The notes under the pieces: generated by a model
Seen by the model: the letters and a program-made list of their open reading frames with translations, nothing else
The model's database searches: none
What the model was told of the DNA's origin: nothing
Part shown: positions 1 through 64,000 of the stretch, in pieces
How the letters are laid out: every line of letters begins with the position of its first letter
Position numbering within the stretch: position 1 is the first letter of the stretch
From: Candidatus Collierbacteria bacterium
GTDB lineage: Bacteria; Patescibacteriota; Microgenomatia; UBA1400; JACPES01
Direction of reading: 5' to 3'
DNA: 64,000 nucleotides
Assembly (NCBI GenBank): GCA_016183365.1
Contig: JACPES010000002.1
Span: 93,831-157,830 of the forward strand
Made by a program: the position numbers and the translations under genes

Positions 1-95
1 ACTGCAGGTATATTTTTCTGTTTTCGGAACTATAAAATTTTTCATTATTTGATTATAACCATTGACAGGAGGAACCTATTTGCTATCATTAATTT

Positions 96-446
96 ATGTT
101 GACAACAAAAGATGTAAATAAAATAATAACTGCTGTTGAAAAAATCTTTGATCGGAGCATCGACGATAAACTAAGGCCTCTTAAAAATGAATTCGGTGAT
201 TTCAGAGGAGAATTCCGTGAATTCAAACAGGAAATGTATGAATTCAAACAGGAAATGTATGAATTCAAAGGGGAGATGTACAAATTCAAAGGGGAGATGA
301 TCGAATTTAAAGACTCGACTCAAAAAATACTTGAAGCCATATTTGATGATTTACAGGGAAAACATCAAACAGAAAGACAATTCGAGGTTAGATTGGCGGA
401 GCTTGAAAAAATTCATCCAGAACATTATCGTGCTTCAGCGCTGTAG
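96..446 (+). CDS. hypothetical small coiled-coil protein with internal 7-aa (21-bp) tandem repeats (EFKQEMY x about 4)
   Basis: 116-aa ORF. 21-bp periodicity from about 189 to 302 (gaattcaaacaggaaatgtat x2, then gaattcaaaggggagatgta variants). Possible -35/-10 (ttgaca ... tatcat) at 63-90. Confidence 0.4.
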   Translation: MLTTKDVNKIITAVEKIFDRSIDDKLRPLKNEFGDFRGEFREFKQEMYEFKQEMYEFKGEMYKFKGEMIEFKDSTQKILEAIFDDLQGKHQTERQFEVRLAELEKIHPEHYRASAL

Positions 447-521
447 ATTTAGTTAGCTTCACGCTTTTTTAGTTATTGGTTGGGCTGGTATCGTTTTGAT
501 GGTATGATAGACAGGAAATAT

Positions 522-2216
522 ATGAGATATTCTAAATTGGTAGGAAAAACGGTCAGGAACGCCCCGGCGGATGCGATTTTCGACAGCCATAAATTATTGT
601 ATAAAAGCGGATTTATCCGTGAGTCTACCGCCGGAAGATATTATTTTTTGCCTCTGGGTTGGCGGGCGCATCAAAAAATTGCCAAAATAGTCAGGGAAGA
701 AATGGACCGAATTGGCGGTCAGGAGATGATTGTGCCGGTTCTTCAACCTTTACACTTATGGCAGGAAACCAACCGGACGGCTTCGGTCGGGTTTGAATTG
801 ATGACCATTAAAGACGGCCGGGAATTCCAATTCGCTTTAGGGGGAACGGCCGAGGAAATGTTTGTGGATTTAGTCCGCAATCTTAAATTAAGTTATCGGG
901 ATCTGCCGTTTAATATTTATCAGTTTTCCACTAAATTCCGGGATGAAATCCGGGCCAGGGGCGGATTATTGCGGGTCCGGGAATTCGTGATGAAAGACGC
1001 CTATTCGTTTGACCGCGACGAAACAGAATTTAAAAAAACTTATCGGCAGATGGCCGAAACTTATACCAAAATTTTTAAGAGGTTAGGATTAGAAACGCTT
1101 AAAGTCGAAGCCGACAATGGCTACATCGGCGGCGAATATTGCCATGAATATCAGGCGGAATCTCCGATCGGGGAGAGCAGATTTTTTGTGTCCGAAGACG
1201 GAAAATATTCGGTTCACGCCGATGTCGCCAAATTCAAACGGGATGACAAAAACATTGGCGAACAATTAAAACCTTATCGCGAGATAAAAGCTGTCCGCGG
1301 CACCACCATGCAAGACGGCGTCAAACTTCATGGGCTTCCCTTATGGCAGCAAATCAAAGATTTTATGGCGGTTGACGAAAATGGAAATTTAATTTTGGCG
1401 GTCATTAGGGGAGATCTGGACGTCAATGAGATCAAACTCGCTCACGCTGCCGGCTGTCATCATCTTCGCCATGCTACAGCTGAAGAAATCCACGCCCTTG
1501 GCTCTGAACCCGGCTTTATCTCTCCGGTTGGCTTAAAAGGCAAAGTCAAAATTATCGGCGATCCATCCCTAAGAACTATCCGCAACGCTTACGGCGGCGC
1601 CAATGGTCTCCACCGTGACGCCGTCAATATGAACATTGACCGCGATTACACCGTTGACATTGAGGCGGACATCGCCATGGCCCAATCCGGGTTTTCCACC
1701 GAAGATGGGAAATCTAAATTGGTGGAAAAACGGGGGATTGAAGTTGGGAATATTTTTCAACTGGGATATCACTATACAAAGCTGATGAAAGGGGCTAATT
1801 TTATTGACGAAGACGGAAAAGAAAAACCATATTATATGGGTTGTTACGGGATTGGGATTGGCCGGACCATGGCGGCGATTGTGGAAAAATATCATGATAA
1901 GAAGGGGATTGTTTGGCCGGAAGCGGTGGCGCCTTACGATGCGCACGTCGTAGAAGTAGGGAGTAAGGAGTATGGAGTAAAGAAAAAAGCAGAAGGAATA
2001 TGTAAGCAATTAGAACAAGCCGGAATTGAAGTTTTATGGGACGACCGGGATTATGTTTCGGCCGGAGTAAAATTTGCCGACGCCGATTTGATCGGAATTC
2101 CGTGGAGAGTGGTGGTGAGCGAGAGGCTGGGGGATAAGGTGGAGCTGAAGGCAAGAAATTCGAGTCTGACAGAAGAATTGACTGTTGATCAGTTGATTTC
2201 AAAACTAAAAGTTTAG
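522..2216 (+). CDS. proS: prolyl-tRNA synthetase (bacterial-type, with editing/insertion domain)
   Basis: The 578-aa ORF carries class II aaRS motifs and a ProRS-like N-terminus, MRYSKL, beginning at the in-frame ATG at 522. The ORF track opens at 480, which is probably upstream of the true start. Confidence 0.9.
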   Translation: MRYSKLVGKTVRNAPADAIFDSHKLLYKSGFIRESTAGRYYFLPLGWRAHQKIAKIVREEMDRIGGQEMIVPVLQPLHLWQETNRTASVGFELMTIKDGREFQFALGGTAEEMFVDLVRNLKLSYRDLPFNIYQFSTKFRDEIRARGGLLRVREFVMKDAYSFDRDETEFKKTYRQMAETYTKIFKRLGLETLKVEADNGYIGGEYCHEYQAESPIGESRFFVSEDGKYSVHADVAKFKRDDKNIGEQLKPYREIKAVRGTTMQDGVKLHGLPLWQQIKDFMAVDENGNLILAVIRGDLDVNEIKLAHAAGCHHLRHATAEEIHALGSEPGFISPVGLKGKVKIIGDPSLRTIRNAYGGANGLHRDAVNMNIDRDYTVDIEADIAMAQSGFSTEDGKSKLVEKRGIEVGNIFQLGYHYTKLMKGANFIDEDGKEKPYYMGCYGIGIGRTMAAIVEKYHDKKGIVWPEAVAPYDAHVVEVGSKEYGVKKKAEGICKQLEQAGIEVLWDDRDYVSAGVKFADADLIGIPWRVVVSERLGDKVELKARNSSLTEELTVDQLISKLKV

Positions 2217-2217
2217 T

Positions 2218-2303
2218 GATTTACGATTTAAGATTTATGAATCCGAAATCCATAATACAGAAAATGTTTTTTTCGTAAATCATAAATCATTATTCATAAA
2301 TCA
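2218..2303. repeat. intergenic repeat element family A (gatttacgattta ... ttcgtaaatcataaatcattattcataaatca), copy 1
   Basis: The 32-bp core ttcgtaaatcataaatcattattcataaatca is identical at 2272-2303 and 5811-5842. Both copies also share the left arm gatttacgattta(a/t)a. Internally the element is an imperfect palindrome and sits immediately upstream of a start codon. Confidence 0.8.
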
Positions 2304-2314
2304 ATGCTATCGTT

Positions 2315-3163
2315 ATGAAAACTATTGTCACTCATATCAATCCAGACCAAGACGCGATTTCTTCGGTTTGGCTGGTTAAACGGTTTTTCCCGGGATGGGA
2401 CAAGGCGGAGATTAAATTTGTTCCAGCCGGGAAGACTCTAAACAGCGATCCTCCGGACAACGATCCCGAAATTATCCATATGGATACCGGTTTGGGGAAA
2501 TTTGACCACCACACTACCGGAGACAAAAAAGTTTGCGCGGCGATAAAAGTTTTAGTCGAGATAGAAGAAAAAAATTATATCAAGGACAAAATAACTTTGA
2601 AGGCGTTGGAAAGAATGGCGGAAATCATCAGGAGCATGGACCACGCCGAGGAACGGTCTTGGCCGAATCCGGTTTCGGACAGATGGGAGTTTATGCTGGA
2701 AATGATTTTGGACGGATTAAAGACCAGATACGGCCGATTGCAAAATCAGGAATTGGTGGATTTCGGGATGACGGCTTTGGATGGAATTTTGGCAGGAATG
2801 AGAGAAAAGATCTCGGCCAGCGAGGAGATTGCAACTGGAGTAAAATTCAATTGCAGGTGGGGGAAGTCGGTGGGGGTAGAAACAGGCAACGATATGGTTC
2901 ACCGTTTGGCCGAAAGGATGGGTTTTTCGGTGGTGGCGGTCAAGGATCCCAAAAGAGGCAATGTCAGGATATACGGCCATCCCGACAGTCAAGTTGATTT
3001 AACTGAAATTCATTTAGCGGTGATGGCCGGGGATAGAGAGGCTGATTGGTTTCTGCACGCCAGCAAAAAGTTATTGTTAAATGGCAGCCGGGCAAATCCG
3101 GCTATGAGGCCGACAAAATTGACTCTGAATGAAATAATCAAAATATTATCGGGAGAAAAGTGA
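2315..3163 (+). CDS. DHH-family phosphoesterase (NrnA-like nanoRNase / pAp phosphatase-like)
   Basis: Motifs HINPDQDA (DHH motif I/II-like) and FDHHTT (the DHH motif); 282 aa. Confidence 0.55.
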   Translation: MKTIVTHINPDQDAISSVWLVKRFFPGWDKAEIKFVPAGKTLNSDPPDNDPEIIHMDTGLGKFDHHTTGDKKVCAAIKVLVEIEEKNYIKDKITLKALERMAEIIRSMDHAEERSWPNPVSDRWEFMLEMILDGLKTRYGRLQNQELVDFGMTALDGILAGMREKISASEEIATGVKFNCRWGKSVGVETGNDMVHRLAERMGFSVVAVKDPKRGNVRIYGHPDSQVDLTEIHLAVMAGDREADWFLHASKKLLLNGSRANPAMRPTKLTLNEIIKILSGEK

Positions 3164-3188
3164 ATGAGGTAAAGTAAAGATACTTAAA

Positions 3189-3290
3189 GCGATGCGAATA
3201 ACGACAATATGCGATACGAATAACACGAATTAGCATACGAATAACACGAATATTCGTATCATTCGTATGAATTCGTGGATTAGTATCGCG
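3189..3290 (+). promoter_or_regulatory. upstream element family B (acgaataac direct repeats, then attcgtatcattcgtatgaattcgtggattagtatcgcg), directly 5' of rpsU
   Basis: It shares the core attcgKatg-N2-3-attcgtRgatt-N1-3-gRatMgc with the copies at 16489-16578, 43152-43210 and 58945-59040. It lies 18 bp upstream of the rpsU ATG. Confidence 0.6.
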
Positions 3291-3307
3291 AGGGGAGGTG
3301 TTTCAAT

Positions 3308-3502
3308 ATGGCAACAGTAGTCAAAGCGCATGGAGACGAAGACATCAGGTCGCTTTTAATGAGATTCAAAAAACAAGTAATGAAAGAAAACATTGTGGAA
3401 GAGGCTAAAGAGAGGAGGTTCTATAAAAAGCCTTCGACAGTCCGGAAAGAGCGTCTAGCCGCCAACCGGCGGGGTGGCGGAAAATTCGGAGGCAGGTCGT
3501 GA
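3308..3502 (+). CDS. rpsU: 30S ribosomal protein S21
   Basis: 64 aa, basic; C-terminal KERLAANRRGGGKFGG is typical of S21. Confidence 0.9.
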   Translation: MATVVKAHGDEDIRSLLMRFKKQVMKENIVEEAKERRFYKKPSTVRKERLAANRRGGGKFGGRS

Positions 3503-3876
3503 AAATCGATATTTTCGGAGATAGCCGGTATCCGGTAGACCGCAAATATCTAAGGCAGGAAGTAATCTCGCTTTTGAAAGAATTTGGCTTTAACGAGGCC
3601 GATCAAGTATTCATCGAAGTTACCATGATGGGAAACCGCAAAATTAAAGAATTGAACCGGAAGTTCCGGCAATTGGATGAAAAAACAGACGTTTTGTCTT
3701 TTCCCTTGGAAGACCGTAATCCCGGACCGGACGGATTAATCAGATTAGGCGACATCGCGGTCAGTTTTCCGGAAGCGATGACTATGGCTATCAGGACTAA
3801 CAGAATAGTGGACAAAGTTATAGCTGAACTTGTTTGTCATGGAATCAGACATTTGATGGGAGAACACCACGACTGA
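3499..3876 (+). CDS. ybeY: endoribonuclease YbeY (rRNA maturation factor)
   Basis: HGIRHLMGEHHD resembles the YbeY H..HG..HL.G.DH zinc-binding motif. The GTG start overlaps the rpsU stop. Confidence 0.8.
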   Translation: MKIDIFGDSRYPVDRKYLRQEVISLLKEFGFNEADQVFIEVTMMGNRKIKELNRKFRQLDEKTDVLSFPLEDRNPGPDGLIRLGDIAVSFPEAMTMAIRTNRIVDKVIAELVCHGIRHLMGEHHD

Positions 3877-3878
3877 AA

Positions 3879-4007
3879 GTTATCAGTTCTCGGTTCTCGG
3901 TTATCAGATTTTAGTTAACCGGTTTTCAGTCTGCCAGTTTCAAAACAGGCGAACCGAAAACTGATAAACTTGTAACTGAAAACCGAAAACAGAAAACCGA
4001 TAACCGA
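3879..4007. repeat. long imperfect inverted repeat built from ctcggtt/ccgaaaac words between ybeY and dnaX
   Basis: tatcagttctcggttctcggttatcag ... ctgataaacttgtaactgaaaaccgaaaacagaaaaccgataaccga. The arms are reverse complements with mismatches. It is probably a terminator and/or regulatory structure. Confidence 0.5.
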
Positions 4008-4012
4008 CGCAG

Positions 4013-5485
4013 ATGACATTCTATCTAAAATATCGCCCCAAAACTGTGGAAGAATTGGATTTGGTTAAAGTCAGAGACAGGTTGTCGGGGATAATCAAAA
4101 CGGGTAAATTCGGCCACGCTTATTTGTTTTCCGGTCCCCGCGGAGTCGGAAAAACTTCGGCGGCCAGAATTCTGGCCCGTTTAGCCGGAGCCGAGGGAAT
4201 TGATATTATCGAAATGGACGGGGCCAGCAACCGCGGGATTGACGACGTTCGGGAATTGCGGGAAAAAGTCGGTCTGTCTCCGCTATCGGGAAAACGGAAA
4301 GTCTACATTATCGATGAAGTCCACATGTTGACCGCGGAAGCGTTTAACGCCCTCTTAAAAACTTTGGAAGAACCGCCGGAACACGTCATCTTTTTTCTGT
4401 GCACCACTGAACCGCAAAAACTCCCCAAAACCGTTATCAGCCGTTGTGTCGAAGTTAAATTTGATAAAGCCGCTAATCAGGAAATCATCGATTCGGTTAA
4501 AAGATCTGCAAGGAGCGAAAAATTGGGAATAACCGCGGAAGCTTTGGAAAGAATAGCTAAATCGGCCGATGGCAGTTTCAGGGAGGCCCAAACGATTTTA
4601 GAAGAAGCCGCCGAAATATCAGGATCAAATAAAATTGATATATCGGCAGTAAATTCCGTAATCGGAGTTTCGTTGGATAGTTTGGTAAATGATTATGTTG
4701 AGGCGGTGGTTGCCGGGAAAACTACAATAGCACTCCAAGCGGTAGAAAAATTGCTATCTTCCGGCGGGGACATAATGGCATTTGCCAAAGAAATTCTGGA
4801 AGAAGTCAGAAAGCGGTTGCTTAAAAGTTTTGACGCCAGATTGTTGACGGTGGCTAAAGTTTTGGAAATAAAAATCAGAACCTTAAAATATTCCGTTCTG
4901 CCGCATTTGCCTTTGGAGATTGCGGCGATTGAATTGGGGATGGGAAGGAAAAGCGGAGAGGTTGAGGGGCCCCAAAGTATGCTTGCCACGAGCCAGAGGC
5001 TTCCAGCCTCGCGCTCCCGTGGAGCGCAACTTCGGGGTTCGGATGTACCAACAGATTTTTCTAAGAAGAAAAATCTGGGTCCATCCGAAAAAACCGACAT
5101 AAATAAAGAATCATCCATTATCCATCATTCATCATCCATTAATCTTGATACTTTTAGAAGTCAGTGGCCTCAGTTGCTGACTGAAGTCAGAAAAAAGAAT
5201 CATGGCATCGTTACGTTGCTGTCTTTATGTCGGCCGGTAGAGGTGGAAGGCTCGGCCGTGATTGTCGAAACCGCTTATAAATTCCATATGGAGCAATTAA
5301 ATTTAGACCGATTCAGCCAGATTATTGAACAGACGGCCAAAGATATTTATGGAACTCCGGTTCAATTGAGGTACCGTTTGGCTGACAAAACAGTTGAAAC
5401 ATTGAAAAATAACTCTCTAGATGATAATATTGTGGCGGTTGAAGAAGAATTAAGCGTTTCAGCAGAAGAAATGTTTTTATCATGA
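4013..5485 (+). CDS. dnaX: DNA polymerase III subunit gamma/tau
   Basis: AAA+ clamp-loader motifs GPRGVGKTS and DEVHML and the SRC box (VISRC), followed by a low-complexity linker. Confidence 0.9.
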   Translation: MTFYLKYRPKTVEELDLVKVRDRLSGIIKTGKFGHAYLFSGPRGVGKTSAARILARLAGAEGIDIIEMDGASNRGIDDVRELREKVGLSPLSGKRKVYIIDEVHMLTAEAFNALLKTLEEPPEHVIFFLCTTEPQKLPKTVISRCVEVKFDKAANQEIIDSVKRSARSEKLGITAEALERIAKSADGSFREAQTILEEAAEISGSNKIDISAVNSVIGVSLDSLVNDYVEAVVAGKTTIALQAVEKLLSSGGDIMAFAKEILEEVRKRLLKSFDARLLTVAKVLEIKIRTLKYSVLPHLPLEIAAIELGMGRKSGEVEGPQSMLATSQRLPASRSRGAQLRGSDVPTDFSKKKNLGPSEKTDINKESSIIHHSSSINLDTFRSQWPQLLTEVRKKNHGIVTLLSLCRPVEVEGSAVIVETAYKFHMEQLNLDRFSQIIEQTAKDIYGTPVQLRYRLADKTVETLKNNSLDDNIVAVEEELSVSAEEMFLS

Positions 5486-5745
5486 ATAATCCTTTACAGT
5501 CTCTAGGCGATTTAAACAAGATGCGCCAGCAGGCAATGAAAATGCAACAAGCTCTGCAGGGCAAGCAGATCGCGGTCGAAAAAGGCGATGTCAAGGTGGT
5601 TATCTCCGGGGACCAGAAAATTTTGGAATTTTCGGTTCAGGGTTATTCATCCCAGGACGCGATAGATGCTTTAAATGACGCGATTAAGCAATCTCAAAAG
5701 ATGGCGGCAGAAAAACTAAAAGAGATCGCGGCGGAAATGCAATAA
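5482..5745 (+). CDS. ybaB: nucleoid-associated protein YbaB/EbfC
   Basis: 87-aa ORF overlapping the dnaX stop, in the conserved dnaX-ybaB-recR arrangement. Confidence 0.8.
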   Translation: MNNPLQSLGDLNKMRQQAMKMQQALQGKQIAVEKGDVKVVISGDQKILEFSVQGYSSQDAIDALNDAIKQSQKMAAEKLKEIAAEMQ

Positions 5746-5748
5746 CCT

Positions 5749-5842
5749 GATTTACGATTTATAAATTATGAATTATGAATGAAAGATAAAAAAATTTAAG
5801 AAATGTATTATTCGTAAATCATAAATCATTATTCATAAATCA
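5749..5842. repeat. intergenic repeat element family A, copy 2 (upstream of recR)
   Basis: See copy 1; the 32-bp core is identical. Confidence 0.8.
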
Positions 5843-5850
5843 CCTAATAA

Positions 5851-6462
5851 TTGCGAATTCCCAGAGCTATCTCCGATCTTACCAATCAGTTCGAAAGGCT
5901 TCCCGGCATCGGCCCCAAAACCGCTCAACGCTTAACTTTTTACCTTTTACACGTCCCCCAAAATGTTTTGGATGAATTTTCCAAAGCCGTTGCCGAATTG
6001 AAGCGCGGGACAGTCCAATGTTCTGTTTGTCAAAATGTTGCAGAAGTTGATCCGTGTCCGATTTGCGCCGATTCCGGCCGGGACGATTCGGTTTTAATGG
6101 TGGTTGAACATCCTTTGGATGTTTTTGTGGTAGAACGGGCCGGGGTGTTCGGCGGAGTTTATCACGTCCTCCACGGCTTGATCTCGCCTTTGGAGAACAT
6201 CGGGCCGGATGAATTGTTTATTAAAGAACTGCTTGAGAGGCTGAAAAATGATAAAATACGCGAAATTGTCCTGGGGTTGAATCCGACGATGGAAGGCGAA
6301 GCCACGGCGTTGTATCTGAAAAATAAAATCAACGAGTTACGAGCCATGAACCATGAGCTAAAAATCACTCGTCTCGGCCAAGGAATGCCCACCGGCGGCG
6401 ACATCCAATACGCCGATGAATCAACCCTAAAACAGGCGATGGAAGGAAGAAGGGGGTACTAG
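5851..6462 (+). CDS. recR: recombination protein RecR
   Basis: Helix-hairpin-helix motif LPGIGPKTAQRL, a C4 zinc finger (CSVCQNV...CPIC) and a Toprim region. The start codon is apparently TTG. Confidence 0.9.
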   Translation: MRIPRAISDLTNQFERLPGIGPKTAQRLTFYLLHVPQNVLDEFSKAVAELKRGTVQCSVCQNVAEVDPCPICADSGRDDSVLMVVEHPLDVFVVERAGVFGGVYHVLHGLISPLENIGPDELFIKELLERLKNDKIREIVLGLNPTMEGEATALYLKNKINELRAMNHELKITRLGQGMPTGGDIQYADESTLKQAMEGRRGY

Positions 6463-6463
6463 A

Positions 6464-7039
6464 ATGAAAATATTTTTTAATGCCTCTCTCACCGGAAAAA
6501 AATTATACAAGTCAAATTATCTGGCCATAATCGACCAGTTGGAAAAGCTGGGTCATACCATTATTTCCGCCCCGGTCAAAACCGGAGAGATCACCAAAGT
6601 GGTCCAAGCGTCTCAACAACAAGCTGAAAAATATTACGAAGACTTAATGAAATCAATTGCCGCGGCCGATATTAATGTCTTCGAAGTTTCCTATCCTAGT
6701 ACCGGCATCGGACACGAAATCGCGGTCTCGCTCCACAAGGGTAAACCGGTGATTGCCCTCTACGTTAAGGGTAAAAATCCGTACATTTTTGACAGCGTTA
6801 TCGACGAAAAACTGCAAGTTCTGGAATATCAAATTAACGAACTCGGAACATTACTCAAAGACGCGTTAGAGTATGCAACAGATCAGCAGGACGTTCGTTT
6901 CAATTTCTTTATTTCTCCCAATATCCAGCAGTATCTTGATTGGGTTGCCAAGTATAAACGTACTCCACGTGCGGTCTATCTTCGCGAGCTTTTAGAGAAA
7001 GACATGAGAGAAAACAAAGACTGGAAGAAACAGAAATAA
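6464..7039 (+). CDS. nucleoside 2-deoxyribosyltransferase-like protein
   Basis: PSTGIGHEIAVSLHKGKPVIAL resembles the D.GT..E.G.A.A.GKPV active-site region of the NDT family. Confidence 0.4.
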   Translation: MKIFFNASLTGKKLYKSNYLAIIDQLEKLGHTIISAPVKTGEITKVVQASQQQAEKYYEDLMKSIAAADINVFEVSYPSTGIGHEIAVSLHKGKPVIALYVKGKNPYIFDSVIDEKLQVLEYQINELGTLLKDALEYATDQQDVRFNFFISPNIQQYLDWVAKYKRTPRAVYLRELLEKDMRENKDWKKQK

Positions 7040-7205
7040 GAATGGTTGAAATGGCTAGAAAATTAAAAGGTTAAATTAAATCTTCGATCCAATCCCAACA
7101 TCTGGTCAAAATCAAAGGCAACAAACTTCTATTTGAATCCAAGCATAGAATCTTGCGGGCAATTTAGTTGTAATAGCTTGACTGGGAAGTTAGAATGTTG
7201 CGGAT

Positions 7206-8264
7206 ATGGGATCAAGATTAGAAACGGAATCTGGAGACGGTTTGAGCGATGATAACATAGATATGATAATTTCGGCTTTTCCGATTGCGGTGGTCGGTGA
7301 GTTAATGTCCGAGGGAAATGAAGCCCGGGAGGAAGACGGGGCGGAGGAGGATGTGGGGGATATTGAAGATGTGGGGGATGAAAGGGATGGAGTGGAAATT
7401 TATATTAAACAGGCGGGCCGGACTCCCTTGCTGACGGCCCAGGAGGAGATAGACTTGGCCAAGAGAATGAAAGAAGCTGAATATGCTCGTAAAAAGATGG
7501 CCGAAGGCAACTTGGGTATGGAAAAAAAGAACCAGCTTCAAATAATAATTAATGATGGAGGGGAGGCCGAAGATCATTTGATAAAGGCAAATACCAGGCT
7601 GGTTATTCATATTGCTAAAAAGCATATGGGCCGCGGAGTGCCTTTGCTCGACCTGATCCAAGAAGGGAATATCGGGCTTATTCGGGGGACTAAAAAGTTT
7701 AATTACAGGCGGGGGAATAGATTTGCCACCCATGTTACTTGGTGGATTCGTCAGGCTGTTACCCGGGCTATCGCCGACCAGGCCCGGACTATCCGAATCC
7801 CCGTGGGTAAGATTTATCAAATAAGCAGATTAGCAAAGGTGTCAGATCGGCTGTCTCAGAACTTGGGACGGGATCCACATCAGGAAGAATTAGCACAAGC
7901 ATTGGGAATAAGTGTTAAGAGGGTGGAGAGACTGATGGAAATTGTCCGTCACCCGCTATCCTTGGAAGAACCTATCGGCGGAGATGACGACGAGACTGAA
8001 TTGGGAGATTTTCTTACGGGTGATTCGATCTCTCCAGATGAGGCGGCAAGCCAAAAAATGTTAAGAGAGCGAATAGAAAAAGTTTTCTCAAGCTTGCCTG
8101 CCAGAGAGGTCAAGATACTTCAACTGCGATATGGGTTAAAAGATGGAAAATCTTTTTCCTTGGAGGAAGTGGGGAAGAAGATGGGGATTACGCGGGAGAG
8201 AGTGAGGCAGATTGAGGCGAAGGCTCTGGGCCGGATGCGGGGCTATTTTTCGCAAGAAGATTAG
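7206..8264 (+). CDS. rpoD: RNA polymerase sigma-70 factor (primary sigma)
   Basis: Acidic N-terminal region, region 2 (LDLIQEGNIGLI...FATHVTWWIRQA), region 3 and the region 4 HTH (EEVGKKMGITRERVRQIE). Confidence 0.9.
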   Translation: MGSRLETESGDGLSDDNIDMIISAFPIAVVGELMSEGNEAREEDGAEEDVGDIEDVGDERDGVEIYIKQAGRTPLLTAQEEIDLAKRMKEAEYARKKMAEGNLGMEKKNQLQIIINDGGEAEDHLIKANTRLVIHIAKKHMGRGVPLLDLIQEGNIGLIRGTKKFNYRRGNRFATHVTWWIRQAVTRAIADQARTIRIPVGKIYQISRLAKVSDRLSQNLGRDPHQEELAQALGISVKRVERLMEIVRHPLSLEEPIGGDDDETELGDFLTGDSISPDEAASQKMLRERIEKVFSSLPAREVKILQLRYGLKDGKSFSLEEVGKKMGITRERVRQIEAKALGRMRGYFSQED

Positions 8265-8414
8265 ATATAATAATTCGCGCTTCATAGAATTTTGTCCATT
8301 AATTCCAATATCCCAGTCTCTCCATCTGCTGGGGTTTCCGCTGGCCCGCGAACTAAAATACCTGGTATTAAAAGGGCATCCAGCGGGCGAAAAGTACTTA
8401 AATTTGAGCGTCGG

Positions 8415-9875
8415 TCATGATTTCATTTTAGCAAAGTTGAAATTTCCGGCTGACAACTTTGGACCATTAGGAGAGTCTTCGATTTTGTAGCCGGCTTTAA
8501 GAATTTTATCCCGGAGCTGGTCAGATAATTGCCAGTCCTGATTTTTGCGGGCTTGCTCGCGGGATTTGATCATTTGACGGACATCTTCCGGAAGATCTAA
8601 AAAGGTTACACCTTTTAAGGTATAACCTTTTTGGGGGTTTAGTAAATCCAATCCTAATACCTGATCAAAATCGGCGATAAGATCGTGTTTATCCGAAGAA
8701 GGAATATTGGATTTAGCTACTTCCCAGACAATCGCCAACGCTTCCGGCATCTGGAGATCGTTTTCTATAGCTGCCTTAAATCGTTCAGAATAGCCCTGAA
8801 TTTTGGCCAGCTTTTCTTCAGATAAAGTTTGGCGGCCGGTGTGTGAAGTTTCGTAAACTTCACAGCAAATTTTGCGGAGATTATTCAAGCCTTCTTTGGC
8901 TGCGTTCAAGCTTTCCCAGGTAAAGTTTAATTGTTTCCGGTAGTGGGTGGTTAAATACAAATACCGCAAAGCCAGCGGCTCGAAACCCTTGGCCTCTATA
9001 TCTTCTACCCGATAAAAGTTATTCAGGCTTTTGCTCATCTTCCGTCCATCCACCATCAGAAACGCGTGATGGACCCAGAATCTGACAAATTGTTTACCGG
9101 TGGCCGCCTCGGATTGGGCAATTTCGTTTGGATGGTGGACCGAAATATGATCTTCGCCGCCGGTATGAATATCAATCGTTTTCCCCAGATATTTCATGCT
9201 CATTGCCGAACATTCGATATGCCAGCCGGGGAATCCGTCTCCCCACGGGCTCTTCCAGTGCATCGCGTGATCGGCAAACCGGCCGACTTTCTTGAACCAT
9301 AGCGCAAAATCGAGCGGATGTTTTTTGTGTTCGCCTTTTCGCACATCGTCGCGCACGGTCTGTTTCTCATCGAGATTTTGGCCAAACAATTTTCCGTAAT
9401 CGGAGAATTTGCTGATATCAAAATATATCGCTTCCGGAGTATCGTAGGCAAAATTCTTATCCATCAGTTTTTTTATCAGCTCAATTTGCTCGGTGATATG
9501 CTCGGTGGCTTTGCAAATAACGGTCGGACGGAGAATATTGAGTTTGTCGAGAGAATCGTAAAAGTGCTGTGTATAGAAATCTGCAACTTCCCATACAGTT
9601 TTCCCGGATTTTTTTGCTCCCTTTTCAAGTTTGTCTTCACCCTCATCGGCATCGGATACGAGATGTCCAACGTCAGTTACGTTTTGGACGTGAGTAACAG
9701 CAAAACCTAAATACGACAGGGACCGACGAAGGATATCGTCATTGACGTATTTCCGTCCATGGCCGATATGCGTGTAGTCATACACCGTCTGGCCGCAGGT
9801 GTACATCCCGACTTTAGGGGGATGAAGTGGAGTAAATTCTTCGATTTTTCGGGTCAAAGTATTATAAAGTTTCAT
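8415..9875 (-). CDS. cysS: cysteinyl-tRNA synthetase
   Basis: HIGH-type motif (HIGHGRKYV) and KMSKS. The probable start is MKLYNT at 9875; the ORF track extends to 9926. Confidence 0.9.
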
Positions 9876-9917
9876 ATCTGCTTGCCCAATTTTATCATTA
9901 ATGATAGTATGGTTTTT

Positions 9918-10430
9918 ATGCCTCAACCGGTGTTAGGAAATCAGGTTTTGCAGGATACTTTTGAGAAATTGGGTGATCAGGTTCAAGATGTAGTTTCCGG
10001 CTTTAAAGATTTGGCGACAGGTGGAAATGACAGTATAGGAGGGGATAATGGGATTGAGCAATTATCTGGTCAAAATGATCCGAAGTCCGGCATAGCCGGA
10101 TCTAACTCCGTGGGACAAACTGCCGATCCTCAAAGGTTAGCTCAAAGACAGGCCGAAGAGCAGGAAGCGGTTAAATTTCACCGGGAACAAGTCCAAAAAT
10201 GGGATGATAATTACAAGCGGATGAAAGAAGAAGATGAGGTCGAAAGCCGCAAAAAAGAGGAAGAAGAAAAAAAGAAAGAAGAACAAAGAATTTTCCAATT
10301 GCGGGAACAGGATGCCAGGTCGGCAGTTCTAAATCCGGTTAAACCGGGCACTGCCAAAGGGCCGGGGAGCGCGTTTGCCACGCAGTCAACAAAATCACAG
10401 ACGGAATTTTCAAAAAGCGCGACACAATGA
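9918..10430 (+). CDS. hypothetical low-complexity, charged (E/K-rich) protein
   Basis: The ORF-track N-terminus overlaps cysS on the other strand, so the start is more likely at 9909/9918. Composition suggests intrinsic disorder. Confidence 0.35.
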   Translation: MPQPVLGNQVLQDTFEKLGDQVQDVVSGFKDLATGGNDSIGGDNGIEQLSGQNDPKSGIAGSNSVGQTADPQRLAQRQAEEQEAVKFHREQVQKWDDNYKRMKEEDEVESRKKEEEEKKKEEQRIFQLREQDARSAVLNPVKPGTAKGPGSAFATQSTKSQTEFSKSATQ

Positions 10431-11104
10431 ATTGGGAAACACTTGAGCGAATCGGTTTAGTTTTAATGCTGCTGGGCTTTGCCGTTGTCGGTTGGCTGCA
10501 ATGGGGGACGTTCAGTCAAAATTCTGAAGTCCTGCGGAGGTTGACGGTGGTTGAACAAAGGTTGGATAGCGTGATAAAGAGTTCGTTAACCGTTAATCGT
10601 CAATCGTTAATGGCGACGGAAGAATGTGATCGTGAATGCGTCAAAAATTTAGTCAGCGAAGCGGTGGCGACTATTTCTGGTTTGTCCCAGCCGGCTAAAC
10701 AACAGGTTATAGAAAGAGTGGTAGAAAAAGTCCAAACCGTGTCCGGCAACTCTCCAAAAACTCAATATGTGTCTTTGGGCGCGGGTGAAACTACTAGCAC
10801 AGAATGGGTTACCCTTCCCGGAGCCGAAGTGACATTTAACATCAACGATTTCGGCAAGGTGACAGTGGTCTATTTTGAAGGTCAATTGCAAAGCGCTTCC
10901 GGGAAGGTTTATGCCAGATTGTACGATAAAAACGCCGGACCGCTTCTTGAGTCGGAGATATCTCACGCCGCCGGCGACGCTAAACTAATCAGCGCTAGGG
11001 TCAATATTTCCGGCGGGGGCCGCACAATCGGAGTTCAACTGAAAAGCGAAATTCAACAGCCGGTGAAACTCTTAAGCAGCAGGTTGAGGATAGACACAAA
11101 ATGA
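10427..11104 (+). CDS. hypothetical membrane-anchored (N-terminal TM) extracytoplasmic protein
   Basis: N-terminal hydrophobic helix IGLVLMLLGFAVVGWL. Translationally coupled to the upstream ORF. Confidence 0.4.
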   Translation: MNWETLERIGLVLMLLGFAVVGWLQWGTFSQNSEVLRRLTVVEQRLDSVIKSSLTVNRQSLMATEECDRECVKNLVSEAVATISGLSQPAKQQVIERVVEKVQTVSGNSPKTQYVSLGAGETTSTEWVTLPGAEVTFNINDFGKVTVVYFEGQLQSASGKVYARLYDKNAGPLLESEISHAAGDAKLISARVNISGGGRTIGVQLKSEIQQPVKLLSSRLRIDTK

Positions 11105-11162
11105 AAAGTGAAATGGTTACATTCGAGCCATTTTTTAAGTTTTTTTGTGTTACAATATCTTT

Positions 11163-11513
11163 ATGCCTAAACTCAAAAAAACAATCAAGACAATAAAGAA
11201 AGTTGTTAAAGTTGAAACTCAACCAATTGAACTCCGGGATTATGATTTAGTGGTAATTGTTTCCTCTAAGGTCAAGTCGGAAAAACGCCTTGAAGTTATT
11301 GGGGGAGTTAAAAAGGTAGTAGAAAAACTGGGCGGGGAATTAAAAAAAACCGGCGAGATGGGATTGCGGGATTTGGCTTATACTATTGCCGGTGAACAAA
11401 GCGGTTGGTATGCCAGTCTGGAAGTTGGCCTTAATCCTCTTACCTGCGCCAAATTTGAGGAATCTCTTAAACAGAACAAAAATATCCTGCGGCATTTATT
11501 AATAAAAAAATAA
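11163..11513 (+). CDS. rpsF: 30S ribosomal protein S6
   Basis: S6-like sequence and the conserved rpsF-ssb-rpsR order. Confidence 0.8.
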   Translation: MPKLKKTIKTIKKVVKVETQPIELRDYDLVVIVSSKVKSEKRLEVIGGVKKVVEKLGGELKKTGEMGLRDLAYTIAGEQSGWYASLEVGLNPLTCAKFEESLKQNKNILRHLLIKK

Positions 11514-12004
11514 TGAGTTCCAGAAGTTTAAATAAAGTTTTATTGATTGGAAATTTAACCGTTGATCCGGAATTGCGTTATACCCCGCAGGGGACAGCCG
11601 TAGCCACTTTCAGTGTGGCCACTAATCGCAATTGGACGGATCAGGCTGGACAACCTCAAGAAGCAGTTGAATTTACCAGATGCGTGGCTTGGGCTAAATT
11701 GGCCGAAGTCTGTTCTAAAATTCTCAAAAAAGGCCGTAAAGTTTATGTCGAGGGTAGATTGCAAACCAGGGAATGGGAAGGCCAGGATAAAACCAAGCGC
11801 CGGACTACCGAAGTGGTCATTGATAATATGATCGCTTTAAATCCGTCGGGAACTGCCGCCGGCGCTGGAGTTCCCGCAATGCCGGTAGCTCCATCAGCTA
11901 AACCATCAAAGAAAAAAGCGGTTCAACCAGAAACAGATGAGGAAGTTCAATCCGGGAATAAAGCCGAAGACGAGATAGTGGCGTCGGAGGATATTCCATT
12001 CTAA
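11513..12004 (+). CDS. ssb: single-stranded DNA-binding protein
   Basis: OB-fold N-terminal region, a Gly/Pro/Ala-rich linker and the acidic C-terminal tip DIPF. Confidence 0.9.
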   Translation: MSSRSLNKVLLIGNLTVDPELRYTPQGTAVATFSVATNRNWTDQAGQPQEAVEFTRCVAWAKLAEVCSKILKKGRKVYVEGRLQTREWEGQDKTKRRTTEVVIDNMIALNPSGTAAGAGVPAMPVAPSAKPSKKKAVQPETDEEVQSGNKAEDEIVASEDIPF

Positions 12005-12017
12005 TCAACTTATTTTT

Positions 12018-12260
12018 ATGATGAAAAGACAAAGACGTCCAATCAGAAAAATAAAAGTTCCAAAAGCATGTCAATTTTGCAATGGTAAGTTTGAGCCGGA
12101 TTATAAAGTAATTTCCTCTCTGGAAAGGTATACTTCGGACAGGGGGAAAATTTTAGGGAAAGACAGGACCGGAATTTGCCGGAAACATCAAGACAGACTT
12201 GCTACAGCCATAAAAAGAGCCAGACATTTAGCTTTAATGCCTTTTACACCAATAGCTTAA
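12018..12260 (+). CDS. rpsR: 30S ribosomal protein S18
   Basis: CQFC...DYK...L.R..S..GKI ... TGIC.KHQ..L..AIKRAR matches the S18 signature. Confidence 0.9.
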   Translation: MMKRQRRPIRKIKVPKACQFCNGKFEPDYKVISSLERYTSDRGKILGKDRTGICRKHQDRLATAIKRARHLALMPFTPIA

Positions 12261-13544
12261 GTGACGCTTCAAAGACTTCGAAAGACTATTTATTACTGTT
12301 CTTTCCTGCTTTTGTCAGGAGGGATCGGGTATTGGTTTGGACAAAGGGAGATTGCCATCAAATGGCAATCTTTGAAACCAGAGATTCTAATTGTCAATAA
12401 AGCTTTGCCTCCGGAGAATAAAGATATAAATTTTGGCTTATTTTGGGAAGTGTGGAATAAATTGGAAAAAGAATATTTAGATGAAGCCGCCGTCAACAAA
12501 CAAAAAATGTTTTACGGGGCTATCTCCGGTTTAACCGCTTCTTTGGGAGACCCGTATACGGTATTTTTGCCTCCTCAAAAACAAGAAGAATCCAAAGAAG
12601 AGCTTGCGGGGGAATTCGGCGGAGTGGGAATCCAGTTGGGATTTAAAGAAGACAGATTGGTGGTTATTGCCCCTTTAGACGATACTCCGGCTAAACTGGC
12701 CGGAATTGAGGCCGGAGATTTTATTTTAAGGATTAAAGACGAGAAAAAAGAGATTGACCGGGAGACGGATGGGATAACTTTGCCGGAGGCGGTGGATATC
12801 ATTCGCGGCCAGAAAGGCGATCCGGTGGTCCTGACTATTTTCAGGGGGAAGCAAAAACCTTTTGAAGTGTCGTTGAAGCGGGATACCATTTTAGTAAAAA
12901 GCGTGGAAGTCGAGTTTGTCGATTGGCCTTTAGACGGCGATAATTCCGTGAATAAAAAAACAGTGGCCGTAATAAGGTTGTCTCGATTTGGGGATCGTAC
13001 CGTGTCGGAGTGGAATAAAGCGGTAGACAAAATTATTAAAACCGCCAATGATAAAAAGGATAATTTTGGCGGAATGGTTTTGGATGTCCGGAACAATCCC
13101 GGTGGATATCTAGAAGCGGCTATTGCAATTTCCTCCGAATTTTTCCGCGACGGGACGGTGGTTGAACAAAAAGGTAAAATTACTTCTCATCCGTTCAATG
13201 TCGAGCGTCCGGGAAAATTGATTGATATGCCGTTGATAGTTTTGATCAACGAAGGTAGCGCTTCGGCTTCGGAAATTGTCGCCGGCGCTATTCAAGCTCG
13301 GAACCGAGGCGAACTGGTGGGCAAAAACACTTTTGGCAAGGGGACGGTTCAGGATGCCATGGAATTAACCGGCGGAGCCGGATTGCATATCACCACCGCC
13401 AGATGGTTATTGCCCAACGGCAATTGGATTCATGATGAAGGATTGAAACCTGATGTCGAGATAGATTATGATCAGGAGGCGAGCAAGGATCAGAAGTGGG
13501 ATAATCAGATGAAGAAGGCGATGGAGGTATTGGTAAAAGGTTAA
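12261..13544 (+). CDS. ctpA: carboxyl-terminal processing protease (S41 family) with PDZ domain
   Basis: S41 motifs (GGVGIQL..., LINEGSASASEIVAGA, TFGKGTVQ). The start is GTG. Confidence 0.85.
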   Translation: MTLQRLRKTIYYCSFLLLSGGIGYWFGQREIAIKWQSLKPEILIVNKALPPENKDINFGLFWEVWNKLEKEYLDEAAVNKQKMFYGAISGLTASLGDPYTVFLPPQKQEESKEELAGEFGGVGIQLGFKEDRLVVIAPLDDTPAKLAGIEAGDFILRIKDEKKEIDRETDGITLPEAVDIIRGQKGDPVVLTIFRGKQKPFEVSLKRDTILVKSVEVEFVDWPLDGDNSVNKKTVAVIRLSRFGDRTVSEWNKAVDKIIKTANDKKDNFGGMVLDVRNNPGGYLEAAIAISSEFFRDGTVVEQKGKITSHPFNVERPGKLIDMPLIVLINEGSASASEIVAGAIQARNRGELVGKNTFGKGTVQDAMELTGGAGLHITTARWLLPNGNWIHDEGLKPDVEIDYDQEASKDQKWDNQMKKAMEVLVKG

Positions 13545-13564
13545 AAAGGTTTAAAAGGTTAAAA

Positions 13565-14713
13565 ATGAAACGTTTTTTTGTCGGATTCGCTATTGGCGTT
13601 CTCGTTGTCGTTTCTGCCGTCGGCGGAGCATTGACGGATCGGCTTTATAATTTGCCGTTTATATCTAAATTCGTTTCGGGGAAAACCGGTTCTCAACAGA
13701 AAATATTGGAACAAAAAGTGCTCAAGGAAGAATCGGTAGTGGTTGATATCGCAGAACAGGCCAGTCCTTCCGTGGTCACGGTTTCCGTCACTGCGGAAAA
13801 ACAAACATTGGAACCATTTTTCATTGATCCTTTCGGACTGTTTGAATTTAATCGTCCCGGCAGAAAAGAACAAGTTAAGCAGGATATCGGCACAGGTTTT
13901 GTGATCGACGGGGGATTAGTGGTCACCAATAAACACGTGGTTTCCAGCACCGATGGCAAATACCGGGTAATTACCAAGGACGACAAAGAGTTTCAGGTTA
14001 ATAAAATTTACCGTGATCCCACCAATGATATTGCAATTTTAAAGGTTGACGGAATGTCGGTTACGGCGATTCGCTTAGGAGATTCAGGGAATCTTAAAGT
14101 CGGCCAGTTCGTGATCGCTATCGGCACCGCCCTGGGAGAATTCAGGCATACGGTAACCACAGGCGTGATTTCCGGGTTGGGACGGGGAATTCAGGCAGGT
14201 GATCCTTTCGGGGGAAACGCCGAACAGTTGGACAATGTAATCCAAACCGACGCGGCCATCAATCCCGGGAACTCCGGTGGTCCGCTTCTGAACAGCGCCG
14301 GCGAGGTCATAGGCATCAATGTAGCGGTAGCCCAGGGCAGCCAAAATATAGGTTTTGCTTTACCGATCAATTCCGTTAAAGAAGTAGTCGATAGTTTCCA
14401 AAAAACAGGCCAATTTGAGCGGCCGTTCTTGGGAGTTCGGTATAGAATGGTGTCTCAAAAAGCGGCGATTTTAAATGATGTTCCCCAAGGAGCATACGTG
14501 GAGGACGTGGTAGCCGGATCTCCGGCTGATAATGGCGGGATATTGAACGGAGACATTATTACCAAAATCGGCGGGAATAAAATTGAAGGCAAAGATGATT
14601 CAGGCCTGGCCAAGGAAATTGCCAAGCGCAAAGTGGGGGATACAATAGATATAGAAGTATGGCGCGATGGCCAGACTAAAAACCTCAAAGTGACGCTTCA
14701 GCAGTCGGAATAA
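13565..14713 (+). CDS. htrA: HtrA/DegP-family trypsin-like serine protease with C-terminal PDZ
   Basis: Catalytic triad context (TNKHVV; DIAILKV; GNSGGPLLN) and a PDZ region. Confidence 0.9.
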   Translation: MKRFFVGFAIGVLVVVSAVGGALTDRLYNLPFISKFVSGKTGSQQKILEQKVLKEESVVVDIAEQASPSVVTVSVTAEKQTLEPFFIDPFGLFEFNRPGRKEQVKQDIGTGFVIDGGLVVTNKHVVSSTDGKYRVITKDDKEFQVNKIYRDPTNDIAILKVDGMSVTAIRLGDSGNLKVGQFVIAIGTALGEFRHTVTTGVISGLGRGIQAGDPFGGNAEQLDNVIQTDAAINPGNSGGPLLNSAGEVIGINVAVAQGSQNIGFALPINSVKEVVDSFQKTGQFERPFLGVRYRMVSQKAAILNDVPQGAYVEDVVAGSPADNGGILNGDIITKIGGNKIEGKDDSGLAKEIAKRKVGDTIDIEVWRDGQTKNLKVTLQQSE

Positions 14714-14745
14714 TTCAATTCTCCGAAATAATCGCTAGTTTTCGT

Positions 14746-14964
14746 TTAGCTATTTAATTCTTCTTTGGAGATTTTGCTTTCACGAAGAATGGAAAATAGC
14801 GTGCCTTCTGGAATTTCCCGTAAATGAAACGGTACATTGGCGCGAAGATTCGTTTTTGGATGTCTGAAAATCATATGGCTACCGGTGGTCCTTTGTAGAA
14901 TAAAGCCCAATTTTTCCAACTTACGGATAAATTCTTTGGGTTTGATGGCCGGAAGTTTTCCCAT
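14746..14964 (-). CDS. hicA: HicA-family mRNA interferase toxin
   Basis: 72 aa; KLGFILQRTTGSHMIFRHP (YcfA/HicA fold with a conserved His). Confidence 0.8.
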   Translation of the reverse strand: MGKLPAIKPKEFIRKLEKLGFILQRTTGSHMIFRHPKTNLRANVPFHLREIPEGTLFSILRESKISKEELNS

Positions 14965-14967
14965 GTA

Positions 14968-15225
14968 TCAAACAGCTACTTGAGGAAATCTAAAATCGAG
15001 AACAGACAAAAAGGATTGATCGTCAGAGGGGATTTCTTCCCCGTCTTCTCTCATACATTCTACAAATCCACCAATGGCGTCGATAGCCATTCTTCTGGCC
15101 TCATCCAACGTTCTGCCATATGTCACACAACCCTGCAAACTGGGGACAACTACAGTATAACCCCCTTCAGGCTCGGGCTGAAAAATAACATTAAATCTCA
15201 ATATTCTTTCTGAAATTTTATTCAT
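14968..15225 (-). CDS. hicB: HicB-family antitoxin (UPF0150, RNase H-like fold)
   Basis: 85 aa; FQPEPEGGYTVVVPSLQGCVTYGRTLDEA is typical of the HicB N-domain. It lies immediately upstream of hicA in the same operon. Confidence 0.75.
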   Translation of the reverse strand: MNKISERILRFNVIFQPEPEGGYTVVVPSLQGCVTYGRTLDEARRMAIDAIGGFVECMREDGEEIPSDDQSFLSVLDFRFPQVAV

Positions 15226-15261
15226 ATACCTATTTTACCACGCCAAATAATTTGTTACTTT

Positions 15262-15420
15262 AGAGTCACGCTTCAGCAGTCGGAGTAGCAGCCTTTGGGA
15301 TTTTCAGCTGGCAAGTTTGGGTAATATCGCCTATATTTCCTTCTAAAATTTCCTCCAAATTGTGCCAAGAGCGATTGATCCGGTGATCGGTAACTCTATT
15401 TTGGGGCCCGCCGAATTTTA
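15262..15420. pseudogene. diverged duplicate of the htrA 3' end (RVTLQQSE*) together with a prfA 3' end fragment (PQNRVTDHRINRSWHNLEEILEG...)
   Basis: The 17-bp string acgcttcagcagtcgga is identical at 14693-14709 (true htrA end) and 15268-15284. The minus-strand translation of 15266-15410 is about 70% identical to the prfA C-terminus. Confidence 0.55.
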
Positions 15421-15483
15421 GCACTCGGCTTTAGGTTCTATTCGAACACGTCTCGTGCTGCAATTTCTGGCGGGCTCGCAAAG

Positions 15484-16482
15484 TCAGTCAAGGAGTTGTT
15501 GCACTTCACTTATGATTTCTTCTAAACCTCCCTCAAGAACAACATCGAGGTTATGCCATGACTTGTTAATTCTATGGTCGGTAATTCTATTTTGCGGGAA
15601 GTTGTAGGTTCGGATTTTTTCGGCTCTGCTTCCACGACCTACCGCTGTCGTCCGTTGCTGCTCTAAAGTTTTAAGCGTCTTTTCTTGTTCTATTTCCCAC
15701 AATTTAGACCGCAATAGCTCCAGAGCTATGGATTTATTTTGTTGTTGGGTTCTTTCTTGTCTGACGGAAATAACCAGACCACTGGGAATATGGGTTAACC
15801 GGACAGCCGTGCTGACTTTATTTACATTTTGACCGCCTGGTCCGCCGGAATGGGAAAAAGCCCACGCCAATTCATTATCTTTGATTTCAACTTCTAAGGG
15901 AGTGATTTCCGGCAAAACTACTACCGATGCGGTCGAAGTGTGTATCCGGCCGTGGGATTCGGTTTGGGGGATCCGCTGGACCCGGTGAACGCCTGATTCG
16001 AATTTTAATAAGCCATAAGGTCCAACCTGTGATTCTGAATTCTGAATTCTGAATTCTGAATTTGGCGCGCCGGCAACTTTTATTATGCCGTTGTCTATAA
16101 CGACGGTTTTTAATCCAATAATATCGCAAAATCTGCTGTACATCCGCGCCAGGTCTCCAACCCAGATTTTAGCCTCATCTCCTCCGGCTCCGGGGCGGAT
16201 TTCGATGGTGGCGAAACGGGACAATAATTGCTGATTGTCCCGGCTTTGCCGAGTATCCCGCTTCGCCCTGTACCAGACGGTACGGGGCTCCGCGGGATTA
16301 ATTGTTGATTGTTGATTGGAGGATTGTTGAAAGTTAATGCTTTGCCCCAAAACCCGTTTTTGGTCTTCCAATCTTTGTATTTCTTCTTGGGCCAGAGCCG
16401 ATAATTCCGGATCATTTAACAATTGCCGATTGCGGGAGATTTCAAATTCTAGTCGTGAAATTTCATTCTGAAGATCGTTCAA
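15484..16482 (-). CDS. prfA: peptide chain release factor 1 (shortened N-domain; tripeptide motif PQT)
   Basis: GGQ motif (SGGPGGQNVNK) and GVHRVQRIPQTESHGRIHTS, which matches the RF1 PxT region. The start is TTG and overlaps the stop of a short upstream uORF. Confidence 0.88.
   Translation of the reverse strand: MNDLQNEISRLEFEISRNRQLLNDPELSALAQEEIQRLEDQKRVLGQSINFQQSSNQQSTINPAEPRTVWYRAKRDTRQSRDNQQLLSRFATIEIRPGAGGDEAKIWVGDLARMYSRFCDIIGLKTVVIDNGIIKVAGAPNSEFRIQNSESQVGPYGLLKFESGVHRVQRIPQTESHGRIHTSTASVVVLPEITPLEVEIKDNELAWAFSHSGGPGGQNVNKVSTAVRLTHIPSGLVISVRQERTQQQNKSIALELLRSKLWEIEQEKTLKTLEQQRTTAVGRGSRAEKIRTYNFPQNRITDHRINKSWHNLDVVLEGGLEEIISEVQQLLD
16032..16059. repeat. 7-bp x4 tandem repeat (attctga) inside prfA
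   Basis: gattctgaattctgaattctgaattctgaattt encodes NSEFRIQNSES. Confidence 0.8.
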
Positions 16483-16488
16483 TTGAAA

Positions 16489-16578
16489 TTATCGCGATCC
16501 CAATCTACGAATTTCATCCGAATGTTCCGAATGGTGAAATTCGGATAATTCGGATGTTGATTCGGATTATTCGGATCG
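16489..16578 (-). promoter_or_regulatory. upstream element family B copy (directly 5' of prfA, overlapping the rpmE stop)
   Basis: The reverse complement reads atccgaataatccgaat ... cattcggaacattcggatgaaattcgtagattgggatcgcg, then the prfA start. Confidence 0.6.
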
Positions 16579-16869
16579 CCCCTTTGCTTCCGACAACATT
16601 TCCTTCAAAGTTTTTTGGGACACGTCGGACCGGAAAGCAGTCTTTTTTTGTTTTTTTCTATATGAAGATGAAGCCGTCATTTTAGCCTGAAATTTTTCCA
16701 CTCTTCCCTGGGCGTCAACGAATTTCATCTGGCCGGTATAAAACGGGTGGCAAGCTGAACAGACATCGGTTAGAATTGATGGTTTAGTCGAGCCGGTGGT
16801 AAACTTATTTCCGCAAGCGCAAGTTATCGTCGCTTCCGGATAATATTGAGGATGAATATCGGTTTTCAT
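16567..16869 (-). CDS. rpmE: 50S ribosomal protein L31
   Basis: [10 protein letters not shown]...CACGNKF...[10 protein letters not shown] is the classic zinc-ribbon L31. Confidence 0.9.
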
Positions 16870-17005
16870 GAATTTGAATTCGATGTCTTGAAGATAGAAG
16901 ACGGATATTTTTGAACTTGAATTTTTGACTTTTTGATAACTTGATTCAAGAATTCAAAAACATCAAAATCAAAAAATTCAAGAATTTCCAACTTCAAGAA
17001 ATCAA
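16870..17005. repeat. intergenic element family C (cttgaagatagaRga ... ttcaagaaatc words) upstream of rpmE
   Basis: Shares cttgaagatagaagacggata / cttcaagaaatc motifs with 34790-34929, and gaagatagatag with 36990-37100. Confidence 0.6.
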
Positions 17006-17998
17006 TTAATTTGATTTGGAGAATTCCATTCTGAACACTCCGAGAATTATTATACCAGTTGCCGCCAGAAAGGCTAGGCTCAAAGGTTCTTTCAGGAATA
17101 ATATCGAAACAGGTATGCCAAACAGGGCTTGCATATAAAGGAAGCGGGAGGCAATTAGAGGCCGAACTAATTTGGCGGCGGCTTCAAATGCCATAAAGCC
17201 CAAGACAGATGAAATTAAAGATAAATATAAGATTCCGTACAGCAAAATCTTGGGAGTGAGGGTAAATGACAGTGGCGTCAAAATATAGTTTGGATTAATA
17301 AAATAAATTATTGGCGCCAAGGCCATGGTGCCGCCAAGAAACGCCAATGCCATCAGAGTGATCGGAGAATTCTGCTGAATATTTTTGGCGTATTTGATTT
17401 TAGATAGCCATGTAGAAACCGCCCAAACTATGCCGGCTGATAAAACTAACAAATTGCCGGTAAATCGCGGGTAATCCGAACTGCCTTGTAGCCACAAGGG
17501 TTCGAATATCACGATTATTAATCCGGCCACGGCTGCAAAAGTGACCGGGTCTGCCCGCAACGCTTCGCGTAGCGATGCGGGCGGGGAAACTTTATTAATT
17601 TGCCGGTTAAACCAATTTAAAATCACCGCGGTAATCAATGGGTTTAACGACATGATCAAAACCGCCCGGCTGGCATAGGTTAAATTCAAACCTAGATAAA
17701 GCAAGATTAGCGAGGCAATTGGGCCAGAAATCCCCAATAAAGTTATCAGCAAAGTTCTGCGGAAAGATAAATATTCCCCGGAAGTTTTCCAGCTATAAAG
17801 GGCCAGTGGCGCAAAGATTAAAGAGGCAATGCTCAACCTATACCACAGCAGAGGAAGCGGCGGTAAAAATTGCAGCGAGGCTTTTATGATCGGGAAACTA
17901 ATTCCCCAGATTAAACTGGTTAAGAGCAACAGTTGAATCGGTTTTCTATTATTATTATTTGTCGGCACTGATACTTTAATTGTATCCTGACAAGCCAA
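17006..17998 (-). CDS. EamA/DMT-family transporter (10 TM)
   Basis: Polytopic 330-aa protein with a duplicated EamA-like architecture. Confidence 0.65.
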   Translation of the reverse strand: MACQDTIKVSVPTNNNNRKPIQLLLLTSLIWGISFPIIKASLQFLPPLPLLWYRLSIASLIFAPLALYSWKTSGEYLSFRRTLLITLLGISGPIASLILLYLGLNLTYASRAVLIMSLNPLITAVILNWFNRQINKVSPPASLREALRADPVTFAAVAGLIIVIFEPLWLQGSSDYPRFTGNLLVLSAGIVWAVSTWLSKIKYAKNIQQNSPITLMALAFLGGTMALAPIIYFINPNYILTPLSFTLTPKILLYGILYLSLISSVLGFMAFEAAAKLVRPLIASRFLYMQALFGIPVSILFLKEPLSLAFLAATGIIILGVFRMEFSKSN

Positions 17999-18023
17999 TA
18001 TGCAACCAATGTGTTGTCAGACC

Positions 18024-18935
18024 CTATTTCTTTTCTCCGGTCAGGACTCCGATGCCAATCAGGATGATTCCCAAGATGGTTAGCGGCGCCAGACTCTCGT
18101 GAAGAAATATCAGGCTGACCGGGATGGCGATTAAAGGCTGTAAGTAGGTAAATAATGATGCTTCCGAGATCTCGATTAAATTTTGTCCGGCCAGATAAGT
18201 AGTCGCTCCGATGATGGATCCAAAAATCGCCATATAAATTACCGGCCCCAGAACTTGAGTTTGCAGGATTTCAGGCCCCAAAAACGTCAACGGATTTCCC
18301 GATGGCAAAGATAAAATGAAGAAAGTTATAGCGCCTATCCAAAAACTAATCATAGTTACGGCTAGTTTGGAGGTTTTCCGATAGGTTTTTTTAGCCATTG
18401 CCAAATATCCAGCCCAGATGATGTTTTGCAATAATATTAAGGCGTTTCCCAGGAAGTTGCCGGATAAATATCCACCCTGGTTTATTAATGGTCCAACGGT
18501 GATAATCAATGTTCCCAACAGAGCTAAAGCCAGTCCTTTCCACTCTTTCTTGGTTTCTTTTTCCTTTAATATAAAAATTCCGGTCAAGGTGACAAATAGG
18601 GGTGAAACCGAGGCTACCAGCGAGGCCTCAACGGCCGAAGTGAATTTGAGGGAATAATACAAAATCCATAATATTAAAGTGGTTCCGATCAACTCCAATA
18701 GGCTGATTTTTACTAGGGTTTTTAAATTCAACCTCCATTTTTGCCAGTTTAACGCCAGAAAAGGAAGGGTAAGTATGGCGGCTAACAAAAACCGGTAAAA
18801 CAGAAATCTTTCCGGAGCGGTAAACGACAGGGCCGGTTTGACGATCGGAATTGCCAATCCCCAGACGATGGTATTGATGATCAATAATAGGTAGGCGAGT
18901 TTGCGTTTAGGGGACATGGGAAGGGAGTTCTTCAA
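18024..18935 (-). CDS. EamA/DMT-family transporter
   Basis: Polytopic 303-aa paralog of the upstream gene. Confidence 0.65.
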   Translation of the reverse strand: MKNSLPMSPKRKLAYLLLIINTIVWGLAIPIVKPALSFTAPERFLFYRFLLAAILTLPFLALNWQKWRLNLKTLVKISLLELIGTTLILWILYYSLKFTSAVEASLVASVSPLFVTLTGIFILKEKETKKEWKGLALALLGTLIITVGPLINQGGYLSGNFLGNALILLQNIIWAGYLAMAKKTYRKTSKLAVTMISFWIGAITFFILSLPSGNPLTFLGPEILQTQVLGPVIYMAIFGSIIGATTYLAGQNLIEISEASLFTYLQPLIAIPVSLIFLHESLAPLTILGIILIGIGVLTGEKK

Positions 18936-20175
18936 TTGAAATTATCTTCTGCGTTTTTTCCTTCATATTCTTTAGAGTCACCACATTTTTTGCCGCTTCT
19001 TCCGGCCCGATAATCACCACGTACGGAATTCCCTTCCTGTCTGCGTATTTAAGTTGTTTATCCAATTTTGCTTCCGGCTCCAGATAAACCTCCGCGTTGA
19101 TACCTGCTTTACGGAGATTGTTTGTCACTTTAAGAGATGACTGGTAAAAATCCGGATCGAATACGGTAACTAAAACTTTGGTTTTGATTGTCTCCAATTT
19201 TGGATACTTTCCGTTGGCTTTAAGAATTTCTTCCAAGACCATATCTCCCATCGCAAAGCCGACTCCGGGAATTCTCTGCCTGCCGCCGATTTCTTCGGTC
19301 AAATTGTCATATCGGCCGCCCCCCCAGATAGATCTGAACTCTCCCTTAATGTCCCAACCCTCAAACACTGTCCGGGTATAGTAATCCAGCCCCCGGACAA
19401 TCGTCGGATCAAACTCGACAAATTCTCCCACCCCCATTGTCTGCACCAGAGATAGAATTTTCGATAGCCATTCGGAGTTGACATATCCTTGTTTGTCTTG
19501 AAGAATATTTTTCAATTGTTTTGTTTGAGTCGGGTTTAAGCCCTCTTGCCCTAGCATCTTGTCGAAGACGACGTCGGGAACTTTTGATTTCTTGTCAATA
19601 ACTTTAAAAATCGCCGTCATTTTTTCATCACCTGCACCTATCAACTCCAATTTCTCCCGGATATATTTCCTGTCATTTATTTTAATTCTGACTTCGGTAG
19701 GGGATAACCCTAGACTTTGATACATCTTTGCCGCTACCGAAATTACTTCGGCGTCGACCTCCGGATTTTCCAATCCCAAAATATCCACATCGCATTGAAA
19801 AAATTCTCGTCCCCGTCCCCGCTGGGGAGTTTCATAGCGAAACCGCGGCCCAAAGGAAAACCATTTGATCGGAAAAACCAGGCTTCCGGCTTTCTTGCTT
19901 ACCATCCGCGCCAAAGTCGGTGTCATTTCCGGCCGCAGCGCTAAAATTTTCCCAGATTTATCCGTTAAAGTAAACGCCTGTTTTTTTACCAATTCTTCGC
20001 CGGACTTAGCGGCATATAAATCAAGGGTTTCCAACATCGGCCCTTCGTATTCTTCAAATCCAAAGCTTTCGGCGATAGACTTAAACTGTCGATACAGCCA
20101 ATTCCGAAACGCCATCTCCAGCGGATAAAAATCCCGGAAGCCTTTGAGTAGTTGTGGTGTATTCATAGTTTGCAT
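18907..20175 (-). CDS. hisS: histidyl-tRNA synthetase
   Basis: Class II motifs (FRYE..Q.GRGREF.Q; GGGRYD) and a C-terminal anticodon-binding domain. The start may instead be MNTPQ at 20166. Confidence 0.9.
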   Translation of the reverse strand: MQTMNTPQLLKGFRDFYPLEMAFRNWLYRQFKSIAESFGFEEYEGPMLETLDLYAAKSGEELVKKQAFTLTDKSGKILALRPEMTPTLARMVSKKAGSLVFPIKWFSFGPRFRYETPQRGRGREFFQCDVDILGLENPEVDAEVISVAAKMYQSLGLSPTEVRIKINDRKYIREKLELIGAGDEKMTAIFKVIDKKSKVPDVVFDKMLGQEGLNPTQTKQLKNILQDKQGYVNSEWLSKILSLVQTMGVGEFVEFDPTIVRGLDYYTRTVFEGWDIKGEFRSIWGGGRYDNLTEEIGGRQRIPGVGFAMGDMVLEEILKANGKYPKLETIKTKVLVTVFDPDFYQSSLKVTNNLRKAGINAEVYLEPEAKLDKQLKYADRKGIPYVVIIGPEEAAKNVVTLKNMKEKTQKIISIEELPSHVP

Positions 20176-20179
20176 TGTA

Positions 20180-20609
20180 TCAAAGCTTTGATGCTGACAA
20201 TAGCCCTAGGGCTGCAGACATGCGTTGTTTTTCATTGCCTAAATCGGTTCGGTTAGAAAGAATAACCACTGTAAGTTTTTCCCGCGGAATTTTCAGGATA
20301 ATGTTTCTAAATCCGGCCCATGATCCGCTCTGATAGATAACTTTTGTTTTAAGTCGTTTTCTAATTAACCAGCTGAATCCTGCTTTGCCAAATTTTCCAT
20401 TTCTCCCGGTTAACCAGAGTTTCTTCGTCCCATGCCCGACTCCACTTGACAATATCTTCGATGTTGGAATAAACTCCTTCGTCTCCAACAATATAATTCA
20501 AGGGATCATAATCACAAAGCCTGAATTTATTTTTTGGCAGTGATTTATAACCTAATGCCAGATTTTTAATTTCCGGTTTTGTTTGATTTAGAACATCGGA
20601 GTTATTCAT
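20180..20609 (-). pseudogene. truncated and frameshifted serine hydrolase / beta-lactamase-family gene (C-terminal half only)
   Basis: Two overlapping frames (20361-20609 and 20180-20491) carry beta-lactamase-family C-terminal features: YSN.EDIVKW, then ..GHGT...SG...VVILSNR. The N-terminal SxxK catalytic part is absent. Confidence 0.5.
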
Positions 20610-20801
20610 TTCTAGCGGCTAAAAAATATTTTTTTTTAAAAATTTCCGATAAGTAATCATTGAAACTTGTTCAATAATTAAAGCCAGTAAAACATATCCA
20701 GCGTCAGAATATTTATATTTACTTCCCGGCGAGAATAGGGGAGTCGGCCGACTTTCCACTACTTTCAAAGCGTCCGTCATTTTTCATCTTTGTATCGCAG
20801 T

Positions 20802-20827
20802 ACTTCAATTATTTAAATAATTGAAGT
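20802..20827. terminator. perfect 13-bp-arm palindrome (acttcaattattt|aaataattgaagt) followed by a T-run
   Basis: Seen directly in the sequence. It lies at the 3' end of the minus-strand pseudogene, so it may act as a bidirectional terminator. Confidence 0.3.
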
Positions 20828-20830
20828 AAT

Positions 20831-21795
20831 TTACTTTTTTTGAATCTCATTTTTCCATTTGTAATACGCTGTCATTTCTTGGTCAGAAATTGGGGTAATA
20901 ACAGAAAGTTGTCCTTGGGCACCGGCAAGAATGGTTTTAGCGACGCGGAATTCTTCAAAATTTACCAAAACTACTCCTTGTTGGTCGTTATCTTTAATAT
21001 CTTTTATAGTCTTTCCTTCTCCGGCATACATGCCGAAATATCTAATCGAAGAATCTTTGATTTCGTTTGGGTCAACCTTTATTTCAATTTGTTGAAAATA
21101 CTCAACTTCTCCGGCTATGATTTCCGGCAGTTGGGCTTGGAAACCAGGCAAGTGATTGGTTTTGGTAATGCCTGGTTTAACTTATCAACGGCCTCGTCAA
21201 CAATCGTTTCCCGCTCTTCTCGTGTCTGCGCATATCTCCAAACTCTTTCTGAGGTCGCTTCGGTTGATGGAATCATGACAATAATTTCTGGATCGCCAAT
21301 TTTAGCTAGTTCTGTTGTCATCTTCTGGATTCTTGGAAGATTGAAAAGAACAATAGATGTTTCCGGTTCGCTCTTGACTTTGCAAACTGGATATTTTCCC
21401 GGAAGATCTTGCTCCCATTCAAACGTGAGGCAGTTCCAAACGATGAAATCCGTGGATTTACCTTGCGAGAATTCCATCAGGTCTTTTGCCAGAAGTTTTT
21501 CGTTTTGTTGCGTATCGTCTGCCTCAAGAATCCAGCGTCTCCGGCGCTGGTTTTTAAGCCAATCGATAAATATTGCCACCTCAGGACTTATTTTTGGCGG
21601 TTTTTCACTGCCGTTTAACGCTCGCTTGATAATTTCTTTTGAATAACGCAGCCCCGTTTGTTGTCGGATTTTTCTCACTGCGATTTTAAACGAGTCCTTG
21701 TCGTTTGGGCTAGCGATAATGGCTTGAGCAGAAAATTCATCCTGCTCTAGCCGCTTAAGAAATGATTGAGAGATTTGTTCTATATTGATTTTCAT
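20831..21795 (-). pseudogene. frameshifted gene of unknown function (two frames: 21115-21795 and 20831-21151)
   Basis: The downstream ORF continues the upstream one after a frame change in the 21115-21151 overlap. No recognisable family. Confidence 0.4.
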
Positions 21796-22702
21796 ATATT
21801 CAGTAATAGATTCTTTTTAAGAATTTTTATTTTTCCACCAATTTCCGCAGAGACTTCTTGTTTCAAATTCTTTACTCTCGCAATCAGCTTTTTGCCAGAT
21901 GGTTGGAGAATAGGAATCTCAAGAGTGTTTTTTGATTGTTTAAAAAACTCTGTCAGAGCAACAGCCGTGGTTCCGCTGGCGCAGGCAGTCTCGTAAAACA
22001 GAGTTTTGATATCGCGGACCCAAACGACAGGATCAATTCTCAATATGTTGCTATCGCGTGAAACAAATATGACTCCGGCAGCCGGAACAGAGAGGGTTAG
22101 GCCAAGTTTTTTGAGGATTTTAAGTCCTTGGAGTTTAATTTCTTCTCTAGAACTACTTATTATGGGCCGATAAGTAATTACTTGGGTGATTCCTTCGAGA
22201 GCTACAATGAAGGTAATCACCGGCCTCTCTGACGTAATCGCGGTTTTTTAATATGGGCATTTGAGCCCAGACCATACTTTGTCGATCGATTCTGGCTTTT
22301 AAGTTTTGGTTTGTCCCGGAAACAGAAATGCTAACCTTCCCCGGTTTTCCTTTAAGGGTTAAAAATGCCGCGCATCTGGTGGCATTGCCGCAAAATTCTC
22401 CTCCTGCCATTACCAGGCGAGTAGGGGAATAGTCAATAAATCCTACTTGTTCGACCATTGAAAATTTGGCCATGATTTTTGTCGTTAATAATTTTTCTTT
22501 CATCAGAAAACCTATTGATTCCTTTGACTAAAGCGGTGATATTCCTGCCGGGATTTAGAATGGTAAGGTTAATTTTTCTGTTCATAGTTTCTTCATTAAA
22601 AACCCCGCTTTTTAGCGGGGTAACACCCAAAACTTCAACACTTGCTCGTGGTGGAGTTTTAGGTTGGCAGCAAAAATGGTCAGCGATTCTTCGTTTCATC
22701 AT
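21792..22702 (-). pseudogene. dapF: diaminopimelate epimerase (DapF)-like gene split over three frames
   Basis: GGEFCGNATRCAAFL (N-domain catalytic Cys) and ETACASGTTAVAL (C-domain catalytic Cys) fall on separate overlapping ORFs (22433-22702, 22153-22503, 21792-22220). Confidence 0.5.
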
Positions 22703-22772
22703 GTTAATACGTTAATTTATCAATACATCACTTTTGAAAATCTTGTCAATAATCAATTTGGCTTTGGAAATC

Positions 22773-22813
22773 ATGTAGATTGACAATGCTATAGCATATC
22801 GAATTTACAAGGT
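22773..22813. repeat. nested palindromic element family D, degenerate copy (catgtagattgacaatgctatagcatatcgaatttacaagg)
   Basis: Shares catgtagatt ... gctatagca with the perfect copy at 39403-39442; the right arm has decayed. Confidence 0.55.
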
Positions 22814-22817
22814 TGAT

Positions 22818-23118
22818 TTAACTTGATCTTTTAGAAATACCGAAAAGACGGGTAAGGATTGTTTTATATCCGTTCATTCCCTGATCCAGCCAGTGGGCGA
22901 CGCGGGTTACGGTAGTCGTCGAGCCGCCGGTTTTTTGGTGATTTGTTTGTAAGAAAGATCTGTGGTCCACAGAAGTTGAGCCATTTGCCAGCGTTTTGCC
23001 GCAGCGTCAAACTCGCTGATTGTCAATAGGTCGCGGAAAAACGCGTTGGTTTCGGTCGGTGATTTCAGTTATAGAATAGCTCGAAACAATGTCTTATGTT
23101 CGGCGTCAGGATAGGTCA
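22818..23118 (-). pseudogene. YerC/YecD (TrpR-like) family regulator gene with an in-frame TAA and a frameshift in an A6 run
   Basis: The minus-strand translation is MTYPDAEHKTLFRAIL-TAA-LKSPTETNAFFRDLLTISEFDAAAKRWQMAQLLWTTDLSYKQI, then a frame change at tttttt (22933-22938), then HQKTGGSTTTVTRVAHWLDQGMNGYKTILTRLFGISKRSS*. This closely resembles B. subtilis YerC (...AQRWEVAKML...TYR.I..ETGASTATISRV...DGYEMMLERL). Confidence 0.55.
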
Positions 23119-23159
23119 TATTTACTACGCCGCAGCGTCGTTTGGAGTCAAAAGCCGAT

Positions 23160-23861
23160 TCATTTAACCAGTTTAACAGCTTTGGCTACTTGTTGTTTAT
23201 CGGTTTTTCCCGGAATAGTGATGACTATAATTTTATTTTCCAAATTCAGCTTGGTGAGGTCAACCGCTGTTTTAACTGCTGAAAGTTCAATCGCTTCCGT
23301 TCCTCCCAATTCCGCCGGCCGGTTGGTGGTGATTGAAAAAGTATTTTTATCCGGATTAATTTTAGTAACTTTCCCCCAAATAATTTTAGTTTTGCGGGAT
23401 TCGGGTTCTATAGTCGAAGCGACTACTCTTTTGGCGTCGAGACTGTCGCGGACGTCAGCATACCCCATGGCGATGATGAAATCTCCGATGGCCAATTCAT
23501 TAGGTTTGGCGGATTTCCCATTCCGCAATATCACAGTTTGATCGGTTATAGCCGCCATTCTGGTTGACCCGCTTTTGAGTTGAATAGTGATGGCTGAACT
23601 GGTAATATCTTTAATTTTTCCAATTAAAGCAATTCTGTTTTTGGCGCCCAAAACTTTTTTGGCTTCATCGGATTTTTCCTGAACAGCCTTTTTCAATCTT
23701 TCCTGGGCGGATTCAATAATTTCTTTTGCTGGGGTGGGGGATGCAGAAGGGGTAGGGGAAGCCGTCTGGGCGAAAGACGATGGTGGAAAAATAACAATAA
23801 AAATAAATACGAATAAACGAATAAACGAATAAGCTGAAATAAAGTTGTTTATTTTGTTCAT
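23160..23861 (-). CDS. hypothetical secreted protein (signal peptide, Pro/Thr/Ser linker)
   Basis: N-terminal signal peptide and a PTPSASPTP linker. Confidence 0.45.
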   Translation of the reverse strand: MNKINNFISAYSFIRLFVFIFIVIFPPSSFAQTASPTPSASPTPAKEIIESAQERLKKAVQEKSDEAKKVLGAKNRIALIGKIKDITSSAITIQLKSGSTRMAAITDQTVILRNGKSAKPNELAIGDFIIAMGYADVRDSLDAKRVVASTIEPESRKTKIIWGKVTKINPDKNTFSITTNRPAELGGTEAIELSAVKTAVDLTKLNLENKIIVITIPGKTDKQQVAKAVKLVK

Positions 23862-23869
23862 TTGTTCCC

Positions 23870-24328
23870 CTAAAACTCTGCCGTAGTATAGACCACGGTT
23901 AGAGTAATTTCTGCTTGTTCTTCATTTGGCGCCAGAGAAGCTATTTTGATCTCGTTAACTCCGGTGACAAGCTCAATTTTTTGAGAAAAAAGACCGGCCT
24001 CATCAGATGAAGCGAAGTATTCATTTTTTTCACTCACAATGGCCAGAGTGGATTCCGGAGTGGTTTTACCGGAAATCATCAATTCGCTTGATGAAACCAC
24101 CGAATTATCTTCCGGTTGGTCAATTGTTACGGAATGTTTTGGCGGGGTAGGCGTGGCGGTGGGGGAAGCGGTAGATAAAGAAGTGGAAATCGGCGATGAT
24201 CCGTTAGCCGTTCCTTCCGATCCGGCTTGATGCTTTTCTAGAGCCTGTCTGGCTATGACTATTCCGACTACTATCAATAACCCGACGATCAACCCTAGGA
24301 AAATTGCGACTACAAATTCTTTTCTCAT
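23870..24328 (-). CDS. hypothetical membrane-anchored / secreted protein (possible Ig-like domain)
   Basis: N-terminal TM helix, an S/T/P-rich linker and a beta-rich C-terminus. Confidence 0.4.
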   Translation of the reverse strand: MRKEFVVAIFLGLIVGLLIVVGIVIARQALEKHQAGSEGTANGSSPISTSLSTASPTATPTPPKHSVTIDQPEDNSVVSSSELMISGKTTPESTLAIVSEKNEYFASSDEAGLFSQKIELVTGVNEIKIASLAPNEEQAEITLTVVYTTAEF

Positions 24329-24383
24329 AGAGCTTTGCTTGAAGAGCATTTGGTAGTGTACCATATGATATATTCTATCTACT

Positions 24384-25037
24384 ATGGATATTACTTTTTT
24401 AGGGCATTCGAGTTTTAAAATCAGGGGAAAAAACGGAATAGTGGTCTGTGATCCTTTCTCTTCTAAAATAGGCTTCCCGTTTCCTAAAGTTTCAGCGGAT
24501 ATAGTTACAATTTCCCACCATCATTTTGACCACTTTGCTGTCGATCAGGTTTCAGGGACTGCTAGAATTGACAAGCCATATGTGATTGACGCTCCCGGCG
24601 AATATGAGCTGCTGGATATCGCGGTTTCAGTTCACCCGTCTTTCCATGACGCGGAAAATGGCGCCTTGAGGGGCAAAAACAATATCTCGGTAATTAGGAT
24701 TGAAGGGATCGCCATCGCTCATTTGGGCGATTTGGGGCACATCCTTTCCGATTCCGATATCAATTCTTTAGGGGCAATTGACATTTTAATGGTTCCGGTC
24801 GGAGGGGAGTATACCATCGGGTCTAAACAGGCTGTGGAAATAGCGGAAGCGATAGAGCCGTCAGTCATTATCCCCATGCACTACAGAACTGACAAGCACA
24901 GTTCGGAATTTGCCTTACTAGCGACGGTAGACGGGTTCTTGAAAGAGATGGGTAAGACCGGAATTGTTCCGGCAGAAAAATTGTCTTTGACGGCCGGAAG
25001 CTTACCCGCAGAAATGGAAGTGGTAGTTCTCAAATAA
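24384..25037 (+). CDS. MBL-fold metallo-hydrolase
   Basis: HxHxDH motif (ISHHHFDHFAV) with downstream His/Asp ligands. Confidence 0.7.
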   Translation: MDITFLGHSSFKIRGKNGIVVCDPFSSKIGFPFPKVSADIVTISHHHFDHFAVDQVSGTARIDKPYVIDAPGEYELLDIAVSVHPSFHDAENGALRGKNNISVIRIEGIAIAHLGDLGHILSDSDINSLGAIDILMVPVGGEYTIGSKQAVEIAEAIEPSVIIPMHYRTDKHSSEFALLATVDGFLKEMGKTGIVPAEKLSLTAGSLPAEMEVVVLK

Positions 25038-25091
25038 TAATAAATTGCTATATTGCTAAATTGTTCTATTGTTTGCTGTCCGCCAATTAAC

Positions 25092-25115
25092 AATCTAATA
25101 ATCTAATAATCTAAC
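25092..25115. repeat. 8-bp x3 tandem repeat (aatctaat) abutting the dnaB start codon
   Basis: caatctaataatctaataatctaacaATG. Confidence 0.7.
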
Positions 25116-25116
25116 A

Positions 25117-27750
25117 ATGAGTTCTCTTAAAGTTCCGCCTCATTCGGAAGAAGCCGAGAAATCAGTATTGGGCGCGATTTTGCTGGACAGCGAAGCCATC
25201 GTTAAGGTAGCCGAATTTTTACGAGCTGAACACTTTTATGATCCGTCGCATCAATCTATTTTCGCGGCTGAATTAGCCTTATATGAAGAGCGCAGCCCGA
25301 TAGATTTGGTGACAGTCTCCGATAAGCTTAAAAAGCTTAAGCAGTTGACGGAGATCGGGGGTTCTGACTATTTGGCTAAATTGGTGAGTGGGGTTCCGAC
25401 GGCTGCCAATATCGTCAGCTATGCCAAATTGGTTAGAGACTGTTTTACCAAAAGAGAATTGGTCCGGCTTTCCGGGGAAATGTCCACTTCCGCTTTGGAC
25501 GAAAGCCGGGAAGTAGTCGAGATTTTAGACGAGGCGGAGCAGAAAATCTTTTCATTATCCCAGCAGCAAATGCGTCAGGGATTTATTTCGGTTAAGGACG
25601 CTTTGGCCGAAAGCTTTGACCGGTTGGACGAAATTCAAAGAGCCGGGTCGGGACTGCGGGGAGTGGCTACCGGATACAATGAATTGGATGGAGCTTTGGC
25701 CGGACTGCAAAAAAGCAATTTAGTGGTTTTGGCCGCCCGGCCGGGAATCGGGAAAACTACTCTGGCTTTGAATATTGCCCAATACGCCGCGGTTACCAGT
25801 AAAGTTCCGGTCGGCTATTTTGCTTTGGAAATGAGCCAGGAGGAAATGGTGGACAGGATGTTGGTAGCTCAAGCGGACATTGACGCTTGGAAATTCAAGA
25901 TAGGAAAATTCAAAGACGAAGATTTTAACCGCTTGTCGGAGGCTTTTGGAATTTTGGCCGACGCCCCTTTTTATATTGACGATACTCCAGCTCTATCTAT
26001 TATGGAAATGAGGACCAAAGCCCGGCGGTTAAAGTCAGAACATCAGGTGGAACTTCTGATAGTTGATTATTTGCAGTTAGCCCGGTCGCGTAATCTGGAA
26101 AATCGGGTTCAGGAAGTTTCGGAAATCAGCCAAGGTTTAAAAAATCTGGCCCGGGAACTGAAGGTGCCGATATTGGCGCTGTCGCAATTGTCCCGGGCTG
26201 TCGAACATCGGGAAAGAAAAAGACCGCAACTGGCGGACTTGCGGGAGTGTTTGACCGGAGACACTCTGATTCTCATGGCCGATACCGGTGAATTATGCAA
26301 AATAAAAAATTTGGTTGGTAAAAGCGGATTCAAAGTGTTTTCTTTGGGTAAAGATAATAAATTAATAATTAGCAAAGTCAAAGAGGCAATTAATAGCGGC
26401 CAGAAAAAGATTTATTCGCTTTCCACCCAATCCGGCAGAACAATCCGCTGCTCTTTGAATCACCCGTTTTATACTTTGCTGGGATGGCAGAAGTTAGAAA
26501 CGATTAAAGAAGGAGAATATATTGCCATCCCGCGCGATTTACCAATTGATGCGAAAATCCGGCCCAAGCTTTTGGATACCGAAGCCAAAATAAGACTTTT
26601 GGGACACATGTTAAGAGACGGCAGTTTTATTCCCAGACGAATTTTGCAATATACATCCGTAAATTCGAAAAATCTGAAACAGGTGAGCATGGATGCCAAA
26701 AATTCATTTGCAGTTAACACCAGAATAGTGAAAAAACGAAATTGGTATCAAGTATATTTTACGAGTGTCCGACGGGTAAGTAAGAATTATAGAAATCCCA
26801 TGGTGCAGTGGTTGGATGATTTGGGTATTTGGGGATTGCGTTCACCGCAAAGATTTATACCCGGCGATGTATTTCTGTTGCCGCTTGACGATATCAAATT
26901 ATTTTTACGGCATTTATGGGCGACTGACGGATGCGTGTGGATTGCTGGAAATCAAATCCGGGTAAAGATTTATTACGCCACGGCCAGTAAAATATTTGCC
27001 AAAGATGTCCAGTCTCTTTTATTGAGATGCGGCATCTTGTCAAATATTCACATAAACAGGAAAAAAGGATTTGGAGATGGATATCATGTTTGTGTTGATA
27101 GCCGGGAGATGCAGACAAAATTTATCCAAGAAATCGGAGGGTTCGCCGACAGATTTGACCTAGTAAAAAAAGCCAAATTGATATTAGCCAAAATCAAACC
27201 CAATCCAAACTTGGATATTATTCCCAAACAGGTGTGGCCAATAATTGATCGGATGCGTAAAGCTAAAAAAATAACTTGGCGGGGCTTTGCTGAATTGTTA
27301 AAAATGTCTTACTGCGGCTCAACATTGTTTAAGTCAGGAATTAGTCGAGAGAGAATAAGAAGAATGGCGGTTTTCTTGGATGATTCAAAGATTTGGAATT
27401 TGGCGGATTCTGGAATTTATTGGGACAAAATTTCTTCGGTGAGATCTGAAGGAACTGAAGATGTTTATGATCTTCAGGTTGAAGGATCGCACAATTTCGT
27501 GGCCAATGATATTTTTGTGCATAACAGCGGAGCGATCGAGCAGGATGCCGACGTGGTGATGTTTTTGTACCGCGAAGACGAAGAAAATCAGGAAAATTTA
27601 ATTTTAGATATCCAAAAACACCGCAACGGCCCTCTACGTCGGATCAATCTTTTCTTTAGAGGCGACAGAATCAGATTCTACGGGGTGGAGCGGGGAGCGG
27701 ATAGGGGCGAAACCAAAGCCAAGCCGGTGAAGGAAAAAGATAAAGATTAG
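25117..27750 (+). CDS. dnaB: replicative DNA helicase DnaB, interrupted by an in-frame intein
   Basis: 877 aa. Walker A (ARPGIGKTT), then ...LADLRE | C...HN | [18 protein letters not shown]. With the intein removed the extein is 451 aa. Confidence 0.9.
   Translation: [877 protein letters not shown]
26248..27525 (+). mobile_element. DnaB intein (426 aa) with a LAGLIDADG-type homing endonuclease domain
   Basis: It begins with Cys (CLTGDTLIL, Hint block A) and ends VHN immediately before the extein Ser. Internal [11 protein letters not shown] and [12 protein letters not shown] are LAGLIDADG-like motifs. The insertion point is the classic DnaB site between RE and SG. Confidence 0.8.
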
Positions 27751-27789
27751 GCTGCTAAAAGCAATGCAAAAACCAGCCATTGCTGATGA

Positions 27790-28011
27790 TTAGCGCGAAA
27801 CGGGAGTGGCTAGAGATTTAGAGTTATCTCCCGCGACAGGAATGAAACCGGCGCCGCTATCGAGAAAACGTTCAACAGAATCGAAGAACCTGCCAGCGTT
27901 TTGACTATCTATTCCGCCGTTACTATCCGCACTGTCTAAGCACGCTATTGTAGGCAGAGCGAGTGCCGCTGCCGCCAACGCGATTCGTAGAGTTTTTCTT
28001 TCAGAATTCAT
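27790..28011 (-). CDS. hypothetical small lipoprotein (signal peptide with lipobox-like TIAC)
   Basis: N-terminal RIALAAAALALPTIAC. Local GC is roughly 50-52%, above the window average. Confidence 0.35.
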   Translation of the reverse strand: MNSERKTLRIALAAAALALPTIACLDSADSNGGIDSQNAGRFFDSVERFLDSGAGFIPVAGDNSKSLATPVSR

Positions 28012-28014
28012 TCC

Positions 28015-28305
28015 TTATATTATACCACAAAGCCTCCAACGAAAAATGACCCCATTTACCTCTATTATATCTTTACTCGGTCCTAAATCCCATTCATCCC
28101 CATCTACCCCAATTCGTGCGCCTGGAGTATGACCGGGTCGATCTCGATAGTCATGCACGGTATAGTTCACGCCGCCTATAGCAAAGTGAGCATCGAATCC
28201 TTCTGGTACAGTACCTGAAGGTGCAGGTCTTAATCTTCCTCTAAAACCATTTATTGGCACACTTAACGCTATCGATTTTGGCGCTGGTTCTATTTCTACA
28301 GGCAT
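28015..28305 (-). CDS. hypothetical small protein
   Basis: 96-aa ORF in the same frame as the downstream lipoprotein ORF, separated only by TAA plus one codon. GC-richer than its surroundings. Confidence 0.3.
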   Translation of the reverse strand: MPVEIEPAPKSIALSVPINGFRGRLRPAPSGTVPEGFDAHFAIGGVNYTVHDYRDRPGHTPGARIGVDGDEWDLGPSKDIIEVNGVIFRWRLCGII

Positions 28306-28328
28306 AAAAAATTATTATACCACAAAAT

Positions 28329-28417
28329 TGGTGCCAGGGGCGGGAATCGAACCCGCAAGAGCTTTGAGACTCACAGGTTTTTGAGACCTGCGTGTTTACC
28401 GATTTCACCACCCTGGC
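28329..28417 (-). tRNA. tRNA-Leu (anticodon CAA), class II with long variable arm, CCA encoded
   Basis: The reverse complement gccagggtggtgaaatcggtaaacacgcaggtctcaaaaacctgtgagtctcaaagctcttgcgggttcgattcccgcccctggcacca has a 7-bp acceptor stem, an anticodon loop ctCAAaa, a long variable stem-loop and a T-arm ggttcgattcc. Confidence 0.85.
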
Positions 28418-28485
28418 GATTTATACTCATATTCTACCAGCTTCTTGTGGTAAGATAACTTGAAGTTTGGATTTGTCATTCTGCC

Positions 28486-28539
28486 GGAATCCATTTATAT
28501 AGATTCCAGCTTTCGCCAGATTACCGTACGGTATCTGGC
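28486..28539. promoter_or_regulatory. palindrome ggaatccatttatatagattcc (family E) plus hairpin gccagattaccgtacggtatctggc upstream of efp
   Basis: Seen directly. Related tatatagattcc copies occur at 36544-36557 and 36765-36785. The position is 35-90 bp upstream of the efp start. Confidence 0.4.
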
Positions 28540-28573
28540 TTTCGTTGGAATGGCAGAGTAAATCAGATTACTT

Positions 28574-29179
28574 ATGTTGTCAGCTAATGAATTGCGCAAC
28601 GGGACGGTATTTTCTTACGAAGAAGCGCCCTGGAAAGTCGCCAAGTTTGAGCATTCGTTCAAAGGCCGGGGGAGGGGGAAAGTCACCGTTAAAGCCAGGA
28701 ACCTTAAAACCGGTTCGTCCAGGGAAATTTCTTTCCAAAGCTCTGAAACGGTGGAAGAGGCCGATGTTCAGCGCCGCCAATTGATCTATCTTTACCGGAC
28801 CCGTGATGAGGCTGTATTCTCCCGCGAAGCCGAGTACCGGCCGGTACCCGGCCAAGCGGGATCCTCGGCAAAGCCGGGAGAGGATGAACAAATATCTATA
28901 CCGATAGAAAGAGTAGAATGGGAGATTCAATTTTTAACTAAAAGGCAAAAAGTCTGGACGCTTTTTTTTGAAGACGAACCGATCAGCATCATTTTGCCGC
29001 CGACGATAGAATTGGAAGTTAAGGAAACCGACCCGGGAGTTAAAGGCGATACTGTCAGCAATACCTTAAAACCGGCTAAGTTATCCACAGGATTGACCGT
29101 CAAAGTTCCGCTGTTTATTCACCCCGGAGAAAAAATAATAGTCGATACTGAAAATGGAGAATATCGCAGTCGAGCTTAA
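28574..29179 (+). CDS. efp: elongation factor P (with an internal insertion)
   Basis: The N-terminal KOW-like region (LRNGTVF...PWKVAKFEHSFKGRG.G.V..K.RNLKTG) is EF-P-like. At 201 aa it carries an insert relative to the canonical roughly 186 aa. Confidence 0.8.
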   Translation: MLSANELRNGTVFSYEEAPWKVAKFEHSFKGRGRGKVTVKARNLKTGSSREISFQSSETVEEADVQRRQLIYLYRTRDEAVFSREAEYRPVPGQAGSSAKPGEDEQISIPIERVEWEIQFLTKRQKVWTLFFEDEPISIILPPTIELEVKETDPGVKGDTVSNTLKPAKLSTGLTVKVPLFIHPGEKIIVDTENGEYRSRA

Positions 29180-29226
29180 ATTGTCCAGCTCTGCGGGAAA
29201 AATTGTAAATTGAAAATTACTAATCA

Positions 29227-29919
29227 GTGTCTATAACTTTGTTCGGTATATCAACTGCGTTAGGATTTTTGGTTTCCGGTTATTATCTATGGTTAAGAGC
29301 CAGAGGCGAAAATTTGCCGGAAGATGAAGTTTTCGACATTTATATTGTTTCTGCTATTTGGGCTTTGGCAGCCTCACGGGCCGTTGAAATTGCCATCAGA
29401 TTTAATGAATTCGGTTGGAATATCATCAGGTGGTTTTCGGTGTTTGCTCTGCCCGGATTAAACGGCTTGGCCGCGCTTTTAGCATTTATGGGTTTGGTTT
29501 ATTTGGCTGGAGTAAAGCGCCAATGGGAAGTCTGGAAAACCTGGGATGTTTTTTTGCCGTCTTTAATATTTTGGCAGGGGATAATCTTCTTGTTTTTTTC
29601 GCTGCCGGCTGCCGGAATATGGATTTTGGGATTTGGAGTTTTGGTTTGGATAGAAAGAGAATATAGGTTGTGGAATTGGTTTAAGGGCCATCGCAGCACC
29701 GTCAGGACCGGACTGGTTTCGGCAGTGTGGCTGGGGCTTGAGGTATTGGGAATTTCGTGGGTTGCGTTGCAAACTAAAGGTATGGTATTCTCGGGAGTGT
29801 TATCCGCTGTCGGGATTCTAACAATGATGATACTGGGGTACAAAAGATCGGGGAGAGTGCCGGAATCAGATATTAACAGCTTAAAACATCGGTTGGAATC
29901 CAGATCAAAAAGACGCTAA
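29227..29919 (+). CDS. lgt: prolipoprotein diacylglyceryl transferase-like membrane protein (short, divergent)
   Basis: The N-terminal region aligns with Lgt (ITLFGIS..GFLVSGYYLWLRARGENLPEDEVFDIYIVSAIWALAASRA), and lspA lies two genes downstream. The canonical G-R-x-G-N-F-I-N-x-E signature is not evident. Confidence 0.45.
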   Translation: MSITLFGISTALGFLVSGYYLWLRARGENLPEDEVFDIYIVSAIWALAASRAVEIAIRFNEFGWNIIRWFSVFALPGLNGLAALLAFMGLVYLAGVKRQWEVWKTWDVFLPSLIFWQGIIFLFFSLPAAGIWILGFGVLVWIEREYRLWNWFKGHRSTVRTGLVSAVWLGLEVLGISWVALQTKGMVFSGVLSAVGILTMMILGYKRSGRVPESDINSLKHRLESRSKRR

Positions 29920-29923
29920 ATTT

Positions 29924-30349
29924 ATGAAATCAATAATTCAATTTCCGGCTAAACTTCTAACCCCATTGCGGGAATATTTGCAACACCAGCAAATGAAATT
30001 AATGAAGAGTAAAAGTGAGCTGAAGCGTGAGGATCCTTTTGCCGACTCGTTGAGAGTAGACGATAACGCTGACATCGGGAAAGAAGCGGCAGAACAATTC
30101 GGACACCAAAGGAGCGAAGCATTGCGATTGGAAGTCGATAAGATGTTGATCAATATTAGAAAAACCTTGACTAAAATTAAAATCGGAAAATATGGATTGT
30201 GCGAAAAATGCGGCTATTTGATTGATACCGATAGGCTGGCAATTAACCCGACCGCTGAAATGTGTATGAATTGCCAAAAAAAGGCCGCCACTGTCCGCCG
30301 TCCGGCTACTAAAATTAAGCCTAAAAAACCCTCCGGCCAAAAATTGTGA
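29924..30349 (+). CDS. DksA/TraR-family C4 zinc-finger protein
   Basis: C-terminal CEKCGYLIDTDRLAINPTAEMCMNCQ with a preceding coiled-coil. Confidence 0.7.
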   Translation: MKSIIQFPAKLLTPLREYLQHQQMKLMKSKSELKREDPFADSLRVDDNADIGKEAAEQFGHQRSEALRLEVDKMLINIRKTLTKIKIGKYGLCEKCGYLIDTDRLAINPTAEMCMNCQKKAATVRRPATKIKPKKPSGQKL

Positions 30350-30738
30350 AGCAAAAGTTATTTATCGCGGTCTCCCTGGTTTTTGTGGATCAAATTTCAA
30401 AGTTGTTATCTTTAAAATTTTTACGGGCGGTGTCTAACAGCGGGGCAGCCTTTGGAATTGGCGAAAATATTCCGTTCTGGCTGATAATGGGAATATTTTT
30501 GGTCGTGTTTTTGTTAGCTTATCAAGACGGATTCAAACCAGGAGAGATGATTTTACTGGCCGGCGGAACCGGAAATATTTTTGACAGATTAATGTATGGG
30601 AAAATAATCGACTGGATTAAGCTTGGAAATCTGTGGTTTAATTTAGCGGATGTGTATATTACGATTGGAATTGGATGGATGATGTTGGCAATGATTAAAG
30701 AAAGAAGAAGGAAAATGACAAGATTAACATGGATATAA
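30346..30738 (+). CDS. lspA: lipoprotein signal peptidase (signal peptidase II)
   Basis: GNIFDRLMYGKIIDWIKLG..NLADVYITIG matches the LspA conserved regions. Confidence 0.8.
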   Translation: MKQKLFIAVSLVFVDQISKLLSLKFLRAVSNSGAAFGIGENIPFWLIMGIFLVVFLLAYQDGFKPGEMILLAGGTGNIFDRLMYGKIIDWIKLGNLWFNLADVYITIGIGWMMLAMIKERRRKMTRLTWI

Positions 30739-31436
30739 AAATTCTTTTTGAGGATGAATATTTAATGGTTATCGATAAACCCTCCGGGGTGGTAGTTAAT
30801 CGAGTGGAGACGATGGAGGCGAAGACGGTGGCGGATTGGTTAGAAAATAATTTTCAAAATTTGCGGGCGGGGATTGTCCACAGGCTCGACAAAGAGACGT
30901 CAGGATGTCTGATAATCGCCAAGACGCCGGAAGCGTTTACCGAACTTCAACGACAGTTTAAATCCCGGGAGGTGAAAAAAGAATATTTGGCCTTGGTTCA
31001 TGGATTAGTTGAGCCAAAAGAGGGGACGATCAAAGTCCCATTGGTCAGATCACATCACGATCGGGATAGATTTACTGTCTCGGCCGGCGGCCGGATATCA
31101 GAAACAGGTTACGAAGTTCTGCGGATATTTAAAGGCCTGGCCTTTGTCGCCAAAGGCCAGGCCTTATCTGAATTATCGCTTCTCCGGGTTTTCCCCAAAA
31201 CCGGCCGGACCCATCAAATCAGAGTTCATTTTAAGTATTTTGGCCATCCGTTAGTATCTGATGAAAAGTACGGTGGCAAAAAAGCCCCTGAAGACCGGAA
31301 ATGGTGTCCCAGAATTTTTCTCCACGCCGCCAAAATTGAGTTTTGTCATCCGGTCAAAAAAAATAAAGTTTCCGTTGTCTGCGATTTGCCGGCAGATTTA
31401 AACGGAGTTTTGAGGAATCTTAAACCTTTAACCTAA
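30729..31436 (+). CDS. RluA-family pseudouridine synthase
   Basis: Catalytic motif VHRLDKETSGCLIIAKT. Confidence 0.85.
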   Translation: MDIKILFEDEYLMVIDKPSGVVVNRVETMEAKTVADWLENNFQNLRAGIVHRLDKETSGCLIIAKTPEAFTELQRQFKSREVKKEYLALVHGLVEPKEGTIKVPLVRSHHDRDRFTVSAGGRISETGYEVLRIFKGLAFVAKGQALSELSLLRVFPKTGRTHQIRVHFKYFGHPLVSDEKYGGKKAPEDRKWCPRIFLHAAKIEFCHPVKKNKVSVVCDLPADLNGVLRNLKPLT

Positions 31437-31836
31437 AGGGCTTGATGACTTTCCGGCCGTTTTTTAAGGTGGTGGTAACGGTTAATTTGGCGTTGGTGAT
31501 GCCGGAATCATAACGGCAGACGCCGGCGGAACAGGTGCCGAAAATTACTTCGGCGGTATTGGTGTCGCCGGAGATCTTAACCGCCCCGCCGGCGTTTTGA
31601 GTAGTTCCGCGGGTATCGTAAATCAAGTCATAGCTGACACCGGAAGCGGCTGATAAATTGCCAAGATTAAGGACTACTCCTTTGCGGTCAGACCGGAATT
31701 TGACTTTAACCGTGACGTTGGAAGAAGTTGATTTAACCGCAGAGGCAGATTTAAGCGCTGGCAATTTCCGTTTGGCCTGAACTGCAGTTGGTAAAATAAA
31801 CAAAATGCCAAAAACGAAAACTGTAACAGTTGTCAT
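31420..31836 (-). CDS. hypothetical secreted protein
   Basis: Probable start MTTVTVFVFGILFILPTAVQA (signal peptide). The ORF track extends upstream through a repeat motif. Confidence 0.4.
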   Translation of the reverse strand: MTTVTVFVFGILFILPTAVQAKRKLPALKSASAVKSTSSNVTVKVKFRSDRKGVVLNLGNLSAASGVSYDLIYDTRGTTQNAGGAVKISGDTNTAEVIFGTCSAGVCRYDSGITNAKLTVTTTLKNGRKVIKPFRLKV

Positions 31837-31872
31837 TGCGAGGAGCCGCAGACGACGTGGCAATCTCGAAAC
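31832..31872. repeat. motif gtcattgcgaggag-N-gacg..tgRcaatctSgaa shared with 59585-59618
   Basis: A 14-bp exact core plus extended similarity. Both copies sit at the 5' ends of secreted/pilin-type genes, in opposite orientation relative to the gene. Confidence 0.45.
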
Positions 31873-32008
31873 CAGATTCCCAAGCTCATAGTCCTGAGCG
31901 AAGTCGAAGAGCCCCGATTTCATCGGGATTCGGAATGACGGAAGCGCGAAATTTGAATTCATTAAACTTTTCATTTGGTATTGATAATGTTATATTAGAA
32001 TTTAACTT

Positions 32009-32674
32009 ATGTCAAAAAGGGGATGGATAATTTCAGGGATAATAGTTTTGACTTCGGCAATTGGTTTTGCAGTTGCCACTTATTTTATTTCCACCGACCG
32101 TCAGGAAACTCCGTTAGTTTCGCCGGAAACCAAACCGTCTTCATTGGTTCCTTTGGCGGTACCAACCGAATCCAGCGCGTCCGAGCAAATTTATGAGGAC
32201 AGCGCCGGATTTTCCTTTAAATATCCCGGAGAGCTGGCAGTTTCCGATCAAACCCCGGATGATATCACTCACTATTCTTTGCTTTATTTGAAAAATAAAG
32301 CAGGAGAAACTACCAGAATCAGAGTTAAAGATGTAGCTTATTCCACATCAGATCAGTGGAGTACTACAGAAAAAGAAGTTCCGGCCGGATCTAAACCTGT
32401 CAAGAGTCTGATCCTATCCGGGCTCAAAGCCGATTATTACCAGACTCCGGCCAAACTTATTACCATGGCTATCAGCCAAAATATTTTATATGAGATTATC
32501 AGCCCGAATACTCCTTATTGGCAGAAAACACATTCTCCTTTAGCTTCAAGTTTTGTGGTAGGGGCCGGATCCTCTGGTGAAGCCAGATCGGGTTCCGCTG
32601 GACGCTCCGCCGGACAAAGTTCTTCCCCGACGGACAACAACACCACTTATGAAGCCGAAGAAGTAGTGGAATAA
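32009..32674 (+). CDS. hypothetical membrane-anchored extracytoplasmic protein
   Basis: N-terminal TM helix and an S/G-rich C-terminus. Confidence 0.4.
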   Translation: MSKRGWIISGIIVLTSAIGFAVATYFISTDRQETPLVSPETKPSSLVPLAVPTESSASEQIYEDSAGFSFKYPGELAVSDQTPDDITHYSLLYLKNKAGETTRIRVKDVAYSTSDQWSTTEKEVPAGSKPVKSLILSGLKADYYQTPAKLITMAISQNILYEIISPNTPYWQKTHSPLASSFVVGAGSSGEARSGSAGRSAGQSSSPTDNNTTYEAEEVVE

Positions 32675-32681
32675 TAAATAA

Positions 32682-33926
32682 ATGTCAGTTTTTTCTTTCA
32701 AAGTGGTTAAAGAGCTGGGTCAGGCCCGTTTGGGAGAGCTCCATACACCTTGCGGAACAATCGATACCCCGGCTTTTGTTCCTGTCGGGACTCAAGCTAC
32801 AGTAAAAGCGGTTTCCATCGATGATCTACAGAAATTGAAAATCCAGGTTGTTTTGGCAAATACTTATCATTTATATCTTAGGCCGGGAGTAGAAACTATA
32901 GAGTGTCTTGGTGGTCTGCATAAAATGATGAATTGGAATGGGCCGATGATGACGGATTCCGGCGGATATCAAGTATTCTCATTGGGGTGGGCGATAGAAC
33001 ATGGAGTGGGTAAAGTTGTTAACTTTTTGGCGGATGATTCCCGGGAAGAAGAGGAATTAAAACGTCAAATAACCGTTAAAACGAAGTCAATTATCCCCAG
33101 ACAGAAGTTATGTGTGGTTGATGATGAAAAAGCTACTTTTATATCTCACGTGGATGGCAGTTTGCACGTATGGACGCCAGAAAAATCAATTGAAATTCAG
33201 GGAAAACTGGGGGCCGATCTGATTTTTGCCATGGACGAGTGTACATCTCCGATACATGACAGCGACTATACAAGGAATAGCATGTATAGAACGCATCTTT
33301 GGGAAGAAAGAAGCCTTGTGAAGTTTCGTAAACTTCACAATAAGTTTCAAGAAATTTATGGGGTTGTCCAGGGCGGGCCGTTTGAAGATTTGCGGATTGA
33401 GTCGGCAAAATTCGTCGCCGATAATCACTTTTTCGGAAACGGTATTGGCGGAGCCATGGTTACAAAGTCAAAAATGTTGGAGGTTTTGGACTGGATAATG
33501 TCGATACTCCCGGCAGACAGGCCGAGTCATTTATTGGGAATTGGCGGAATAGACGATATTTTAAATACTGTCGGTTACGGAATTGATACTTATGATTGCG
33601 CTTTTCCCACCAGACTAGCCAGAAGGGGAGGGTTGTTGATGTTGCCTGAAGACGGAGGGAAATTGTTAAACAGATGGACGCTAAATGTTGTTAGAGAAGA
33701 ATTTAAGAATGACAATTCTCCTCTTAGCCAAAATTGCGAGTGTGAACTATGTTCAGGTGGATATAGCAAGGGTTATTTGCATCATTTATATTGGGCTAAA
33801 GAGCTGTTGATTTTTCGTTTAACTACCATTCACAATTTATACGTCATGGAAAAGTTGATGTCGGAAATCCGGGAAGGGATCGCGGAGAATAAATTGGAGA
33901 AAGTTAAGAGAAAATGGTTAGGATGA
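32682..33926 (+). CDS. tgt: queuine tRNA-ribosyltransferase
   Basis: TGT motifs (FMPVGT-like FVPVGTQATVK, DSGGYQVFSL, zinc site CECELC...H) with a roughly 40-aa insertion. Confidence 0.85.
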   Translation: MSVFSFKVVKELGQARLGELHTPCGTIDTPAFVPVGTQATVKAVSIDDLQKLKIQVVLANTYHLYLRPGVETIECLGGLHKMMNWNGPMMTDSGGYQVFSLGWAIEHGVGKVVNFLADDSREEEELKRQITVKTKSIIPRQKLCVVDDEKATFISHVDGSLHVWTPEKSIEIQGKLGADLIFAMDECTSPIHDSDYTRNSMYRTHLWEERSLVKFRKLHNKFQEIYGVVQGGPFEDLRIESAKFVADNHFFGNGIGGAMVTKSKMLEVLDWIMSILPADRPSHLLGIGGIDDILNTVGYGIDTYDCAFPTRLARRGGLLMLPEDGGKLLNRWTLNVVREEFKNDNSPLSQNCECELCSGGYSKGYLHHLYWAKELLIFRLTTIHNLYVMEKLMSEIREGIAENKLEKVKRKWLG

Positions 33927-34786
33927 ATCAAAAAACAAAAATAAAGGCAATTATTTTTTGGTTTTCCGCATTGCTCTTTGCTCTTTGCTCTTTGCTCTTT
34001 GCTCTCTTCTGGTTTCGCGGTTGGAATGGCAAAGAACCAATAAATGTCGTAGTAGCGTCCGGAGAAAAGATCTGGGTTTTAGGGGTAAGGGCGGCAGAGA
34101 AACGATTAGTGGAAATATCTGTTCCGGGAAATACCATCGTGACCGTGGGTAGAGGAAAGTGGCAGGCCAGATCTTTGGGGAGATTGTCCAAGTTGGAGAA
34201 GTCTCCGGATGTTTTGAAATCGGTCGGTTGGGCATTGTTGGAAGTTCCGGTTGACTCTGTGGCCGAAATTTCTGACTATGAAGGAGAAAACACTGGTTAT
34301 TTCAGTCAATTAAAATTATTAAGCAGGTTTAATTTTACGTCTTTAACGGAAACGATTAAGTTGATCCGTTTTATTAAGGGTTTAAACGATAATCAAGTTT
34401 TGAAAATAAATATCGGGGAGACAATGGTGGCCAGAATCATAACCGATCCAGCCGGAACAGAATTAATGGAAGTCGATTCTGAAGCTTTGTCTTTGCAGTT
34501 GGCTGAATGGTTTAAAATCGAATCTTTACGAAATGAAGGTTTGGCTGTGGCTATCATAAATACCAGTGGAAAAACTAATGCCGGAAGTAAATTAGCCCGC
34601 CAGTTGGAGCACGTGGGTTTACGGGTGGTGTCGGTTTCTTCCGGAGAGGGGACTCCCGGAATAACAATTAAGCAAAAATCTATAGCCAACTCTGAAACTG
34701 TCCGGAAAATATCCGGTTGGTTAAACTTAAAACCAATTGTAGCTGATTTTGACGAAAGGGCGGATATTTTGATAGTGATAAAATAG
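33914..34786 (+). CDS. membrane-anchored protein with LytR_C-like C-terminal domain (LCP-associated)
   Basis: N-terminal TM helix; C-terminal VAIINTSGKTNAGSKLARQLEHVGLRVVSV resembles LytR_C. Confidence 0.45.
   Translation: MVRMNQKTKIKAIIFWFSALLFALCSLLFALFWFRGWNGKEPINVVVASGEKIWVLGVRAAEKRLVEISVPGNTIVTVGRGKWQARSLGRLSKLEKSPDVLKSVGWALLEVPVDSVAEISDYEGENTGYFSQLKLLSRFNFTSLTETIKLIRFIKGLNDNQVLKINIGETMVARIITDPAGTELMEVDSEALSLQLAEWFKIESLRNEGLAVAIINTSGKTNAGSKLARQLEHVGLRVVSVSSGEGTPGITIKQKSIANSETVRKISGWLNLKPIVADFDERADILIVIK
33972..34006. repeat. 7-bp tandem repeat (tgctctt x4 plus a variant) inside the CDS
   Basis: ttgctctttgctctttgctctttgctctttgctctc encodes LLFALCSLLFALF in the TM segment. Confidence 0.8.
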
Positions 34787-34789
34787 TAA

Positions 34790-34929
34790 ATAGAATGCTT
34801 GAAGATAGAGGATAGATACCCTTGATCTTGAATTCTTGAAGCATTGATGTCTTGATCAAAAATTCAATAAATCAAAGATATCGAGGTCAAGAATTTCAAA
34901 AATATCCATCTTCAAGAAATCTAAACTAT
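34790..34929. repeat. intergenic element family C copy upstream of yebC
   Basis: cttgaagatagaggatagata ... catcttcaagaaatc. Confidence 0.6.
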
Positions 34930-35469
34930 ATGAGCGGACATTCAAAATGGTCCAAAATTAAGAATCAAAAGGCGACCGCTGATATTAAAAGGGGGAAGGC
35001 TTTTTCGTTGTTGGCCAGATCAATAACTCAAGCGGTCAAGGAGGGTAAATCCGGAGATCCCAATGACAATCCCAGGTTAAGGATGATATTGGAGAAAGCC
35101 AGAGACATAAATTTGCCTAAAGAAAATGTTCAACGAGCCGTAGATAGAGGTTTGGGCAAAGGCAGCAGCGGGGCGATGACGGAGGTGGTGATCGAAGGCT
35201 ACGGGCCGGCCGGCGTCGGGATTATGGTTATTGCCGTTACAGACAATCCGAATCGGACTAAATCAGAAATCAAATCTATTTTTGAAACTCATGAAGGGTC
35301 AACCGGAGAACCCGGATCGGTGGCTTACGTTTTTGTAGGGAATGACGGAGCCCCCTCCTATACTATTCTACTGTCTCCTCAAGATGAACTTAAAATCAGA
35401 TTATTATTAGATGCTTTGGATGAACAGGAAGATGTCCAAGATGTTAAACATAATGCGCAGATTCAATAA
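34930..35469 (+). CDS. yebC: YebC/PmpR-family transcriptional regulator
   Basis: MSGHSKWSKIKNQKATADIKRGK is the canonical YebC N-terminus. Confidence 0.85.
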   Translation: MSGHSKWSKIKNQKATADIKRGKAFSLLARSITQAVKEGKSGDPNDNPRLRMILEKARDINLPKENVQRAVDRGLGKGSSGAMTEVVIEGYGPAGVGIMVIAVTDNPNRTKSEIKSIFETHEGSTGEPGSVAYVFVGNDGAPSYTILLSPQDELKIRLLLDALDEQEDVQDVKHNAQIQ

Positions 35470-35481
35470 TTGTTAGATTGT

Positions 35482-35535
35482 CCTGCAGAGCAGGATCTCG
35501 CTTCGCGAGATTAGATTGTTAGATTGTTTATTTTT
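35482..35535 (+). terminator. probable intrinsic terminator after yebC (hairpins cctgcagagcagg and atctcgcttcgcgagat, then a T-run)
   Basis: Seen directly. Related gcagg/cgcttcgc hairpin words recur at 37181-37212 and 58510-58540. Confidence 0.5.
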
Positions 35536-35589
35536 AAGGTTTAACCGAAGCAATCTAGCAATTTATCAATATAGCAATTAAGTTTTTCA

Positions 35590-36354
35590 TTGTCCAAACG
35601 AAAAAAATTCGCCCTAGTTTCATTTTTATTAACATTGGGACTCATCGGACTCCAGTTTATTCCTTTGGACCGGCGATACGAGGCGATTATATTTTTTTCC
35701 GGTGTTTCAGTCCTTTTATCTGTTTGGGCTTTGTACTCCGACCTTAAAGGCATTAACTGGTTCACATTGATGATTTTGCCGGCCCTATATCCGGCTTCAG
35801 TCGGATTATTTTACTTCTTGTTGCCGGTCAATATTTTTTCGCGGTCGATTCTGTTGTCTTTGTTCGGAGTGGGGATGTACGCTTTGTTACTAACGGAAAA
35901 TATTTACGCCGTTGCGGCTAACCGAACCATCCAGTTAGTCCGGGCGGCTCACGCTGTTGGTTTTCTTTTGACGATTATAACCGCTGTTTTTTTAATCGGG
36001 ACGGTATTAGGATTAAGGTTATCATTTTGGGCTAACGGGATAATGGTAGCTGTAATTTTATGGCCTTTATTTATAAAAGGATTGTGGTCCGCGACTATTC
36101 AAAAAAGTGATCCCTCTAAAATTTGGTTGTATTCGGCGGTTTTATCGATAGTTGGGGGAGAGATAACGATGTTTATCGGGTTTCTGCCGATGACGCCTTT
36201 GGTAGCGGCCATACTGGTTTCCGGCTACTTCTACGTGACTTTGGGATTGATGCAACAAGATTTGCAAGAAAGATTATTTTCTAAAACGATTCAGGAATAT
36301 GTCTGGGTGGGGATAATCGTATTTCTAGCCGCGTTACTGGTTACATATCGTTAA
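35590..36354 (+). CDS. hypothetical polytopic membrane protein (about 8 TM)
   Basis: Hydrophobic periodicity throughout; no recognisable family. Confidence 0.4.
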   Translation: MSKRKKFALVSFLLTLGLIGLQFIPLDRRYEAIIFFSGVSVLLSVWALYSDLKGINWFTLMILPALYPASVGLFYFLLPVNIFSRSILLSLFGVGMYALLLTENIYAVAANRTIQLVRAAHAVGFLLTIITAVFLIGTVLGLRLSFWANGIMVAVILWPLFIKGLWSATIQKSDPSKIWLYSAVLSIVGGEITMFIGFLPMTPLVAAILVSGYFYVTLGLMQQDLQERLFSKTIQEYVWVGIIVFLAALLVTYR

Positions 36355-36543
36355 TAACAGAATCTAGAGTAGAGGATAGGAGGCTCATAAATCAACTTTT
36401 CACGGATATATCATTATATTTTCACAAGCTGGCAGTCGGGATGGAAAAGTGATAGTTGATATAGTTTGATAATGATATCAGGATGTGGATAACTGGTATG
36501 TAGGATGACAGAAAAAACCCGAAGAGGGATTGGGATCTTCCAA

Positions 36544-36687
36544 TTATATAGATTCCGGGTCCCTCCAGAGGCGGGCAGACGAGCCAGGAATGACAAACGG
36601 ATTCCATGTCAAGCACGGAATGACAAGAGAATATAGGTTCTGAAACTATACTTCCCCGCGATCAGAGTGGGAGACCAATCTATATAG
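36544..36687. repeat. MITE-like element bounded by inverted repeats attatatagattc / aatctatatagt
   Basis: The terminal inverted repeats lie about 130 bp apart. The interior carries ggaatgac words also seen near 28470 and 31930. Confidence 0.45.
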
Positions 36688-36989
36688 TCGCACAATATAT
36701 CTTTTACGACGTTATTCCAATATTGTCCGGAGAAGTGGCAAAGATGTCATTTTCCGCCTTTGGCGGAACTATTTATATAGATTCCGGCCTTCGCGGGAAC
36801 GATAAAATTGTTTTGTCCCCCAACAATTCTCAAGGTCAGCTAATTTTAGCCGCTCCAAAAGTTACCCGAATTTTTAAAGGTATTTATATAACCCCATCTA
36901 TTATCCCCAGAAAGCTTTCTAGGGGCATTCTACGAGGCCGGTTTTTGAAAGCCCATACCTTATAGACGATAGATGGTGGAAAATAAAAG

Positions 36990-37100
36990 GTGGTGATTGA
37001 ATATCGAAAATAGAAGATAGATAGTTTCCATTTTCTATTTTCAATCTTCTAACCCTATCTTCCATCTTTCTATCTTCTATCGTCTTAGAATTTACGAAAG
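36990..37100. repeat. hairpin-rich element (aatagaagatagatag ... ctatcttccatctttctatcttctatc), related to family C
   Basis: Direct and inverted copies of the gaagatag word. Confidence 0.5.
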
Positions 37101-37377
37101 CATTGTCGCACAATGTTGACATTAAAATAATATTCTGCTAATCTTAATTAATGTAGGTTAAGAGTTAAGTTTAAAATTGCCCTGCGGAGCAGGGTCCTGC
37201 TTCGCAGGAAAAATTTCGAATGGCTCCCCTACTCTGTCGGAGACTCCCTGTGAAACATTACGCGAAATATTTTCACACGGAGGGAAGCGTCAGGCGTATT
37301 TAATAAGTAAAATATGTATCATTAGGTTTATATATCAATATTTATTTGTTGAAGACCACCATTAGCAAGCTTGAGGC

Positions 37378-38406
37378 ATGAGTGATAATAATTTAAAAGA
37401 AATTGCTGGATTGATCAGTGATTTTTTAGAACATCTGGAAGTAGAGCGCGGTCTATCGTTATTAACTGTTAGGAACTACCGTTTTTGGTTGATGCGATTT
37501 GCTAAATGGTTATCAAATGAATTCCCGGGGAGCCGAGTGGCGGATATCGACTTGGAGAAGATCAGGAAGTTTCGTTTGTGGCTGGGAAGACAAAAAGGCC
37601 GCAGAGGTTCGCAGATGTCGTTGGTAACCCAAGGGTATCACGCCATTGCTTTAAGGAGTCTGTTGAAATGGTGTTCAAAAATGAGTATTCCGGCTCTTAG
37701 CCCGGAAAACATTGATGTTCCCAAAAGCCGTAGCCGGGAATTGTCTTTCTTACTCCCAAGTCAAGTCAGCGATTTATTAAATTCTGCCGGGTACAATTCT
37801 GCACCCGGCCGTGCCGGTCATAGTCTTATACCCGGCCGTGGGATGTACCAGACGGTACGTCCCTGTGCCGATGGAACCAAGCTTAAAGACTTGCGGGACA
37901 GAGCCCTTTTGGAAACGCTTTTTTCAACCGGCCTAAGAGTGTCGGAATTGGTTAAATTGAACCGTGACAAGATTAATCTGGACCGGGGCGAGTTTTCAGT
38001 CATCGGTAAAGGCGGCAGAGCCAGGGTGGTTTATTTGTCGAAAAGAGCCATAGAATGGATAAATAAATATTTTGACAAAAGAAAAGATCATTACCGGCCG
38101 GTATTTATCCGGGTGGGCGGTAAAAAACCGGAAGTGGTTACGCCGGATGAAGAAATGCGCCTGACTCCCCGTTCGGTCCAAAGGCTGGTGGAATATTACC
38201 GGCTTAAATCCGGAGTCCCGATTAAAATTACTCCACATGGTTTGCGTCATTCGTTCGCCACGGATTTACTCCAGGGCGGAGCGGATCTGAGGGCCGTTCA
38301 AGAATTATTAGGGCATAAAAATATTGCCACCACCCAAATTTACACTCACGTCACTAACAGGGAATTAAGAGAAGTCCACCAGCGGGCCCATAGTGGGAAC
38401 AGATAA
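37378..38406 (+). CDS. xerC: tyrosine site-specific recombinase (XerC/XerD-like) with a roughly 45-aa linker insertion
   Basis: Box I (RDRALLETLFSTGLRVSEL) and box II (HGLRHSFATDLLQGGADLRAVQELLGHKNIATTQIYTHV) supply the R...H-R-H...Y catalytic residues. Confidence 0.85.
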   Translation: MSDNNLKEIAGLISDFLEHLEVERGLSLLTVRNYRFWLMRFAKWLSNEFPGSRVADIDLEKIRKFRLWLGRQKGRRGSQMSLVTQGYHAIALRSLLKWCSKMSIPALSPENIDVPKSRSRELSFLLPSQVSDLLNSAGYNSAPGRAGHSLIPGRGMYQTVRPCADGTKLKDLRDRALLETLFSTGLRVSELVKLNRDKINLDRGEFSVIGKGGRARVVYLSKRAIEWINKYFDKRKDHYRPVFIRVGGKKPEVVTPDEEMRLTPRSVQRLVEYYRLKSGVPIKITPHGLRHSFATDLLQGGADLRAVQELLGHKNIATTQIYTHVTNRELREVHQRAHSGNR

Positions 38407-38441
38407 GAGGAAAACTTAATATGCAAAACGAAAATTATAAT

Positions 38442-38479
38442 ATGTAGAATAACTCTGCTATAGCATAGTAAAACTACAT
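38442..38479. promoter_or_regulatory. nested palindrome family D copy (atgtagaataactctgctatagcatagtaaaactacat) about 70 bp upstream of the PaaX-family gene
   Basis: atgtag/ctacat arms around the palindromic tgctatagca core. Candidate operator. Confidence 0.5.
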
Positions 38480-38548
38480 ATTCTAGAATATTGAATAATT
38501 AGAATGGATGTTAATGGACGTTAAATGCAAGGTTAGGATAATTCGAAA

Positions 38549-39409
38549 ATGAATAGAGAAAAGTCAATTCGCGATACGCATCGGCTGGTGAAAGAAATCA
38601 GTCTGGGAGTTTGTGGAAATCTGGTTGACATTACCCTCTTTTTGGTATGTTTTGCGGGCGGATATATTTTAAGCAGTATGAATACTTCTAAGGGAAGAGT
38701 TAATTTGGAGCCTTTAAAGATTTTGCTCAAGGAATATCCTCAATTGAGATTAAAGCTTAGGAATGTTTTGCGTTTGGCTAAAAGAGATGGATTGATAGAT
38801 GGCGATGATGGATTGACCAGCGCTGGATTTAATAAATTAAACGAAATATTGCCCAAGATAAAACGGTGGCCTAAATGGTCAGGATCTTTATGGTTGATAA
38901 CTTATGATGTGAGCGAAAAAAGGAAAAAGGATCGGGAGATATTTCGCCGATTTTTACTTGATCAGGGATATGGGAAACTGCAGGATTCTGTTTATGTGTC
39001 TCCGTTTGATCCAACCAGATTAGTTAGGAGTGAAATAGAAAAAAGACAGTTCAGAGGAGAAGTGATTGTCTCTAAAATGGGAGTAGATGGACATATCGGA
39101 GAAATGTCGGTAAAAGAGTTAATATCCAAAGTTTACGATTTGGAATCAATTTCAGTTGATTATCTATCATATGTTCAAAGTGTTTCTGGAGACTTCCCGC
39201 TGGAAAAGGCTCCATTCTTATTTTTGGAATATTTGTCTATATTAAAATCAGATCCTCAATTGCCGGAAGAACTTTTGCCGGTTGACTGGCCGGGAAAAAA
39301 AGCTTTTGAACTGACAAATAAGAAATTACTCCCCTATTTACAGCATGATAAAAGAATTGAAGATTTGGTGTTAAGGAATATAAATATTTACAGTTTAAAA
39401 ACCATGTAG
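38549..39409 (+). CDS. PaaX-family transcriptional regulator-like protein
   Basis: WLITYDVSEKRKKDREIFRRFLLDQGYGKLQDSVYVSP aligns to E. coli PaaX WLLLLSEGLDKSTLADVKKQLIWQGFGALAPSLMASP. C-terminal DPQLPEELLPVDWPGKK aligns to PaaX DPLLPEELLPAHWAGH. The mid-region has a superficial Cas2-like (L.TYDVS) look. Confidence 0.65.
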   Translation: MNREKSIRDTHRLVKEISLGVCGNLVDITLFLVCFAGGYILSSMNTSKGRVNLEPLKILLKEYPQLRLKLRNVLRLAKRDGLIDGDDGLTSAGFNKLNEILPKIKRWPKWSGSLWLITYDVSEKRKKDREIFRRFLLDQGYGKLQDSVYVSPFDPTRLVRSEIEKRQFRGEVIVSKMGVDGHIGEMSVKELISKVYDLESISVDYLSYVQSVSGDFPLEKAPFLFLEYLSILKSDPQLPEELLPVDWPGKKAFELTNKKLLPYLQHDKRIEDLVLRNINIYSLKTM

Positions 39410-39442
39410 ATTTGATTTGCTATAGCAGAGTCAATCTACATG
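39403..39442. repeat. nested palindrome family D, perfect copy (catgtagatt-tgatttgctatagcagagtc-aatctacatg) overlapping the PaaX-family gene stop codon
   Basis: 10-bp perfect inverted arms. The gene's ATG-TAG stop is part of the left arm. Confidence 0.7.
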
Positions 39443-39504
39443 ATGATATTGGTTAATATTTAGGCTGTTTGAGTGTAACGGGCGCTCAGCGGAAATAAGT
39501 AAGT

Positions 39505-39834
39505 TTAGGAAATTCTGTCGACGTGAAGTTTTACCGCCGAAGAAATTGCATCGGAAACTATTGTTTCGGCAACATCAGCCACGCAAACTTCGAAAAAATC
39601 AAAACCAGCTTGAGCGCAAAACTGCCGGAAAGTTGCTAATTCATCTTTTGGAGCTTGATCTTTTTCTCTTAACCTATTTACCGTCCAGAGATAATTGGTC
39701 ACACTTTCTGTTCCGTGATCGACTGCCATCGTGGTTAACAGACTGGCCGCTTTTTGATTATCATTGAGGGCAAACAAAATATCATATGCCGCCATGGCCG
39801 TGATTCCGGGATATGCAACTAATTTTTCAGCCAA
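39505..39834 (-). CDS. hypothetical protein (possibly the 3' part of a frameshifted gene continuing from 39835-39927)
   Basis: The 109-aa ORF opens with TTG. An upstream short ORF MKPIELFRQICSFSRSGRTIDNLRLQREK runs into it with a 1-nt frame change. Confidence 0.25.
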   Translation of the reverse strand: MAEKLVAYPGITAMAAYDILFALNDNQKAASLLTTMAVDHGTESVTNYLWTVNRLREKDQAPKDELATFRQFCAQAGFDFFEVCVADVAETIVSDAISSAVKLHVDRIS

Positions 39835-39927
39835 GCTTCTCCCGCTGTAATCGCAAATTATCTATTGTTCGTCCGGATCTGGAAAAAGAGCAAATTTGTC
39901 GAAATAATTCAATTGGCTTCATTGAGG

Positions 39928-42534
39928 TTAGTCTTCTTTCTCAATCGTAGCTACGGCGGCGACGAAATCTGTTTTGTCTGACAATCTGACTAGGATAACT
40001 CCTTGGGTTGGGCGCTTTAAGACCGGAATGTTTTTCAACGGCAGTTTTATGGCTTGGGCTTTGGAGGTGGTAATGACTATGAATTCGTCTAAATCGGTAG
40101 CTAGAATAGCGGCGGCGACATTACCGGTTTTATCGTTTATGACAGCCACTTTTACTCCTTGTCCGCCGCGGTTTTGGACCGGATATTCGGTGATAGCGGT
40201 CCGTTTCCCAATCCCCTTTTCGGTGACTACCAACAATTCACGGAAAACCTTGCGGCGTTTATCCGGCGAGCTAATAGTCGAGGACGGCAGAACTGTCATT
40301 GATAACAGTTGGTCGGTTTTGGACATTTCTATGCCTTTAACTCCTTGGGTATCCCGGCCGGTCGATCGGACGTCTTTTTCCGAAAACCTGATGGCTTTAC
40401 CGTTATATGTCGCTAGTAGAATATGGTCATCGTTGGAAGAAGCCATCACTTTTACTAATTCGTCTCCGTCTCTCAAATCTATGGCGATCAGGCCGGAACT
40501 TTTGATATTGGCGTATTGGCTAATGGAAGTTTTTTTGATTAATCCGTGTTTGGTAGCGGCCACGATGAATTTTGTCTGGCTGTCTTTAGAAATTGTCAGA
40601 GTGGACCTAATAGATTCATCTTGTGATAAATTCAATAAATTGACAATCGCTTGGCCCTTGGCTAGTCTGCCGCCTGACGGAAGTTCGTAAGCCTTTAGGC
40701 GGTAAACCTTGCCCAAATTGGTGAAGAAAAGAATATCGTCATGAGTATTGGCGGTCAGGATGGTAGAAATAGCGTCTTCTTCTTTGGTTTCCATGCCTTT
40801 AACCCCTTTGCCGCCGCGGCGCTGGGAGCGGTAAATGTCAGACGGCATTCTCTTGATATATCCAGTTTCAGTGATGATGATGATAACCTCTTCCTGCGGT
40901 ACCAGATCCAAGTCCGAAAACTCGCCGATTTTTCCTTTAATCACTCTGGTTTTGCGGCCGTCTGCGTAGGTTCCTTTTAGATAATTCATTTCTGAAATGA
41001 TTTCCGCCAAAATATTTTTGGGGTCAGACAGCAGAGCGGTTAATTTCAAGATCATTTGCTTGATGCTTTCGTACTCGGCGACTAATTTCTGTCGTTCCAG
41101 GGCGGCCAGTTTCTTTAACTGCATTTCCAAAATAGCGATGGCCTGGAGTTCGGAAAATCCGAATTTGCTGATTAAACTTAATTTGGCCTCATCGGCATCT
41201 TTGGATTTTCTGATTGCGCTTATGACTTCGTCTAAAATATCAATGGCTTTCAGCAAACCTTCCAGGATATGATTGCGGGCTTTGGCTGCTTTCAGGTCAA
41301 ATTGGCTGCGGCGGACGACTACGACTTGGCGGTGCCTGACGAATTCCGATAAAATTGTTTTTAAATTCATCAGTTGCGGAATTCCATGAGAGGTCAGGGC
41401 GACAATATTGGCCGGAAAAGTTGTCTGCAATTCAGTGTATTTGTAAAGTTGGTTGAGGATGGCTTTGGGGACAGAATCCTTTTTTAAATCCACGGCAATT
41501 CTTAATCCGTCGCGGTCAGATTCATCCCGCAGATCGGCTATGCCTTCAATCCGTTTTTGTTTGACTAAATCGGCGATTTTGGCCACTAATCTGGCTTTAT
41601 TAACCTGATAAGGGATTTGGGTAATGATTATCTGGAATCTGCCTTGCCTGGTTTCTTCGATGGCGGCTACCCCGCGGACGACAATACTGCCGCGGCCGGT
41701 CGAATAAACATCGGCAATGATTTGGGCGTCATAGATGATTCCGCCTGTCGGAAAATCCGGACCTTTGACAAACTGTAGCAAATCCGAGATACTGGCTTCG
41801 GAAGAGAAATCACCGGCAATTAGCGATGGATCTGCAGTCTCGAGTTGGGATATTTCCGGTACACTTTGAGTTTTCTGAATACTTCCCTTCTCGATTAACT
41901 CGTGTATTGCGTCGCAAACCTCGGTTAAATTGTGGGGCGGAATTTTAGTCGCCATCCCGACCGCGATTCCGTCAGACCCCATCAATAACAGATTGGGAAC
42001 TTTTGCCGGCAAGACCGTCGGTTCTCTTTGGCTGCCGTCGAAGTTATCCATAAAATCCACGGTTTCTTTTTCTAAATCTGCCAAAATTTCAGCGGTGATT
42101 CGTTCCATTCTGGCTTCGGTATAACGCATGGCGGCCGGCGGATCACCGTCGATTGATCCGAAATTTCCCTGGCCGTCCACCAGCCTGTATCTCATCGAGA
42201 AATCCTGGGCTAACCGGACCAGGGCGTCATATACCGCCATATCTCCGTGGGGGTGATATTTCCCCAAAACTTCTCCGACAATTCTGGCGGTTTTTTTGTA
42301 TGTCGAGCCTTTGGTCAGCCCCAGGCCTTTCATCGTATACAGAATCCGGCGATGGACCGGCTTTAGGCCGTCGCGGACATCCGGCAGGGCCCGGGCCACT
42401 ATAACGCTCATGGCGTAGTCCAGGTATGATCGTTCCATCTCGGTAGTGATAGCCACGGATTTGACTAAGCCGTAATCGGTTTTGGTGAGTTGATCTATGA
42501 TTGAACTGTTATCCATACAATCTTTTCGAAACAC
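39928..42534 (-). CDS. gyrA: DNA gyrase subunit A
   Basis: 868 aa with the active-site Tyr region ([10 protein letters not shown]), QRDR-like motifs and C-terminal beta-pinwheel repeats. Confidence 0.95.
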
Positions 42535-42639
42535 TCGGAAAACTCAGAAATCCGGATAATCGGATACTCGGAGAGTCGGATTTTCAGATAATCTGATTGT
42601 CTGAATTTCTGGCTATCAGAGTATTCTGAGTGTTCTGAA

Positions 42640-43125
42640 CTAAATTAAGCATTTCTCCAGTTTCTTCAACGCCTTTGCTTTCCCTATCCAATTTCTAATC
42701 TTGACCCATTTCCCCGGTTCCAGAGTTTTATAGGTTTCAAAGAAATGCCTGATCCGGTTTTTGAGAGCTTCAGGAATATCGGAAATATTTTCCCAAACTC
42801 CGTAAATCGGATCGACTTTAGCTAAAGGAACACCGACGAATTTATGATCAATCCCCTCTTCGTCTTCCATCTCTAGCATTCCGATAACCTTGCCCTTGAT
42901 AACACACCCCGGAACGACAGCTTGGCTGGACAAAAGGACGATGTCAGCCGGGTCTCCGTCTTCAGCTTTAGTTCCTTTGATAGATCCGTAATTAGCCGGA
43001 TACACTTCGGAAGTGAACAGAAACCGGTCGGCCACCAGTTCGCCGGTTTTCTCGTCAACCTCGTATTTTACGGACGAACCGGCCGGAATTTCGATAAAGA
43101 ATTTTAGATTATTTAAGTCTGCCAT
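42640..43125 (-). CDS. ppa: inorganic pyrophosphatase (family I)
   Basis: IEIPAGSSVKYEVDEKTGEL and DGDPADIV are family I PPase motifs. Confidence 0.9.
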   Translation of the reverse strand: MADLNNLKFFIEIPAGSSVKYEVDEKTGELVADRFLFTSEVYPANYGSIKGTKAEDGDPADIVLLSSQAVVPGCVIKGKVIGMLEMEDEEGIDHKFVGVPLAKVDPIYGVWENISDIPEALKNRIRHFFETYKTLEPGKWVKIRNWIGKAKALKKLEKCLI

Positions 43126-43151
43126 GTTTTCACCCCCGATCTCAATGCTAT

Positions 43152-43207
43152 CCTAATCTACGAATTCATCCGAATGCTACGAATAGAATTCGGATAATTC
43201 GGATCGC

Positions 43208-43210
<3 letters not shown>
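43152..43210 (-). promoter_or_regulatory. upstream element family B copy (directly 5' of ppa, overlapping the gyrB stop)
   Basis: The reverse complement reads atccgaattatccgaattctattcgtagcattcggatgaattcgtagattaggatagc, about 25 nt upstream of the ppa ATG. Confidence 0.6.
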
Positions 43211-45259
<2,049 letters not shown>

Positions 45260-45343
45260 CTAGATAGGATGTTGAATTCAGTTTTGAAAGTGTAAATAAA
45301 AGCTTACGATCGTGAGGGAGTATTAACATTCTAGTGAACAGTA

Positions 45344-46111
45344 TTATTTCTTAGGAATATCCAGGACGAACTGCTGCAGGGCCAGCTGGACGTTGAGGTT
45401 GTTTTTTAGGCGGCGGTGGGATAAACAAGCTGCTACTAGGCAGTTTGTTATTGAGCGTTGAGCGTTGAGCGTTGAGCGTTGAAGGCCAGGAGTTGAATAC
45501 TGAAGAAGTGCCTGATGCAAGTTGACAATGATATTTTCCATAAATTTCAGGGCATCGGGGCGTAGGATAGTACTTTGATACGGAGAGAATTTTTTGGCGG
45601 AAAATTCGGATAGCAAGTCGTAAAGAATAGTTAATTTTTCAGACGGTGATTTATTCCCAATTTCTGTCAAACTATGTAGAATGCCCATGCTATAGCTTGT
45701 TGAATCTACATTGGTTGCTGACGCTTCGGTGGGTAATCTGATAATCTTGCATCTTGACCTGATGGTCGGTAGCAGTGAAGATTCTGAATCAGCAATTAGA
45801 ATAATATAGTTATTTTCTCCGGGTTCTTCCAGAATTTTTAATATTGCGTGTTGGGCCGGAATGGTTAAGGTTTGGGCCTGATGGATAATTACCGCCCGCT
45901 GGTCGATTGTCTTTTGCGACAACCAGTTAGTAATAAACCTGACGTCTTCAATCGTTAATGTTGGAATTTTCGAGGCAGCTTTAGCCGAAGGATTCAAGTC
46001 CAGCCTATTTTTCGGCTCAATCCTGCCGATACCCAGGCGGGTACCGGGCAGATCTTCAACCCGTTCCTCTACCCTATTTTGATTTTGGCCACAAACTATG
46101 AATGCGTGCAT
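45344..46111 (-). CDS. holB: DNA polymerase III delta-prime subunit-like (clamp loader)
   Basis: IILIADSESSLLPTIRSRC (the SRC motif) within AAA+-like architecture. Confidence 0.7.
   Translation of the reverse strand: MHAFIVCGQNQNRVEERVEDLPGTRLGIGRIEPKNRLDLNPSAKAASKIPTLTIEDVRFITNWLSQKTIDQRAVIIHQAQTLTIPAQHAILKILEEPGENNYIILIADSESSLLPTIRSRCKIIRLPTEASATNVDSTSYSMGILHSLTEIGNKSPSEKLTILYDLLSEFSAKKFSPYQSTILRPDALKFMENIIVNLHQALLQYSTPGLQRSTLNAQRSITNCLVAACLSHRRLKNNLNVQLALQQFVLDIPKK
45451..45478. repeat. 7-bp x4 tandem repeat (ttgagcg) inside holB
   Basis: ttgagcgttgagcgttgagcgttgagcg, then ttgaagg. It encodes STLNAQRSTLNAQ-like residues on the minus strand. Confidence 0.8.
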
Positions 46112-46153
46112 GATTTACTTTTTGGCTTATACATTCTATATTATAAGGAGAAT

Positions 46154-47866
46154 ATGAATGCGTCTACTGCCCGGGCTACCATCTTAGATATCCTATTATC
46201 CGGAGGAGTTATAACCGATGATCAGTTTAACCGGGTTAAGTTGGAGTCTATCAATACCGGAATTCCGGCTGAGCAAATACTGATTAACCACAATTTTGTC
46301 GACCCTCAAAAATTAGCTCAAGCCAAATCCGAGCTGTATAACGTTCCTTACGTCAATCTTTTAGAAAGGGCGGCATCTCCCGAGGCCTTAAATACTCTAC
46401 CGGAAATAGTTGCCAGGCGGTATTTGGCGTTTCCGCTGTCTCTGGATAAAGACGCCGGTGTTCTATCAGTCGCTATGGTAAATCCTTTGGATTTGTCGGT
46501 GTTGGAATTTTTGGAAAAGAAAACCGGATTTAAAATTAAGCCTTTGATGGCCGCCGAAGTTGACGTCAAATTAATGATTGATGAAAAATATTCCCAGAGT
46601 TTATCAACCGAAGTTACCGAAGCTTTAAAAGAATCTGGCGAATCCGCACAAAAAGTTATCTCTGTTACCAGTTTAACTTCCGGAGTGGCTGTCAGAGAGG
46701 CCCCGATTACTAAAATTGTGGCCACTATTTTGGAATTTGCCATGAAATCCAGGGCATCTGACATTCATATTGAACCTCAAGAAGATAGGAGCCAGGTCAG
46801 ATACAGAATTGACGGTATTCTGCATGAAAAATTGATTTTGCCGCGGCGGGTTCATGACGCCGTAATTTCCAGGGTCAAAATTCTGTCGGAAATGAAAATC
46901 GACGAAAAGCGCGTTCCCCAAGACGGCCGGTTTACTTTTCGGGCCGGGGGGGAAGAAGTAGATTTGCGGGTTAGCTCTCTACCCACGGTTCACGGAGAGA
47001 AAATTGTGATGCGGTTGCTGAAAAAATCCGGACACATTCCGAGTTTGCCCGAGTTAGGGATAAGAGGCCGGGCCTTGAAAAACCTAGAGGACGCAATCGC
47101 CGTGCCTCATGGGATTATTTTGGTTACCGGTCCGACCGGTTCCGGCAAGACTACTACCCTATATTCGATTTTACACAAAATCAACACCCCTCGAGTCAAT
47201 ATAGTTACATTAGAAGATCCGGTGGAATATCAGATTGCCGGCATTAATCAGGTCCAAACCAATCCTCAAGCGGGGTTGACTTTTGCATCCGGTTTAAGAA
47301 GTTTTTTGCGCCAAGATCCGAATATTATTATGGTCGGAGAGATCCGCGATTCCGAAACCGCCGATTTGGCTATTCAGGCTTCCTTAACCGGGCACTTGGT
47401 TTTTTCCACTCTGCACACTAATTCGGCTGCCGGAGCCTTGCCGCGGTTATTGGATATGAAGGCGGAACCGTTTTTGTTAGCCAGTTCGATGACTTGCGTT
47501 ATGGCCCAAAGGGTGGTTAGAAAAATATGCGAGCATTGCAAGGAGGACTATCAACCTTCAGCCGAGGTAATAGAAAATGTCCGAAAAGTGTTGGATAAAC
47601 TGCTTCCGGCCGGAGAGTTTAAGCTCTACCGCGGCCGGAAATGTCCGGAATGCGGCGATACCGGCTACTTTGGCAGAATTGCCGTATTTGAGGTCTTGCC
47701 TATCAGTGAAAAAATTGGTAGATTGATATTAGAGCGCCGGCCGGCGATAGATATTGAACATCAGGCGGTGGAAGAAGGTATGGTTTTAATGAAACAAGAC
47801 GGATATTTAAAGGCTTTAGAAGGAATAACTTCGATTGAAGAAGTATTGAGGGTGGCCCAGACATGA
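46154..47866 (+). CDS. pilB: type IV pilus assembly ATPase PilB (GspE family)
   Basis: N1E domain, Walker A (GPTGSGKTT), Asp/His boxes and the tetracysteine motif CEHC...CPECGDTG. Confidence 0.85.
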   Translation: MNASTARATILDILLSGGVITDDQFNRVKLESINTGIPAEQILINHNFVDPQKLAQAKSELYNVPYVNLLERAASPEALNTLPEIVARRYLAFPLSLDKDAGVLSVAMVNPLDLSVLEFLEKKTGFKIKPLMAAEVDVKLMIDEKYSQSLSTEVTEALKESGESAQKVISVTSLTSGVAVREAPITKIVATILEFAMKSRASDIHIEPQEDRSQVRYRIDGILHEKLILPRRVHDAVISRVKILSEMKIDEKRVPQDGRFTFRAGGEEVDLRVSSLPTVHGEKIVMRLLKKSGHIPSLPELGIRGRALKNLEDAIAVPHGIILVTGPTGSGKTTTLYSILHKINTPRVNIVTLEDPVEYQIAGINQVQTNPQAGLTFASGLRSFLRQDPNIIMVGEIRDSETADLAIQASLTGHLVFSTLHTNSAAGALPRLLDMKAEPFLLASSMTCVMAQRVVRKICEHCKEDYQPSAEVIENVRKVLDKLLPAGEFKLYRGRKCPECGDTGYFGRIAVFEVLPISEKIGRLILERRPAIDIEHQAVEEGMVLMKQDGYLKALEGITSIEEVLRVAQT

Positions 47867-48915
47867 CAATACAAGAACTACTAGATATTGTTATTGCCAA
47901 AGATGCTTCAGACCTTCATATGGTAGTCGGGTCTCCTCCTTCAATCAGGGTTGACGGGTCGTTGGTTTTTTTAAGAAATGAACCGTTGACTAATGACGAG
48001 GCGATTCAGTTAATCAATTCTCTCTTGAGTTCGGAACAAAAGGATCAATTTCAGGTCAATAGAGAATTGGATTTGAGTTATCAGTATGCCGATAAAGGCC
48101 GATTCAGGATTAACGCTTATTTTCAACAAGATCACCCCTCGGCGGCTTTAAGACTGATTCATTCCAATATTAAAACCCCGGAGCAATTGCGTTTGCCGCA
48201 AATTGTTCACATTTTTGCCGGATTGAAACAGGGATTCGTGATGGTTACCGGTCCTACGGGACACGGAAAATCTTCAACCCTGGCGGCTATTATTGAAGAA
48301 ATCAATCAAACCCGGTCTGACCATATTGTCACAATTGAAGATCCGATTGAGTTTGTTTACACTCCCAAAAAGTCAATTATCTCCCAGCGGGAGATGAAAT
48401 ATGACACTCATGGGTGGGATATCGCCTTGAGGTCGGTTTTGCGGGAAGATCCGGATGTGGTCCTAGTCGGTGAAATGCGAGATTACGAAACCATCGCCGC
48501 CGCTTTAACTGTGGCTGAAACCGGCCATTTGGTTTTTGCCACCCTGCACACTAATTCAGCCGCCCAAACCATTGACAGAATTATCGATGTTTTTCCGGAA
48601 GAACAACAGCAGCAGGTCAGGCAACAATTGGCCGGCAGTTTAGAGGCGGTCATCTCCCAACGCTTGATTCCGGCTATCCCGGCCGGCCGGGTCCCGGCGA
48701 CGGAAATTCTGTTGGCGACTCCGGCTGTCCGGAACCTGATCCGAGAAGGCAAAAGCCATATGATTGATAACGTCATCCAAACTTCAGGAGCTTTGGGAAT
48801 GATGACCCTGGAAAATTCGTTGGCTGCCTGGGTTAGAGCCGGGGCGATTACCCTGGAAATGGCTAAAACCTACGCTTTAAGGCCGGGTGAAATTGAAAGG
48901 TTGGTACACGGTTAA
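47863..48915 (+). CDS. pilT: twitching-motility ATPase PilT
   Basis: Walker A (GPTGHGKSST) and the PilT AIRNLIREGK motif, here AVRNLIREGKSHM. Confidence 0.85.
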   Translation: MTIQELLDIVIAKDASDLHMVVGSPPSIRVDGSLVFLRNEPLTNDEAIQLINSLLSSEQKDQFQVNRELDLSYQYADKGRFRINAYFQQDHPSAALRLIHSNIKTPEQLRLPQIVHIFAGLKQGFVMVTGPTGHGKSSTLAAIIEEINQTRSDHIVTIEDPIEFVYTPKKSIISQREMKYDTHGWDIALRSVLREDPDVVLVGEMRDYETIAAALTVAETGHLVFATLHTNSAAQTIDRIIDVFPEEQQQQVRQQLAGSLEAVISQRLIPAIPAGRVPATEILLATPAVRNLIREGKSHMIDNVIQTSGALGMMTLENSLAAWVRAGAITLEMAKTYALRPGEIERLVHG

Positions 48916-48927
48916 ACCAAAAATTAA

Positions 48928-50130
48928 ATGCTTCTATTTTCCTATAAAGCTAAGGCGGTTGACGGACAGACTCTAAAGGGCCAAGTGGAAGCCCCGACCC
49001 GAGAAATGGCGGTGGAAATTCTGCGCCGCCGAAAATTGTTTGTAATTTACGTCATAACCGTTAAACCATCCATATTTGCTTTAATATCCAAAAAACTAAA
49101 GAAAGTCGGGTTGGACGATGTGGTAGCTTTTACTCGGCAGATGTCGACCATGGTTGCTTCGGGACTGCCGTTAACTGAAGCCCTAAAGATACTCCGCAGT
49201 CAATCAAATCCGGTGATGTCAGCCGTTATCGGAGAAATATTGCAGGATGTGGAGGGTGGGGTTAGTTTGGCCATGGCATTGGAAAAGCAGCGGGGGGTTT
49301 TTTCTCCGGTTTATATATCGTTGGTCAAAGCCGGAGAGTCGGCCGGGGTCCTGGATAATATCTTAACCCGTTTGGCGGTTAATCTGGAGAAAAACAAAGC
49401 TTTTTCTAATAAGGTTAAAGGCGCCATGATCTATCCGGCGATTGTGGTGGGGGCGATGATAGTCGTTGGTTTTATTATGATGATTTTTGTGATTCCAAAA
49501 TTAATGCAGATGTATCAAACCTTTAATGCCGAATTGCCTCTCCCAACTAAAATTTTGATTTCCAGTTCTACTGGGATGAAGAATAATGCCATATTGGTGT
49601 TCGGGATTTTGGCGGTGGTTGTAACCGGATTTTCGATGTGGGTTAAAACCGCAGACGGCCGACGACGGCTTGAACTGTTTATTTTTAAAGTTCCGATTAT
49701 CGGCAAGCTTCAAAAACAAGTGATTATGACGGAATTTACCAGGACTATCGGCCTTTTGGTCGGAGCCGGAATTTCGATTATTGACGCCTTAAAGATTTCG
49801 GCTGATTCGGTCGGAAATTCGGTTTACCAAAAAGCTCTTTTATTTGCCGCCTCTTCAGTCGAAAAAGGCCTGCCGTTGGCTGTGCCGATTGCCCAGAATC
49901 CATATTTCCCGCCGATTTTGGCGCAAATGATTTCGGTGGGCGAAGAAACCGGCAAAGTCGACGAGGTGTTGGCAAAATTATCCCTCTATTTTGAAGCGGA
50001 GAGCGAGCAGGGAGTGGCGGCCTTGACAGCCGCTATAGAACCGCTTATTATGATTGTGCTGGGAATAGGAGTTGGTTTTTTGGTGATCGCGGTTATCCTG
50101 CCAATTTACAATTTAACCAGCGCATTTTAG
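48928..50130 (+). CDS. pilC: type IV pilus platform protein PilC (GspF family)
   Basis: Two GspF repeats; a 400-aa polytopic protein. Confidence 0.85.
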   Translation: MLLFSYKAKAVDGQTLKGQVEAPTREMAVEILRRRKLFVIYVITVKPSIFALISKKLKKVGLDDVVAFTRQMSTMVASGLPLTEALKILRSQSNPVMSAVIGEILQDVEGGVSLAMALEKQRGVFSPVYISLVKAGESAGVLDNILTRLAVNLEKNKAFSNKVKGAMIYPAIVVGAMIVVGFIMMIFVIPKLMQMYQTFNAELPLPTKILISSSTGMKNNAILVFGILAVVVTGFSMWVKTADGRRRLELFIFKVPIIGKLQKQVIMTEFTRTIGLLVGAGISIIDALKISADSVGNSVYQKALLFAASSVEKGLPLAVPIAQNPYFPPILAQMISVGEETGKVDEVLAKLSLYFEAESEQGVAALTAAIEPLIMIVLGIGVGFLVIAVILPIYNLTSAF

Positions 50131-50232
50131 AAAATGAAAAAATATTTGCCCGCCTTGCCTTACTACTCGCCTTTTACATCCCGATGTCATGTCGGGGACG
50201 GCTCGTGGAGCAGCTGGTCGGCGGGTCGCACA

Positions 50233-50265
50233 CTATATTGTAATTATATTGTAATTATATTGTAA
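50233..50265. repeat. 11-bp x3 tandem repeat (atattgtaatt) in the major pilin promoter region, following a GC-rich 60-bp segment
   Basis: ctatattgtaattatattgtaattatattgtaattaataaattat ... aggaggtg ... ATG. Confidence 0.75.
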
Positions 50266-50302
50266 TTAATAAATTATATGAGTGCGAGAGGAGGTGAAAA
50301 AA

Positions 50303-50839
50303 ATGTTAAGAAAGGGTTTTACTTTAATTGAATTATTAATCGTCATTTCCATCTTAGGAATTTTGGCGGTGGCTGTTTTATCAGCCATCAACCCGGTGGA
50401 ACAGCTCAAAAAATCCCGGGATGCCAGACGCAAATCCGACGTGGCTGAACTTTTAAACGCCCATGAGCGTTATTTCACCACTTTCGGCTGTTATGTTTGG
50501 GATAACTATTCCGGTGTCTGCACTAACGGAAACAATCCCAGCGCCACGATAGTCACCGCGGCCACGTTTGTGGCCGGCAGTGGAAACATCAACGGCGACT
50601 TACTCACTAAAGAGGAGTTAAAGGCTCAATTTTCTTCCCGGCAGACTGTAACTCTTGGCGAAATGTTTCTAACCGAATCTGCTACCAATCAGGTTTCAGT
50701 TTGTTTCTCGCCGGAGAGCCAATCTGCCAGAGCCGGAGGCTTGGGGCCATTGCGGACCCAAACCAACGCGACGGCCGGAAGTTGCGGAGCTGCCTACGCG
50801 GTCAGCGATGCTAATTGCAACGTGTGTGTGCCGCAGTAA
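50303..50839 (+). CDS. pilA: type IV pilin (probable major pilin; short MLRKG leader, G|FTLIELL)
   Basis: Strong RBS aggaggtg 7 nt upstream. Class III signal: leader, then FTLIELLIVISILGILAVAV. A C-terminal Cys pair is present. Confidence 0.7.
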   Translation: MLRKGFTLIELLIVISILGILAVAVLSAINPVEQLKKSRDARRKSDVAELLNAHERYFTTFGCYVWDNYSGVCTNGNNPSATIVTAATFVAGSGNINGDLLTKEELKAQFSSRQTVTLGEMFLTESATNQVSVCFSPESQSARAGGLGPLRTQTNATAGSCGAAYAVSDANCNVCVPQ

Positions 50840-50866
50840 TCCAAACATGGGTGGCCAACTTGGATA

Positions 50867-52060
50867 ATGTTAGTTAGAAGGTCACCCATGTTTTGGTCAT
50901 CTAAACAGATGGAAGAAAAATCAAGGACAGCTCTGTTTTGGGATCTGAAATGGATAATTTGGTTGGTGTTGGGTGTTAAGGCCGCGGTAATTGGAGTATT
51001 GTTTTTGGCTTATTTTAGTTTGCCCTATTGTCAAAAATGCCGAGAAGTTAACTTTTGGTATTATGCTAAAGGTGAGAAATCAGCGGTCTGGCCGTTGACC
51101 GCGTGGGATGCCCAACATTACATATATCTTGCGGAAAAAGGATATGGCCCGGGCGAGATGAGCAACGCTTTTTTTCCGCTATTCCCATTTGTTATCAGCT
51201 TATTCAATTTAATCACCGGTAATTCCGTATTTGCCGGTTTATTGGTTTCGGGAATTTTTGCCATCGGCTCGGCCGGACTTTTTTATTTGCTGGTAAGAAA
51301 AATATTTAATCATAAGATCGCATTTTGGTCGCTGGCGCTTTTTTTGTCTTTTCCAATCAGCATGTTTTTGCACTTGATTTACTCCGAATCGTTATTCTTA
51401 TTTTTATTATTGTTGTTGTATTGGGGATATTTTTCCGGAAAGATTGTTTTGATCTACGCAGCCGCTTTTTTCCTGCCATTGAGCCGCTTCCAGGGAGCCA
51501 TAGCAATGCTTCCGCTTCTTTTAACAGCCATCATCCCTGGTGAAAAAGAAAAACTAAAGTTATCTTTTCCAAAGCTATTCCTGACCCTGGGTTTTTTCGG
51601 CGGCGGAATTTTAGTTTATCTGGGTCTAATGAAATTTTGGACAGGGTCAGGCTTAGGAGGATTTGAAGCCTTAAAATTGTACGTTACTCGTTATTCGATA
51701 ACTAATCTGTTTAACCCGTTGCAATGGTTTATAGGAAATTTTCTGACGCTTCCTTATTCGCTACATGGTTTTAACACCAGCCTGATTGATCGGTCGTTTT
51801 TTATTTTCTTTTTGATTTGGTTGCGGCCGTCTTACCGGTTATTGCCCAGAATACTTTTTTGGCAGATGATTGTTTTGGGACTTTTGCCGGCCATGGCTGG
51901 ATATTTTATGTCATACCCCAGATATCTGTTGGCGGCTTTTCCGATATTTATTACTGCCGCTAAGATGATGAAAGGAAAAACGATTATTTTGGTGTTTCCT
52001 ATGCTATTGATGCAGGGATTATTTACCGTCTGGTATGGATTAAATTACTGGGTAGCGTAA
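50867..52060 (+). CDS. GT-C-fold membrane glycosyltransferase (PIG-V / GT87-like mannosyltransferase family)
   Basis: About 11 TM. WDAQHYIYLAEKGYG resembles the WDs.Y..IA..GY motif of PIG-V/DUF2029-type transferases. Confidence 0.45.
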   Translation: MLVRRSPMFWSSKQMEEKSRTALFWDLKWIIWLVLGVKAAVIGVLFLAYFSLPYCQKCREVNFWYYAKGEKSAVWPLTAWDAQHYIYLAEKGYGPGEMSNAFFPLFPFVISLFNLITGNSVFAGLLVSGIFAIGSAGLFYLLVRKIFNHKIAFWSLALFLSFPISMFLHLIYSESLFLFLLLLLYWGYFSGKIVLIYAAAFFLPLSRFQGAIAMLPLLLTAIIPGEKEKLKLSFPKLFLTLGFFGGGILVYLGLMKFWTGSGLGGFEALKLYVTRYSITNLFNPLQWFIGNFLTLPYSLHGFNTSLIDRSFFIFFLIWLRPSYRLLPRILFWQMIVLGLLPAMAGYFMSYPRYLLAAFPIFITAAKMMKGKTIILVFPMLLMQGLFTVWYGLNYWVA

Positions 52061-52064
52061 GGAT

Positions 52065-53672
52065 ATGAAAAAATTCCACCGGCAAAAGCGGAAAGCAGAA
52101 GCCGGAAAATATTGGGTCCTGGTTTTGGCGCTTTTTATGCTTGTTCGCTGGAATAGTATTACTGCTCCGTTTGAGCGCGATGAGGGAGAATACGCATACT
52201 CTGCGTGGCTTTTGAGAAATGGCGCCAGGCCTTATGTTGACTCGTTTCTCCAAAAGCCGCCAATGATTGTTTATACCTATGCGCTAGCCCAAGCAATTGA
52301 CGAGAACTCTGTCTGGCCACCCAGGATGTTAGCCTCATTATTTTCTCTGGCAACCATTGTCTTGGTTAGTTTGATCACCCGAAGAGATTTCGGAGAGAAA
52401 GCGGGAGTTGCGGCCGCCATCATTTTGGTTCCGATGTTAATGATTCCTCCATTATCGCCGTTTGCCGCCAACACCGAACATTTTATGCTTCTTCCACTAA
52501 TGGGGACAATAGCTATTGCGGTTATTCACAGAAGAGATAAGCATTTATGGCCATGGTTTCTCGCTGGCAGTTTGGGAATGTTTTCTGTCCTCTATAAACC
52601 AATCGCTCTACCGCCCCTCCTCTTTATGTTCATAGTTTGGGCAATTGAAAATTATATTTTATCCCGAAGTATAATTAATACCTTGCATCAATTAATGGTG
52701 GCGATTTTAGGAGCGGAAGCAGTAGCTGCGATCACCCTTGGATATTTTTTTCTTACGAATAGTATTGGGGAATTGTGGAAAACAGTAGTTGTGTTTAATC
52801 GCTACTATGTTGAGTCGTACGGATTTACCTTCTTTGCTTTACTTCGACTATTCCGTTTATTTCTCGCTCAATGGTGGATGTTATTTTTTCTTACCTTTTG
52901 CTTTTTTTGTTTCTTGCCGCGAAGATGGTGGTACTATGCGGGATTATTCTTTACTTCTCTTCTGTCGGTGGCTCCAGCTCCGTTTGAGCATTATTTTCTC
53001 CTCCTGATGCCATTTTGGGCAATCTTGGCGGCCGTGTCTATTGCTAGATTGGCTAAGTTAAGCAATGAATTGTTTGACCCTCATCCAAGTAATAGCGTAC
53101 AAACGGTTTCTTTATACTTGCTGACATTTCTGACAGTTGGATTGATACTATGGCCGAGCCGCGGCTTTTTTCTTTTATCTCCATCACAACTAACAAGTAC
53201 GTTTTATTGGGGTCCGGAACATCCGTTTGTCGAATCACAAATAGTTGGTGAACATTTGAAAGCGGCAACGAAATCAACAGATAAAGTGTTTGTTGCTGGA
53301 TCGGAAGCGCAAATTCTCTTTTATGCTCAACGACGCAGCGCTAGTCGGTTTGTGATTACATTTCCCCTAAACATTGATACTCCTTTGCGTGAAGAGTATC
53401 AGCGGCAAGCGATAGATGAGTTAACGACATTTCCACCGGCGGCAATTGTTTTATCCCGAAGAGCAACAAGTAACCTCTGGAATTCTGGGAGTCCGAGGAT
53501 TTTCGTTGATTACCTGAATAAAGTACTTCAAGACGAATATACGTTAGTGGGAGGAACAGTGTGGGAGGGATTATCATGGCATTGGCAGGAGTTGACAGAT
53601 ACGGAAATTCCTCGTTCGAGCAGTTTACTTCTTTTTGTACGGAACAAGTTTCACCGCGAGGGTAATGTATGA
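52065..53672 (+). CDS. GT-C-fold membrane glycosyltransferase (ArnT/PMT, GT39/GT83-like)
   Basis: N-terminal periplasmic-loop motif PFERDEGEYAYSAW (DE...YA). About 12 TM plus a C-terminal soluble domain. Confidence 0.55.
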   Translation: MKKFHRQKRKAEAGKYWVLVLALFMLVRWNSITAPFERDEGEYAYSAWLLRNGARPYVDSFLQKPPMIVYTYALAQAIDENSVWPPRMLASLFSLATIVLVSLITRRDFGEKAGVAAAIILVPMLMIPPLSPFAANTEHFMLLPLMGTIAIAVIHRRDKHLWPWFLAGSLGMFSVLYKPIALPPLLFMFIVWAIENYILSRSIINTLHQLMVAILGAEAVAAITLGYFFLTNSIGELWKTVVVFNRYYVESYGFTFFALLRLFRLFLAQWWMLFFLTFCFFCFLPRRWWYYAGLFFTSLLSVAPAPFEHYFLLLMPFWAILAAVSIARLAKLSNELFDPHPSNSVQTVSLYLLTFLTVGLILWPSRGFFLLSPSQLTSTFYWGPEHPFVESQIVGEHLKAATKSTDKVFVAGSEAQILFYAQRRSASRFVITFPLNIDTPLREEYQRQAIDELTTFPPAAIVLSRRATSNLWNSGSPRIFVDYLNKVLQDEYTLVGGTVWEGLSWHWQELTDTEIPRSSSLLLFVRNKFHREGNV

Positions 53673-55339
53673 GCCAAATTCCACCGAAGGCTCGGAGCTC
53701 ATATTTCCGAAAACTTATTTTACCCATAGCTTTGTTTAATGTATTGGCATTCAGCGTGCTGGGGAATTTATCTTTTCCTTTGCTTTGGAACGATGAAGCT
53801 GAAACCGCCATGTTTGGGCGACAAATTCTAAGGTTCGGTTATCCAAAGGTTTATGACGGAAAAAATGTTTTGAACTTATCCGAGTTTGGCGAATTGCTGA
53901 TTGACCAAAAAACCGATTCATATTTAGCCATGATGTGGGGGCAATATTTTTTAGCCGCGATTGGGGTGGCTTGGTCGCAATTGACCCGTGACATATACCT
54001 GAAAACCGCTCTGGTCCGATTGCCATTCGCATTGGTGGGAATAGCCGGAATTTACTTAATAGCCAGAACTTTAACTCAAGCGATAAAAAAAGATAACGAG
54101 CGGATTTGGCTTTTTACACTTTTTATTCTTTTAGAAATAATTTCAGTTCCGCTGGCTCTCCATCTCCGTGAAGCCAGGTATTATTCATTGACAATTTTTT
54201 TGACAGGAGCAATTTTGTATCTTTTCAGCCGTCGAAGCATCCTCATGTCTTTTGGTTTGAAACTCTATTGGTTGGAAATGACCATTCTTCTCTATCTTAT
54301 TTTCAACACTTTCTCACCGGCTTACTGGGCATTTCTGTTAATGTTGGTATCCTGGGCGTTTACCAGGCGTAAGGTCGGTCGGTCGGTTTTTCTTGATCTG
54401 GTCCCGGTCGGACTGTCTTTATTATTGGTTTTACCCACCGCGAATTTTTTCAAAACTATTGTTCAGTTCGAAAGTATTGCCGGAACCCATGGGATTGGGG
54501 TAATTAAATATGTAGCAAACATTGAGGCCGCGGTACATTTTTTTGGTCGGTATGACCTATTAATATTTTACGCGTTTCTAAAATTAATCCTGTTTTTTTC
54601 AGGGATCTACGGGGAAAGGAAAAAAAGGATTGACGTTACTCTGATTCAACCGTGGCGCCTGTCAAAGTTTCTATTTATTTCTTTGGCTAGTTACACCGCA
54701 GTCATAGGATTGATTCCTTACTATTTATTTGAGAGATACATTATCCCCATGCAGCCGATACTAACTGGGGCGATTGCGATTGATTGCTATCTGGTTTATA
54801 GGATCATCCGTGGCCGGTTTCGTAGTCAAAGCATTGGGGCAATTTTTCTCTTGATTCTGTTTGTGGTTTCTTTGGGGATCAGGGGCTTTTCAAATATGAC
54901 GGAGCCGATTAAAGGCCACGTCTATGAGTTGACTCACGTGTATAAAGGCCCCATAGACGATGTAATTTTATATCTGGCAAACAGATTTGAAAATCCGGAT
55001 CAGTTAATTATAGCCACAAATTATGAAGAACATGCTTACATGTTTTATTTGGGGAGCAAGACAATTATTGGATTTGTCGGCAACAATCTCGAAAATGACT
55101 TAAAAGAAAATCCGGACGTAATTATTCCCAGAAGGAATTCGGGGCGTAATTTCAAGGCGCTGGCATGGTTTCTTTCCCGCGGGCAATACCAGTTGATACC
55201 TTTTCCGTACAGAGATTTACCGGTTAATAATATACCCGAGATCAGAAACAATATCGGAATATTTCACCGTTATAAAACTGAAATCACCGATTGGGAAGAT
55301 GAAAAAATTGAGGTTTTTATTCGACGCGACGCCAGATGA
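53669..55339 (+). CDS. GT-C-fold membrane glycosyltransferase (ArnT/PMT-like)
   Basis: LWNDEAETAMFGRQI is a DE motif in the first loop. Polytopic with a C-terminal soluble domain. Translationally coupled to the upstream GT. Confidence 0.5.
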   Translation: MSQIPPKARSSYFRKLILPIALFNVLAFSVLGNLSFPLLWNDEAETAMFGRQILRFGYPKVYDGKNVLNLSEFGELLIDQKTDSYLAMMWGQYFLAAIGVAWSQLTRDIYLKTALVRLPFALVGIAGIYLIARTLTQAIKKDNERIWLFTLFILLEIISVPLALHLREARYYSLTIFLTGAILYLFSRRSILMSFGLKLYWLEMTILLYLIFNTFSPAYWAFLLMLVSWAFTRRKVGRSVFLDLVPVGLSLLLVLPTANFFKTIVQFESIAGTHGIGVIKYVANIEAAVHFFGRYDLLIFYAFLKLILFFSGIYGERKKRIDVTLIQPWRLSKFLFISLASYTAVIGLIPYYLFERYIIPMQPILTGAIAIDCYLVYRIIRGRFRSQSIGAIFLLILFVVSLGIRGFSNMTEPIKGHVYELTHVYKGPIDDVILYLANRFENPDQLIIATNYEEHAYMFYLGSKTIIGFVGNNLENDLKENPDVIIPRRNSGRNFKALAWFLSRGQYQLIPFPYRDLPVNNIPEIRNNIGIFHRYKTEITDWEDEKIEVFIRRDAR

Positions 55340-57413
55340 CATTTAATCCCACTGTTAACAACAGCGCCGCCGCCGCCATTGGACCAAATTTATGTAGATA
55401 ACTCGGTGTTTTCCACGTCAAATCCACATCCCCCCGGGCCCACAAAAACATATAGCCTGGAGTCACCCAAACTGGTTGGGAATAACTTCCGTTTCCGGTC
55501 GCGACCCAGTATGAGCTATAGGTAAACTTTATAAATATCGGCGCGGGATTAGGGGAGTCGACAGAAAAAGAAATTTTGGTCGGTTCGATTTTAAGATTGT
55601 TAATTTCCGGTTGAGTAAAATTAACTGCCGGCGGAATTTCGGGCAATTCTCTAACAATTAACTCTGATCTGTCGCTATTGATCCACCATTCACCCAGGTT
55701 GACGTTTTTGTCTAACCGGGGAACTTGAGATAAAGCTTCAACTAGAGGTTTAGTAGAAATTGTTTTGAGGTAATAGCGGGCTTGAAGTTGAGAACCGTCA
55801 GGTTCATCTAACATCAGTTTGGCAAATTCCGTGGCGCCTTCCGGCAATTCATCCTGTCCGTAGATGGTGGCGGTAACCAAGTTTATGCCCAAAATATCAG
55901 CAGTTTTGCCAATATCCAGCTCTAATTTTGGCCGTTTATCTAAATCACTAAAATCCGTTTCGTAGGTTCCATTTTTTCGGCTGTAGGGATCAATAGAGTT
56001 TTTCAGATTGTAATAAATCAATCCGTAGGGCGAGGATTCAAAAAACAATCCGGTGGTGCCGATTAAATTCTTGTTTTCTGCCGCTAGAAAATGTTCGGCA
56101 GCGTGAGGCAGTTGAAACACCTGGGCGTGACGCGAAACATCTATAACTCTTTGGGTGGCATCCCGGGCAGGGAAATCCAGCCAATCCAATTTCAGCCTAA
56201 CTTTTGGGTTATAGCTTCTAATTAGAAGAAGAATGACACCTAAGGCGATTACTCGCTGGGCCGCCGCAGAGAATTTTAAATCCGGCAGGTTTTGAGCGAT
56301 TACCAGAGGGACAAATAACTGAAAATACCAGGCGAAGCGATAGAAATGAATTCCCCTGATGCCGATTGATTGGAGGGAAATCGCGCTGACCTTGTCCAAC
56401 GCCGCTAAAACGGCTAGAATTAATGTTAAAACAGTCAAAGGCCGTTTTAGAGATTGAGAATTAATCGCCAAAATTAAGACGGAAAAAGCAATTATCCAGT
56501 GGATCAGAGGTGGGACTTCGGTCAGATTAAAGGCTCCGGCGGCGAAACTTGGGTCCAGCATGACCAGAATCCAAGGCAAACCGATGATGGCAGAAACAGT
56601 CATGGTTAAAATCCATTTTTTTATCTCCTCCTGGTTTTTGTTTTTATATTCGGTTATAAATGAGATCCCCAGAAAAATTAAGGCGACTATGGCGGTAAGC
56701 GGATGGGTTAGGAAAATTAGTCCCAACAAAACTGCCCGCTCGGGCCAAGTTTTGATAGACATAAACAGAAGCAATAACGCGGTAGCCAAAAGAGCCGGAC
56801 CGCCGCCGGTATAGACGGTGCCAAGGTAGGAGCCCAACATTCCGGGGCCGGAATAAAGAAACACCAATTGCATGGAGACTGCGGCTAAAATTCTTTTAGA
56901 TGGCGAAATTTTAAACTTCCCTGTTAATTTCCAGATGCCCAGCGTCAACAGTAAAAAACTAATGATTGTTATCGCGGCCGCGGCTGTTTTTTCTGATTCC
57001 GAAAAATTAATCAAAATTTTGAACAAGTAGTGGTATCCCCAGGGATACCGGCCGGTGGGATATCCGCCCCAAAAGCCGGTATCCCAGCCATTCTCCCAGG
57101 GAATCCAGTATAACTGTTGGGCTTTCTGGATATGTCCAGGCCAATCCCAGTACCAGATAAAATTGGGGTTTTGGGAAAAGAACATCAGAGTTTTGCCGAC
57201 AATCAAAATTGCTGTTAGAATATAAATGACGTTAGTTTTTTTGAGCCTAGTCGAAGAAACTAGCGAGGCAATGAATTTTTTCACCTCTGTATTATACATT
57301 GAAGGCGCCGTATTTGGAGCGGCTATCGGGAGTTTTTTGGGAGCGGTGATAGAGAGAGCAAAAAACAAAAAACAAAAAACAAAATTACTGTGGGGGCGGA
57401 GCTGGTGCGGCAA
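55317..57413 (-). CDS. large polytopic membrane protein with a C-terminal extracytoplasmic domain (GT-C / YfhO / oligosaccharyltransferase-like)
   Basis: 698 aa, with aromatic-rich loops (WDWPGH..WENGWDTGFWGGYPTGRYPWGYHY). The start is uncertain: 57413, 57299 or 57158. Its 5' end overlaps the pilD 5' end on the other strand. Confidence 0.4.
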   Translation of the reverse strand: MPHQLRPHSNFVFCFLFFALSITAPKKLPIAAPNTAPSMYNTEVKKFIASLVSSTRLKKTNVIYILTAILIVGKTLMFFSQNPNFIWYWDWPGHIQKAQQLYWIPWENGWDTGFWGGYPTGRYPWGYHYLFKILINFSESEKTAAAAITIISFLLLTLGIWKLTGKFKISPSKRILAAVSMQLVFLYSGPGMLGSYLGTVYTGGGPALLATALLLLFMSIKTWPERAVLLGLIFLTHPLTAIVALIFLGISFITEYKNKNQEEIKKWILTMTVSAIIGLPWILVMLDPSFAAGAFNLTEVPPLIHWIIAFSVLILAINSQSLKRPLTVLTLILAVLAALDKVSAISLQSIGIRGIHFYRFAWYFQLFVPLVIAQNLPDLKFSAAAQRVIALGVILLLIRSYNPKVRLKLDWLDFPARDATQRVIDVSRHAQVFQLPHAAEHFLAAENKNLIGTTGLFFESSPYGLIYYNLKNSIDPYSRKNGTYETDFSDLDKRPKLELDIGKTADILGINLVTATIYGQDELPEGATEFAKLMLDEPDGSQLQARYYLKTISTKPLVEALSQVPRLDKNVNLGEWWINSDRSELIVRELPEIPPAVNFTQPEINNLKIEPTKISFSVDSPNPAPIFIKFTYSSYWVATGNGSYSQPVWVTPGYMFLWARGDVDLTWKTPSYLHKFGPMAAAALLLTVGLNVIWRRVE

Positions 57414-58035
57414 TTGTAAAAGACAATTAAATTGGCGGGAAAATATTCCGTTGATTTCTTTTGTGTTCTTAAAAGGTAGATGCCGGACGTGCCGCTCCCC
57501 TATCCCCTACTGGCTGCCGTTGATTGAGTTGGCGGGGGCCGCCGCGGGCGCCGCTGTAGCGGCGCAAATAGGACTCATAAGTCTCATAGGACTTATAGGA
57601 CTTATTCTCGTAGCCGCGGCGCTGATTTGGGTGTTTTTTTCTGATTTGGTCTACGGGGTAATTCCGGATTTGGCGGTGGGGATCGGAGCCATAGGCTCCG
57701 TAATTTTCAATTTTCAATTTTCAATTTTCAATTTTGTTATAGCGGCACTTGGCGCGGCGGCATTTTTCTATTTTTTGGTTTTAGTAACCCGCCGCCGGGG
57801 GATGGGAATGGGCGACGCCACCCTGGCCGCGTTTTTAGGCCTATGGCTTGGTTGGTCCAAGATTTTATTGGCGGTGTGGCTGGCTTTTATTTTGGGAGCC
57901 GTAGTGGGATTGATCTTAATAGGGTTAAAATTAAAAAAGTTTGGACAAACTATTCCGTTCGGACCGTTTTTAATCGCGGCTTCTATAATTGCCGCCATGG
58001 CCAATGACAGTTGGATGAATATAATCGGATTATGA
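57271..58035 (+). CDS. pilD: prepilin peptidase (A24 family) PilD
   Basis: N-terminal tetracysteine (C..C...21...C..C: CGNCKRQ...CRTCRS) and Asp boxes (MGMGDATL). Contains 7-bp repeats. Confidence 0.8.
   Translation: MNFFTSVLYIEGAVFGAAIGSFLGAVIERAKNKKQKTKLLWGRSWCGNCKRQLNWRENIPLISFVFLKGRCRTCRSPIPYWLPLIELAGAAAGAAVAAQIGLISLIGLIGLILVAAALIWVFFSDLVYGVIPDLAVGIGAIGSVIFNFQFSIFNFVIAALGAAAFFYFLVLVTRRRGMGMGDATLAAFLGLWLGWSKILLAVWLAFILGAVVGLILIGLKLKKFGQTIPFGPFLIAASIIAAMANDSWMNIIGL
57702..57729. repeat. 7-bp x4 tandem repeat (aattttc) inside pilD; a second (aaaaaca x3) lies at 57361-57381
   Basis: aattttcaattttcaattttcaattttc encodes FNFQFSIFNF. aaaaacaaaaaacaaaaaaca encodes KNKKQKTK. Confidence 0.8.
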
Positions 58036-58457
58036 AAAATAATAGGATCGGCTTTACTTTGTTGGAAGTGTTGTTGGTTGTATCGATTGTGGGATTGTTG
58101 TCATCTGCGGTTTTCATCAACATTTCCCTCCAAATCAAAAAATCTCATGATGCTAAACGTAAAACAGATGTTCACGAGTTACAGGTGGCTTTGGAAACAT
58201 ACTATACTGATCAAGGCTATTATCCGTCTGGTCTGCCCCCCGCTGGTCAGCCCCTGACCAGTCCGGACGGTCAAACGGTATATCTGTCAAGAATCCAAAA
58301 AGATCCGATGGAGAAGGATCCTTTACTCTATGTCTATAACGCCACTCCAAGTAGTATGCCTATCAGTTACGATATCTGTGCTTTTAAGCTGGAATCCATT
58401 CCCGACGATCGGACACCGGGGAAAGACGAATCCTTTTGCTTGACTAATCGTCAGTAA
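58011..58457 (+). CDS. type IV pilin-like protein
   Basis: Leader, then G|FTLLEVLLVVSIVGLL class III signal. Confidence 0.6.
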   Translation: MDEYNRIMKNNRIGFTLLEVLLVVSIVGLLSSAVFINISLQIKKSHDAKRKTDVHELQVALETYYTDQGYYPSGLPPAGQPLTSPDGQTVYLSRIQKDPMEKDPLLYVYNATPSSMPISYDICAFKLESIPDDRTPGKDESFCLTNRQ

Positions 58458-58566
58458 ATTGCTATATTTGGTAATTGTTAAATTGTTAATTGTTAATAGA
58501 ATGCAATTAGTTCTGCGAAGCAGGATTTGGCTCTGCCAGACAATCAGCAATTAGCAATCAGAAATT

Positions 58567-58941
58567 TTGAAAAAACACGGCTTCACCCTCATTGAACTCC
58601 TCGTCAGCATATCCATTATTTCGGTTTTAACGGCTATAGGTTTGGCTAATTATGCCGTTAGCCAGAAACGGGCCCGCGATGCCAGACGGCAAGCAGACTT
58701 GGAATCGGTCAGATCGGCTTTGGAAATTTATCGGGCCGATAATTTGGCCACCGGTTACCCCAATACTACTTATGCCGGTTTATCAGCGACCTTACTCCCT
58801 AACTATCTTTCTCGGTTGCCGTTGGACCCTAAAAATACCGCTCCGTATATTTATGCTTATACCGGCGGCGGGAACACTTATACAATCTGTGCTACTCGGC
58901 TGGAGGGAACCGAGACGGCTTATTGTTTGACGCAGCCATGA
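58567..58941 (+). CDS. type IV pilin-like protein (TTG start)
   Basis: KKHG|FTLIELLVSISIISVL. Confidence 0.6.
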   Translation: MKKHGFTLIELLVSISIISVLTAIGLANYAVSQKRARDARRQADLESVRSALEIYRADNLATGYPNTTYAGLSATLLPNYLSRLPLDPKNTAPYIYAYTGGGNTYTICATRLEGTETAYCLTQP

Positions 58942-58944
58942 CGC

Positions 58945-59040
58945 GATCCTAATAAATCCGAATTCATCCGAATGCTCCGAATAGTATAGTATTAAATAGT
59001 ATTAGGATTATTCGGATGTCATTCGTAGATTTTGATCGCC
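58945..59040 (+). promoter_or_regulatory. upstream element family B copy; its internal ATG is used as the start of the next pilin-like gene
   Basis: atccgaattcatccgaatgctccgaat ... attattcggATGtcattcgtagattttgatcgcc. Confidence 0.6.
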
Positions 59041-59537
59041 ATCGTGGTTATTCTCTAATAGAAGTTTTAATTGCGGTAACCATCATTGGGATTTTGACCG
59101 GGTCCAGTTTGGTGGGATACAATCGGTTTCAAGGCCGTCAGGGGTTAAAAAGCGCCGGAGAACAATTGGTTTCAGACTTAAGGTTGACTCAACAAAAGGC
59201 TTTATCCGGGGAAAAACCGGATAATTGGTGTAATGGATCGGGTCAGACCTTAGCCGGTTGGGGATTGGAATTTATCACTCCACTTACTACATATAAGATT
59301 AAAGCGATTTGTTCCGATGTGTCAGTTAATCCCTCTACTGATAAGACCATTATTTTGCCAAATTCAGTGACTAAATTTGGTGGAGATTCATCTGTTGATT
59401 TTGCGGCGGTTGATGGCACAGCCAGCAATGCCAGTTTTATTTTAAGCCGGCAATTGGGGACATCTTCATCGCAAATTACGGTGACGACCACTTCTGCCGG
59501 ACTGATTTTTTTATCGCCGATTACTGATATTCCATAA
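59016..59537 (+). CDS. pseudopilin / minor pilin-like protein
   Basis: HRG|YSLIEVLIAVTIIGIL. Confidence 0.55.
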   Translation: MSFVDFDRHRGYSLIEVLIAVTIIGILTGSSLVGYNRFQGRQGLKSAGEQLVSDLRLTQQKALSGEKPDNWCNGSGQTLAGWGLEFITPLTTYKIKAICSDVSVNPSTDKTIILPNSVTKFGGDSSVDFAAVDGTASNASFILSRQLGTSSSQITVTTTSAGLIFLSPITDIP

Positions 59538-59652
59538 ATTAAATATGGAGAACCCGTTTCAAAACTCTTATTCTGTCATTGCGAGGAGTCTGCGACGTGA
59601 CAATCTGAAGCGAAAGACAGATCGTCACTCCCTTGACAAACTCGGCCTCACG

Positions 59653-60087
59653 ATGACTTTTGAAATAGGTTCGAAGCCTAAACGCACAGGCCAATCGCTG
59701 ATAGAAATTTTGATCGCCATTTCGGCTATCACCATAGTTCTAGTTTCATTGGTGGCGGCCGCCACCCGGTCTCTGTCGGGATCTGTTTCAGCCCGGACTC
59801 AAGCTTTGGCCACAAAATCTTCCGAAGAACAAATGGAGAAGATTAGGGCTTTTAGGGATCGGAATGGTTTGGCAAATATTACCTGCGCCGATAAATGCTT
59901 TCTAGATGATTCATTAACAAAATTAGCCAGCCCGCAAAATATCGACGTTCTTTCGGTCTGGTTTACGGTGGTTGTCCCCGGAAGTTGTCCGGTCGGAAAC
60001 CGCCAAGTTACTGTCATATCGCAATGGACAGATGGGGTCGGAACGCATCAGGCAAAATTGGTCAGTTGTTTTTCAGTATGGAAATAA
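59653..60087 (+). CDS. pilin-like protein (the ORF track extends to 59545 through a repeat motif)
   Basis: MTFEIGSKPKRTG|QSLIEILIAISAI. Confidence 0.5.
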   Translation: MTFEIGSKPKRTGQSLIEILIAISAITIVLVSLVAAATRSLSGSVSARTQALATKSSEEQMEKIRAFRDRNGLANITCADKCFLDDSLTKLASPQNIDVLSVWFTVVVPGSCPVGNRQVTVISQWTDGVGTHQAKLVSCFSVWK

Positions 60088-60590
60088 GAAAAGGATTTAC
60101 TTTGCTTGAGTTGTTGATGTTTGTGTCTTTGGTTAGTTTGATATTGGTCGGAATCACCCAAGTTTTGGGAGCCACCCTGGCCGGATCCGGCAAATCTCAA
60201 GCCATGCAACAGGTAAAGCAAAATGGCCAGTTCGCGATATCCACAATTTCCCGTTTATTACTCCAATCAAACGAAGTCACCGTCTGCGCCGGCAGCCAGC
60301 TTGATTTTACGATTTTGGAAAATGGTTCTACTTCAACATATAGGTTTGAAACAATTTTATTTAGTGAAACAAATTTATTTAGAATCCGTAAAACATATAA
60401 CGGAGTTCAATCTTGGCTGACTGACGAGAGAGTAAATGTGACTAATTTTGAGTGTAATTTGATACCCCCAGGGAATGGCCAGCCGGGCATCATCAATTTT
60501 TCTTTCAATATCGGTAAGCCGGGATTGTCAGTTGAGAATATTATTGCTAATATTAATTTTAGAGACAGCGTCTCTTTAAGGAACTATTGA
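60079..60590 (+). CDS. pilin-like protein
   Basis: MEIRKG|FTLLELLMFVSLVSLIL. The start overlaps the previous stop. Confidence 0.5.
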
Positions 60591-60606
60591 ATTAAAGTCC
60601 CGGAAT

Positions 60607-61284
60607 ATGTATGATGGGAATATGAATACTTTCAGGAGAAATGGCCAAGTGGCTATGGTGGTAATTTTGGTGGTGTTGGTGGGGTTGACTATCGGAGTAG
60701 CGATTTTAGGTCGTGGAGTTACCAATGTGGGGTTAAGCAACCAGGAAGAAGAAAGAGCCAGATCGTTTTCCGCCGCCGAAGCCGGAGTGGAAGATGCTCT
60801 CCGCCAGGATTTATTGTCAATTGTGGCAGGATCAGGAGGAGGGCAATTTAATGTTGGCGAATCGGCGGTGTCTTATACTGTGGCTAAATTAACCCATGTG
60901 ACTTCTGAAATTAATCCGGGGGAAGTGGTGACGGTCGACTGGAGCAAAAGCGGCGCCTCGTCATTTAGCGTAGCTTGGACCGGAAGTACTTGTTCTTCTA
61001 ATTTGGTGGCTATTACTATTACTTCTGCCGGAGCGGTAGTCCACTCGGTTCCGTCCTCTCCCGCCACTTTTCCTAAAAGTCCAGGCGGGCTAGTCAGGAT
61101 GAGATTTGCCGGTTGCCGGACAAATGTAACAATTGATGGAATCGGAGGAGACTTGTCTTTTTTTCAAGTTGATTCCGTGGGCACATTTGGGGAAGCGCAC
61201 TCAAAAGTTGAAGTGGTCAGGTCGGCCCCGGCGGCTTCAGGATTGCTTGATTTTGCCGTCTTTTCCGGTGCGGATATTGATTAA
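60607..61284 (+). CDS. PilX-like / minor pilin-associated membrane-anchored protein
   Basis: N-terminal NGQVAMVVILVVLVGLTIGVAIL helix. Confidence 0.4.
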   Translation: MYDGNMNTFRRNGQVAMVVILVVLVGLTIGVAILGRGVTNVGLSNQEEERARSFSAAEAGVEDALRQDLLSIVAGSGGGQFNVGESAVSYTVAKLTHVTSEINPGEVVTVDWSKSGASSFSVAWTGSTCSSNLVAITITSAGAVVHSVPSSPATFPKSPGGLVRMRFAGCRTNVTIDGIGGDLSFFQVDSVGTFGEAHSKVEVVRSAPAASGLLDFAVFSGADID

Positions 61285-61288
61285 TAAT

Positions 61289-62311
61289 ATGGCTGAAGAA
61301 ATTATTGGATTAGATATCGGCACCAGCAGTTTAAAAGCGGTGGCGGTTAAAGCAACCTCCAAAAGTTTCGCGGTGAGGAATATATCTATCGCCACCAACC
61401 CCATTGGGCGGGTTTTGTCCGATTCTCCCGCCGAGCAGGATAAATTAGTGGCTCAAATTAAAACGTTGATTAAAAATCTCCAGCCGGTAAGCAATAAGAT
61501 TAGGGTGGGGCTAGCCGAAAATCAGGTTTTTACCCGGGTAATCTCCGTCCCGGTTCTGTCAGAAGCTGAATTATCCACCGCTATCAGATGGGAAGCAGAG
61601 CAACATATCCCGGTGCCGATTTCAGAAGTTCAACTGGACTATACTGTTTTGTCCCGTCCCGCCAAAGGGGTTAAAGAGGGTTCGATGGAGGTGTTGTTGG
61701 TGGCGGCTAAACAGGAAACTGTTAACAGATTGGCCGATATGATGTCTTTGGCAGGTATGGAAGTCGTCGGTATAGAACCCGGACTTTTGGCAAGTTCTCG
61801 ATATTTTTCTGGTAGCGACGGCTCTCCTTTATTATTGGCTAATATCGGCGCGACCACCAGCGATTTTGCGATTATTTCTGAAAATCGATTGAATTTAACC
61901 TATTCAGTTCCGATGGCCGGGGTAGCGCTGACCAGAGCGATTGAATCAAATTTGGGTTTAGAGGTATTGCAGGCGGAAGAATATAAGCGGGCTTATGGGA
62001 TTGACCCCAGGTTAATGGAGGGGAAGGTCAGGAATGCCTTGATGCCGGTATTTTCGGCCATAATGTCTGAAGCCAAGAAAGCCATAAATGCTTTTGAATC
62101 AACCAAAAGAAGTAAGAAAGTCCAGCGGGTAGTTTTATCGGGCGGATCGGCATTAATGCCTGGAATTTCAACCGAAACCGCCAACCAGTTAGGGGTGTCT
62201 GAAGTGATTTTAATAAATCCCTTTCAGGGTTTGGAGTTAAGCATTGGTTTAAAGATTCCGGCTGAAGCTGCAGTTTATTCAGTCGCCATCGGACTGGCAA
62301 TGGGGGTTTAA
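61289..62311 (+). CDS. pilM: type IV pilus assembly protein PilM (actin-like ATPase fold)
   Basis: IIGLDIGTSSLKAVAV is an ASKHA phosphate-1 motif, in the pilMNO order. Confidence 0.8.
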   Translation: MAEEIIGLDIGTSSLKAVAVKATSKSFAVRNISIATNPIGRVLSDSPAEQDKLVAQIKTLIKNLQPVSNKIRVGLAENQVFTRVISVPVLSEAELSTAIRWEAEQHIPVPISEVQLDYTVLSRPAKGVKEGSMEVLLVAAKQETVNRLADMMSLAGMEVVGIEPGLLASSRYFSGSDGSPLLLANIGATTSDFAIISENRLNLTYSVPMAGVALTRAIESNLGLEVLQAEEYKRAYGIDPRLMEGKVRNALMPVFSAIMSEAKKAINAFESTKRSKKVQRVVLSGGSALMPGISTETANQLGVSEVILINPFQGLELSIGLKIPAEAAVYSVAIGLAMGV

Positions 62312-62848
62312 ATGCCCATGAAAAATATTATCAATTTACTACCCGAAAGCGCCGTAGAGGGCAGTCGGCGGTTATCGATCTTCAAAACTCTGCAGACTAT
62401 TTTAATAGCAGTAGCGATGGTTTGTTTAGTTTTGACTATCGGTATATGGTCTTTAAGTTTAATAACCGGAAGAGAGATAGCTGTCGCAAACCTTAAATCC
62501 AAAGATTTGGAAGAGCAAATCGCGGCTTATTCCAAAAAGGAACAGCAATTTTACCTGTTAACCCATCAACTCGATAAGGCCAATGAATTATTAAATTCCA
62601 GAACCCAAATAGAAAAAAAATTGAATACGGTTATGACGGCGTTTCCGCCCGATGCCAATTTGTTGTCTGCTAAAATTGATGCTTCCGGACAAAATATTTC
62701 TGTTAAGTTTTTGGCTGACAATTTTGAGAAAATGGTTAAGATCGTAACCGCGGCTAAAACCAAGCCATTCTCGCTGGTTAAAGTCAATGATTTTTTCCGG
62801 AACGCTACAGGACAATATCTAATTGATTTAACTGTTGAGTTATTATGA
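62312..62848 (+). CDS. pilN: PilN-like pilus assembly protein
   Basis: Single N-terminal TM plus a coiled coil; positioned after pilM. Confidence 0.55.
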   Translation: MPMKNIINLLPESAVEGSRRLSIFKTLQTILIAVAMVCLVLTIGIWSLSLITGREIAVANLKSKDLEEQIAAYSKKEQQFYLLTHQLDKANELLNSRTQIEKKLNTVMTAFPPDANLLSAKIDASGQNISVKFLADNFEKMVKIVTAAKTKPFSLVKVNDFFRNATGQYLIDLTVELL

Positions 62849-63558
62849 CGCCAAAATTTAGCCATTCTTTAAGCTATCACGAATCCGCCAAGCTTCAGAC
62901 CGCTTATTTACCGGCTCTGATCGGAGCCATGATATTTTTGGTAATTTTTGCGGGATTTGTCCCGGGATTTAACTCATGGAAACAGAATTCTGTAATTTTA
63001 AAACAAAGACAAGAAATAAATTCCGTTCTGTCAAGTAAAGCTTCAATGTTAACCAGTCTTGACTCAACCGAGCTCCAGTCTAAGCTGGATTTAGCGACCA
63101 AAGCCTTGCCGATAAAATCTCCCTATAGGCAAACTTTGGCCGCGATGTCGGTTTTGGCGGACCGCCATAAAATCATAGTTGACGGGTTAGAGTTTATTAA
63201 GCAAGGAGAAGGTTTGGGAATTAAAATTATTGCGGCCGGAACCTACCCTGATATTTATTCATTCTTACAAGCTGTTGAGAATACCCTGCCTCTGGCTTCT
63301 GTCAATGTTGTCAATCTAAACGTCAGATCGGCTGCCTCCGATTTCGCGGAAAAGACATATTCGGCAGAGCTTAATTTCAGTTTTTATTTCCAATCGTCCC
63401 CCAAAACGTTTGGGAAATTGACAGAAAAACTTCCGGTAATTTCAGTTGTAGGCGAAAAGAATTTACGTGAACTGCAAGGATTTGAATTTTTTGACCTGAA
63501 ATCCGCCGCCTTATCTGTAGACGGGAGTAATAGAGCTACTAAATTGTTTCCGGATTAA
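62845..63558 (+). CDS. pilO: PilO-like pilus assembly protein
   Basis: Single TM, a coiled coil and a C-terminal alpha/beta domain; position supports the call. Confidence 0.5.
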   Translation: MTPKFSHSLSYHESAKLQTAYLPALIGAMIFLVIFAGFVPGFNSWKQNSVILKQRQEINSVLSSKASMLTSLDSTELQSKLDLATKALPIKSPYRQTLAAMSVLADRHKIIVDGLEFIKQGEGLGIKIIAAGTYPDIYSFLQAVENTLPLASVNVVNLNVRSAASDFAEKTYSAELNFSFYFQSSPKTFGKLTEKLPVISVVGEKNLRELQGFEFFDLKSAALSVDGSNRATKLFPD

Positions 63559-63594
63559 GCGTTTCCACCCCGCCTTCGCAAGAAAGCCACGCGT

Positions 63595-63831
63595 TTAGGC
63601 GAGGGGCTCCACATTAAGATTACACCGTTTTTGAGCTTTAGAAGCCAGGATCTTGACCAATGACCTGATGGAGTTGATTGTTTTTCCGCCTTTACCGATC
63701 ACTTTGCCCATATCGTCGGGATTTAATTTGGCGGTAATTGTTACCCATTCCTCATTTTGCAGAGATTCAATTTTCAGGTCGTCAGGGTGGTCAACAATTT
63801 TATCGAGGATATATTTAATCAGTTCTTCCAT
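63595..63831 (-). CDS. khpA: KH-domain RNA-binding protein KhpA
   Basis: VIGKGGKTINSIRSLV is the GXXG KH motif. It lies downstream of rpsP. Confidence 0.8.
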   Translation of the reverse strand: MEELIKYILDKIVDHPDDLKIESLQNEEWVTITAKLNPDDMGKVIGKGGKTINSIRSLVKILASKAQKRCNLNVEPLA

Positions 63832-63834
63832 TTT

Positions 63835-64000
63835 TTATGATTTTTTATAGAGATTCCTGACTGTGTTGGTCGGTTGAGCTCCCTGGTTTATCCAATAGTC
63901 ATACCTTTGTTTATCCAAGCAGATGAGAGGAGGGAACATTTGCGGTTGAAAATTACCGATATTTTCCACGCATTTTCCATCGCGTTTGGATCTTGCTTCT
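63835..64000 (-). CDS. rpsP: 30S ribosomal protein S16 (3' part; the 5' end lies beyond the window)
   Basis: The minus-strand translation ...CLDKQRYDYWINQGAQPTNTVRNLYKKS* matches the S16 C-terminus. Confidence 0.7.
   Translation of the reverse strand, partial: EARSKRDGKCVENIGNFQPQMFPPLICLDKQRYDYWINQGAQPTNTVRNLYKKS

Follow-up and report, generated by a model that had tools for sequence, protein, structure and literature searches.

The stretch of DNA analysed here (64 kb, referred to below as the window) comes from the genome of a Candidatus Collierbacteria (Microgenomates, CPR) from groundwater. Between genes of this window lie four copies of an imperfect palindrome, which we call family B, at the spacers before rpsU, prfA and ppa and between two prepilin genes (Table 1; neighbouring genes were identified by Pfam, with 10 window proteins scanned). 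The palindrome is ~60-100 nt long, typically ~85 nt, and is composed of GCGATCC, ATCCGAAT words, a loop, ATTCGGAT words, ATTCGTAGATT and GGATCGC. Each arm contains 3-4 of the 8-nt ATCCGAAT or ATTCGGAT words at a phase of ~9 nt, and alignment with copies from other genomes gave a left-arm consensus of nCGATCCGAAT-n-ATCCGAAT-tnC-ATCCGAAT-G-CTCCGAAT, followed after a loop of 3-20 nt by t-ATTCGGAGC-ATTCGGATG-nn-ATTCGTAGATT-n-GGATCGC. One arm is marked by the word ATTCG-TA-GATT, the TA of which has no partner in the other arm and bulges from the helix.

Table 1. The four family B copies of the window, their parts and the adjoining gene ends (positions are those of the window; scores of covariance model R1 are for the listed strand versus the opposite strand)
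Feature	Positions	Strand	R1 score (bits)	Remarks
Copy 1	3189-3289	+		Between a ChrB_C-like gene (stop 3161-3163) and rpsU (ATG 3308)
Copy 1, core	3211-3289	+	74.8 vs 60.0	
Copy 1, 5' part	3189-3210			Partial 22-nt tandem duplicate of left arm
Copy 1, distinctive word	3271-3281			attcgtggatt
Copy 1, terminus	3282-3289			agtatcgc
Copy 2	16494-16579	-	89.6 vs 69.4	Between rpmE (L31) and prfA
Copy 2, proximal terminus	16494-16500			GCGATCC
Copy 2, distinctive word	16502-16512			aatctacgaat
Copy 2, distal terminus	16573-16579			GGATCGC
L31 stop	16567-16569			Within copy 2
prfA start	16482-16480	-		TTG
prfA uORF	16479-16517	-		12 codons (MKFVDWDRDNFN); ATG 16517-16515, TGA 16481-16479
Copy 3	43147-43207	-	47.7 vs 29.9	Between gyrB and ppa
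Sequence following copy 3	43138-43146			attgagatc
gyrB stop	43208-43210			Abuts copy 3
ppa start	43125-43123			ATG
Copy 4	58943-59039	+	75.0 vs 59.8	Between two prepilin genes
Upstream prepilin stop	58939-58941			1 nt from copy 4
Copy 4, AGGA	59003-59006			Given by inner variant word attaggatt
Downstream prepilin start	59016			ATG, in right arm of copy 4
Copy 4, distinctive word	59021-59031			attcgtagatt
Copy 4, terminus	59032-59039			ttgatcgc

All four copies had been proposed in the original prediction and are real and in the places given there, with their coordinates now refined by R1. Copy 1 has the words ATACGAAT and ATTCGTAT in its two arms where the other copies have ATCCGAAT and ATTCGGAT, so that a C/G to A/T change has been made in both arms. 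Copy 2 encodes the last codons (GRSE) and the TAA stop of L31; the stop of gyrB abuts copy 3 and that of the upstream prepilin gene is 1 nt from copy 4. Copy 3 does not vary in sequence among ten assemblies from one population; half of its distal arm is missing, only two words being left there, and the 9 nt that follow the copy resemble a decayed word. The right arm of copy 4 encodes the ATG and leader codons (MSFVDFDRH) of the downstream prepilin, as had been proposed for the ATG, and this arrangement is kept in three other assemblies of close relatives (L267-L269), where the element has a canonical GGATCGC end together with the prepilin start.

The distance from the proximal terminus of the element to the start codon is 18 nt for rpsU, 21 nt for ppa and 11 nt for the TTG of prfA. 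The predicted distance of 15-30 nt thus applies to the first two but not to prfA, nor to the prepilin gene with its start inside the element, and any insert in a stop-to-start spacer of 14-40 nt would give as much. The 12-codon uORF that had been noticed before prfA does exist, opening with the ATG of the word ATTCGGATG and ending with a TGA which overlaps the prfA start, and is peculiar to copy 2. Across the family only 53 of 127 copies have the ATG of ATTCGGATG, and as the ORFs opened by it are of 5 codons or fewer in 37 of these 53, the prfA uORF is incidental.

Since the region is AT-rich and repetitive, the similarity between the copies might have arisen by chance through low-complexity AT/CG word bias, as the original prediction had itself allowed, but we consider the probability of this to be negligible. 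ATTCGKAT is found 21 times in the window, where 7.8 +/- 2.8 occurrences are expected; 0 of 100 shuffles reached 21, and 15 of the 21 matches fall inside the four copies. A covariance model (R1) was built from 37 aligned copies, including those of the window, and the architecture common to these 37 is ordered and asymmetric. R1 matched the four window copies with E-values of 1.6e-18 to 1.6e-8, although as members of the seed they match by construction; it found exactly four copies in the 64-kb window, to which the count for the source genome refers, with the next-best match at 19.8 bits. Applied to other genomes, where the search had been proposed, it found non-seed copies scoring 61-70 bits, giving independent matches in other phyla. 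A fixed pattern with 3 mismatches, by comparison, missed family B copies because the spacing of the words varies. The more diverged fifth relative that had been suggested upstream of gyrA (42540-42620) scored only 17.7 bits (E = 0.22) and belongs to another family, a palindrome of TCAGA/TCCGA words. Family B is thus a dispersed, REP/MITE-like palindromic family beyond chance, in agreement with that part of the original prediction.

Copies 1, 2 and 4 fold considerably better than shuffled sequences (z = -4.7, -5.6 and -5.1 respectively), while copy 3, truncated by half of one arm, folds no better than shuffles (z = -0.5). In the 37-sequence alignment 88.4% of the cells in the proposed helix are standard pairs, compared to 20-45% when the partner column is slid. 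The compensatory changes which it had been suggested to look for were found mostly in the three terminal pairs, where both sides change in 11-14 sequences, GCG/CGC becoming ATA/TAT or GCA/TGC, to give co-varying terminal inverted repeats (GCGATCC..GGATCGC, ATAATCC..GGATTAT and GCAATCC..GGATTGC). As many left ends had been located by their complementarity, the test of terminus type was repeated in a non-circular way as a 2x2 comparison of left and right ends: upstream of GGATTAT right ends ATAATCC was found 15 times and GCGATCC 0 times, and upstream of GGATCGC right ends GCGATCC was found 6 times and ATAATCC 4 times (Fisher p = 0.0012). Compensation in the inner word pair is weaker than in the terminal pairs. 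Some subfamilies have one arm changed throughout, for example to ATCCAAAT four times over in L230 and L251, which puts A-C in one strand and G-T in the other, so that the words of an arm evolve in concert. Family B therefore has hairpin potential with covariation at its termini.

The family is distributed across classes of the CPR. A metagenome scan for ATTCGGAT-N2-4-ATTCGTAGATT gave at least 120 contigs with at least 130 distinct instances, and R1 found extra copies without the exact pattern on those same contigs. A loose genome scan with ATTCGGATNATTCGGAT gave 118 matches, mostly chance or coding DPN repeats, among which there were clear copies in Saccharibacteria (where the element can lie upstream of clpP, as in L022), Azambacteria, Roizmanbacteria, Portnoybacteria and one "Patescibacteria group" contig. 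Non-seed copies were found by R1 in Doudnabacteria (three in 8 kb), Jacksonbacteria, Portnoybacteria and others. Only 1 viral contig in 2.9 million had the pattern, so a phage-borne element was rejected, and no vector for spread between lineages is evident from the viral scan. Full-text literature searches found no earlier description of such elements. The depth at which the 8-nt words are conserved across CPR classes is unusual for a selfish repeat, and could mean that a conserved host factor reads them.

Between close relatives, family B is polymorphic for presence and absence. Ten metagenome contigs (L001-L010) which encode an S21 identical to that of the window have a spacer of 16-40 nt before rpsU with no family B element, and in all ten the Shine-Dalgarno sequence before rpsU is conserved. 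The gyrB-ppa spacer is 14 nt long and without the element in L139-L141 (tag-aagggggtgaaaac-ATG), and in L143-L146 it contains an unrelated palindrome of 164 nt; R1 found no family B copy at the rpsU and ppa loci of the relatives scanned (L001-L010 and L139/140/143/144/146). At the rpmE-prfA junction relatives have palindromes made of other words, agaaagtac in L271 and L275 and attgtta in L273. Because close relatives without the element have the same genes, family B is not a required leader.

Where copies are tightly flanked, they lie a median of 3-6 nt from the ORF on either side, and a gene start adjoins at least one end in 41 of 41 cases. These 41 comprise 21 sense and 15 antisense copies between co-directional genes and 5 copies between divergent genes, with none between convergent genes, whereas 13.6% of the element-free spacers on the same contigs are convergent (P = 0.0025); under looser criteria convergent placement was seen in 1/41 and 5/70. 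The proposed association with the 5' ends of genes thus holds family-wide. A fixed orientation relative to the gene does not: in the window the strand with ATTCGT(A/G)GATT beside the downstream gene scores 15-20 bits above the opposite strand at all four copies, as predicted, but across the family the numbers of sense copies (those with the marked arm beside the downstream start, orientation being taken from R1) and antisense copies do not differ significantly (21 versus 15, p = 0.41). Start codons peak 5-14 nt past the terminal nGGAT. Both ends read outward as ...GGAT(C/T)(G/A)(C/T), including an SD-like GGA, inward-reading ends often hold TAA or TAG, and symmetric copies bear the marked word at both ends (L224). 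As the palindrome ends read outward alike, orientation is no test of a promoter or leader role.

The genes downstream are unrelated to each other and encode S19 (twice), S13, S7, L27 (twice), L15, L10, ClpP (twice), AtpD, FtsZ, LigA, SecDF and others. Several of them (S19, L15, S7) are normally mid-operon, so the hairpin cannot terminate transcription efficiently. Family B is found in other contexts too: a 16S rRNA gene of L157 contains two copies, on three contigs the marked arm comes after group I introns of 23S rRNA genes, an intron sits between the left and right arms in L255, and the words are in frame within an ORF in L155 (...DPNLRMHPNL...). Copies are also seen at the tips of rRNA helices. 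The element is thus wedged next to gene starts and has been co-opted into both coding sequence and rRNA.

One explanation for such a position is that family B is a portable expression module in which each outward arm is a candidate promoter and/or 5' leader with a ribosome-binding site. TAGATT, TAGTAT or TAGGAT would then act as a -10, with TTCGGA, placed 17-18 nt before it, as a weak -35 and GGAT as a Shine-Dalgarno sequence. The palindromic form would allow such a module to work in both directions, and its spread would be a secondary matter. The start adjoining at least one end in every tightly flanked copy, the five divergent and no convergent placements against the 13.6% background, and the peak of start codons past nGGAT are all consistent with this, as are the ribosomal-protein and other highly expressed genes that recur downstream and, in copies 1 and 3, a TAnnnT ~7 nt before the purine that precedes the gene's own SD. 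In divergent pairs (e.g. L224, L238) the element makes up nearly the whole spacer, but divergent spacers elsewhere in the window are of 6-34 nt, which shows that coding sequence commonly houses the promoters here; that the element fills a short divergent spacer therefore proves nothing. A scan for sigma-70 promoters (-35/-10 with at least 4 of 6 matches each, 16-18 nt spacing) gave no consistent result in the four copies: copies 3 and 4 had no call at all, the single match overlapping an element, at copy 2, has its GATAAT outside that copy, and the -35-like word agrees with TTGACA in only 3 of 6 positions. Further evidence against the module is that close relatives keep the same genes with element-free 14-40 nt spacers, that copies precede mid-operon genes for which no promoter is needed, that they occur within rRNA genes and introns, and that solo arms point at gene stops (16) no less often than at gene starts (10). 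We therefore regard a portable expression module as an unlikely explanation.

The element might alternatively act as RNA, as a host-selected intercistronic hairpin serving as a site for RNase III or other processing, as a stabilising site or in translational coupling, comparable to the intercistronic RNase III sites of phage T7 or to REP mRNA stabilisers. Selection would then be on structure, which would explain how families replace each other at one junction: ybeY-dnaX, ppa-gyrA and rpmE-prfA have a long phased-word palindrome in every lineage examined, with the words differing. Of the window's 20 co-directional spacers of 55-260 nt, 9 have a fold at z <= -3 and a periodicity of 7-9 nt, compared to 0 of 3 other spacers. 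An RNase III gene lies just past the window (L277, 6501-7157), so that processing of a transcribed hairpin by this enzyme is possible, and the copies in rRNA resemble intervening sequences. Against these points, the folding energy and G-U content of family B show no bias between sense and antisense strands (Wilcoxon p = 0.18), and among 26 palindromes of all families the sense strand is the more stable in 9, the antisense in 16 and neither in 1 (p = 0.21), some folding ~20 kcal/mol better on the antisense strand; as folding is without sense-strand bias, there is no sign of selection on the mRNA strand. Family B is also dispensable at the rpsU and gyrB-ppa junctions of relatives, and its repeated words and conserved sequence would be left unexplained. 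A selected RNA hairpin is, on this evidence, quite improbable. Intrinsic terminators (GC-rich stem and T run) numbered 0 in all four copy regions, and Rfam at the gathering score gave no family B match, the only match in the window being a tRNA at 28332-28417; in E-value mode there were only sub-threshold matches to generic hairpins (miRNA precursors). A primary role as promoter, leader or processing site, while conceivable, is supported by none of these tests.

The conserved words could instead be read in double-stranded DNA, as an array of ATYCGRAT binding sites, spaced by ~9 bp and grouped head to head, of a conserved CPR protein that might be nucleoid-associated, a regulator or partition-like. 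This would account for 8-nt words being conserved across CPR classes while spacers and loops vary, and for words being homogenised within an arm (as in L230 and L251), and the scaffold AT-Y-CG-R-AT is itself a dyad. It is difficult to reconcile with the word of copy 1 being changed in both arms at one locus, with termini that co-vary like a helix, with copies that lie in rRNA genes and in frame within an ORF, or with sister families that have the same architecture and unrelated words, which one protein could not read. We consider a binding array to be highly improbable.

We think it probable, if short of certain, that family B is a non-autonomous palindromic repeat of CPR/Patescibacteria which is mobile or was so recently, ~80-95 nt long and of a REPIN/MITE/RPE-like kind. 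Orthologous sites which are empty in relatives at rpsU and gyrB-ppa argue for this, as does a hairpin with terminal covariation that is found in either orientation, wedged 3-6 nt from ORFs and tolerated in structured RNA (in the 16S rRNA gene, and as an arm by group I introns in 23S rRNA). The extra copies that were not ascertained by the pattern, the unrelated housekeeping genes downstream and the four copies without promoter, terminator or Rfam match are also consistent with mobility. Copying would depend on a trans-acting enzyme able to recognise the element as a folded single strand. Once inserted, the element would be transcribed within operon mRNAs without terminating them, and it may be tolerated because, as a self-contained hairpin, it leaves the upstream stop near the downstream ribosome-binding site and start once the RNA is folded; the outward GGAT may serve as a ribosome-binding site. 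In the window the element has been co-opted to supply the end of L31 and the start and leader of the prepilin.

Several findings weigh against a mobile repeat. A mobilising enzyme was not detected, as there was no transposase among the 10 window proteins scanned by Pfam and only housekeeping genes lie between the paired copies on L165 and L176. Nor was a target-site duplication found, the flanks having no consistent direct repeat and the empty and filled sites being too diverged for the insertion boundaries to be fixed. The recurrence of S19, L27 and ClpP, each twice downstream in unrelated contigs, and the avoidance of convergent spacers would both fit a selected expression function. The word conservation across CPR classes is also unusually deep for a selfish repeat, some palindrome is found at ybeY-dnaX, ppa-gyrA and rpmE-prfA in every lineage examined, and the single viral match leaves spread without an evident vector.

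Among known systems, REPINs, Correia-type MITEs and Rickettsia palindromic elements are the nearest in kind to family B, which belongs to none of them. As in MITEs, the element is below 300 bp and dispersed (60-100 nt, four in 64 kb, at least 120 metagenome contigs and several copies per contig), has terminal inverted repeats, which here co-vary, and is present or absent at orthologous sites (rpsU, gyrB-ppa). Correia elements (CREE/NEMIS) of Neisseria, like MITEs, are ~100-150 bp with terminal inverted repeats and no ORF, a description resembling that of family B, and they are also near gene starts and co-transcribed. The ends of Correia elements can bear promoters directed outward, and RNase III cuts the hairpins of their RNA, making them the closest functional analogue to what the original prediction proposed. 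They have no sequence similarity to family B, however, and they duplicate a TA target and hold an IHF site, whereas for family B no target duplication or promoter match was found, nor a parent insertion sequence with the same ends between the paired copies on L165 and L176. Rickettsia palindromic elements are found in the reduced genomes of host-dependent bacteria, where they insert in protein and RNA genes and join the product. The C-terminus and stop of L31, the prepilin leader, the in-frame stretch of L155 and the 16S rRNA insertions are all RPE-like, but the sequences are unrelated and RPEs are mostly within ORFs while family B is mostly in the stop-to-start spacer.

Integron attC sites are imperfect palindromes of 57-141 nt between co-directional genes, in which structure is kept while sequence varies and extrahelical bases define the active strand. 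The TA bulged from one arm of family B resembles this, but attC was rejected as there are no RYYYAAC/GTTRRRY cores and the neighbours are syntenic housekeeping genes (rpsU, prfA, ppa, gyrA/B), not cassettes. A REP is an imperfect palindrome of 20-40 nt with an unpaired GTAG (or CGTC) tag at one end, and REPs favour spacers 3' of genes, between unidirectional and convergent ORFs (PMC3733652). Like family B, REP/REPIN sequences (mobilised by RAYT, or TnpA-REP, transposases) are short, non-coding intergenic hairpin repeats in many copies, with a GT(A/G)G motif that has unpaired bases on one side; in both there are compensatory helix changes and some copies within genes, and REP dimers form hairpins of ~100 nt; REPs make no target duplication (PMC3733652, PMC3337134). 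Family B differs in that its GT(A/G)G is internal to one arm of a ~85-nt hairpin with only the TA bulged, in its phased 9-nt words, in its single arms not being palindromes, and in its place always by a gene start (convergent 0/41 against 13.6%) where REPs favour the 3' side. A RAYT was not found among the 10 window proteins scanned by Pfam. TIGR arrays, which are common in CPR genomes and likewise have short repeats of 8-12 nt at a ~9-nt scale, adjoin a Tas (Nop-domain) gene and consist of 36-nt units in tandem, in which two repeats alternate and the 9-nt spacers between them vary (PMC12045711); family B was not assigned to them, being a single, dispersed palindrome with no variable spacers and no Tas gene nearby. 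Four further identities were dropped: DnaA boxes (TTATCCGAA agrees with TTATCCACA in 7 of 9 positions but departs from it within the critical CACA), CsrA GGA sites (pairing in the stem engages the GGAs), a tRNA T-arm (TTCGAATCC, with no tRNA-like match) and the cyanobacterial HIP1 octamer GCGATCGC, which resembles only the joined termini.

The genomes of CPR/Patescibacteria are small and tightly packed and their expression signals are almost unstudied. A repeat with the cross-class conservation of family B, able to donate stop codons, RBS-like sequence and even start codons and to invade rRNA genes, would have a general influence on how CPR operons, gene ends and annotations are shaped, so that start and stop calls, "C-terminal extensions" and odd leader peptides can all be element-derived. 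In metagenomes it also offers a sequence tag for DNA of CPR origin, and it could help in the search for the mobilising enzyme.

Family B is one of many families of phased-word palindromes (7-9-nt words) between same-strand genes, which in the window occupy about half of the longer spacers of this type and which differ between lineages at a given junction. It is possible, but in our view doubtful, that family B and its sisters are CPR-wide exchangeable intercistronic hairpin cassettes which are needed by the cell and carry stop, ribosome-binding and possibly promoter or processing signals, with the ATCCGAAT family being read by a conserved CPR factor; such a factor would explain the cross-class conservation of family B and its strict association with gene starts. 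Should the hairpins prove functional, whether in coupling, in processing or in initiation, they would be the first CPR-specific expression signals to be described as a class. That a palindrome is present at ybeY-dnaX, ppa-gyrA and rpmE-prfA in every lineage examined hints that a hairpin may be needed at those junctions. The sister family GACGATAGATGG... is found at different junctions in different genomes.

The arms of family B, the ~85-nt imperfect hairpin-forming repeat, are themselves repeated in places. On two other contigs (L172 and L260) its right-arm module stands in two or three repeats, and in the window copy upstream of rpsU the left arm is duplicated over 22 nt. These partial tandem duplications (see the table) indicate that family-B arms grow by local duplication.

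Family B is also found inside genes. Two copies lie in the 16S rRNA gene of contig L157 and, in 23S rRNA genes, the right arm directly follows group I introns (L255 10478-10830; L237; L266), the order in L255 being left arm, intron and then right arm. A long ORF on the minus strand of contig L155 carries family-B words in frame at ~4462-4482 (...DPNLRMHPNLQMISDSNLQ...), an in-frame insertion which resembles the Rickettsia palindromic elements.

Besides family B, eight long palindromes of phased 7-9-nt words were found in the window, each with words particular to it and each filling the spacer between same-strand genes, and folding at z ≤ -3 was seen in 9 of the 20 same-strand window spacers of 55-260 nt. 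Family A, also built of words, has two copies that each fill the spacer ahead of a gene start (starts 2315 and 5851), with RNA folds of z = -2.4 and -2.7. The same junction can hold different palindrome families in relatives, as at ybeY-dnaX, ppa-gyrA and rpmE-prfA. For three palindromes (window 42535-42639 and 3877-4012; L139 3487-3609) the antisense strand folds 18-28 kcal/mol better than the mRNA strand; in all of their word pairs, one strand has A-C where the opposite strand has G-T. The genome to which the window belongs has a gene for RNase III, rnc, beside rpsP and nusB (L277 6501-7157, ~3 kb past the 3' end of the window), which bears on a possible processing of hairpins in transcripts by this enzyme.

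Coordinates of palindromes, arm duplications and hairpins
Feature	Contig	Coordinates
Long palindromes of phased 7-9-nt words	window	3877-4012, 16870-17005, 25038-25116, 34787-34851, 35470-35589, 36966-37095, 42535-42639, 58458-58566
Family A, gatttacga... / ...attcgtaaatcataaatcattattcataaatca	window	2217-2303, 5748-5840
Partial tandem duplications of one family-B arm	L172	2446-2566
	L260	6263-6440
	window	3189-3210
Family B in 16S rRNA gene (2946-4802)	L157	3254-3344, 4325-4414
Separate palindrome family TGTAGA...GCTATAGC...TCTACA	window	22769-22814, 38436-38485, 39403-39442, 45668-45717
Paired small GC-rich hairpins, GCGAAGC / GCTTCGC type	window	~35480-35515, ~37180-37215, ~58505-58540
	L084	~5855-5885

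Two of the flanking genes vary between lineages. The L31 protein encoded by rpmE (16567-16869) has 100 aa, of which the Pfam domain spans only residues 1-63; a C-terminal tail of ~35 aa is common to relatives, and its final residues vary lineage by lineage because they are coded by whatever palindrome comes after rpmE. GyrB (gyrB, 43208-45229) has 673 aa, and 1095-1099 aa with an intein (PF14890) in two related lineages (L139 and L143); this presence/absence polymorphism of the intein adjoins the gyrB-ppa spacer, itself polymorphic for family B.

Among the smaller elements, the TGTAGA...TCTACA family has one copy between convergent genes and another apparently within ORF 45344-46111. The GCGAAGC / GCTTCGC pairs at 35480-35515 and 58505-58540, and the one on the Azambacteria contig L084, are central in AT-rich word palindromes; the pair at 37180-37215 lies ~85 nt past the nearest word palindrome (36966-37095). 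At 50225-50265 tatattgtaat is repeated three times in tandem, directly upstream of the gene start at 50282.

Follow-up and report, generated by a model that had tools for sequence, protein, structure and literature searches.

The junction between htrA and prfA in this groundwater Collierbacteria genome is probably a two-layer recombination scar, produced via diverged alleles at a site where the two genes formerly overlapped tail to tail. One layer would have given prfA a new 3' end, leaving the old one stranded downstream, and the other would have placed a hicB-hicA cassette directly behind htrA. The locus is instructive, yet it is no new kind of system.

Layout of the htrA/prfA junction

The features of the junction are listed below with the evidence for them in brackets; the window is the whole 64-kb stretch of DNA that was analysed, and coordinates refer to it.

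13565-14713, plus strand: htrA, intact, HtrA/DegP-type serine protease with one PDZ domain (Pfam)
14682-14712, plus strand: left copy of the htrA/prfA overlap with exact core 14693-14709, the live last codons of htrA
14714-14745, no strand: 32-bp flank from the htrA stop to the hicA stop (sequence comparison)
14746-14964, minus strand: hicA, 72-aa toxin gene (PF07927)
14968-15225, minus strand: hicB, 85-aa antitoxin gene (PF15919)
15232-15240, minus strand: extended -10-like box TGGTAAAAT, putative hicBA promoter (read from the sequence)
15257-15287, plus strand: right copy of the overlap with exact core 15268-15284, fossil of the htrA end and end of the orphan RF1 tail
15266-15424, minus strand: orphaned 3' end of the native prfA, consisting of 'D2' and the native tail (similarity to native RF1 alleles)
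15406-15483, minus strand: conserved hairpin spacer, stem 15406-15475 (conservation and folding)
15484-15597, minus strand: live replacement prfA 3' end, 'D1' PQNRITDHRINKSWHNLDVVLEG plus short tail GLEEIISEVQQLLD and stop
15484-16482, minus strand: prfA (RF1), intact (PCRF and RF-1 domains, blastn)

Logan contigs assembled run by run match the window at 100% identity in nine sequencing runs, in six of which they cross all the joins between htrA and prfA. The gene identities given in an earlier, sequence-only reading of this DNA hold, as Pfam domains identify hicA, hicB, prfA (PCRF and RF-1 both present) and htrA (Trypsin_2, 2.4e-33; PDZ_2, 9.3e-17).

The ancestral junction and its duplicated overlap

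The direct repeat on which the sequence-only reading was built is real, since the 17-mer ACGCTTCAGCAGTCGGA occurs at exactly two sites, 14693-14709 and 15268-15284, 575 nt apart, against 0.01 expected from shuffles, and no third site is found across the 64-kb window with two mismatches allowed. Both copies translate in frame as (K/R)VTLQQSE-stop, as had been claimed, and at the same spacing the repeat extends to 31 nt of 84% identity (14682-14712 against 15257-15287).

Empty htrA-prfA junctions were sought in relatives and found in L095, L094 and L013, which share the synteny S41-htrA/prfA-rpmE-EamA with the window and in which the two genes overlap by 29 bp, 23 bp and about 35 bp, respectively. 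Compared with these empty sites hicBA is an insertion and the repeat a part of the target that has been duplicated, in agreement with the earlier reading. The htrA genes of the window and L095 are gapless and colinear to the stop codon at 85% DNA identity, and the left copy of the repeat follows the L095 junction, which has a single copy, as far as 14714 (3 mismatches over the final 64 nt) and diverges after that point. L095 and L096 each have one exact 17-mer, located at the junction, and in L095 one strand of it reads TLQQSE and the opposite strand PTAEA. The flank 14714-14745 has no counterpart in the empty-site relatives or beside other hicBA copies. It should also be mentioned that the last 120 nt of htrA are 92-95% identical in the L095 comparison against a mean of 85%, and a recent recombination tract from an L095-like donor is weakly suggested for this 3' end.

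The live and the orphaned end of prfA

The prfA core (15551-16209) is orthologous to that of the relatives at 77-80% DNA identity by blastn and alignment, whereas nothing corresponding to the tip (15484-15550) exists in L095, L094 or L013. Among the 120 closest RF1s the live short tail type is common only to P0007 and P0008, from L093 and L097, and the native tail type is found in at least 20 of the closest RF1s.

Behind the repeat, the minus strand at 15266-15424 is an open frame, MLKFGGPQNRVTDHRINRSWHNLEEILEGNIGDITQTCQLKIPKAATPTAEA, that translates as an RF1 C-terminus and is 56% identical to the live one over 36 aa (E=2e-14), which bears out the earlier recognition of a prfA-like end at this place. 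Nor is the similarity confined to the 17-mer, for alignment gives 67% identity between D1 and D2 over a 69-nt prfA core besides the 31 nt at 84%. The frame has no stops or frameshifts in 47 codons. It matches the RF1 of L095 (P0009) at 76% over 49 aa, reaching the C-terminal end of that protein (E=2e-26), and P0006 at 75%; its homology to native alleles covers 15264-15406, with 79% DNA identity to L095 6010-5868. The RF1 tails of L095, L094 and L013 (...LEGNIGDIIQ.CQ.EIPK..PTAEASL) match this orphan and not the live prfA tail. Judged by these matches, it is the middle copy that represents the original junction, and the live prfA tail arrived later, the reverse of the earlier notion that the diverged copy was a secondary duplicate. 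Furthermore, 14 of the 23 differences between D1 and D2 are synonymous (pS=1.0, pN=0.16; P=2.5e-5), and all comparisons involving D2 give pS of 0.6-1.0 and pN of 0.06-0.16. Since the differences are mostly synonymous and saturated, D1 and D2 come from different functional alleles, each having evolved as a working gene, and drift of one copy or decay of a target-site duplication, as had been proposed, does not account for them.

The statement that hicBA sits inside a duplicated junction is correct as far as the two copies of the htrA end are concerned, but the two prfA-end copies flank 15407-15597 instead, that is, about 190 bp made up of the new short RF1 tail and the 78-nt hairpin. In L093 and L097, which lack hicBA, the live short tail is followed by a hairpin that is almost the same and by a second copy of D, with the joins at the same nucleotide, and their short-tail-hairpin structures each precede a different orphan tail; the two layers are independent of each other. 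L097 is about 81% identical to L093 overall and 99-100% identical over D1, tail, hairpin and the first 12 nt of D2, beyond which its D2 is the native sequence of L094 with 1 mismatch (L094 and L097 are from the same sample, and this part of the mosaic evidence lies on short metagenome contigs, possibly strain chimeras). The D2 of the window matches native L095 at 32 of its first 33 nt, and it follows from this match and the switch in L097 that each orphan resembles the native tail of its own background. Different orphans behind one live tip are represented by three sequences, two of them short contigs.

The hairpin

The spacer between the orphan and prfA forms a long, imperfect hairpin that begins about 8 nt past the prfA stop. 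Over 78 columns it is 95-96% identical between the window and L093/L097, compared with 75-80% in the flanks (P about 1e-4), its conservation is at or above the 99th percentile among 81-nt windows in the roughly 7 kb compared, and the folding energy is -27.7 to -34.7 kcal/mol (z -2.7 to -4.4). Rfam gives no match at the hairpin, neither at the gathering threshold nor at E up to 10, and the sole match in the scan is a chance hit on the opposite strand inside prfA. As a dispersed repeat the hairpin is absent from the 64-kb window and from all fetched loci except L093 and L097, and a scan for consensus promoters and terminators returned sites no more numerous than in shuffles. The hairpin probably serves prfA as a terminator or insulator in the absence of the former gene overlap.

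Between the window and L093, D1 plus tail are only about 78% identical, and the 95-96% of the hairpin can be reconciled with this only if the hairpin is under selection or a short tract was recently converted. It is conceivable, if rather unlikely, that the piece of about 190 bp is a self-propagating mini-module, which targets the PQNR(V/I)TDHRIN-coding site of prfA and spreads among Collierbacteria, orphaning the tail of each host, with the hairpin as a core that may be a recombination signal or a structured RNA. If true, an essential translation gene would harbour an element without cargo that replaces the end of its host gene. When metagenomes were scanned for the hairpin/D2 junction with a degenerate pattern, no match came up, and since L097, a JGI contig, has the pattern and was not found, the scanned collection evidently does not include such short contigs. 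Scanning metagenomes with the RF1 protein yielded distant relatives only (at most 61% identical), none with the hairpin or a second D copy. The locus draws attention to a short non-coding hairpin that is far better conserved than the adjoining genes.

The hicBA cassette

By its domains and gene arrangement, the cassette looks like an intact type II toxin-antitoxin pair, with hicB (15225-14968) followed by hicA (14964-14746) on one strand after a 3-nt spacer. HicA matches HicA_toxin with E=8.5e-16 and 58 bits (cut-off 27), as well as PDB entry 1WHZ (1.3e-11) and the HicA structures 6G26 and 4C26, and the His of its GSH motif is aligned to the His of GGH in 1WHZ. HicB matches HicB_lk_antitox with E=3e-10 and 40.7 bits (cut-off 27) over profile positions 4-57 of 123, and residues 1-69 of the solved HicB proteins 6U0I, 6HPB, 6G1C and 6G1N (138-148 aa); by both the profile and the PDB comparison it has the N-terminal domain alone and no C-terminal RHH/HTH DNA-binding domain. 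Short HicB/UPF0150 forms exist, and the length of 85 aa therefore marks a subtype while membership in HicAB is kept. A TGnTAnAAT box is found 6 nt upstream of the hicB ATG in every aligned related cassette, and TGGTAAAAT, though missed by the consensus scan, is likely to be the cassette's own promoter. PADLOC reports nothing for HicA, HicB or a 127-aa ORF of L093.

Relatives of the HicB are 86-89% identical in amino acids and 76-82% in DNA, and the similarity ends at the ORFs and the -10 box, in L189-L194 as well. Such cassettes occur in at least five other contexts (after rho, before rpsA, beside PNPOx, beside ogt and elsewhere); the copies are patchy and mobile-like in distribution, with the toxin gene decayed in some relatives. 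The htrA/prfA junction itself is a variable spot whose content differs among relatives, which agrees with part of the earlier description of it as an insertion hotspot, but no other toxin-antitoxin cassette is found at this junction in the 80 loci surveyed, and for such cassettes it is at most a candidate hotspot.

Origin of the scar

In the ancestral arrangement htrA and prfA stood tail to tail with an overlap of about 25 bp. In the first layer, the C-terminus of RF1 would have been displaced by a piece of about 190 bp joined precisely at the Pro-Gln-Asn codons of the conserved PQNR(V/I)TDHRIN motif, bringing alternative last 38 codons, a stop and the 78-nt hairpin, so that the resident last 47 prfA codons, which end within the last codons of htrA, were moved downstream to become the orphan. 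In the second layer, which may have come before or after the first, a hicB-hicA cassette of about 540 bp with its own likely promoter would have been placed exactly after the htrA stop. Because the overlap is duplicated and now stands on both sides of the cassette, htrA and the orphan tail both keep their own endings. Each layer would most likely result from recombination with the DNA of diverged relatives, with one join anchored by homology in the conserved gene and the other illegitimate or at short homology, and the later spread between lineages could proceed by ordinary homologous recombination, making a transposase or integrase unnecessary. The sequence-only reading had also considered recombination with a divergent homologous locus, and this is indeed a better fit than transposition, but a single event is unlikely in view of L093 and L097, which are without hicBA. 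No intermediate allele was found among the relatives, neither one in which hicBA accompanies a native prfA tail nor one that has the short-tail module but only one copy of the overlap, and sliding identity along prfA has too little power to place the recombination breakpoints of the window. At 17-31 bp, the duplication exceeds the microhomologies that are usually reported at illegitimate joins.

A site-specific mechanism would also fit the fact that the hairpin-to-D2 junction is exactly alike in the three module-bearing sequences, which represent three backgrounds. Here a circular hicBA and a separate short-tail/hairpin module would have been integrated by a recombinase acting in trans, the 17-mer and the hairpin edge being att-like. 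We consider this unlikely, although the exact 17-bp repeat bounds the cassette on both sides and is single at the empty site of relatives, and although imperfect, GC-rich direct repeats enclose the hicBA cassettes of L103-L107, which have swapped flanks. The ORFs scanned between 7206 and 22220 are housekeeping genes or have no Pfam hit, with no integrase or transposase in about 7 kb on either side, and a shared core is likewise missing, as the 17-mer (up to 3 mismatches) is near none of the hicBA copies in L098-L107. In addition, the similarity of the overlap copies does not stop at the core but goes on with mismatches, as would be seen in two allelic coding ends, and the hairpin, inspected by eye, has no attC-like R'/R'' boxes. 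The 17-mer is best not interpreted as an att site unless more evidence is found.

Quite improbable is the notion that the orphan is no fossil and that the hairpin and a 52-codon ORF (MLKFGGPQNRVTDHRIN...) constitute a maintained unit, either a structured RNA with a small RF1-derived peptide or an alternative RF1 ending. It would agree with the pN/pS of about 0.1 obtained when D2 is compared between the window and L093 (P=1.3e-5), with the absence of stops and frameshifts from D2, with the rank of the hairpin among the most conserved 81-nt stretches, and with the fact that the GTG start, which lies within the hairpin arm, and the LKFGG codons are kept in all three sequences. However, the LKFGG codons belong to the 3' arm of the hairpin, a Shine-Dalgarno sequence is not apparent, and the tails past D2 are unrelated between the window and L093, each being like a different live RF1 tail type. 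D2 furthermore tracks the native alleles of its own background, which explains the low pN without a function. As to frame, the orphan is out by 2 nt with respect to prfA in the window but in register in L093, a difference caused by a 1-nt indel in the hairpin loop; read-through or frameshifting from prfA into the orphan was rejected, since the frame relation differs between the two. A protein search with the orphan peptide gives four RF-1 fragments only, and in annotation the 52-codon 'RF-1-like' ORF is better treated as a gene fragment.

That a single hicAB insertion duplicated the whole htrA-3'/prfA-3' junction, with one copy of this target-site duplication decaying to about 70%, would explain both the direct repeats that bracket the cassette and the twofold presence of the prfA 3' end. 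It is nonetheless very improbable, since it is the short tail and hairpin, not hicBA, that lie between the prfA copies, the same structure exists without hicBA in L093 and L097, synonymous sites are saturated with differences between the copies while non-synonymous ones have few, and live genes of relatives match the supposedly decayed copy. Finally, an assembly chimera of co-occurring strains with native and short-tail junctions is barely credible, since, even though some Logan contigs stop inside the orphan (at 15334 and 15400) and strain mosaics are seen in related contigs, all junctions are spanned at full identity in six per-run assemblies, the duplication flanking hicBA would go unexplained, and two further, independent assemblies have the hairpin-to-D2 join with D2 sequences that differ.

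Comparison with known systems

Several classes of element were considered and rejected. A transposon, IS or MITE would not be expected to lack terminal inverted repeats, and no inverted repeat bounds 14714-15256; moreover the duplication of 17-31 bp, against 2-14 bp for such elements, is imperfect outside the core. An integron cassette was dismissed, as there is no IntI in the scanned surroundings and the hairpin arms GCCCGCC/GGCGGGC are without R''/R' boxes (RYYYAAC / GTTRRRY), and a diversity-generating retroelement (TR/VR) likewise, as the 67% identical copies differ at bases of every kind and no reverse transcriptase is found among the neighbours.

The toxin-antitoxin pair resembles known HicAB in having both Pfam domains, tight coupling, an inferred promoter of its own and the conserved HicA His, but it differs from E. 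coli hicAB in its antitoxin-first order and from the solved HicB proteins in having an 85-aa HicB without RHH/HTH. Integrative elements at 3' ends (islands in tRNA, tmRNA and protein genes, prophages) are similar in that incoming DNA supplies a new 3' end, the old one is left as a direct-repeat remnant and the junction takes the same position across hosts; here, however, there is no integrase, only about 190 bp with no cargo are involved, and the copies are 67% identical rather than sharing an identical att core. Bacteria that are naturally transformable show homology-facilitated illegitimate recombination (de Vries & Wackernagel 2002; Prudhomme et al. 2002), which combines one-sided homology and non-homologous insertion with no mobile-element machinery, as proposed here, and can leave partial duplications at the illegitimate join; the present case differs in being deduced from sequence and in having duplications of 17-31 bp and about 50-65 bp that exceed the typical microhomologies.

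A similar process is known from rhs, CDI and T6SS effector loci, in which C-terminal displacement leaves orphaned 3' tips (Jackson et al. 2009; Kirchberger et al. 2017, PMC5361080). As in these loci, a conserved 5' core is kept while foreign DNA brings a new in-frame 3' tip, the previous tip persists directly downstream without a core, one live tip is accompanied by different orphans in different lineages, and homology-anchored illegitimate recombination followed by spread through homologous recombination is the proposed route. The gene is however the essential housekeeping RF1 and no polymorphic toxin, its tips are equivalent C-terminal helices with no immunity gene, the displaced tip overlapped a convergent neighbour so that the event also resolves a gene overlap, and the incoming piece ends in a strongly conserved hairpin. 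Membership in the polymorphic-toxin family was thus rejected, the process being alike but the domains being those of RF1, with no pair of toxin tip and immunity gene. The locus keeps a readable intermediate fossil of how small, streamlined CPR genomes would gain accessory cassettes between overlapping essential genes, and it suggests that an essential RF1 can swap its C-terminus by a displacement process so far described for polymorphic toxin loci.

Gene order and assembly support

The nearest public genomes to the window are groundwater Candidatus Collierbacteria MAGs (Microgenomates/Patescibacteria). Logan per-run assemblies from nine runs match it at 100% identity and, since six of these cover htrA through prfA, the arrangement below is not a one-off misassembly.

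Features of the htrA-prfA region (window positions)
12261-13544, +, S41 protease gene
13565-14713, +, htrA (trypsin-like domain and PDZ)
14715 to about 15256, piece 1: hicA and hicB with 32- and 31-bp flanks, bracketed by the two overlap copies
14746-14964, -, hicA (PF07927, E=8.5e-16)
14968-15225, -, hicB (PF15919, E=3e-10)
15266-15424, -, 159-nt open frame with RF1-like C-terminus, 59 nt from prfA
15338-15406, D2, orphan prfA segment
15407-15550, piece 2: hairpin spacer and short tail, bracketed by D1 and D2
15484-16482, -, prfA (PCRF and RF-1 domains, RF1-type PQT motif)
15529-15597, D1, live prfA segment encoding, like D2, PQNR(V/I)TDHRIN.SWHNL..LEG
Beyond prfA: rpmE, then two EamA genes, then hisS

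The duplicated overlap and its ancestral copy

The 17-mer ACGCTTCAGCAGTCGGA occurs twice in the window, at 14693 and 15268, against an expectation of 0.01, and the similarity between the two copies of the htrA/prfA overlap (the last codons that the genes share tail to tail) widens to 31 nt at 84%. Both copies encode (K/R)VTLQQSE-stop, and outside the core they differ at aaa/aga, gtg/gtc, gaa/gag and taa/tag, three of these four differences being silent. Furthermore, the middle copy, read on the minus strand, encodes a peptide 56% identical to the live RF1 C-terminus over 36 aa (E=2e-14). The duplicated junction described in the sequence-only reading is thus correct and extends beyond the 17-mer, but the polarity proposed there, with the middle copy as a drifted second target, is wrong. 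The relatives L013 (HtrA 87% identical in amino acids), L094 and L095 (DNA 77-85%) have the synteny of the window without hicBA, with tail-to-tail overlaps of roughly 35, 23 and 29 bp, respectively, and their RF1s end in ...LEGNIGDIIQ(T/A)CQ(L/Q/R)EIPK..(P/Q)(T/S)AE.., a type of tail shared by 20 or more of the closest RF1s. The middle copy LEGNIGDITQTCQLKIPKAATPTAEA agrees with such tails to the final residue (76% over 49 aa to P0009, the RF1 of L095, E=2e-26, and 75% to the RF1 P0006), and it is the live window prfA that ends in LEGGLEEIISEVQQLLD instead. Since the relatives' tails match it and the L095 junction holds the exact 17-mer only once, the middle copy (about 15257-15406) is, on sequence comparison, the ancestral junction, a fossil of the original overlap, and what is new is the tail on the live prfA.

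The 17-mer is the overlap proper, encoding HtrA TLQQSE on one strand and RF1 PTAEA on the other. An insertion between genes sharing their last codons would have to double the shared segment or else destroy one gene. If the long RF1 tail was still in use when hicBA arrived, any product with a damaged overlap copy would have been lost. The perfect 17-nt core between differing flanks would then be explained, because the core was coding on both strands. We infer that hicBA came first and the tail displacement later, but the order may have been the reverse, or the whole arrangement may have come by homologous exchange from an unsampled donor.

Two separate insertions

Compared with the empty-site relative L095, the window contains two distinct additional pieces. 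The closest contig by DNA (L093, 82%, from Hainich groundwater) and a further relative, L097, both have the live short tail LEGNL(G/R)EIVKEMLQQLS, a 78-nt spacer 95% identical to that of the window and a second D copy joined at exactly the same nucleotide. In place of hicBA, L093 has a 127-aa ORF of no assigned family followed by an htrA with another PDZ end; the L097 contig stops short of the cargo position. The hairpin together with a double D is found in only three of the 142 fetched loci with the RF1 D motif, namely the window, L093 and L097. The short-tail/hairpin piece is therefore not tied to hicBA. Insertion at a duplicated target, as first claimed, is real, non-random and recorded in the sequence, but the number of events was wrong: one event, which other lineages share, gave prfA its replacement ending and the conserved hairpin, and hicBA was inserted separately.

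The last ~130 bp of htrA in L093 (2674-2807, the PDZ end) share no homology with the window or L095 and belong to the type seen in the more distant L188 (...SLTSQ-stop), so the htrA side has also had its 3' end exchanged in the L093 lineage.

Alleles and mosaic tracts

Synonymous sites are saturated in every copy comparison, live orthologues included (pS 0.6-1.0), and non-synonymous change is low: pS and pN are 1.0 and 0.16 for window D1 against D2, 0.87 and 0.08 for window D2 against L093 D2, and 0.73 and 0.06 for window D2 against the native long-tail allele of L094, with the synonymous excess significant at P between 1e-5 and 3e-3. The window orphan has 47 codons without stop or frameshift, and the D copies are alleles rather than decay products. 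Each orphan resembles the native allele of the background in which it lies: over its first 33 nt, window D2 is identical to L095 at 32 positions, L097 D2 matches L093 for 12 nt and then the native L094, from the same sample, for 21 nt with one mismatch, and the orphan tail of L093 (..GDLGIVLKETITKLSF..) is of the '..KLSS' type, as are the live tails of P0012, P0021 and other RF1s. In addition, L097 and L093 are about 81% identical overall and 99-100% over D1, tail and hairpin. The simplest reading would be repeated displacement, the short-tail/hairpin piece having been placed, or moved by recombination, into differing backgrounds and the resident tail having been displaced each time.

The prfA genes of L093, L094 and L097 also share 100%-identity tracts of 90-430 nt within otherwise ~80%-identical sequence (L094 111-534, for example, equals L093). 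Either recombination among co-occurring Collierbacteria lineages is very frequent or the assemblies are strain-chimeric; the contigs behind the mosaic tracts are short and metagenomic, and part of the tracts could be such chimeras.

The hairpin spacer

The spacer, starting about 8 nt past the prfA stop, folds on either strand as a long imperfect hairpin (-27.7 to -34.7 kcal/mol, z -2.7 to -4.4), has no U-tract and matched no family in an Rfam search. Between window and L093 it is 95-96% identical, against 75-80% for D1, tail and D2, a contrast with a chance probability of about 1e-4. Ranked among the 81-nt windows of about 7 kb, this conservation reaches at least the 99th percentile and is equalled only within 11444-11616 (rpsF and ssb). 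It may reflect either selection or a short recent conversion tract, and if selected, the hairpin could act as terminator or insulator now that the convergent genes lie apart, or be an RNA element or a recombination signal. The comparison covers two distinct hairpin sequences only.

The hicBA cassette

HicA carries the GSH histidine of the family and matches 1WHZ and solved HicA proteins, HicB is the short form with the N-terminal domain only, and 6 nt ahead of the hicB ATG there is an extended -10-like box, TGGTAAAAT. Related cassettes, their HicB 86-89% identical (76-82% for DNA), are present in groundwater metagenomes in at least five other contexts: beside a PNPOx gene (with hicA internally deleted), after an ogt-like gene, before a DUF4325 gene, 23 bp after rho and upstream of rpsA. 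A TGnTAnAAT box is found at equal distance from hicB in all of them, similarity ends at the ORFs and this box, and the 17-mer was never found beside these other copies. Evidently this cassette moves, yet there is no sign of machinery dedicated to its mobility: there is no integrase or transposase gene within 7206-22220, and no inverted repeats bound the insert.

In four relatives (L098-L100 and L102, e.g. L098 4001-4352) an internal deletion equivalent to window 14797-14926 leaves an orphan hicB and a toxin remnant. In L103-L107 (e.g. L105 70-100 and 598-625) related hicBA genes, in three upstream/downstream flank combinations, have imperfect, GC-rich direct repeats at their borders (..CGGTTCCCGCGC.. 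/ ..GCGGTCCCCGAGC..), possibly recombination sites of that cassette lineage.

Variability of the junction

Among 80 surveyed loci with convergent htrA and prfA, the gap is at most 241 bp, often an overlap, in 45, and more than 300 bp of unrelated genes intervene in 35. These encode a 23S-rRNA-IVP protein, CarD-like and DUF218 proteins, an EEP nuclease, an aspartyl protease, an FkbM methyltransferase, a PIG-L deacetylase, PaaX/Cas2-like proteins and many ORFs without family, but in none of the 35 a toxin-antitoxin pair. The proposed hotspot hence holds as a variable junction, though not as a specific toxin-antitoxin landing site. The Collierbacteria-like set comprises three empty sites (L013, L094, L095) and three differently filled ones, with hicBA in the window, the 127-aa ORF in L093 and a PaaX-like gene plus a 162-aa ORF in L188. 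A different toxin-antitoxin-like pair (Gp49/HigB-like and HTH_3 genes) adjoins hisS in L095 (861-1491), a few kb from the junction.

Other repeats in and near prfA

GC-rich palindromes of ~42 nt and of one family lie at 16250-16297, within prfA, and 28820-28861, with a weaker match at 37523-37542 (pattern TCCCGCGRAGCC..GTACCG....GGTAC..GGC.AAGCGGGA, four matches against 0.08 expected). A perfect 7-nt tandem repeat within prfA (16032-16062, ATTCTGA x4.4) is coding (..NSEFRIQNSE..); most Logan contigs reaching into prfA stop there (16060-16061), and relatives hold other insertions at this spot, such as PARSGYAAGVAGG in L093. In the prfA/rpmE gap (16515-16576), AATTCGGAT is repeated in an array (x4), alongside an inverted repeat of 18 nt, CATCCGAATGTTCCGAAT / ATTCGGATAATTCGGATG; a similar inverted repeat, CATCCGAAT...ATTCGGATG, lies at 58965-59018.

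Comparison with known systems

None of the five aligned relatives has the 19-aa in-frame insertion that the palindrome within prfA encodes; this palindrome resembles the in-frame palindromic elements of Rickettsia. Toxin-antitoxin cassette gain, C-terminal displacement and recombination between diverged alleles are all known processes, and the locus is of moderate interest in that they act here at the essential RF1 gene, resolving a gene overlap, and in the unexplained conservation of the hairpin. The prfA tail swap follows the 'C-terminal displacement' pattern known from rhs and T6SS loci, where it has been explained by homology-facilitated illegitimate recombination and subsequent homologous exchange (PMC5361080).

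Follow-up and report, generated by a model that had tools for sequence, protein, structure and literature searches.

Five perfect heptanucleotide tracts lie inside genes of the window, the 64-kb stretch of DNA analyzed here, whose source genome is Candidatus Collierbacteria of the candidate phyla radiation (CPR). We consider it probable, with modest confidence, that they are part of a genome-wide set of short-unit arrays and represent tolerated in-frame passengers, turned over by slippage or template switching, rather than switches. This set would consist mostly of 7-nt units, with some of 8–10 nt, in arrays of about four to five units (26–35 nt), and would be the same kind of repeat as the STRRs of cyanobacteria and the heptanucleotide long simple sequence repeats (LSSRs) of bacteria.

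Census of arrays in the window

Our census covered 64 kb of this genome. All five perfect period-7 runs that had been reported (3.7–5.0 copies, 26–35 nt) are present, displaced by 1–6 bases at most, and all lie inside genes. Two weaker runs, given earlier as 16295–16320 and 10570–10600, are also real, but their positions shift slightly, to 16301–16330 and 10583–10611. No perfect run of three or more copies was found in the window at periods 5, 6, 9 or 10. To gauge chance, non-overlapping TRF arrays were compared with 30 third-order Markov simulations. Period 7 gave 20 arrays versus 1.3 expected, a 15-fold enrichment. Periods 8, 9 and 10 gave 10, 9 and 8 arrays (2.3, 2.0 and 2.5 expected), while period 6, with one array versus 0.6 expected, was at background, as was period 5. 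An independent lag-p run score, applied to periods 4 to 15 with 40 simulations, returned five runs at period 7 and single runs at periods 9 and 11. Four runs at period 14 were double-period readings of four of the five period-7 runs; all remaining periods gave zero, and the simulations gave 0.0.

The earlier note had offered to give up its view if k=7 were no more frequent than k=6, 8 or 9. Both the TRF census and the lag-p score show k=7 elevated in the 64-kb window, so that ground for dismissal falls away. Census and simulations likewise bear out the contention that the shared unit length and the ∼4–5 copies at the five tracts are not random, and the period-7 excess across the window supports a shared genome-wide process behind the arrays. 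At least 17 distinct units occur in the 64 kb. Array density in the window, 3.1 per 10 kb, is matched by the Collierbacteria relatives L084 and L085. An identical scan gave ∼3 per 10 kb for Nostoc and Aulosira loci and 0–1.5 per 10 kb for most other genomes; a related genome, L086, had zero period-7 arrays in 20 kb. By Rfam, the window holds one tRNA only, and no array falls within a known RNA family. A separate observation is a weak, ∼2-fold excess of GC-rich perfect hairpins in the window (7 versus 2.9 simulated).

Pfam matches uphold the gene labels prfA (PCRF and RF-1), holB (DNA_pol3_delta2; hence holB-like) and pilD (A24_N_bact and Peptidase_A24), but ORF 33914–34786, previously called LCP-associated, has no Pfam match and that label is unconfirmed. 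The host ORFs are unbroken and conserved, as expected from the description of the tracts as lying within intact housekeeping genes.

Intergenic pairs, hairpins and dispersed families

Most arrays in the window are intergenic and occur as inverted pairs; these fold into hairpins in the spacer that separates one gene's stop codon from the start of the next. Arrays of period 7–11 are ∼8.6-fold denser in intergenic than in coding DNA. For period 7 alone, the densities are 1.09 and 0.20 per kb, respectively, i.e. ∼5.5-fold lower in genes. Twelve of 28 intergenic arrays end ≤14 nt from a start codon, and 8 of 28 begin ≤14 nt from a stop codon. The elements discussed here are as follows.

2218..2303, forward strand: inverted pair (GATTTAx)n ... 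(TAAATCA TAAATCA TTATTCA TAAATCA), filling a stop-to-start spacer; family A; z –3.1
3886..4007, forward strand: inverted heptamer pair (GTTCTCG)n ... (AACCGAA)n between ybeY and dnaX; –40.8 kcal/mol, z –5.3
5748..5842, forward strand: second family A copy, upstream of recR; z –3.0
25041..25118, forward strand: paired 8-mer arrays, ATTGCTAT ... CAATCTAA, that run up to the dnaB start codon; family B, dispersed (alignment A5)
35511..35578, reverse strand: reverse-complement family B copy
37033..37085, reverse strand: degenerate (GATAGAA)x7.6 array belonging to a dispersed ∼80-nt family (alignment A9)
42528..42638, reverse strand: inverted 8/9-mer arrays filling the ppa-gyrA spacer; –48.9 kcal/mol, z –6.6

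Folding of seven intergenic regions gave hairpin z scores of –3.0 to –6.6 for four and –1.3 to –1.7 for the other three. The 3886..4007 region forms a long hairpin in which mismatches recur every ∼7 nt. Several elements are dispersed. Family A has three copies (alignment A4), and the right arm of the copy upstream of recR equals the 2270–2303 copy with zero mismatches. The array at 37033..37085 aligns unit by unit with non-orthologous stretches of two other loci (L264 14670–14770 and L265 11690–11800), and all three have their variant heptamers in the same order.

Such placement could reflect selected nucleic-acid signals, either sites for a protein that binds tandem heptamers or RNA hairpins for processing, stability or translational coupling, with coding copies kept perfect for the DNA or RNA sequence itself. 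The intergenic pairs sit exactly from stop to start and fold well. A like position bias has been reported for TAACTGA repeats, which lie ahead of start codons (PMC4679880), and for the hupS-hupL STRR hairpins (PMC2670836), and conservation of the prfA array exceeds that of neighboring synonymous sites. Yet the coding arrays have no inverted partner, the array is wholly absent in many relatives, and the related L086 is without a period-7 array in 20 kb. Moreover, orthologous sites of close relatives carry different units, so no fixed sequence is conserved. We regard selected signals as quite improbable.

Arrays inside genes

Coding arrays are solo, in an orientation free of stop codons in every frame, and are translated into 7-residue periodic peptides.

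1955..1980, forward strand: imperfect (AGTAAGG)x3.7 array in proS (ORF 480–2216)
5110..5139, forward strand: imperfect (ATCATCC)x4.3 array in dnaX (ORF 4013–5485), encoding ESSIIHHSSSIN
6331..6358, forward strand: decayed four-unit heptamer array in recR, AACGAGT TACGAGC CATGAAC CATGAGC
10583..10611, forward strand: imperfect (TCGTTAA)x4.1 array in ORF 10427–11104, 81% matches
16032..16062, reverse strand: perfect (AATTCAG)x4.4 array in prfA (ORF 15484–16482); forward-strand unit ATTCTGA
16301..16330, reverse strand: degenerate CAACAAT-type heptamer array, second prfA site, 75% matches; forward-strand unit ATTGTTG
33971..34005, forward strand: perfect (TTGCTCT)x5.0 array in ORF 33914–34786, encoding LLFALCSLLFAL
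45451..45482, reverse strand: perfect (CTCAACG)x4.6 array in the holB-like gene (ORF 45344–46111); forward-strand unit TTGAGCG
57359..57384, forward strand: perfect (CAAAAAA)x3.7 array, pilD site 1, in the loop before the Cys motif, encoding KNKKQKTK
57568..57602, forward strand: 9-mer array ATAGGACTC x3.9, pilD site 3, encoding IGLISLIGLIGL
57702..57735, forward strand: perfect (AATTTTC)x4.9 array, pilD site 2, encoding IFNFQFSIFNF

In prfA, which encodes release factor 1 (RF1), the perfect array specifies NSEFRIQNSE, a loop between a beta-strand and GPYGLLKFESG. The second array lies in an N-terminal insert (QQSSNQQSTIN) that only the window has in alignment A1. In the AF2 model, residues 141–150 are coil with a dip in pLDDT and residues 55–82 have pLDDT below 50; both arrays are thus predicted to sit in low-confidence coil. 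The perfect array is base-for-base the same in L001, where prfA DNA overall is only 73% identical, and the 42-nt block of array plus flank is the longest exact match between the two genes. At that level of gene identity, such a match points to extra constraint or exchange. Array copy number is equal in the window, L001 and L003. At the same site, L086 has no insert, L084 a CCCTTAG array, L085 a perfect palindrome and L002 a nested insert, and prfA lengths among relatives differ by 14 aa, in frame.

An exact-protein look-up of the window RF1 gave no match. Control loci came from a genome-contig scan with RF1 alignment, in which patterns were over-generic and the best locus, at 46% identity, was no close relative. 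AATTCAG arrays occur in at least 120 metagenomic contigs (GC 0.34–0.68 among the matches listed), and (AATTCAG)3 has 13 matches in IMG/VR, compared with 9 and 32 for composition-matched control heptamers. AATTCAG was thus rejected as a special widespread element, control heptamers being as frequent or more so in IMG/VR.

An assembly or sequencing artefact, or the footprint of an excised transposon, has a negligible chance of explaining these tracts. One Logan contig, L003, is a chimera with its junction exactly at the prfA array, which indicates that such tracts can mislead k=31 assemblers. But the array recurs in JGI, ENA, Logan and NCBI assemblies, i.e. in four independent assemblies or pipelines, and on this evidence we rejected an artefactual origin for it; hundreds of database proteins, moreover, carry homologous arrays. 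Excision footprints should leave two copies, not four to five perfect ones. The earlier suggestion of insertion footprints accounts neither for those 4–5 copies nor for units that change in place at constant length.

The holB and pilD sites, like that of prfA, show several states among orthologs. In the holB-like gene, the array encodes LQRSTLNAQRS. Distant homologs lack it, and elsewhere the site holds different units or nested inserts; the L264 ortholog has an imperfect array of TCAACGC/ACAACGC. Length differences are in frame, at 7 aa (P0251; also window versus P0242). The L207 holB array and intergenic family A copies of the window have an identical 24-nt string, in which the variant unit TTATTCA (two substitutions) occurs. 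For pilD site 1, three genomes have three different units, with ACAAACG x4.6 in L207 and AAGGGAC/AAGGGCT x5 in L265. At site 2, both of these genomes have instead an array of 9-mers, TTAAGTAAC, that is about as long overall, and the IFNFQFS peptide is present in ∼30 CPR pilD proteins. Site 3 of L265 has an orthologous array, ATAGGACTT x4.2. Near-identical pilD proteins differ by an 18-nt indel, again in frame. The view of the arrays as inserted peptide repeats is in line with orthologs that lack or replace the inserts at the prfA, holB and pilD sites.

Other genes show similar behavior. L085 recR has a perfect AACGCGC x4 array of the same length as the decayed array of the window (the proteins are 90% identical), and L084 recR has an expanded array, +14 aa. 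ORF 33914–34786 encodes an unnamed 290-aa membrane protein, with the array within its N-terminal membrane helix. In homologs at 38–73% identity the helix is about as long, and several show an SLLxxxCSLL-like pattern, which suggests that this array was homogenized in place with no net insertion. Orthologs of ORF 10427–11104 in L084 and L085 retain degenerate heptamer periodicity at unchanged length. Its TCGTTAA unit also occurs at holB site 2 of L207 and L208, and the ATCATCC family seen in dnaX encodes HPSSIIH in P0047 prfA and P0253 holB. Judged from the aligned sequences, recR, pilD site 1 and ORF 33914 show concerted evolution at a fixed site, the unit turning over while array length stays constant.

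The earlier note raised, and already doubted, an analogy with phase variation, in which gain or loss of one heptamer toggles the host gene. The tracts are perfect, their unit is not a multiple of three, and pilD is related to surface structure. But most hosts are core housekeeping genes (prfA, holB-like, dnaX, proS and recR), rather than the dispensable surface or host-interaction genes of contingency loci; the exceptions are pilD, a pilus-related gene, and two host ORFs that match no Pfam family. Every host ORF is intact, and tracts of 4–5 units are short for efficient slippage. Copy number is the same in independent assemblies and in the relative with 73% DNA identity, and the window, L001 and L003, whose prfA arrays are the same, show no frameshifting length variation. 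The polymorphisms observed are all in frame, including indels between relatives in holB, recR and pilD (few assemblies compared). From these few assemblies we infer that arrays are stable within populations. Frame switching at these tracts is very improbable, and the analogy finds no support here.

Origin of the arrays and relation to known repeats

The explanation we favor, of old arrays re-homogenized in frame, would run as follows. In non-coding DNA, inverted pairs would form long imperfect hairpins that fill stop-to-start spacers, and dispersed families. In genes, arrays would occupy indel-tolerant loops or membrane segments. They would be old at their sites and repeatedly re-homogenized, with turnover of unit sequence. 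The likely cause would be slippage or template switching during replication, and selection would then purge every outcome that altered net length by anything other than a multiple of 3 nt. In-frame, old, loop-located arrays of this kind would be passengers that the cell tolerates and that reshape surface loops in housekeeping proteins, not frameshift switches. Slippage-prone replication is a plausible generator. Pure local slippage, however, leaves unexplained the dispersed families (the three loci sharing variant-heptamer order, and family A with its three copies) and the 24-nt string common to L207 holB and intergenic copies of the window, and a one-step gain of three units is a non-standard outcome for it. 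A rule that coding arrays consist of one pre-existing unit plus exactly three fits runs of 31–32 nt and fails for those of 26 and 34–35 nt; we left it as a hypothesis.

Very small mobile or copy-pasted elements, akin to the small dispersed repeats (SDRs) of Nostoc, might also produce such arrays. Here a ∼30-nt array or ∼90-nt hairpin would be copied by some enzyme or by ectopic gene conversion, and coding copies would be rare in-frame survivors. The dispersed families retain their internal order of variant units at non-orthologous loci, the same 24-nt string links L207 holB to family A, and TTAACGA, ATCATCC, AAGAGCA and CAATCAG recur across loci and genomes. GC-rich mini-hairpins of ∼15–45 nt are nested in arrays of relatives (L002, L208 and L209; in L208, the insert consists of two perfect 15-nt hairpins), and the prfA array is perfectly kept amid diverged flanks. 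Yet conserved termini or target-site duplications were looked for at coding arrays and none were seen, and units change in place at constant length, contrary to what insertion predicts. With hundreds of arrays per genome, some units will be shared by chance, and (AATTCAG)3 is no commoner in IMG/VR than controls. The scanned ORFs of the window, about a dozen of which lack a Pfam match, included no transposase candidate and no RAYT-like (IS200-like Y1) transposase. Copying of this sort is a minority reading with an appreciable chance.

Heptanucleotide STRRs were reportedly described in cyanobacteria by Mazel in 1990 and by Vioque in 1997. Canonical units include CCCCAGT, TTGGTCA and CAACAGT, and the hosts are heterocystous cyanobacteria. 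None of these units is among those listed for the window, and the host is not cyanobacterial. STRRs have 7-nt tandem units in many copies, are mostly intergenic and form hairpins between genes, e.g. hupS-hupL (PMC2670836). The window arrays are likewise 7-nt, numerous, mainly intergenic and hairpin-forming, at a density equal to that of Nostoc and Aulosira loci. They differ in host phylum (CPR/Patescibacteria) and unit sequence, in the translation of several arrays within essential genes, and in the accompanying arrays of 8–10-nt units.

A survey of LSSRs found heptamers to be the most abundant of the 5–11-nt classes in phylogenetically scattered genomes, with polymerase slippage proposed, and non-3n units to be depleted in coding DNA (Mrazek et al. 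2007, as summarized in PMC4679880). The window arrays match this picture. They are head-to-tail 5–11-nt units beyond chance (20 versus 1.3; five perfect runs versus 0.0), heptamers are the commonest class, and non-3n units are depleted in genes, period-7 density being ∼5.5-fold lower there. The survey predates CPR genomes, however, and same-site unit turnover and dispersed hairpin families fall outside its description as summarized in that source.

Two further heptamer families resemble the window arrays: TAACTGA repeats in Beggiatoaceae, cyanobacteria and Bacteroidetes, placed upstream of start codons (MacGregor 2015, PMC4679880), and GGGNATC repeats in Xanthomonas and Nostoc, with four units preferred (Rehm 2015, PMC4692102). 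Likenesses include 2–6 heptamer units, ∼four preferred, positions just before starts or after stops, and a minority within ORFs, where they are translated into 7-aa periodic peptides (e.g. LSVISYQ). But one unit dominates per genome there, versus at least 17 in 64 kb here. G-quadruplex formation cannot explain the AT-rich units of the window.

The SDRs of Nostoc punctiforme, which Elhai and colleagues are said to have described in 2008, are reportedly tiny, nested hairpin repeats that are present or absent at orthologous loci, conserved genes included. Among the arrays studied here, the intergenic elements (A4, A5, A9) have dispersed near-identical copies at non-orthologous loci, and the GC-rich mini-hairpins nested in L002, L208 and L209 arrays may be compared with SDRs in description. 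REP/REPIN elements (PMC3116915) are comparable, again in description, as very small dispersed hairpin-forming repeats. In contrast to SDRs and REPINs, mobility here is suggested by dispersed copies only, and a RAYT-like transposase was not seen in the window. In Borg elements, tandem repeats that are perfect and evolve fast insert disordered peptide segments into proteins while leaving ORFs unbroken (PMC9879509). The window arrays also add peptide segments to unbroken ORFs, but with a 7-nt unit, which gives a peptide period of 7 residues and lets only changes of 3n nt survive. In the literature on CPR, Patescibacteria or Microgenomates together with heptamer or tandem repeats, we found no description of such arrays.

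For annotators and assemblers, these tracts warrant caution, as a source of 7-residue periodic low-complexity peptides and of chimeric joins in k-mer assemblies. A non-triplet repeat within an ORF need not be a phase-variation switch, and this case argues against that default. STRR and LSSR heptanucleotide arrays have been known for decades, yet their origin and function have no accepted account. The same architecture and density in a small CPR genome, with inverted intergenic pairs, about four units and copies in conserved genes, offers a compact study system. Its ortholog series shows arrays that persist at fixed sites of essential genes despite unit turnover, with length kept in frame. It is possible, if unlikely, that some CPR lineages (Collierbacteria and, via pilD, Parcubacteria-type relatives) run an active, hitherto undescribed templated or enzyme-driven micro-insertion process, not passive slippage, that writes and rewrites ∼30-nt arrays of 7–10-nt units and small GC-rich hairpins at particular sites across the genome, including in loops of essential proteins. 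If so, the unexplained STRR/SDR system of Nostoc would have a counterpart in CPR bacteria, and protein loops would have a general source of new sequence.

Excess of period-7 arrays in the window

The window has a GC content of 39–47% and, by a curated gene list, is 87% coding. It carries the housekeeping genes proS, ybeY, dnaX, recR, a sigma-70 factor gene, cysS, rpsF, ssb, ctpB, htrA, prfA and rpmE, together with hisS, dnaB with an intein, efp, tgt, an xerC-like gene, gyrA, ppa, gyrB, a holB-like gene and a type IV pilus cluster with pilD. The five perfect heptamer tracts that an earlier note on this DNA reported were all confirmed, each 26–35 nt long (3.7–5.0 units) and within an intact ORF. 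Every coding array is oriented so that all three frames lack stop codons, and is thus read as a peptide of seven-residue period:

16032–16062, prfA, AATTCAG array, peptide NSEFRIQ
33971–34005, ORF 33914–34786, peptide LLFALCS
45451–45482, holB-like gene, peptide LQRSTLNAQRS
57359–57384, pilD site 1, CAAAAAA array, peptide KNKKQKT
57702–57735, pilD site 2, AATTTTC array, peptide IFNFQFS

Perfect runs of at least three copies number five at period 7; none were found in the window at periods 5, 6, 9 or 10. The excess of period 7 over other periods, on which the earlier note had staked its observation, holds in a comparison of TRF arrays with simulations, and a separate lag-score test agrees. The heptamer observation is real and statistically strong.

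TRF arrays in the window versus third-order Markov simulations
Period 6: observed 1, expected 0.6
Period 7: observed 20, expected 1.3
Period 8: observed 10, expected 2.3
Period 9: observed 9, expected 2.0
Period 10: observed 8, expected 2.5

Period-7 arrays occur at 3.1 per 10 kb in the window, 2.4–3.2 in the Collierbacteria relatives L084 and L085, and 2.9–3.4 in Nostoc and Aulosira control loci; most of 80 other genomes have 0–1.5, and 20 kb of the related genome L086 has none. Because density is high in some genomes and nil in a relative, the trait is lineage-specific. Proteins were also scanned for peptides of at least eight residues producible solely by a heptamer array, with a chance expectation (calculated from peptide-dictionary size) of ∼0.02 per 30,000 residues. 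There were 18 matches in 120 RF1 homologues and 57 in 120 CPR pilD homologues; the window has five distinct arrays of this kind in real genes, ∼7-fold the rate of control loci. At least 120 metagenome contigs with (AATTCAG)3 (L087–L206) come from very different genomes (GC 0.34–0.68); the matches listed show ∼4-fold enrichment in further heptamer arrays, often as immediate neighbours (peptides QKTEDRR, HSAFCIL and NLEPGTW). Given this range and enrichment, heptamer-rich genomes occur in many lineages, among them high-GC genomes in which the arrays are AT-rich.

Orthologous array sites in relatives

An NCBI protein of Candidatus Collierbacteria matches the window RF1 at 100% identity; the next matches, groundwater metagenome proteins, are at 60–69%. 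In the prfA loop between GIIKVAG and GPYG, relative L001 has an AATTCAG array as in the window, and in L002 this array is split by a 39–40-nt GC-rich insert (∼1376–1415). L084 has a CCCTTAG array (×4.6) instead, L085 (within 7679–8662) a perfect palindrome with a 16-bp stem, and L086 and several others one residue. In an AlphaFold model the array falls in a coil with a confidence dip, and the N-terminal insert that holds a second, degenerate prfA array is disordered. At the AATTCAG position, solved RF1 structures show no more than a short turn.

The holB site is missing in homologues of 34–36% identity. Other Collierbacteria have IHKSLFINHKS or HHPSSIIHHPS there; one of these proteins (P0251) has a 7-aa deletion, and two (P0244 and P0249) have nested GC-rich inserts. 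pilD site 1 is empty in some genomes, and three others hold AAAAAAC, ACAAACG or AAGGGAC/AAGGGCT arrays there. At site 2, the 7-mer array of the window gives way in two relatives to a 9-mer array of about the same total length. In recR (proteins 90% identical), four decayed units in the window correspond to a perfect AACGCGC ×4 array of equal total length in L085; L084 has a 14-aa expansion. In ORF 33914, a membrane helix has been replaced by a perfect 35-nt array similar to it in length; homologues (38–73% identity) retain the helix, several with a SLLxxxCSLL-like pattern. On the combined evidence of these alignments, the arrays have long occupied fixed sites, with units homogenised and replaced over time and length changing in frame only.

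The phase-variation analogy, which the earlier note itself had doubted, was misplaced: the host genes are for the most part core housekeeping genes, and all their ORFs are open. A switch was rejected also because the prfA array keeps its length in L001 and L003 and the length changes seen are in frame. The longest exact match between the window and L001 (42 nt) comprises the prfA array and 10 flanking bases, at an overall prfA identity of 72.8%. The array has the same length in Logan contig L003, and length is constant in most array-containing database clusters (≥90% identity); the two clusters that vary do so by an in-frame indel of 18 nt within the array. In L003 (SRR12113426_1180137, 1502 nt), the AATTCAG array is the exact point (junction 755) at which a GAPDH N-terminus meets prfA; bases 755–1502 match window 16063–15316 at 100%. 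The fusion probably arose as a chimera in k=31 assembly, in which case the gap gene of that organism would hold the same array over at least 30 nt.

GC-rich palindromic insertions of ∼15–45 nt lie inside or replace heptamer arrays in L002, L085 and two further loci (L208 793–1620, L209 328–1116); L208 has two perfect 15-nt hairpins, TCCGGCGAAGCCGGA and TCCTGCTCCGCAGGA. Perfect GC-rich hairpins with 7-bp stems lie beside window coding arrays in pilD (57548–57565, 57684–57700) and dnaX (5011–5027), one of the pilD pair directly abutting the AATTTTC array. The overall count of GC-rich hairpins in the window is only ∼2-fold over simulation.

Other features of these genes and their neighbors were as follows:

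14746–14964 and 14968–15225 (−), hicA/hicB toxin–antitoxin cassette between htrA and prfA (region 14688–15484)
15269–15427, remnant of the original prfA 3′ end (C-terminal 52 aa), flanking the cassette
14688–14714, second such remnant (IIPTAEASL), on the other flank
25117–27750, dnaB (877 aa), intein with LAGLIDADG homing-endonuclease domain
34852–35469, YebC/TACO1-family ORF

PTAEA is present on either side of hicA/hicB, and the C-terminus of the intact prfA is now different, like that of other relatives; the region looks like a cassette insertion with 3′-end replacement. Relative L264 has a gyrB intein (10900–14187, 1095 aa), and the window gyrB (673 aa) has none. With only 205 aa and 53/160 positions of the second/third-domain model matched, the YebC/TACO1-family ORF may be truncated or split.

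Intergenic arrays and dispersed families

The 8.3 kb of intergenic DNA holds 28 arrays of period 7–11, and the 55.7 kb of coding DNA holds 22. The intergenic arrays form inverted pairs, with arm 1 starting 0–14 nt past a stop codon and arm 2 ending 0–13 nt before the next start (for example 2218/2276, 3886/3974, 42619/42528 and 58956/58986). Long hairpins with about one mismatch per unit formed in four of seven intergenic regions folded (z −3.0 to −6.6); the remaining three gave z −1.3 to −1.7. Family A, an inverted heptamer pair, has two window copies (2218–2303, 5748–5842) and one at another locus of L084, and an 8-mer family has a copy at 25041 and a reverse-complement copy at 35511. Three non-orthologous loci (window, L264 and L265, the latter two from relatives) share a degenerate GATAGAA array that can be aligned one unit after another. 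By these alignments, the intergenic elements belong to dispersed families and did not arise independently of one another.

The window's longest heptamer array (GATAGAA ×7.6, 37033–37085) lies within ∼1 kb without a convincing ORF (36354–37378), which adjoins a tyrosine recombinase gene (37378–38406) and matches no Rfam family. A perfect 11-mer array, TATATTGTAAT ×3.2 (50234–50268), ends 13 nt upstream of start codon 50282, whose ORF has a prepilin-type N-terminal methylation motif. Relatives also carry intergenic inverted pairs of 10-mer arrays around the palindrome TGTACA, one helical turn apart, for example upstream of prfA, where the window has no equivalent:

L084 9945–10044
L085 7571–7670
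L086 579–619 and 11781–11884
L001 2289–2393
L264 8142–8240
L265 777–875

Origin of the arrays and known repeat systems

Local slippage with selection would account for units that turn over in place at constant length, for the large unit diversity (at least 17 in the window), for the lack of conserved termini at coding arrays, and for the fact that no given unit is globally special. Copying between loci would account for the dispersed intergenic families, for the several units that recur at unrelated genes of different Collierbacteria, and for a 24-nt exact string with the double-substitution unit TTATTCA that is common to holB of the relative L207 and the intergenic family A of the window. Both are probably at work. 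The hairpin elements between genes have clearly duplicated, and the best explanation for the coding arrays is that they are tolerated solo arrays whose homogeneity is maintained by slippage-type events, the enzymology of which we infer.

The long simple sequence repeats of prokaryotes include a heptanucleotide class (PMC4679880). Cyanobacterial STRRs form intercistronic hairpins of unknown function (PMC2670836), and TAACTGA (PMC4679880) and GGGNATC (PMC4692102) heptamers prefer about four units and near-start or near-stop placement. The window arrays match all three, but differ in that the host is a CPR bacterium, many units occur per genome rather than one dominant unit, and a prominent share of copies is translated as part of essential genes. 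In-ORF Borg repeats, unlike these heptamers, have units that are all multiples of three (PMC9879509). No description of such arrays in CPR bacteria was found in the literature searched. The window arrays extend a known, as yet unexplained type of repeat to a new lineage, and contribute useful evolutionary detail on it.
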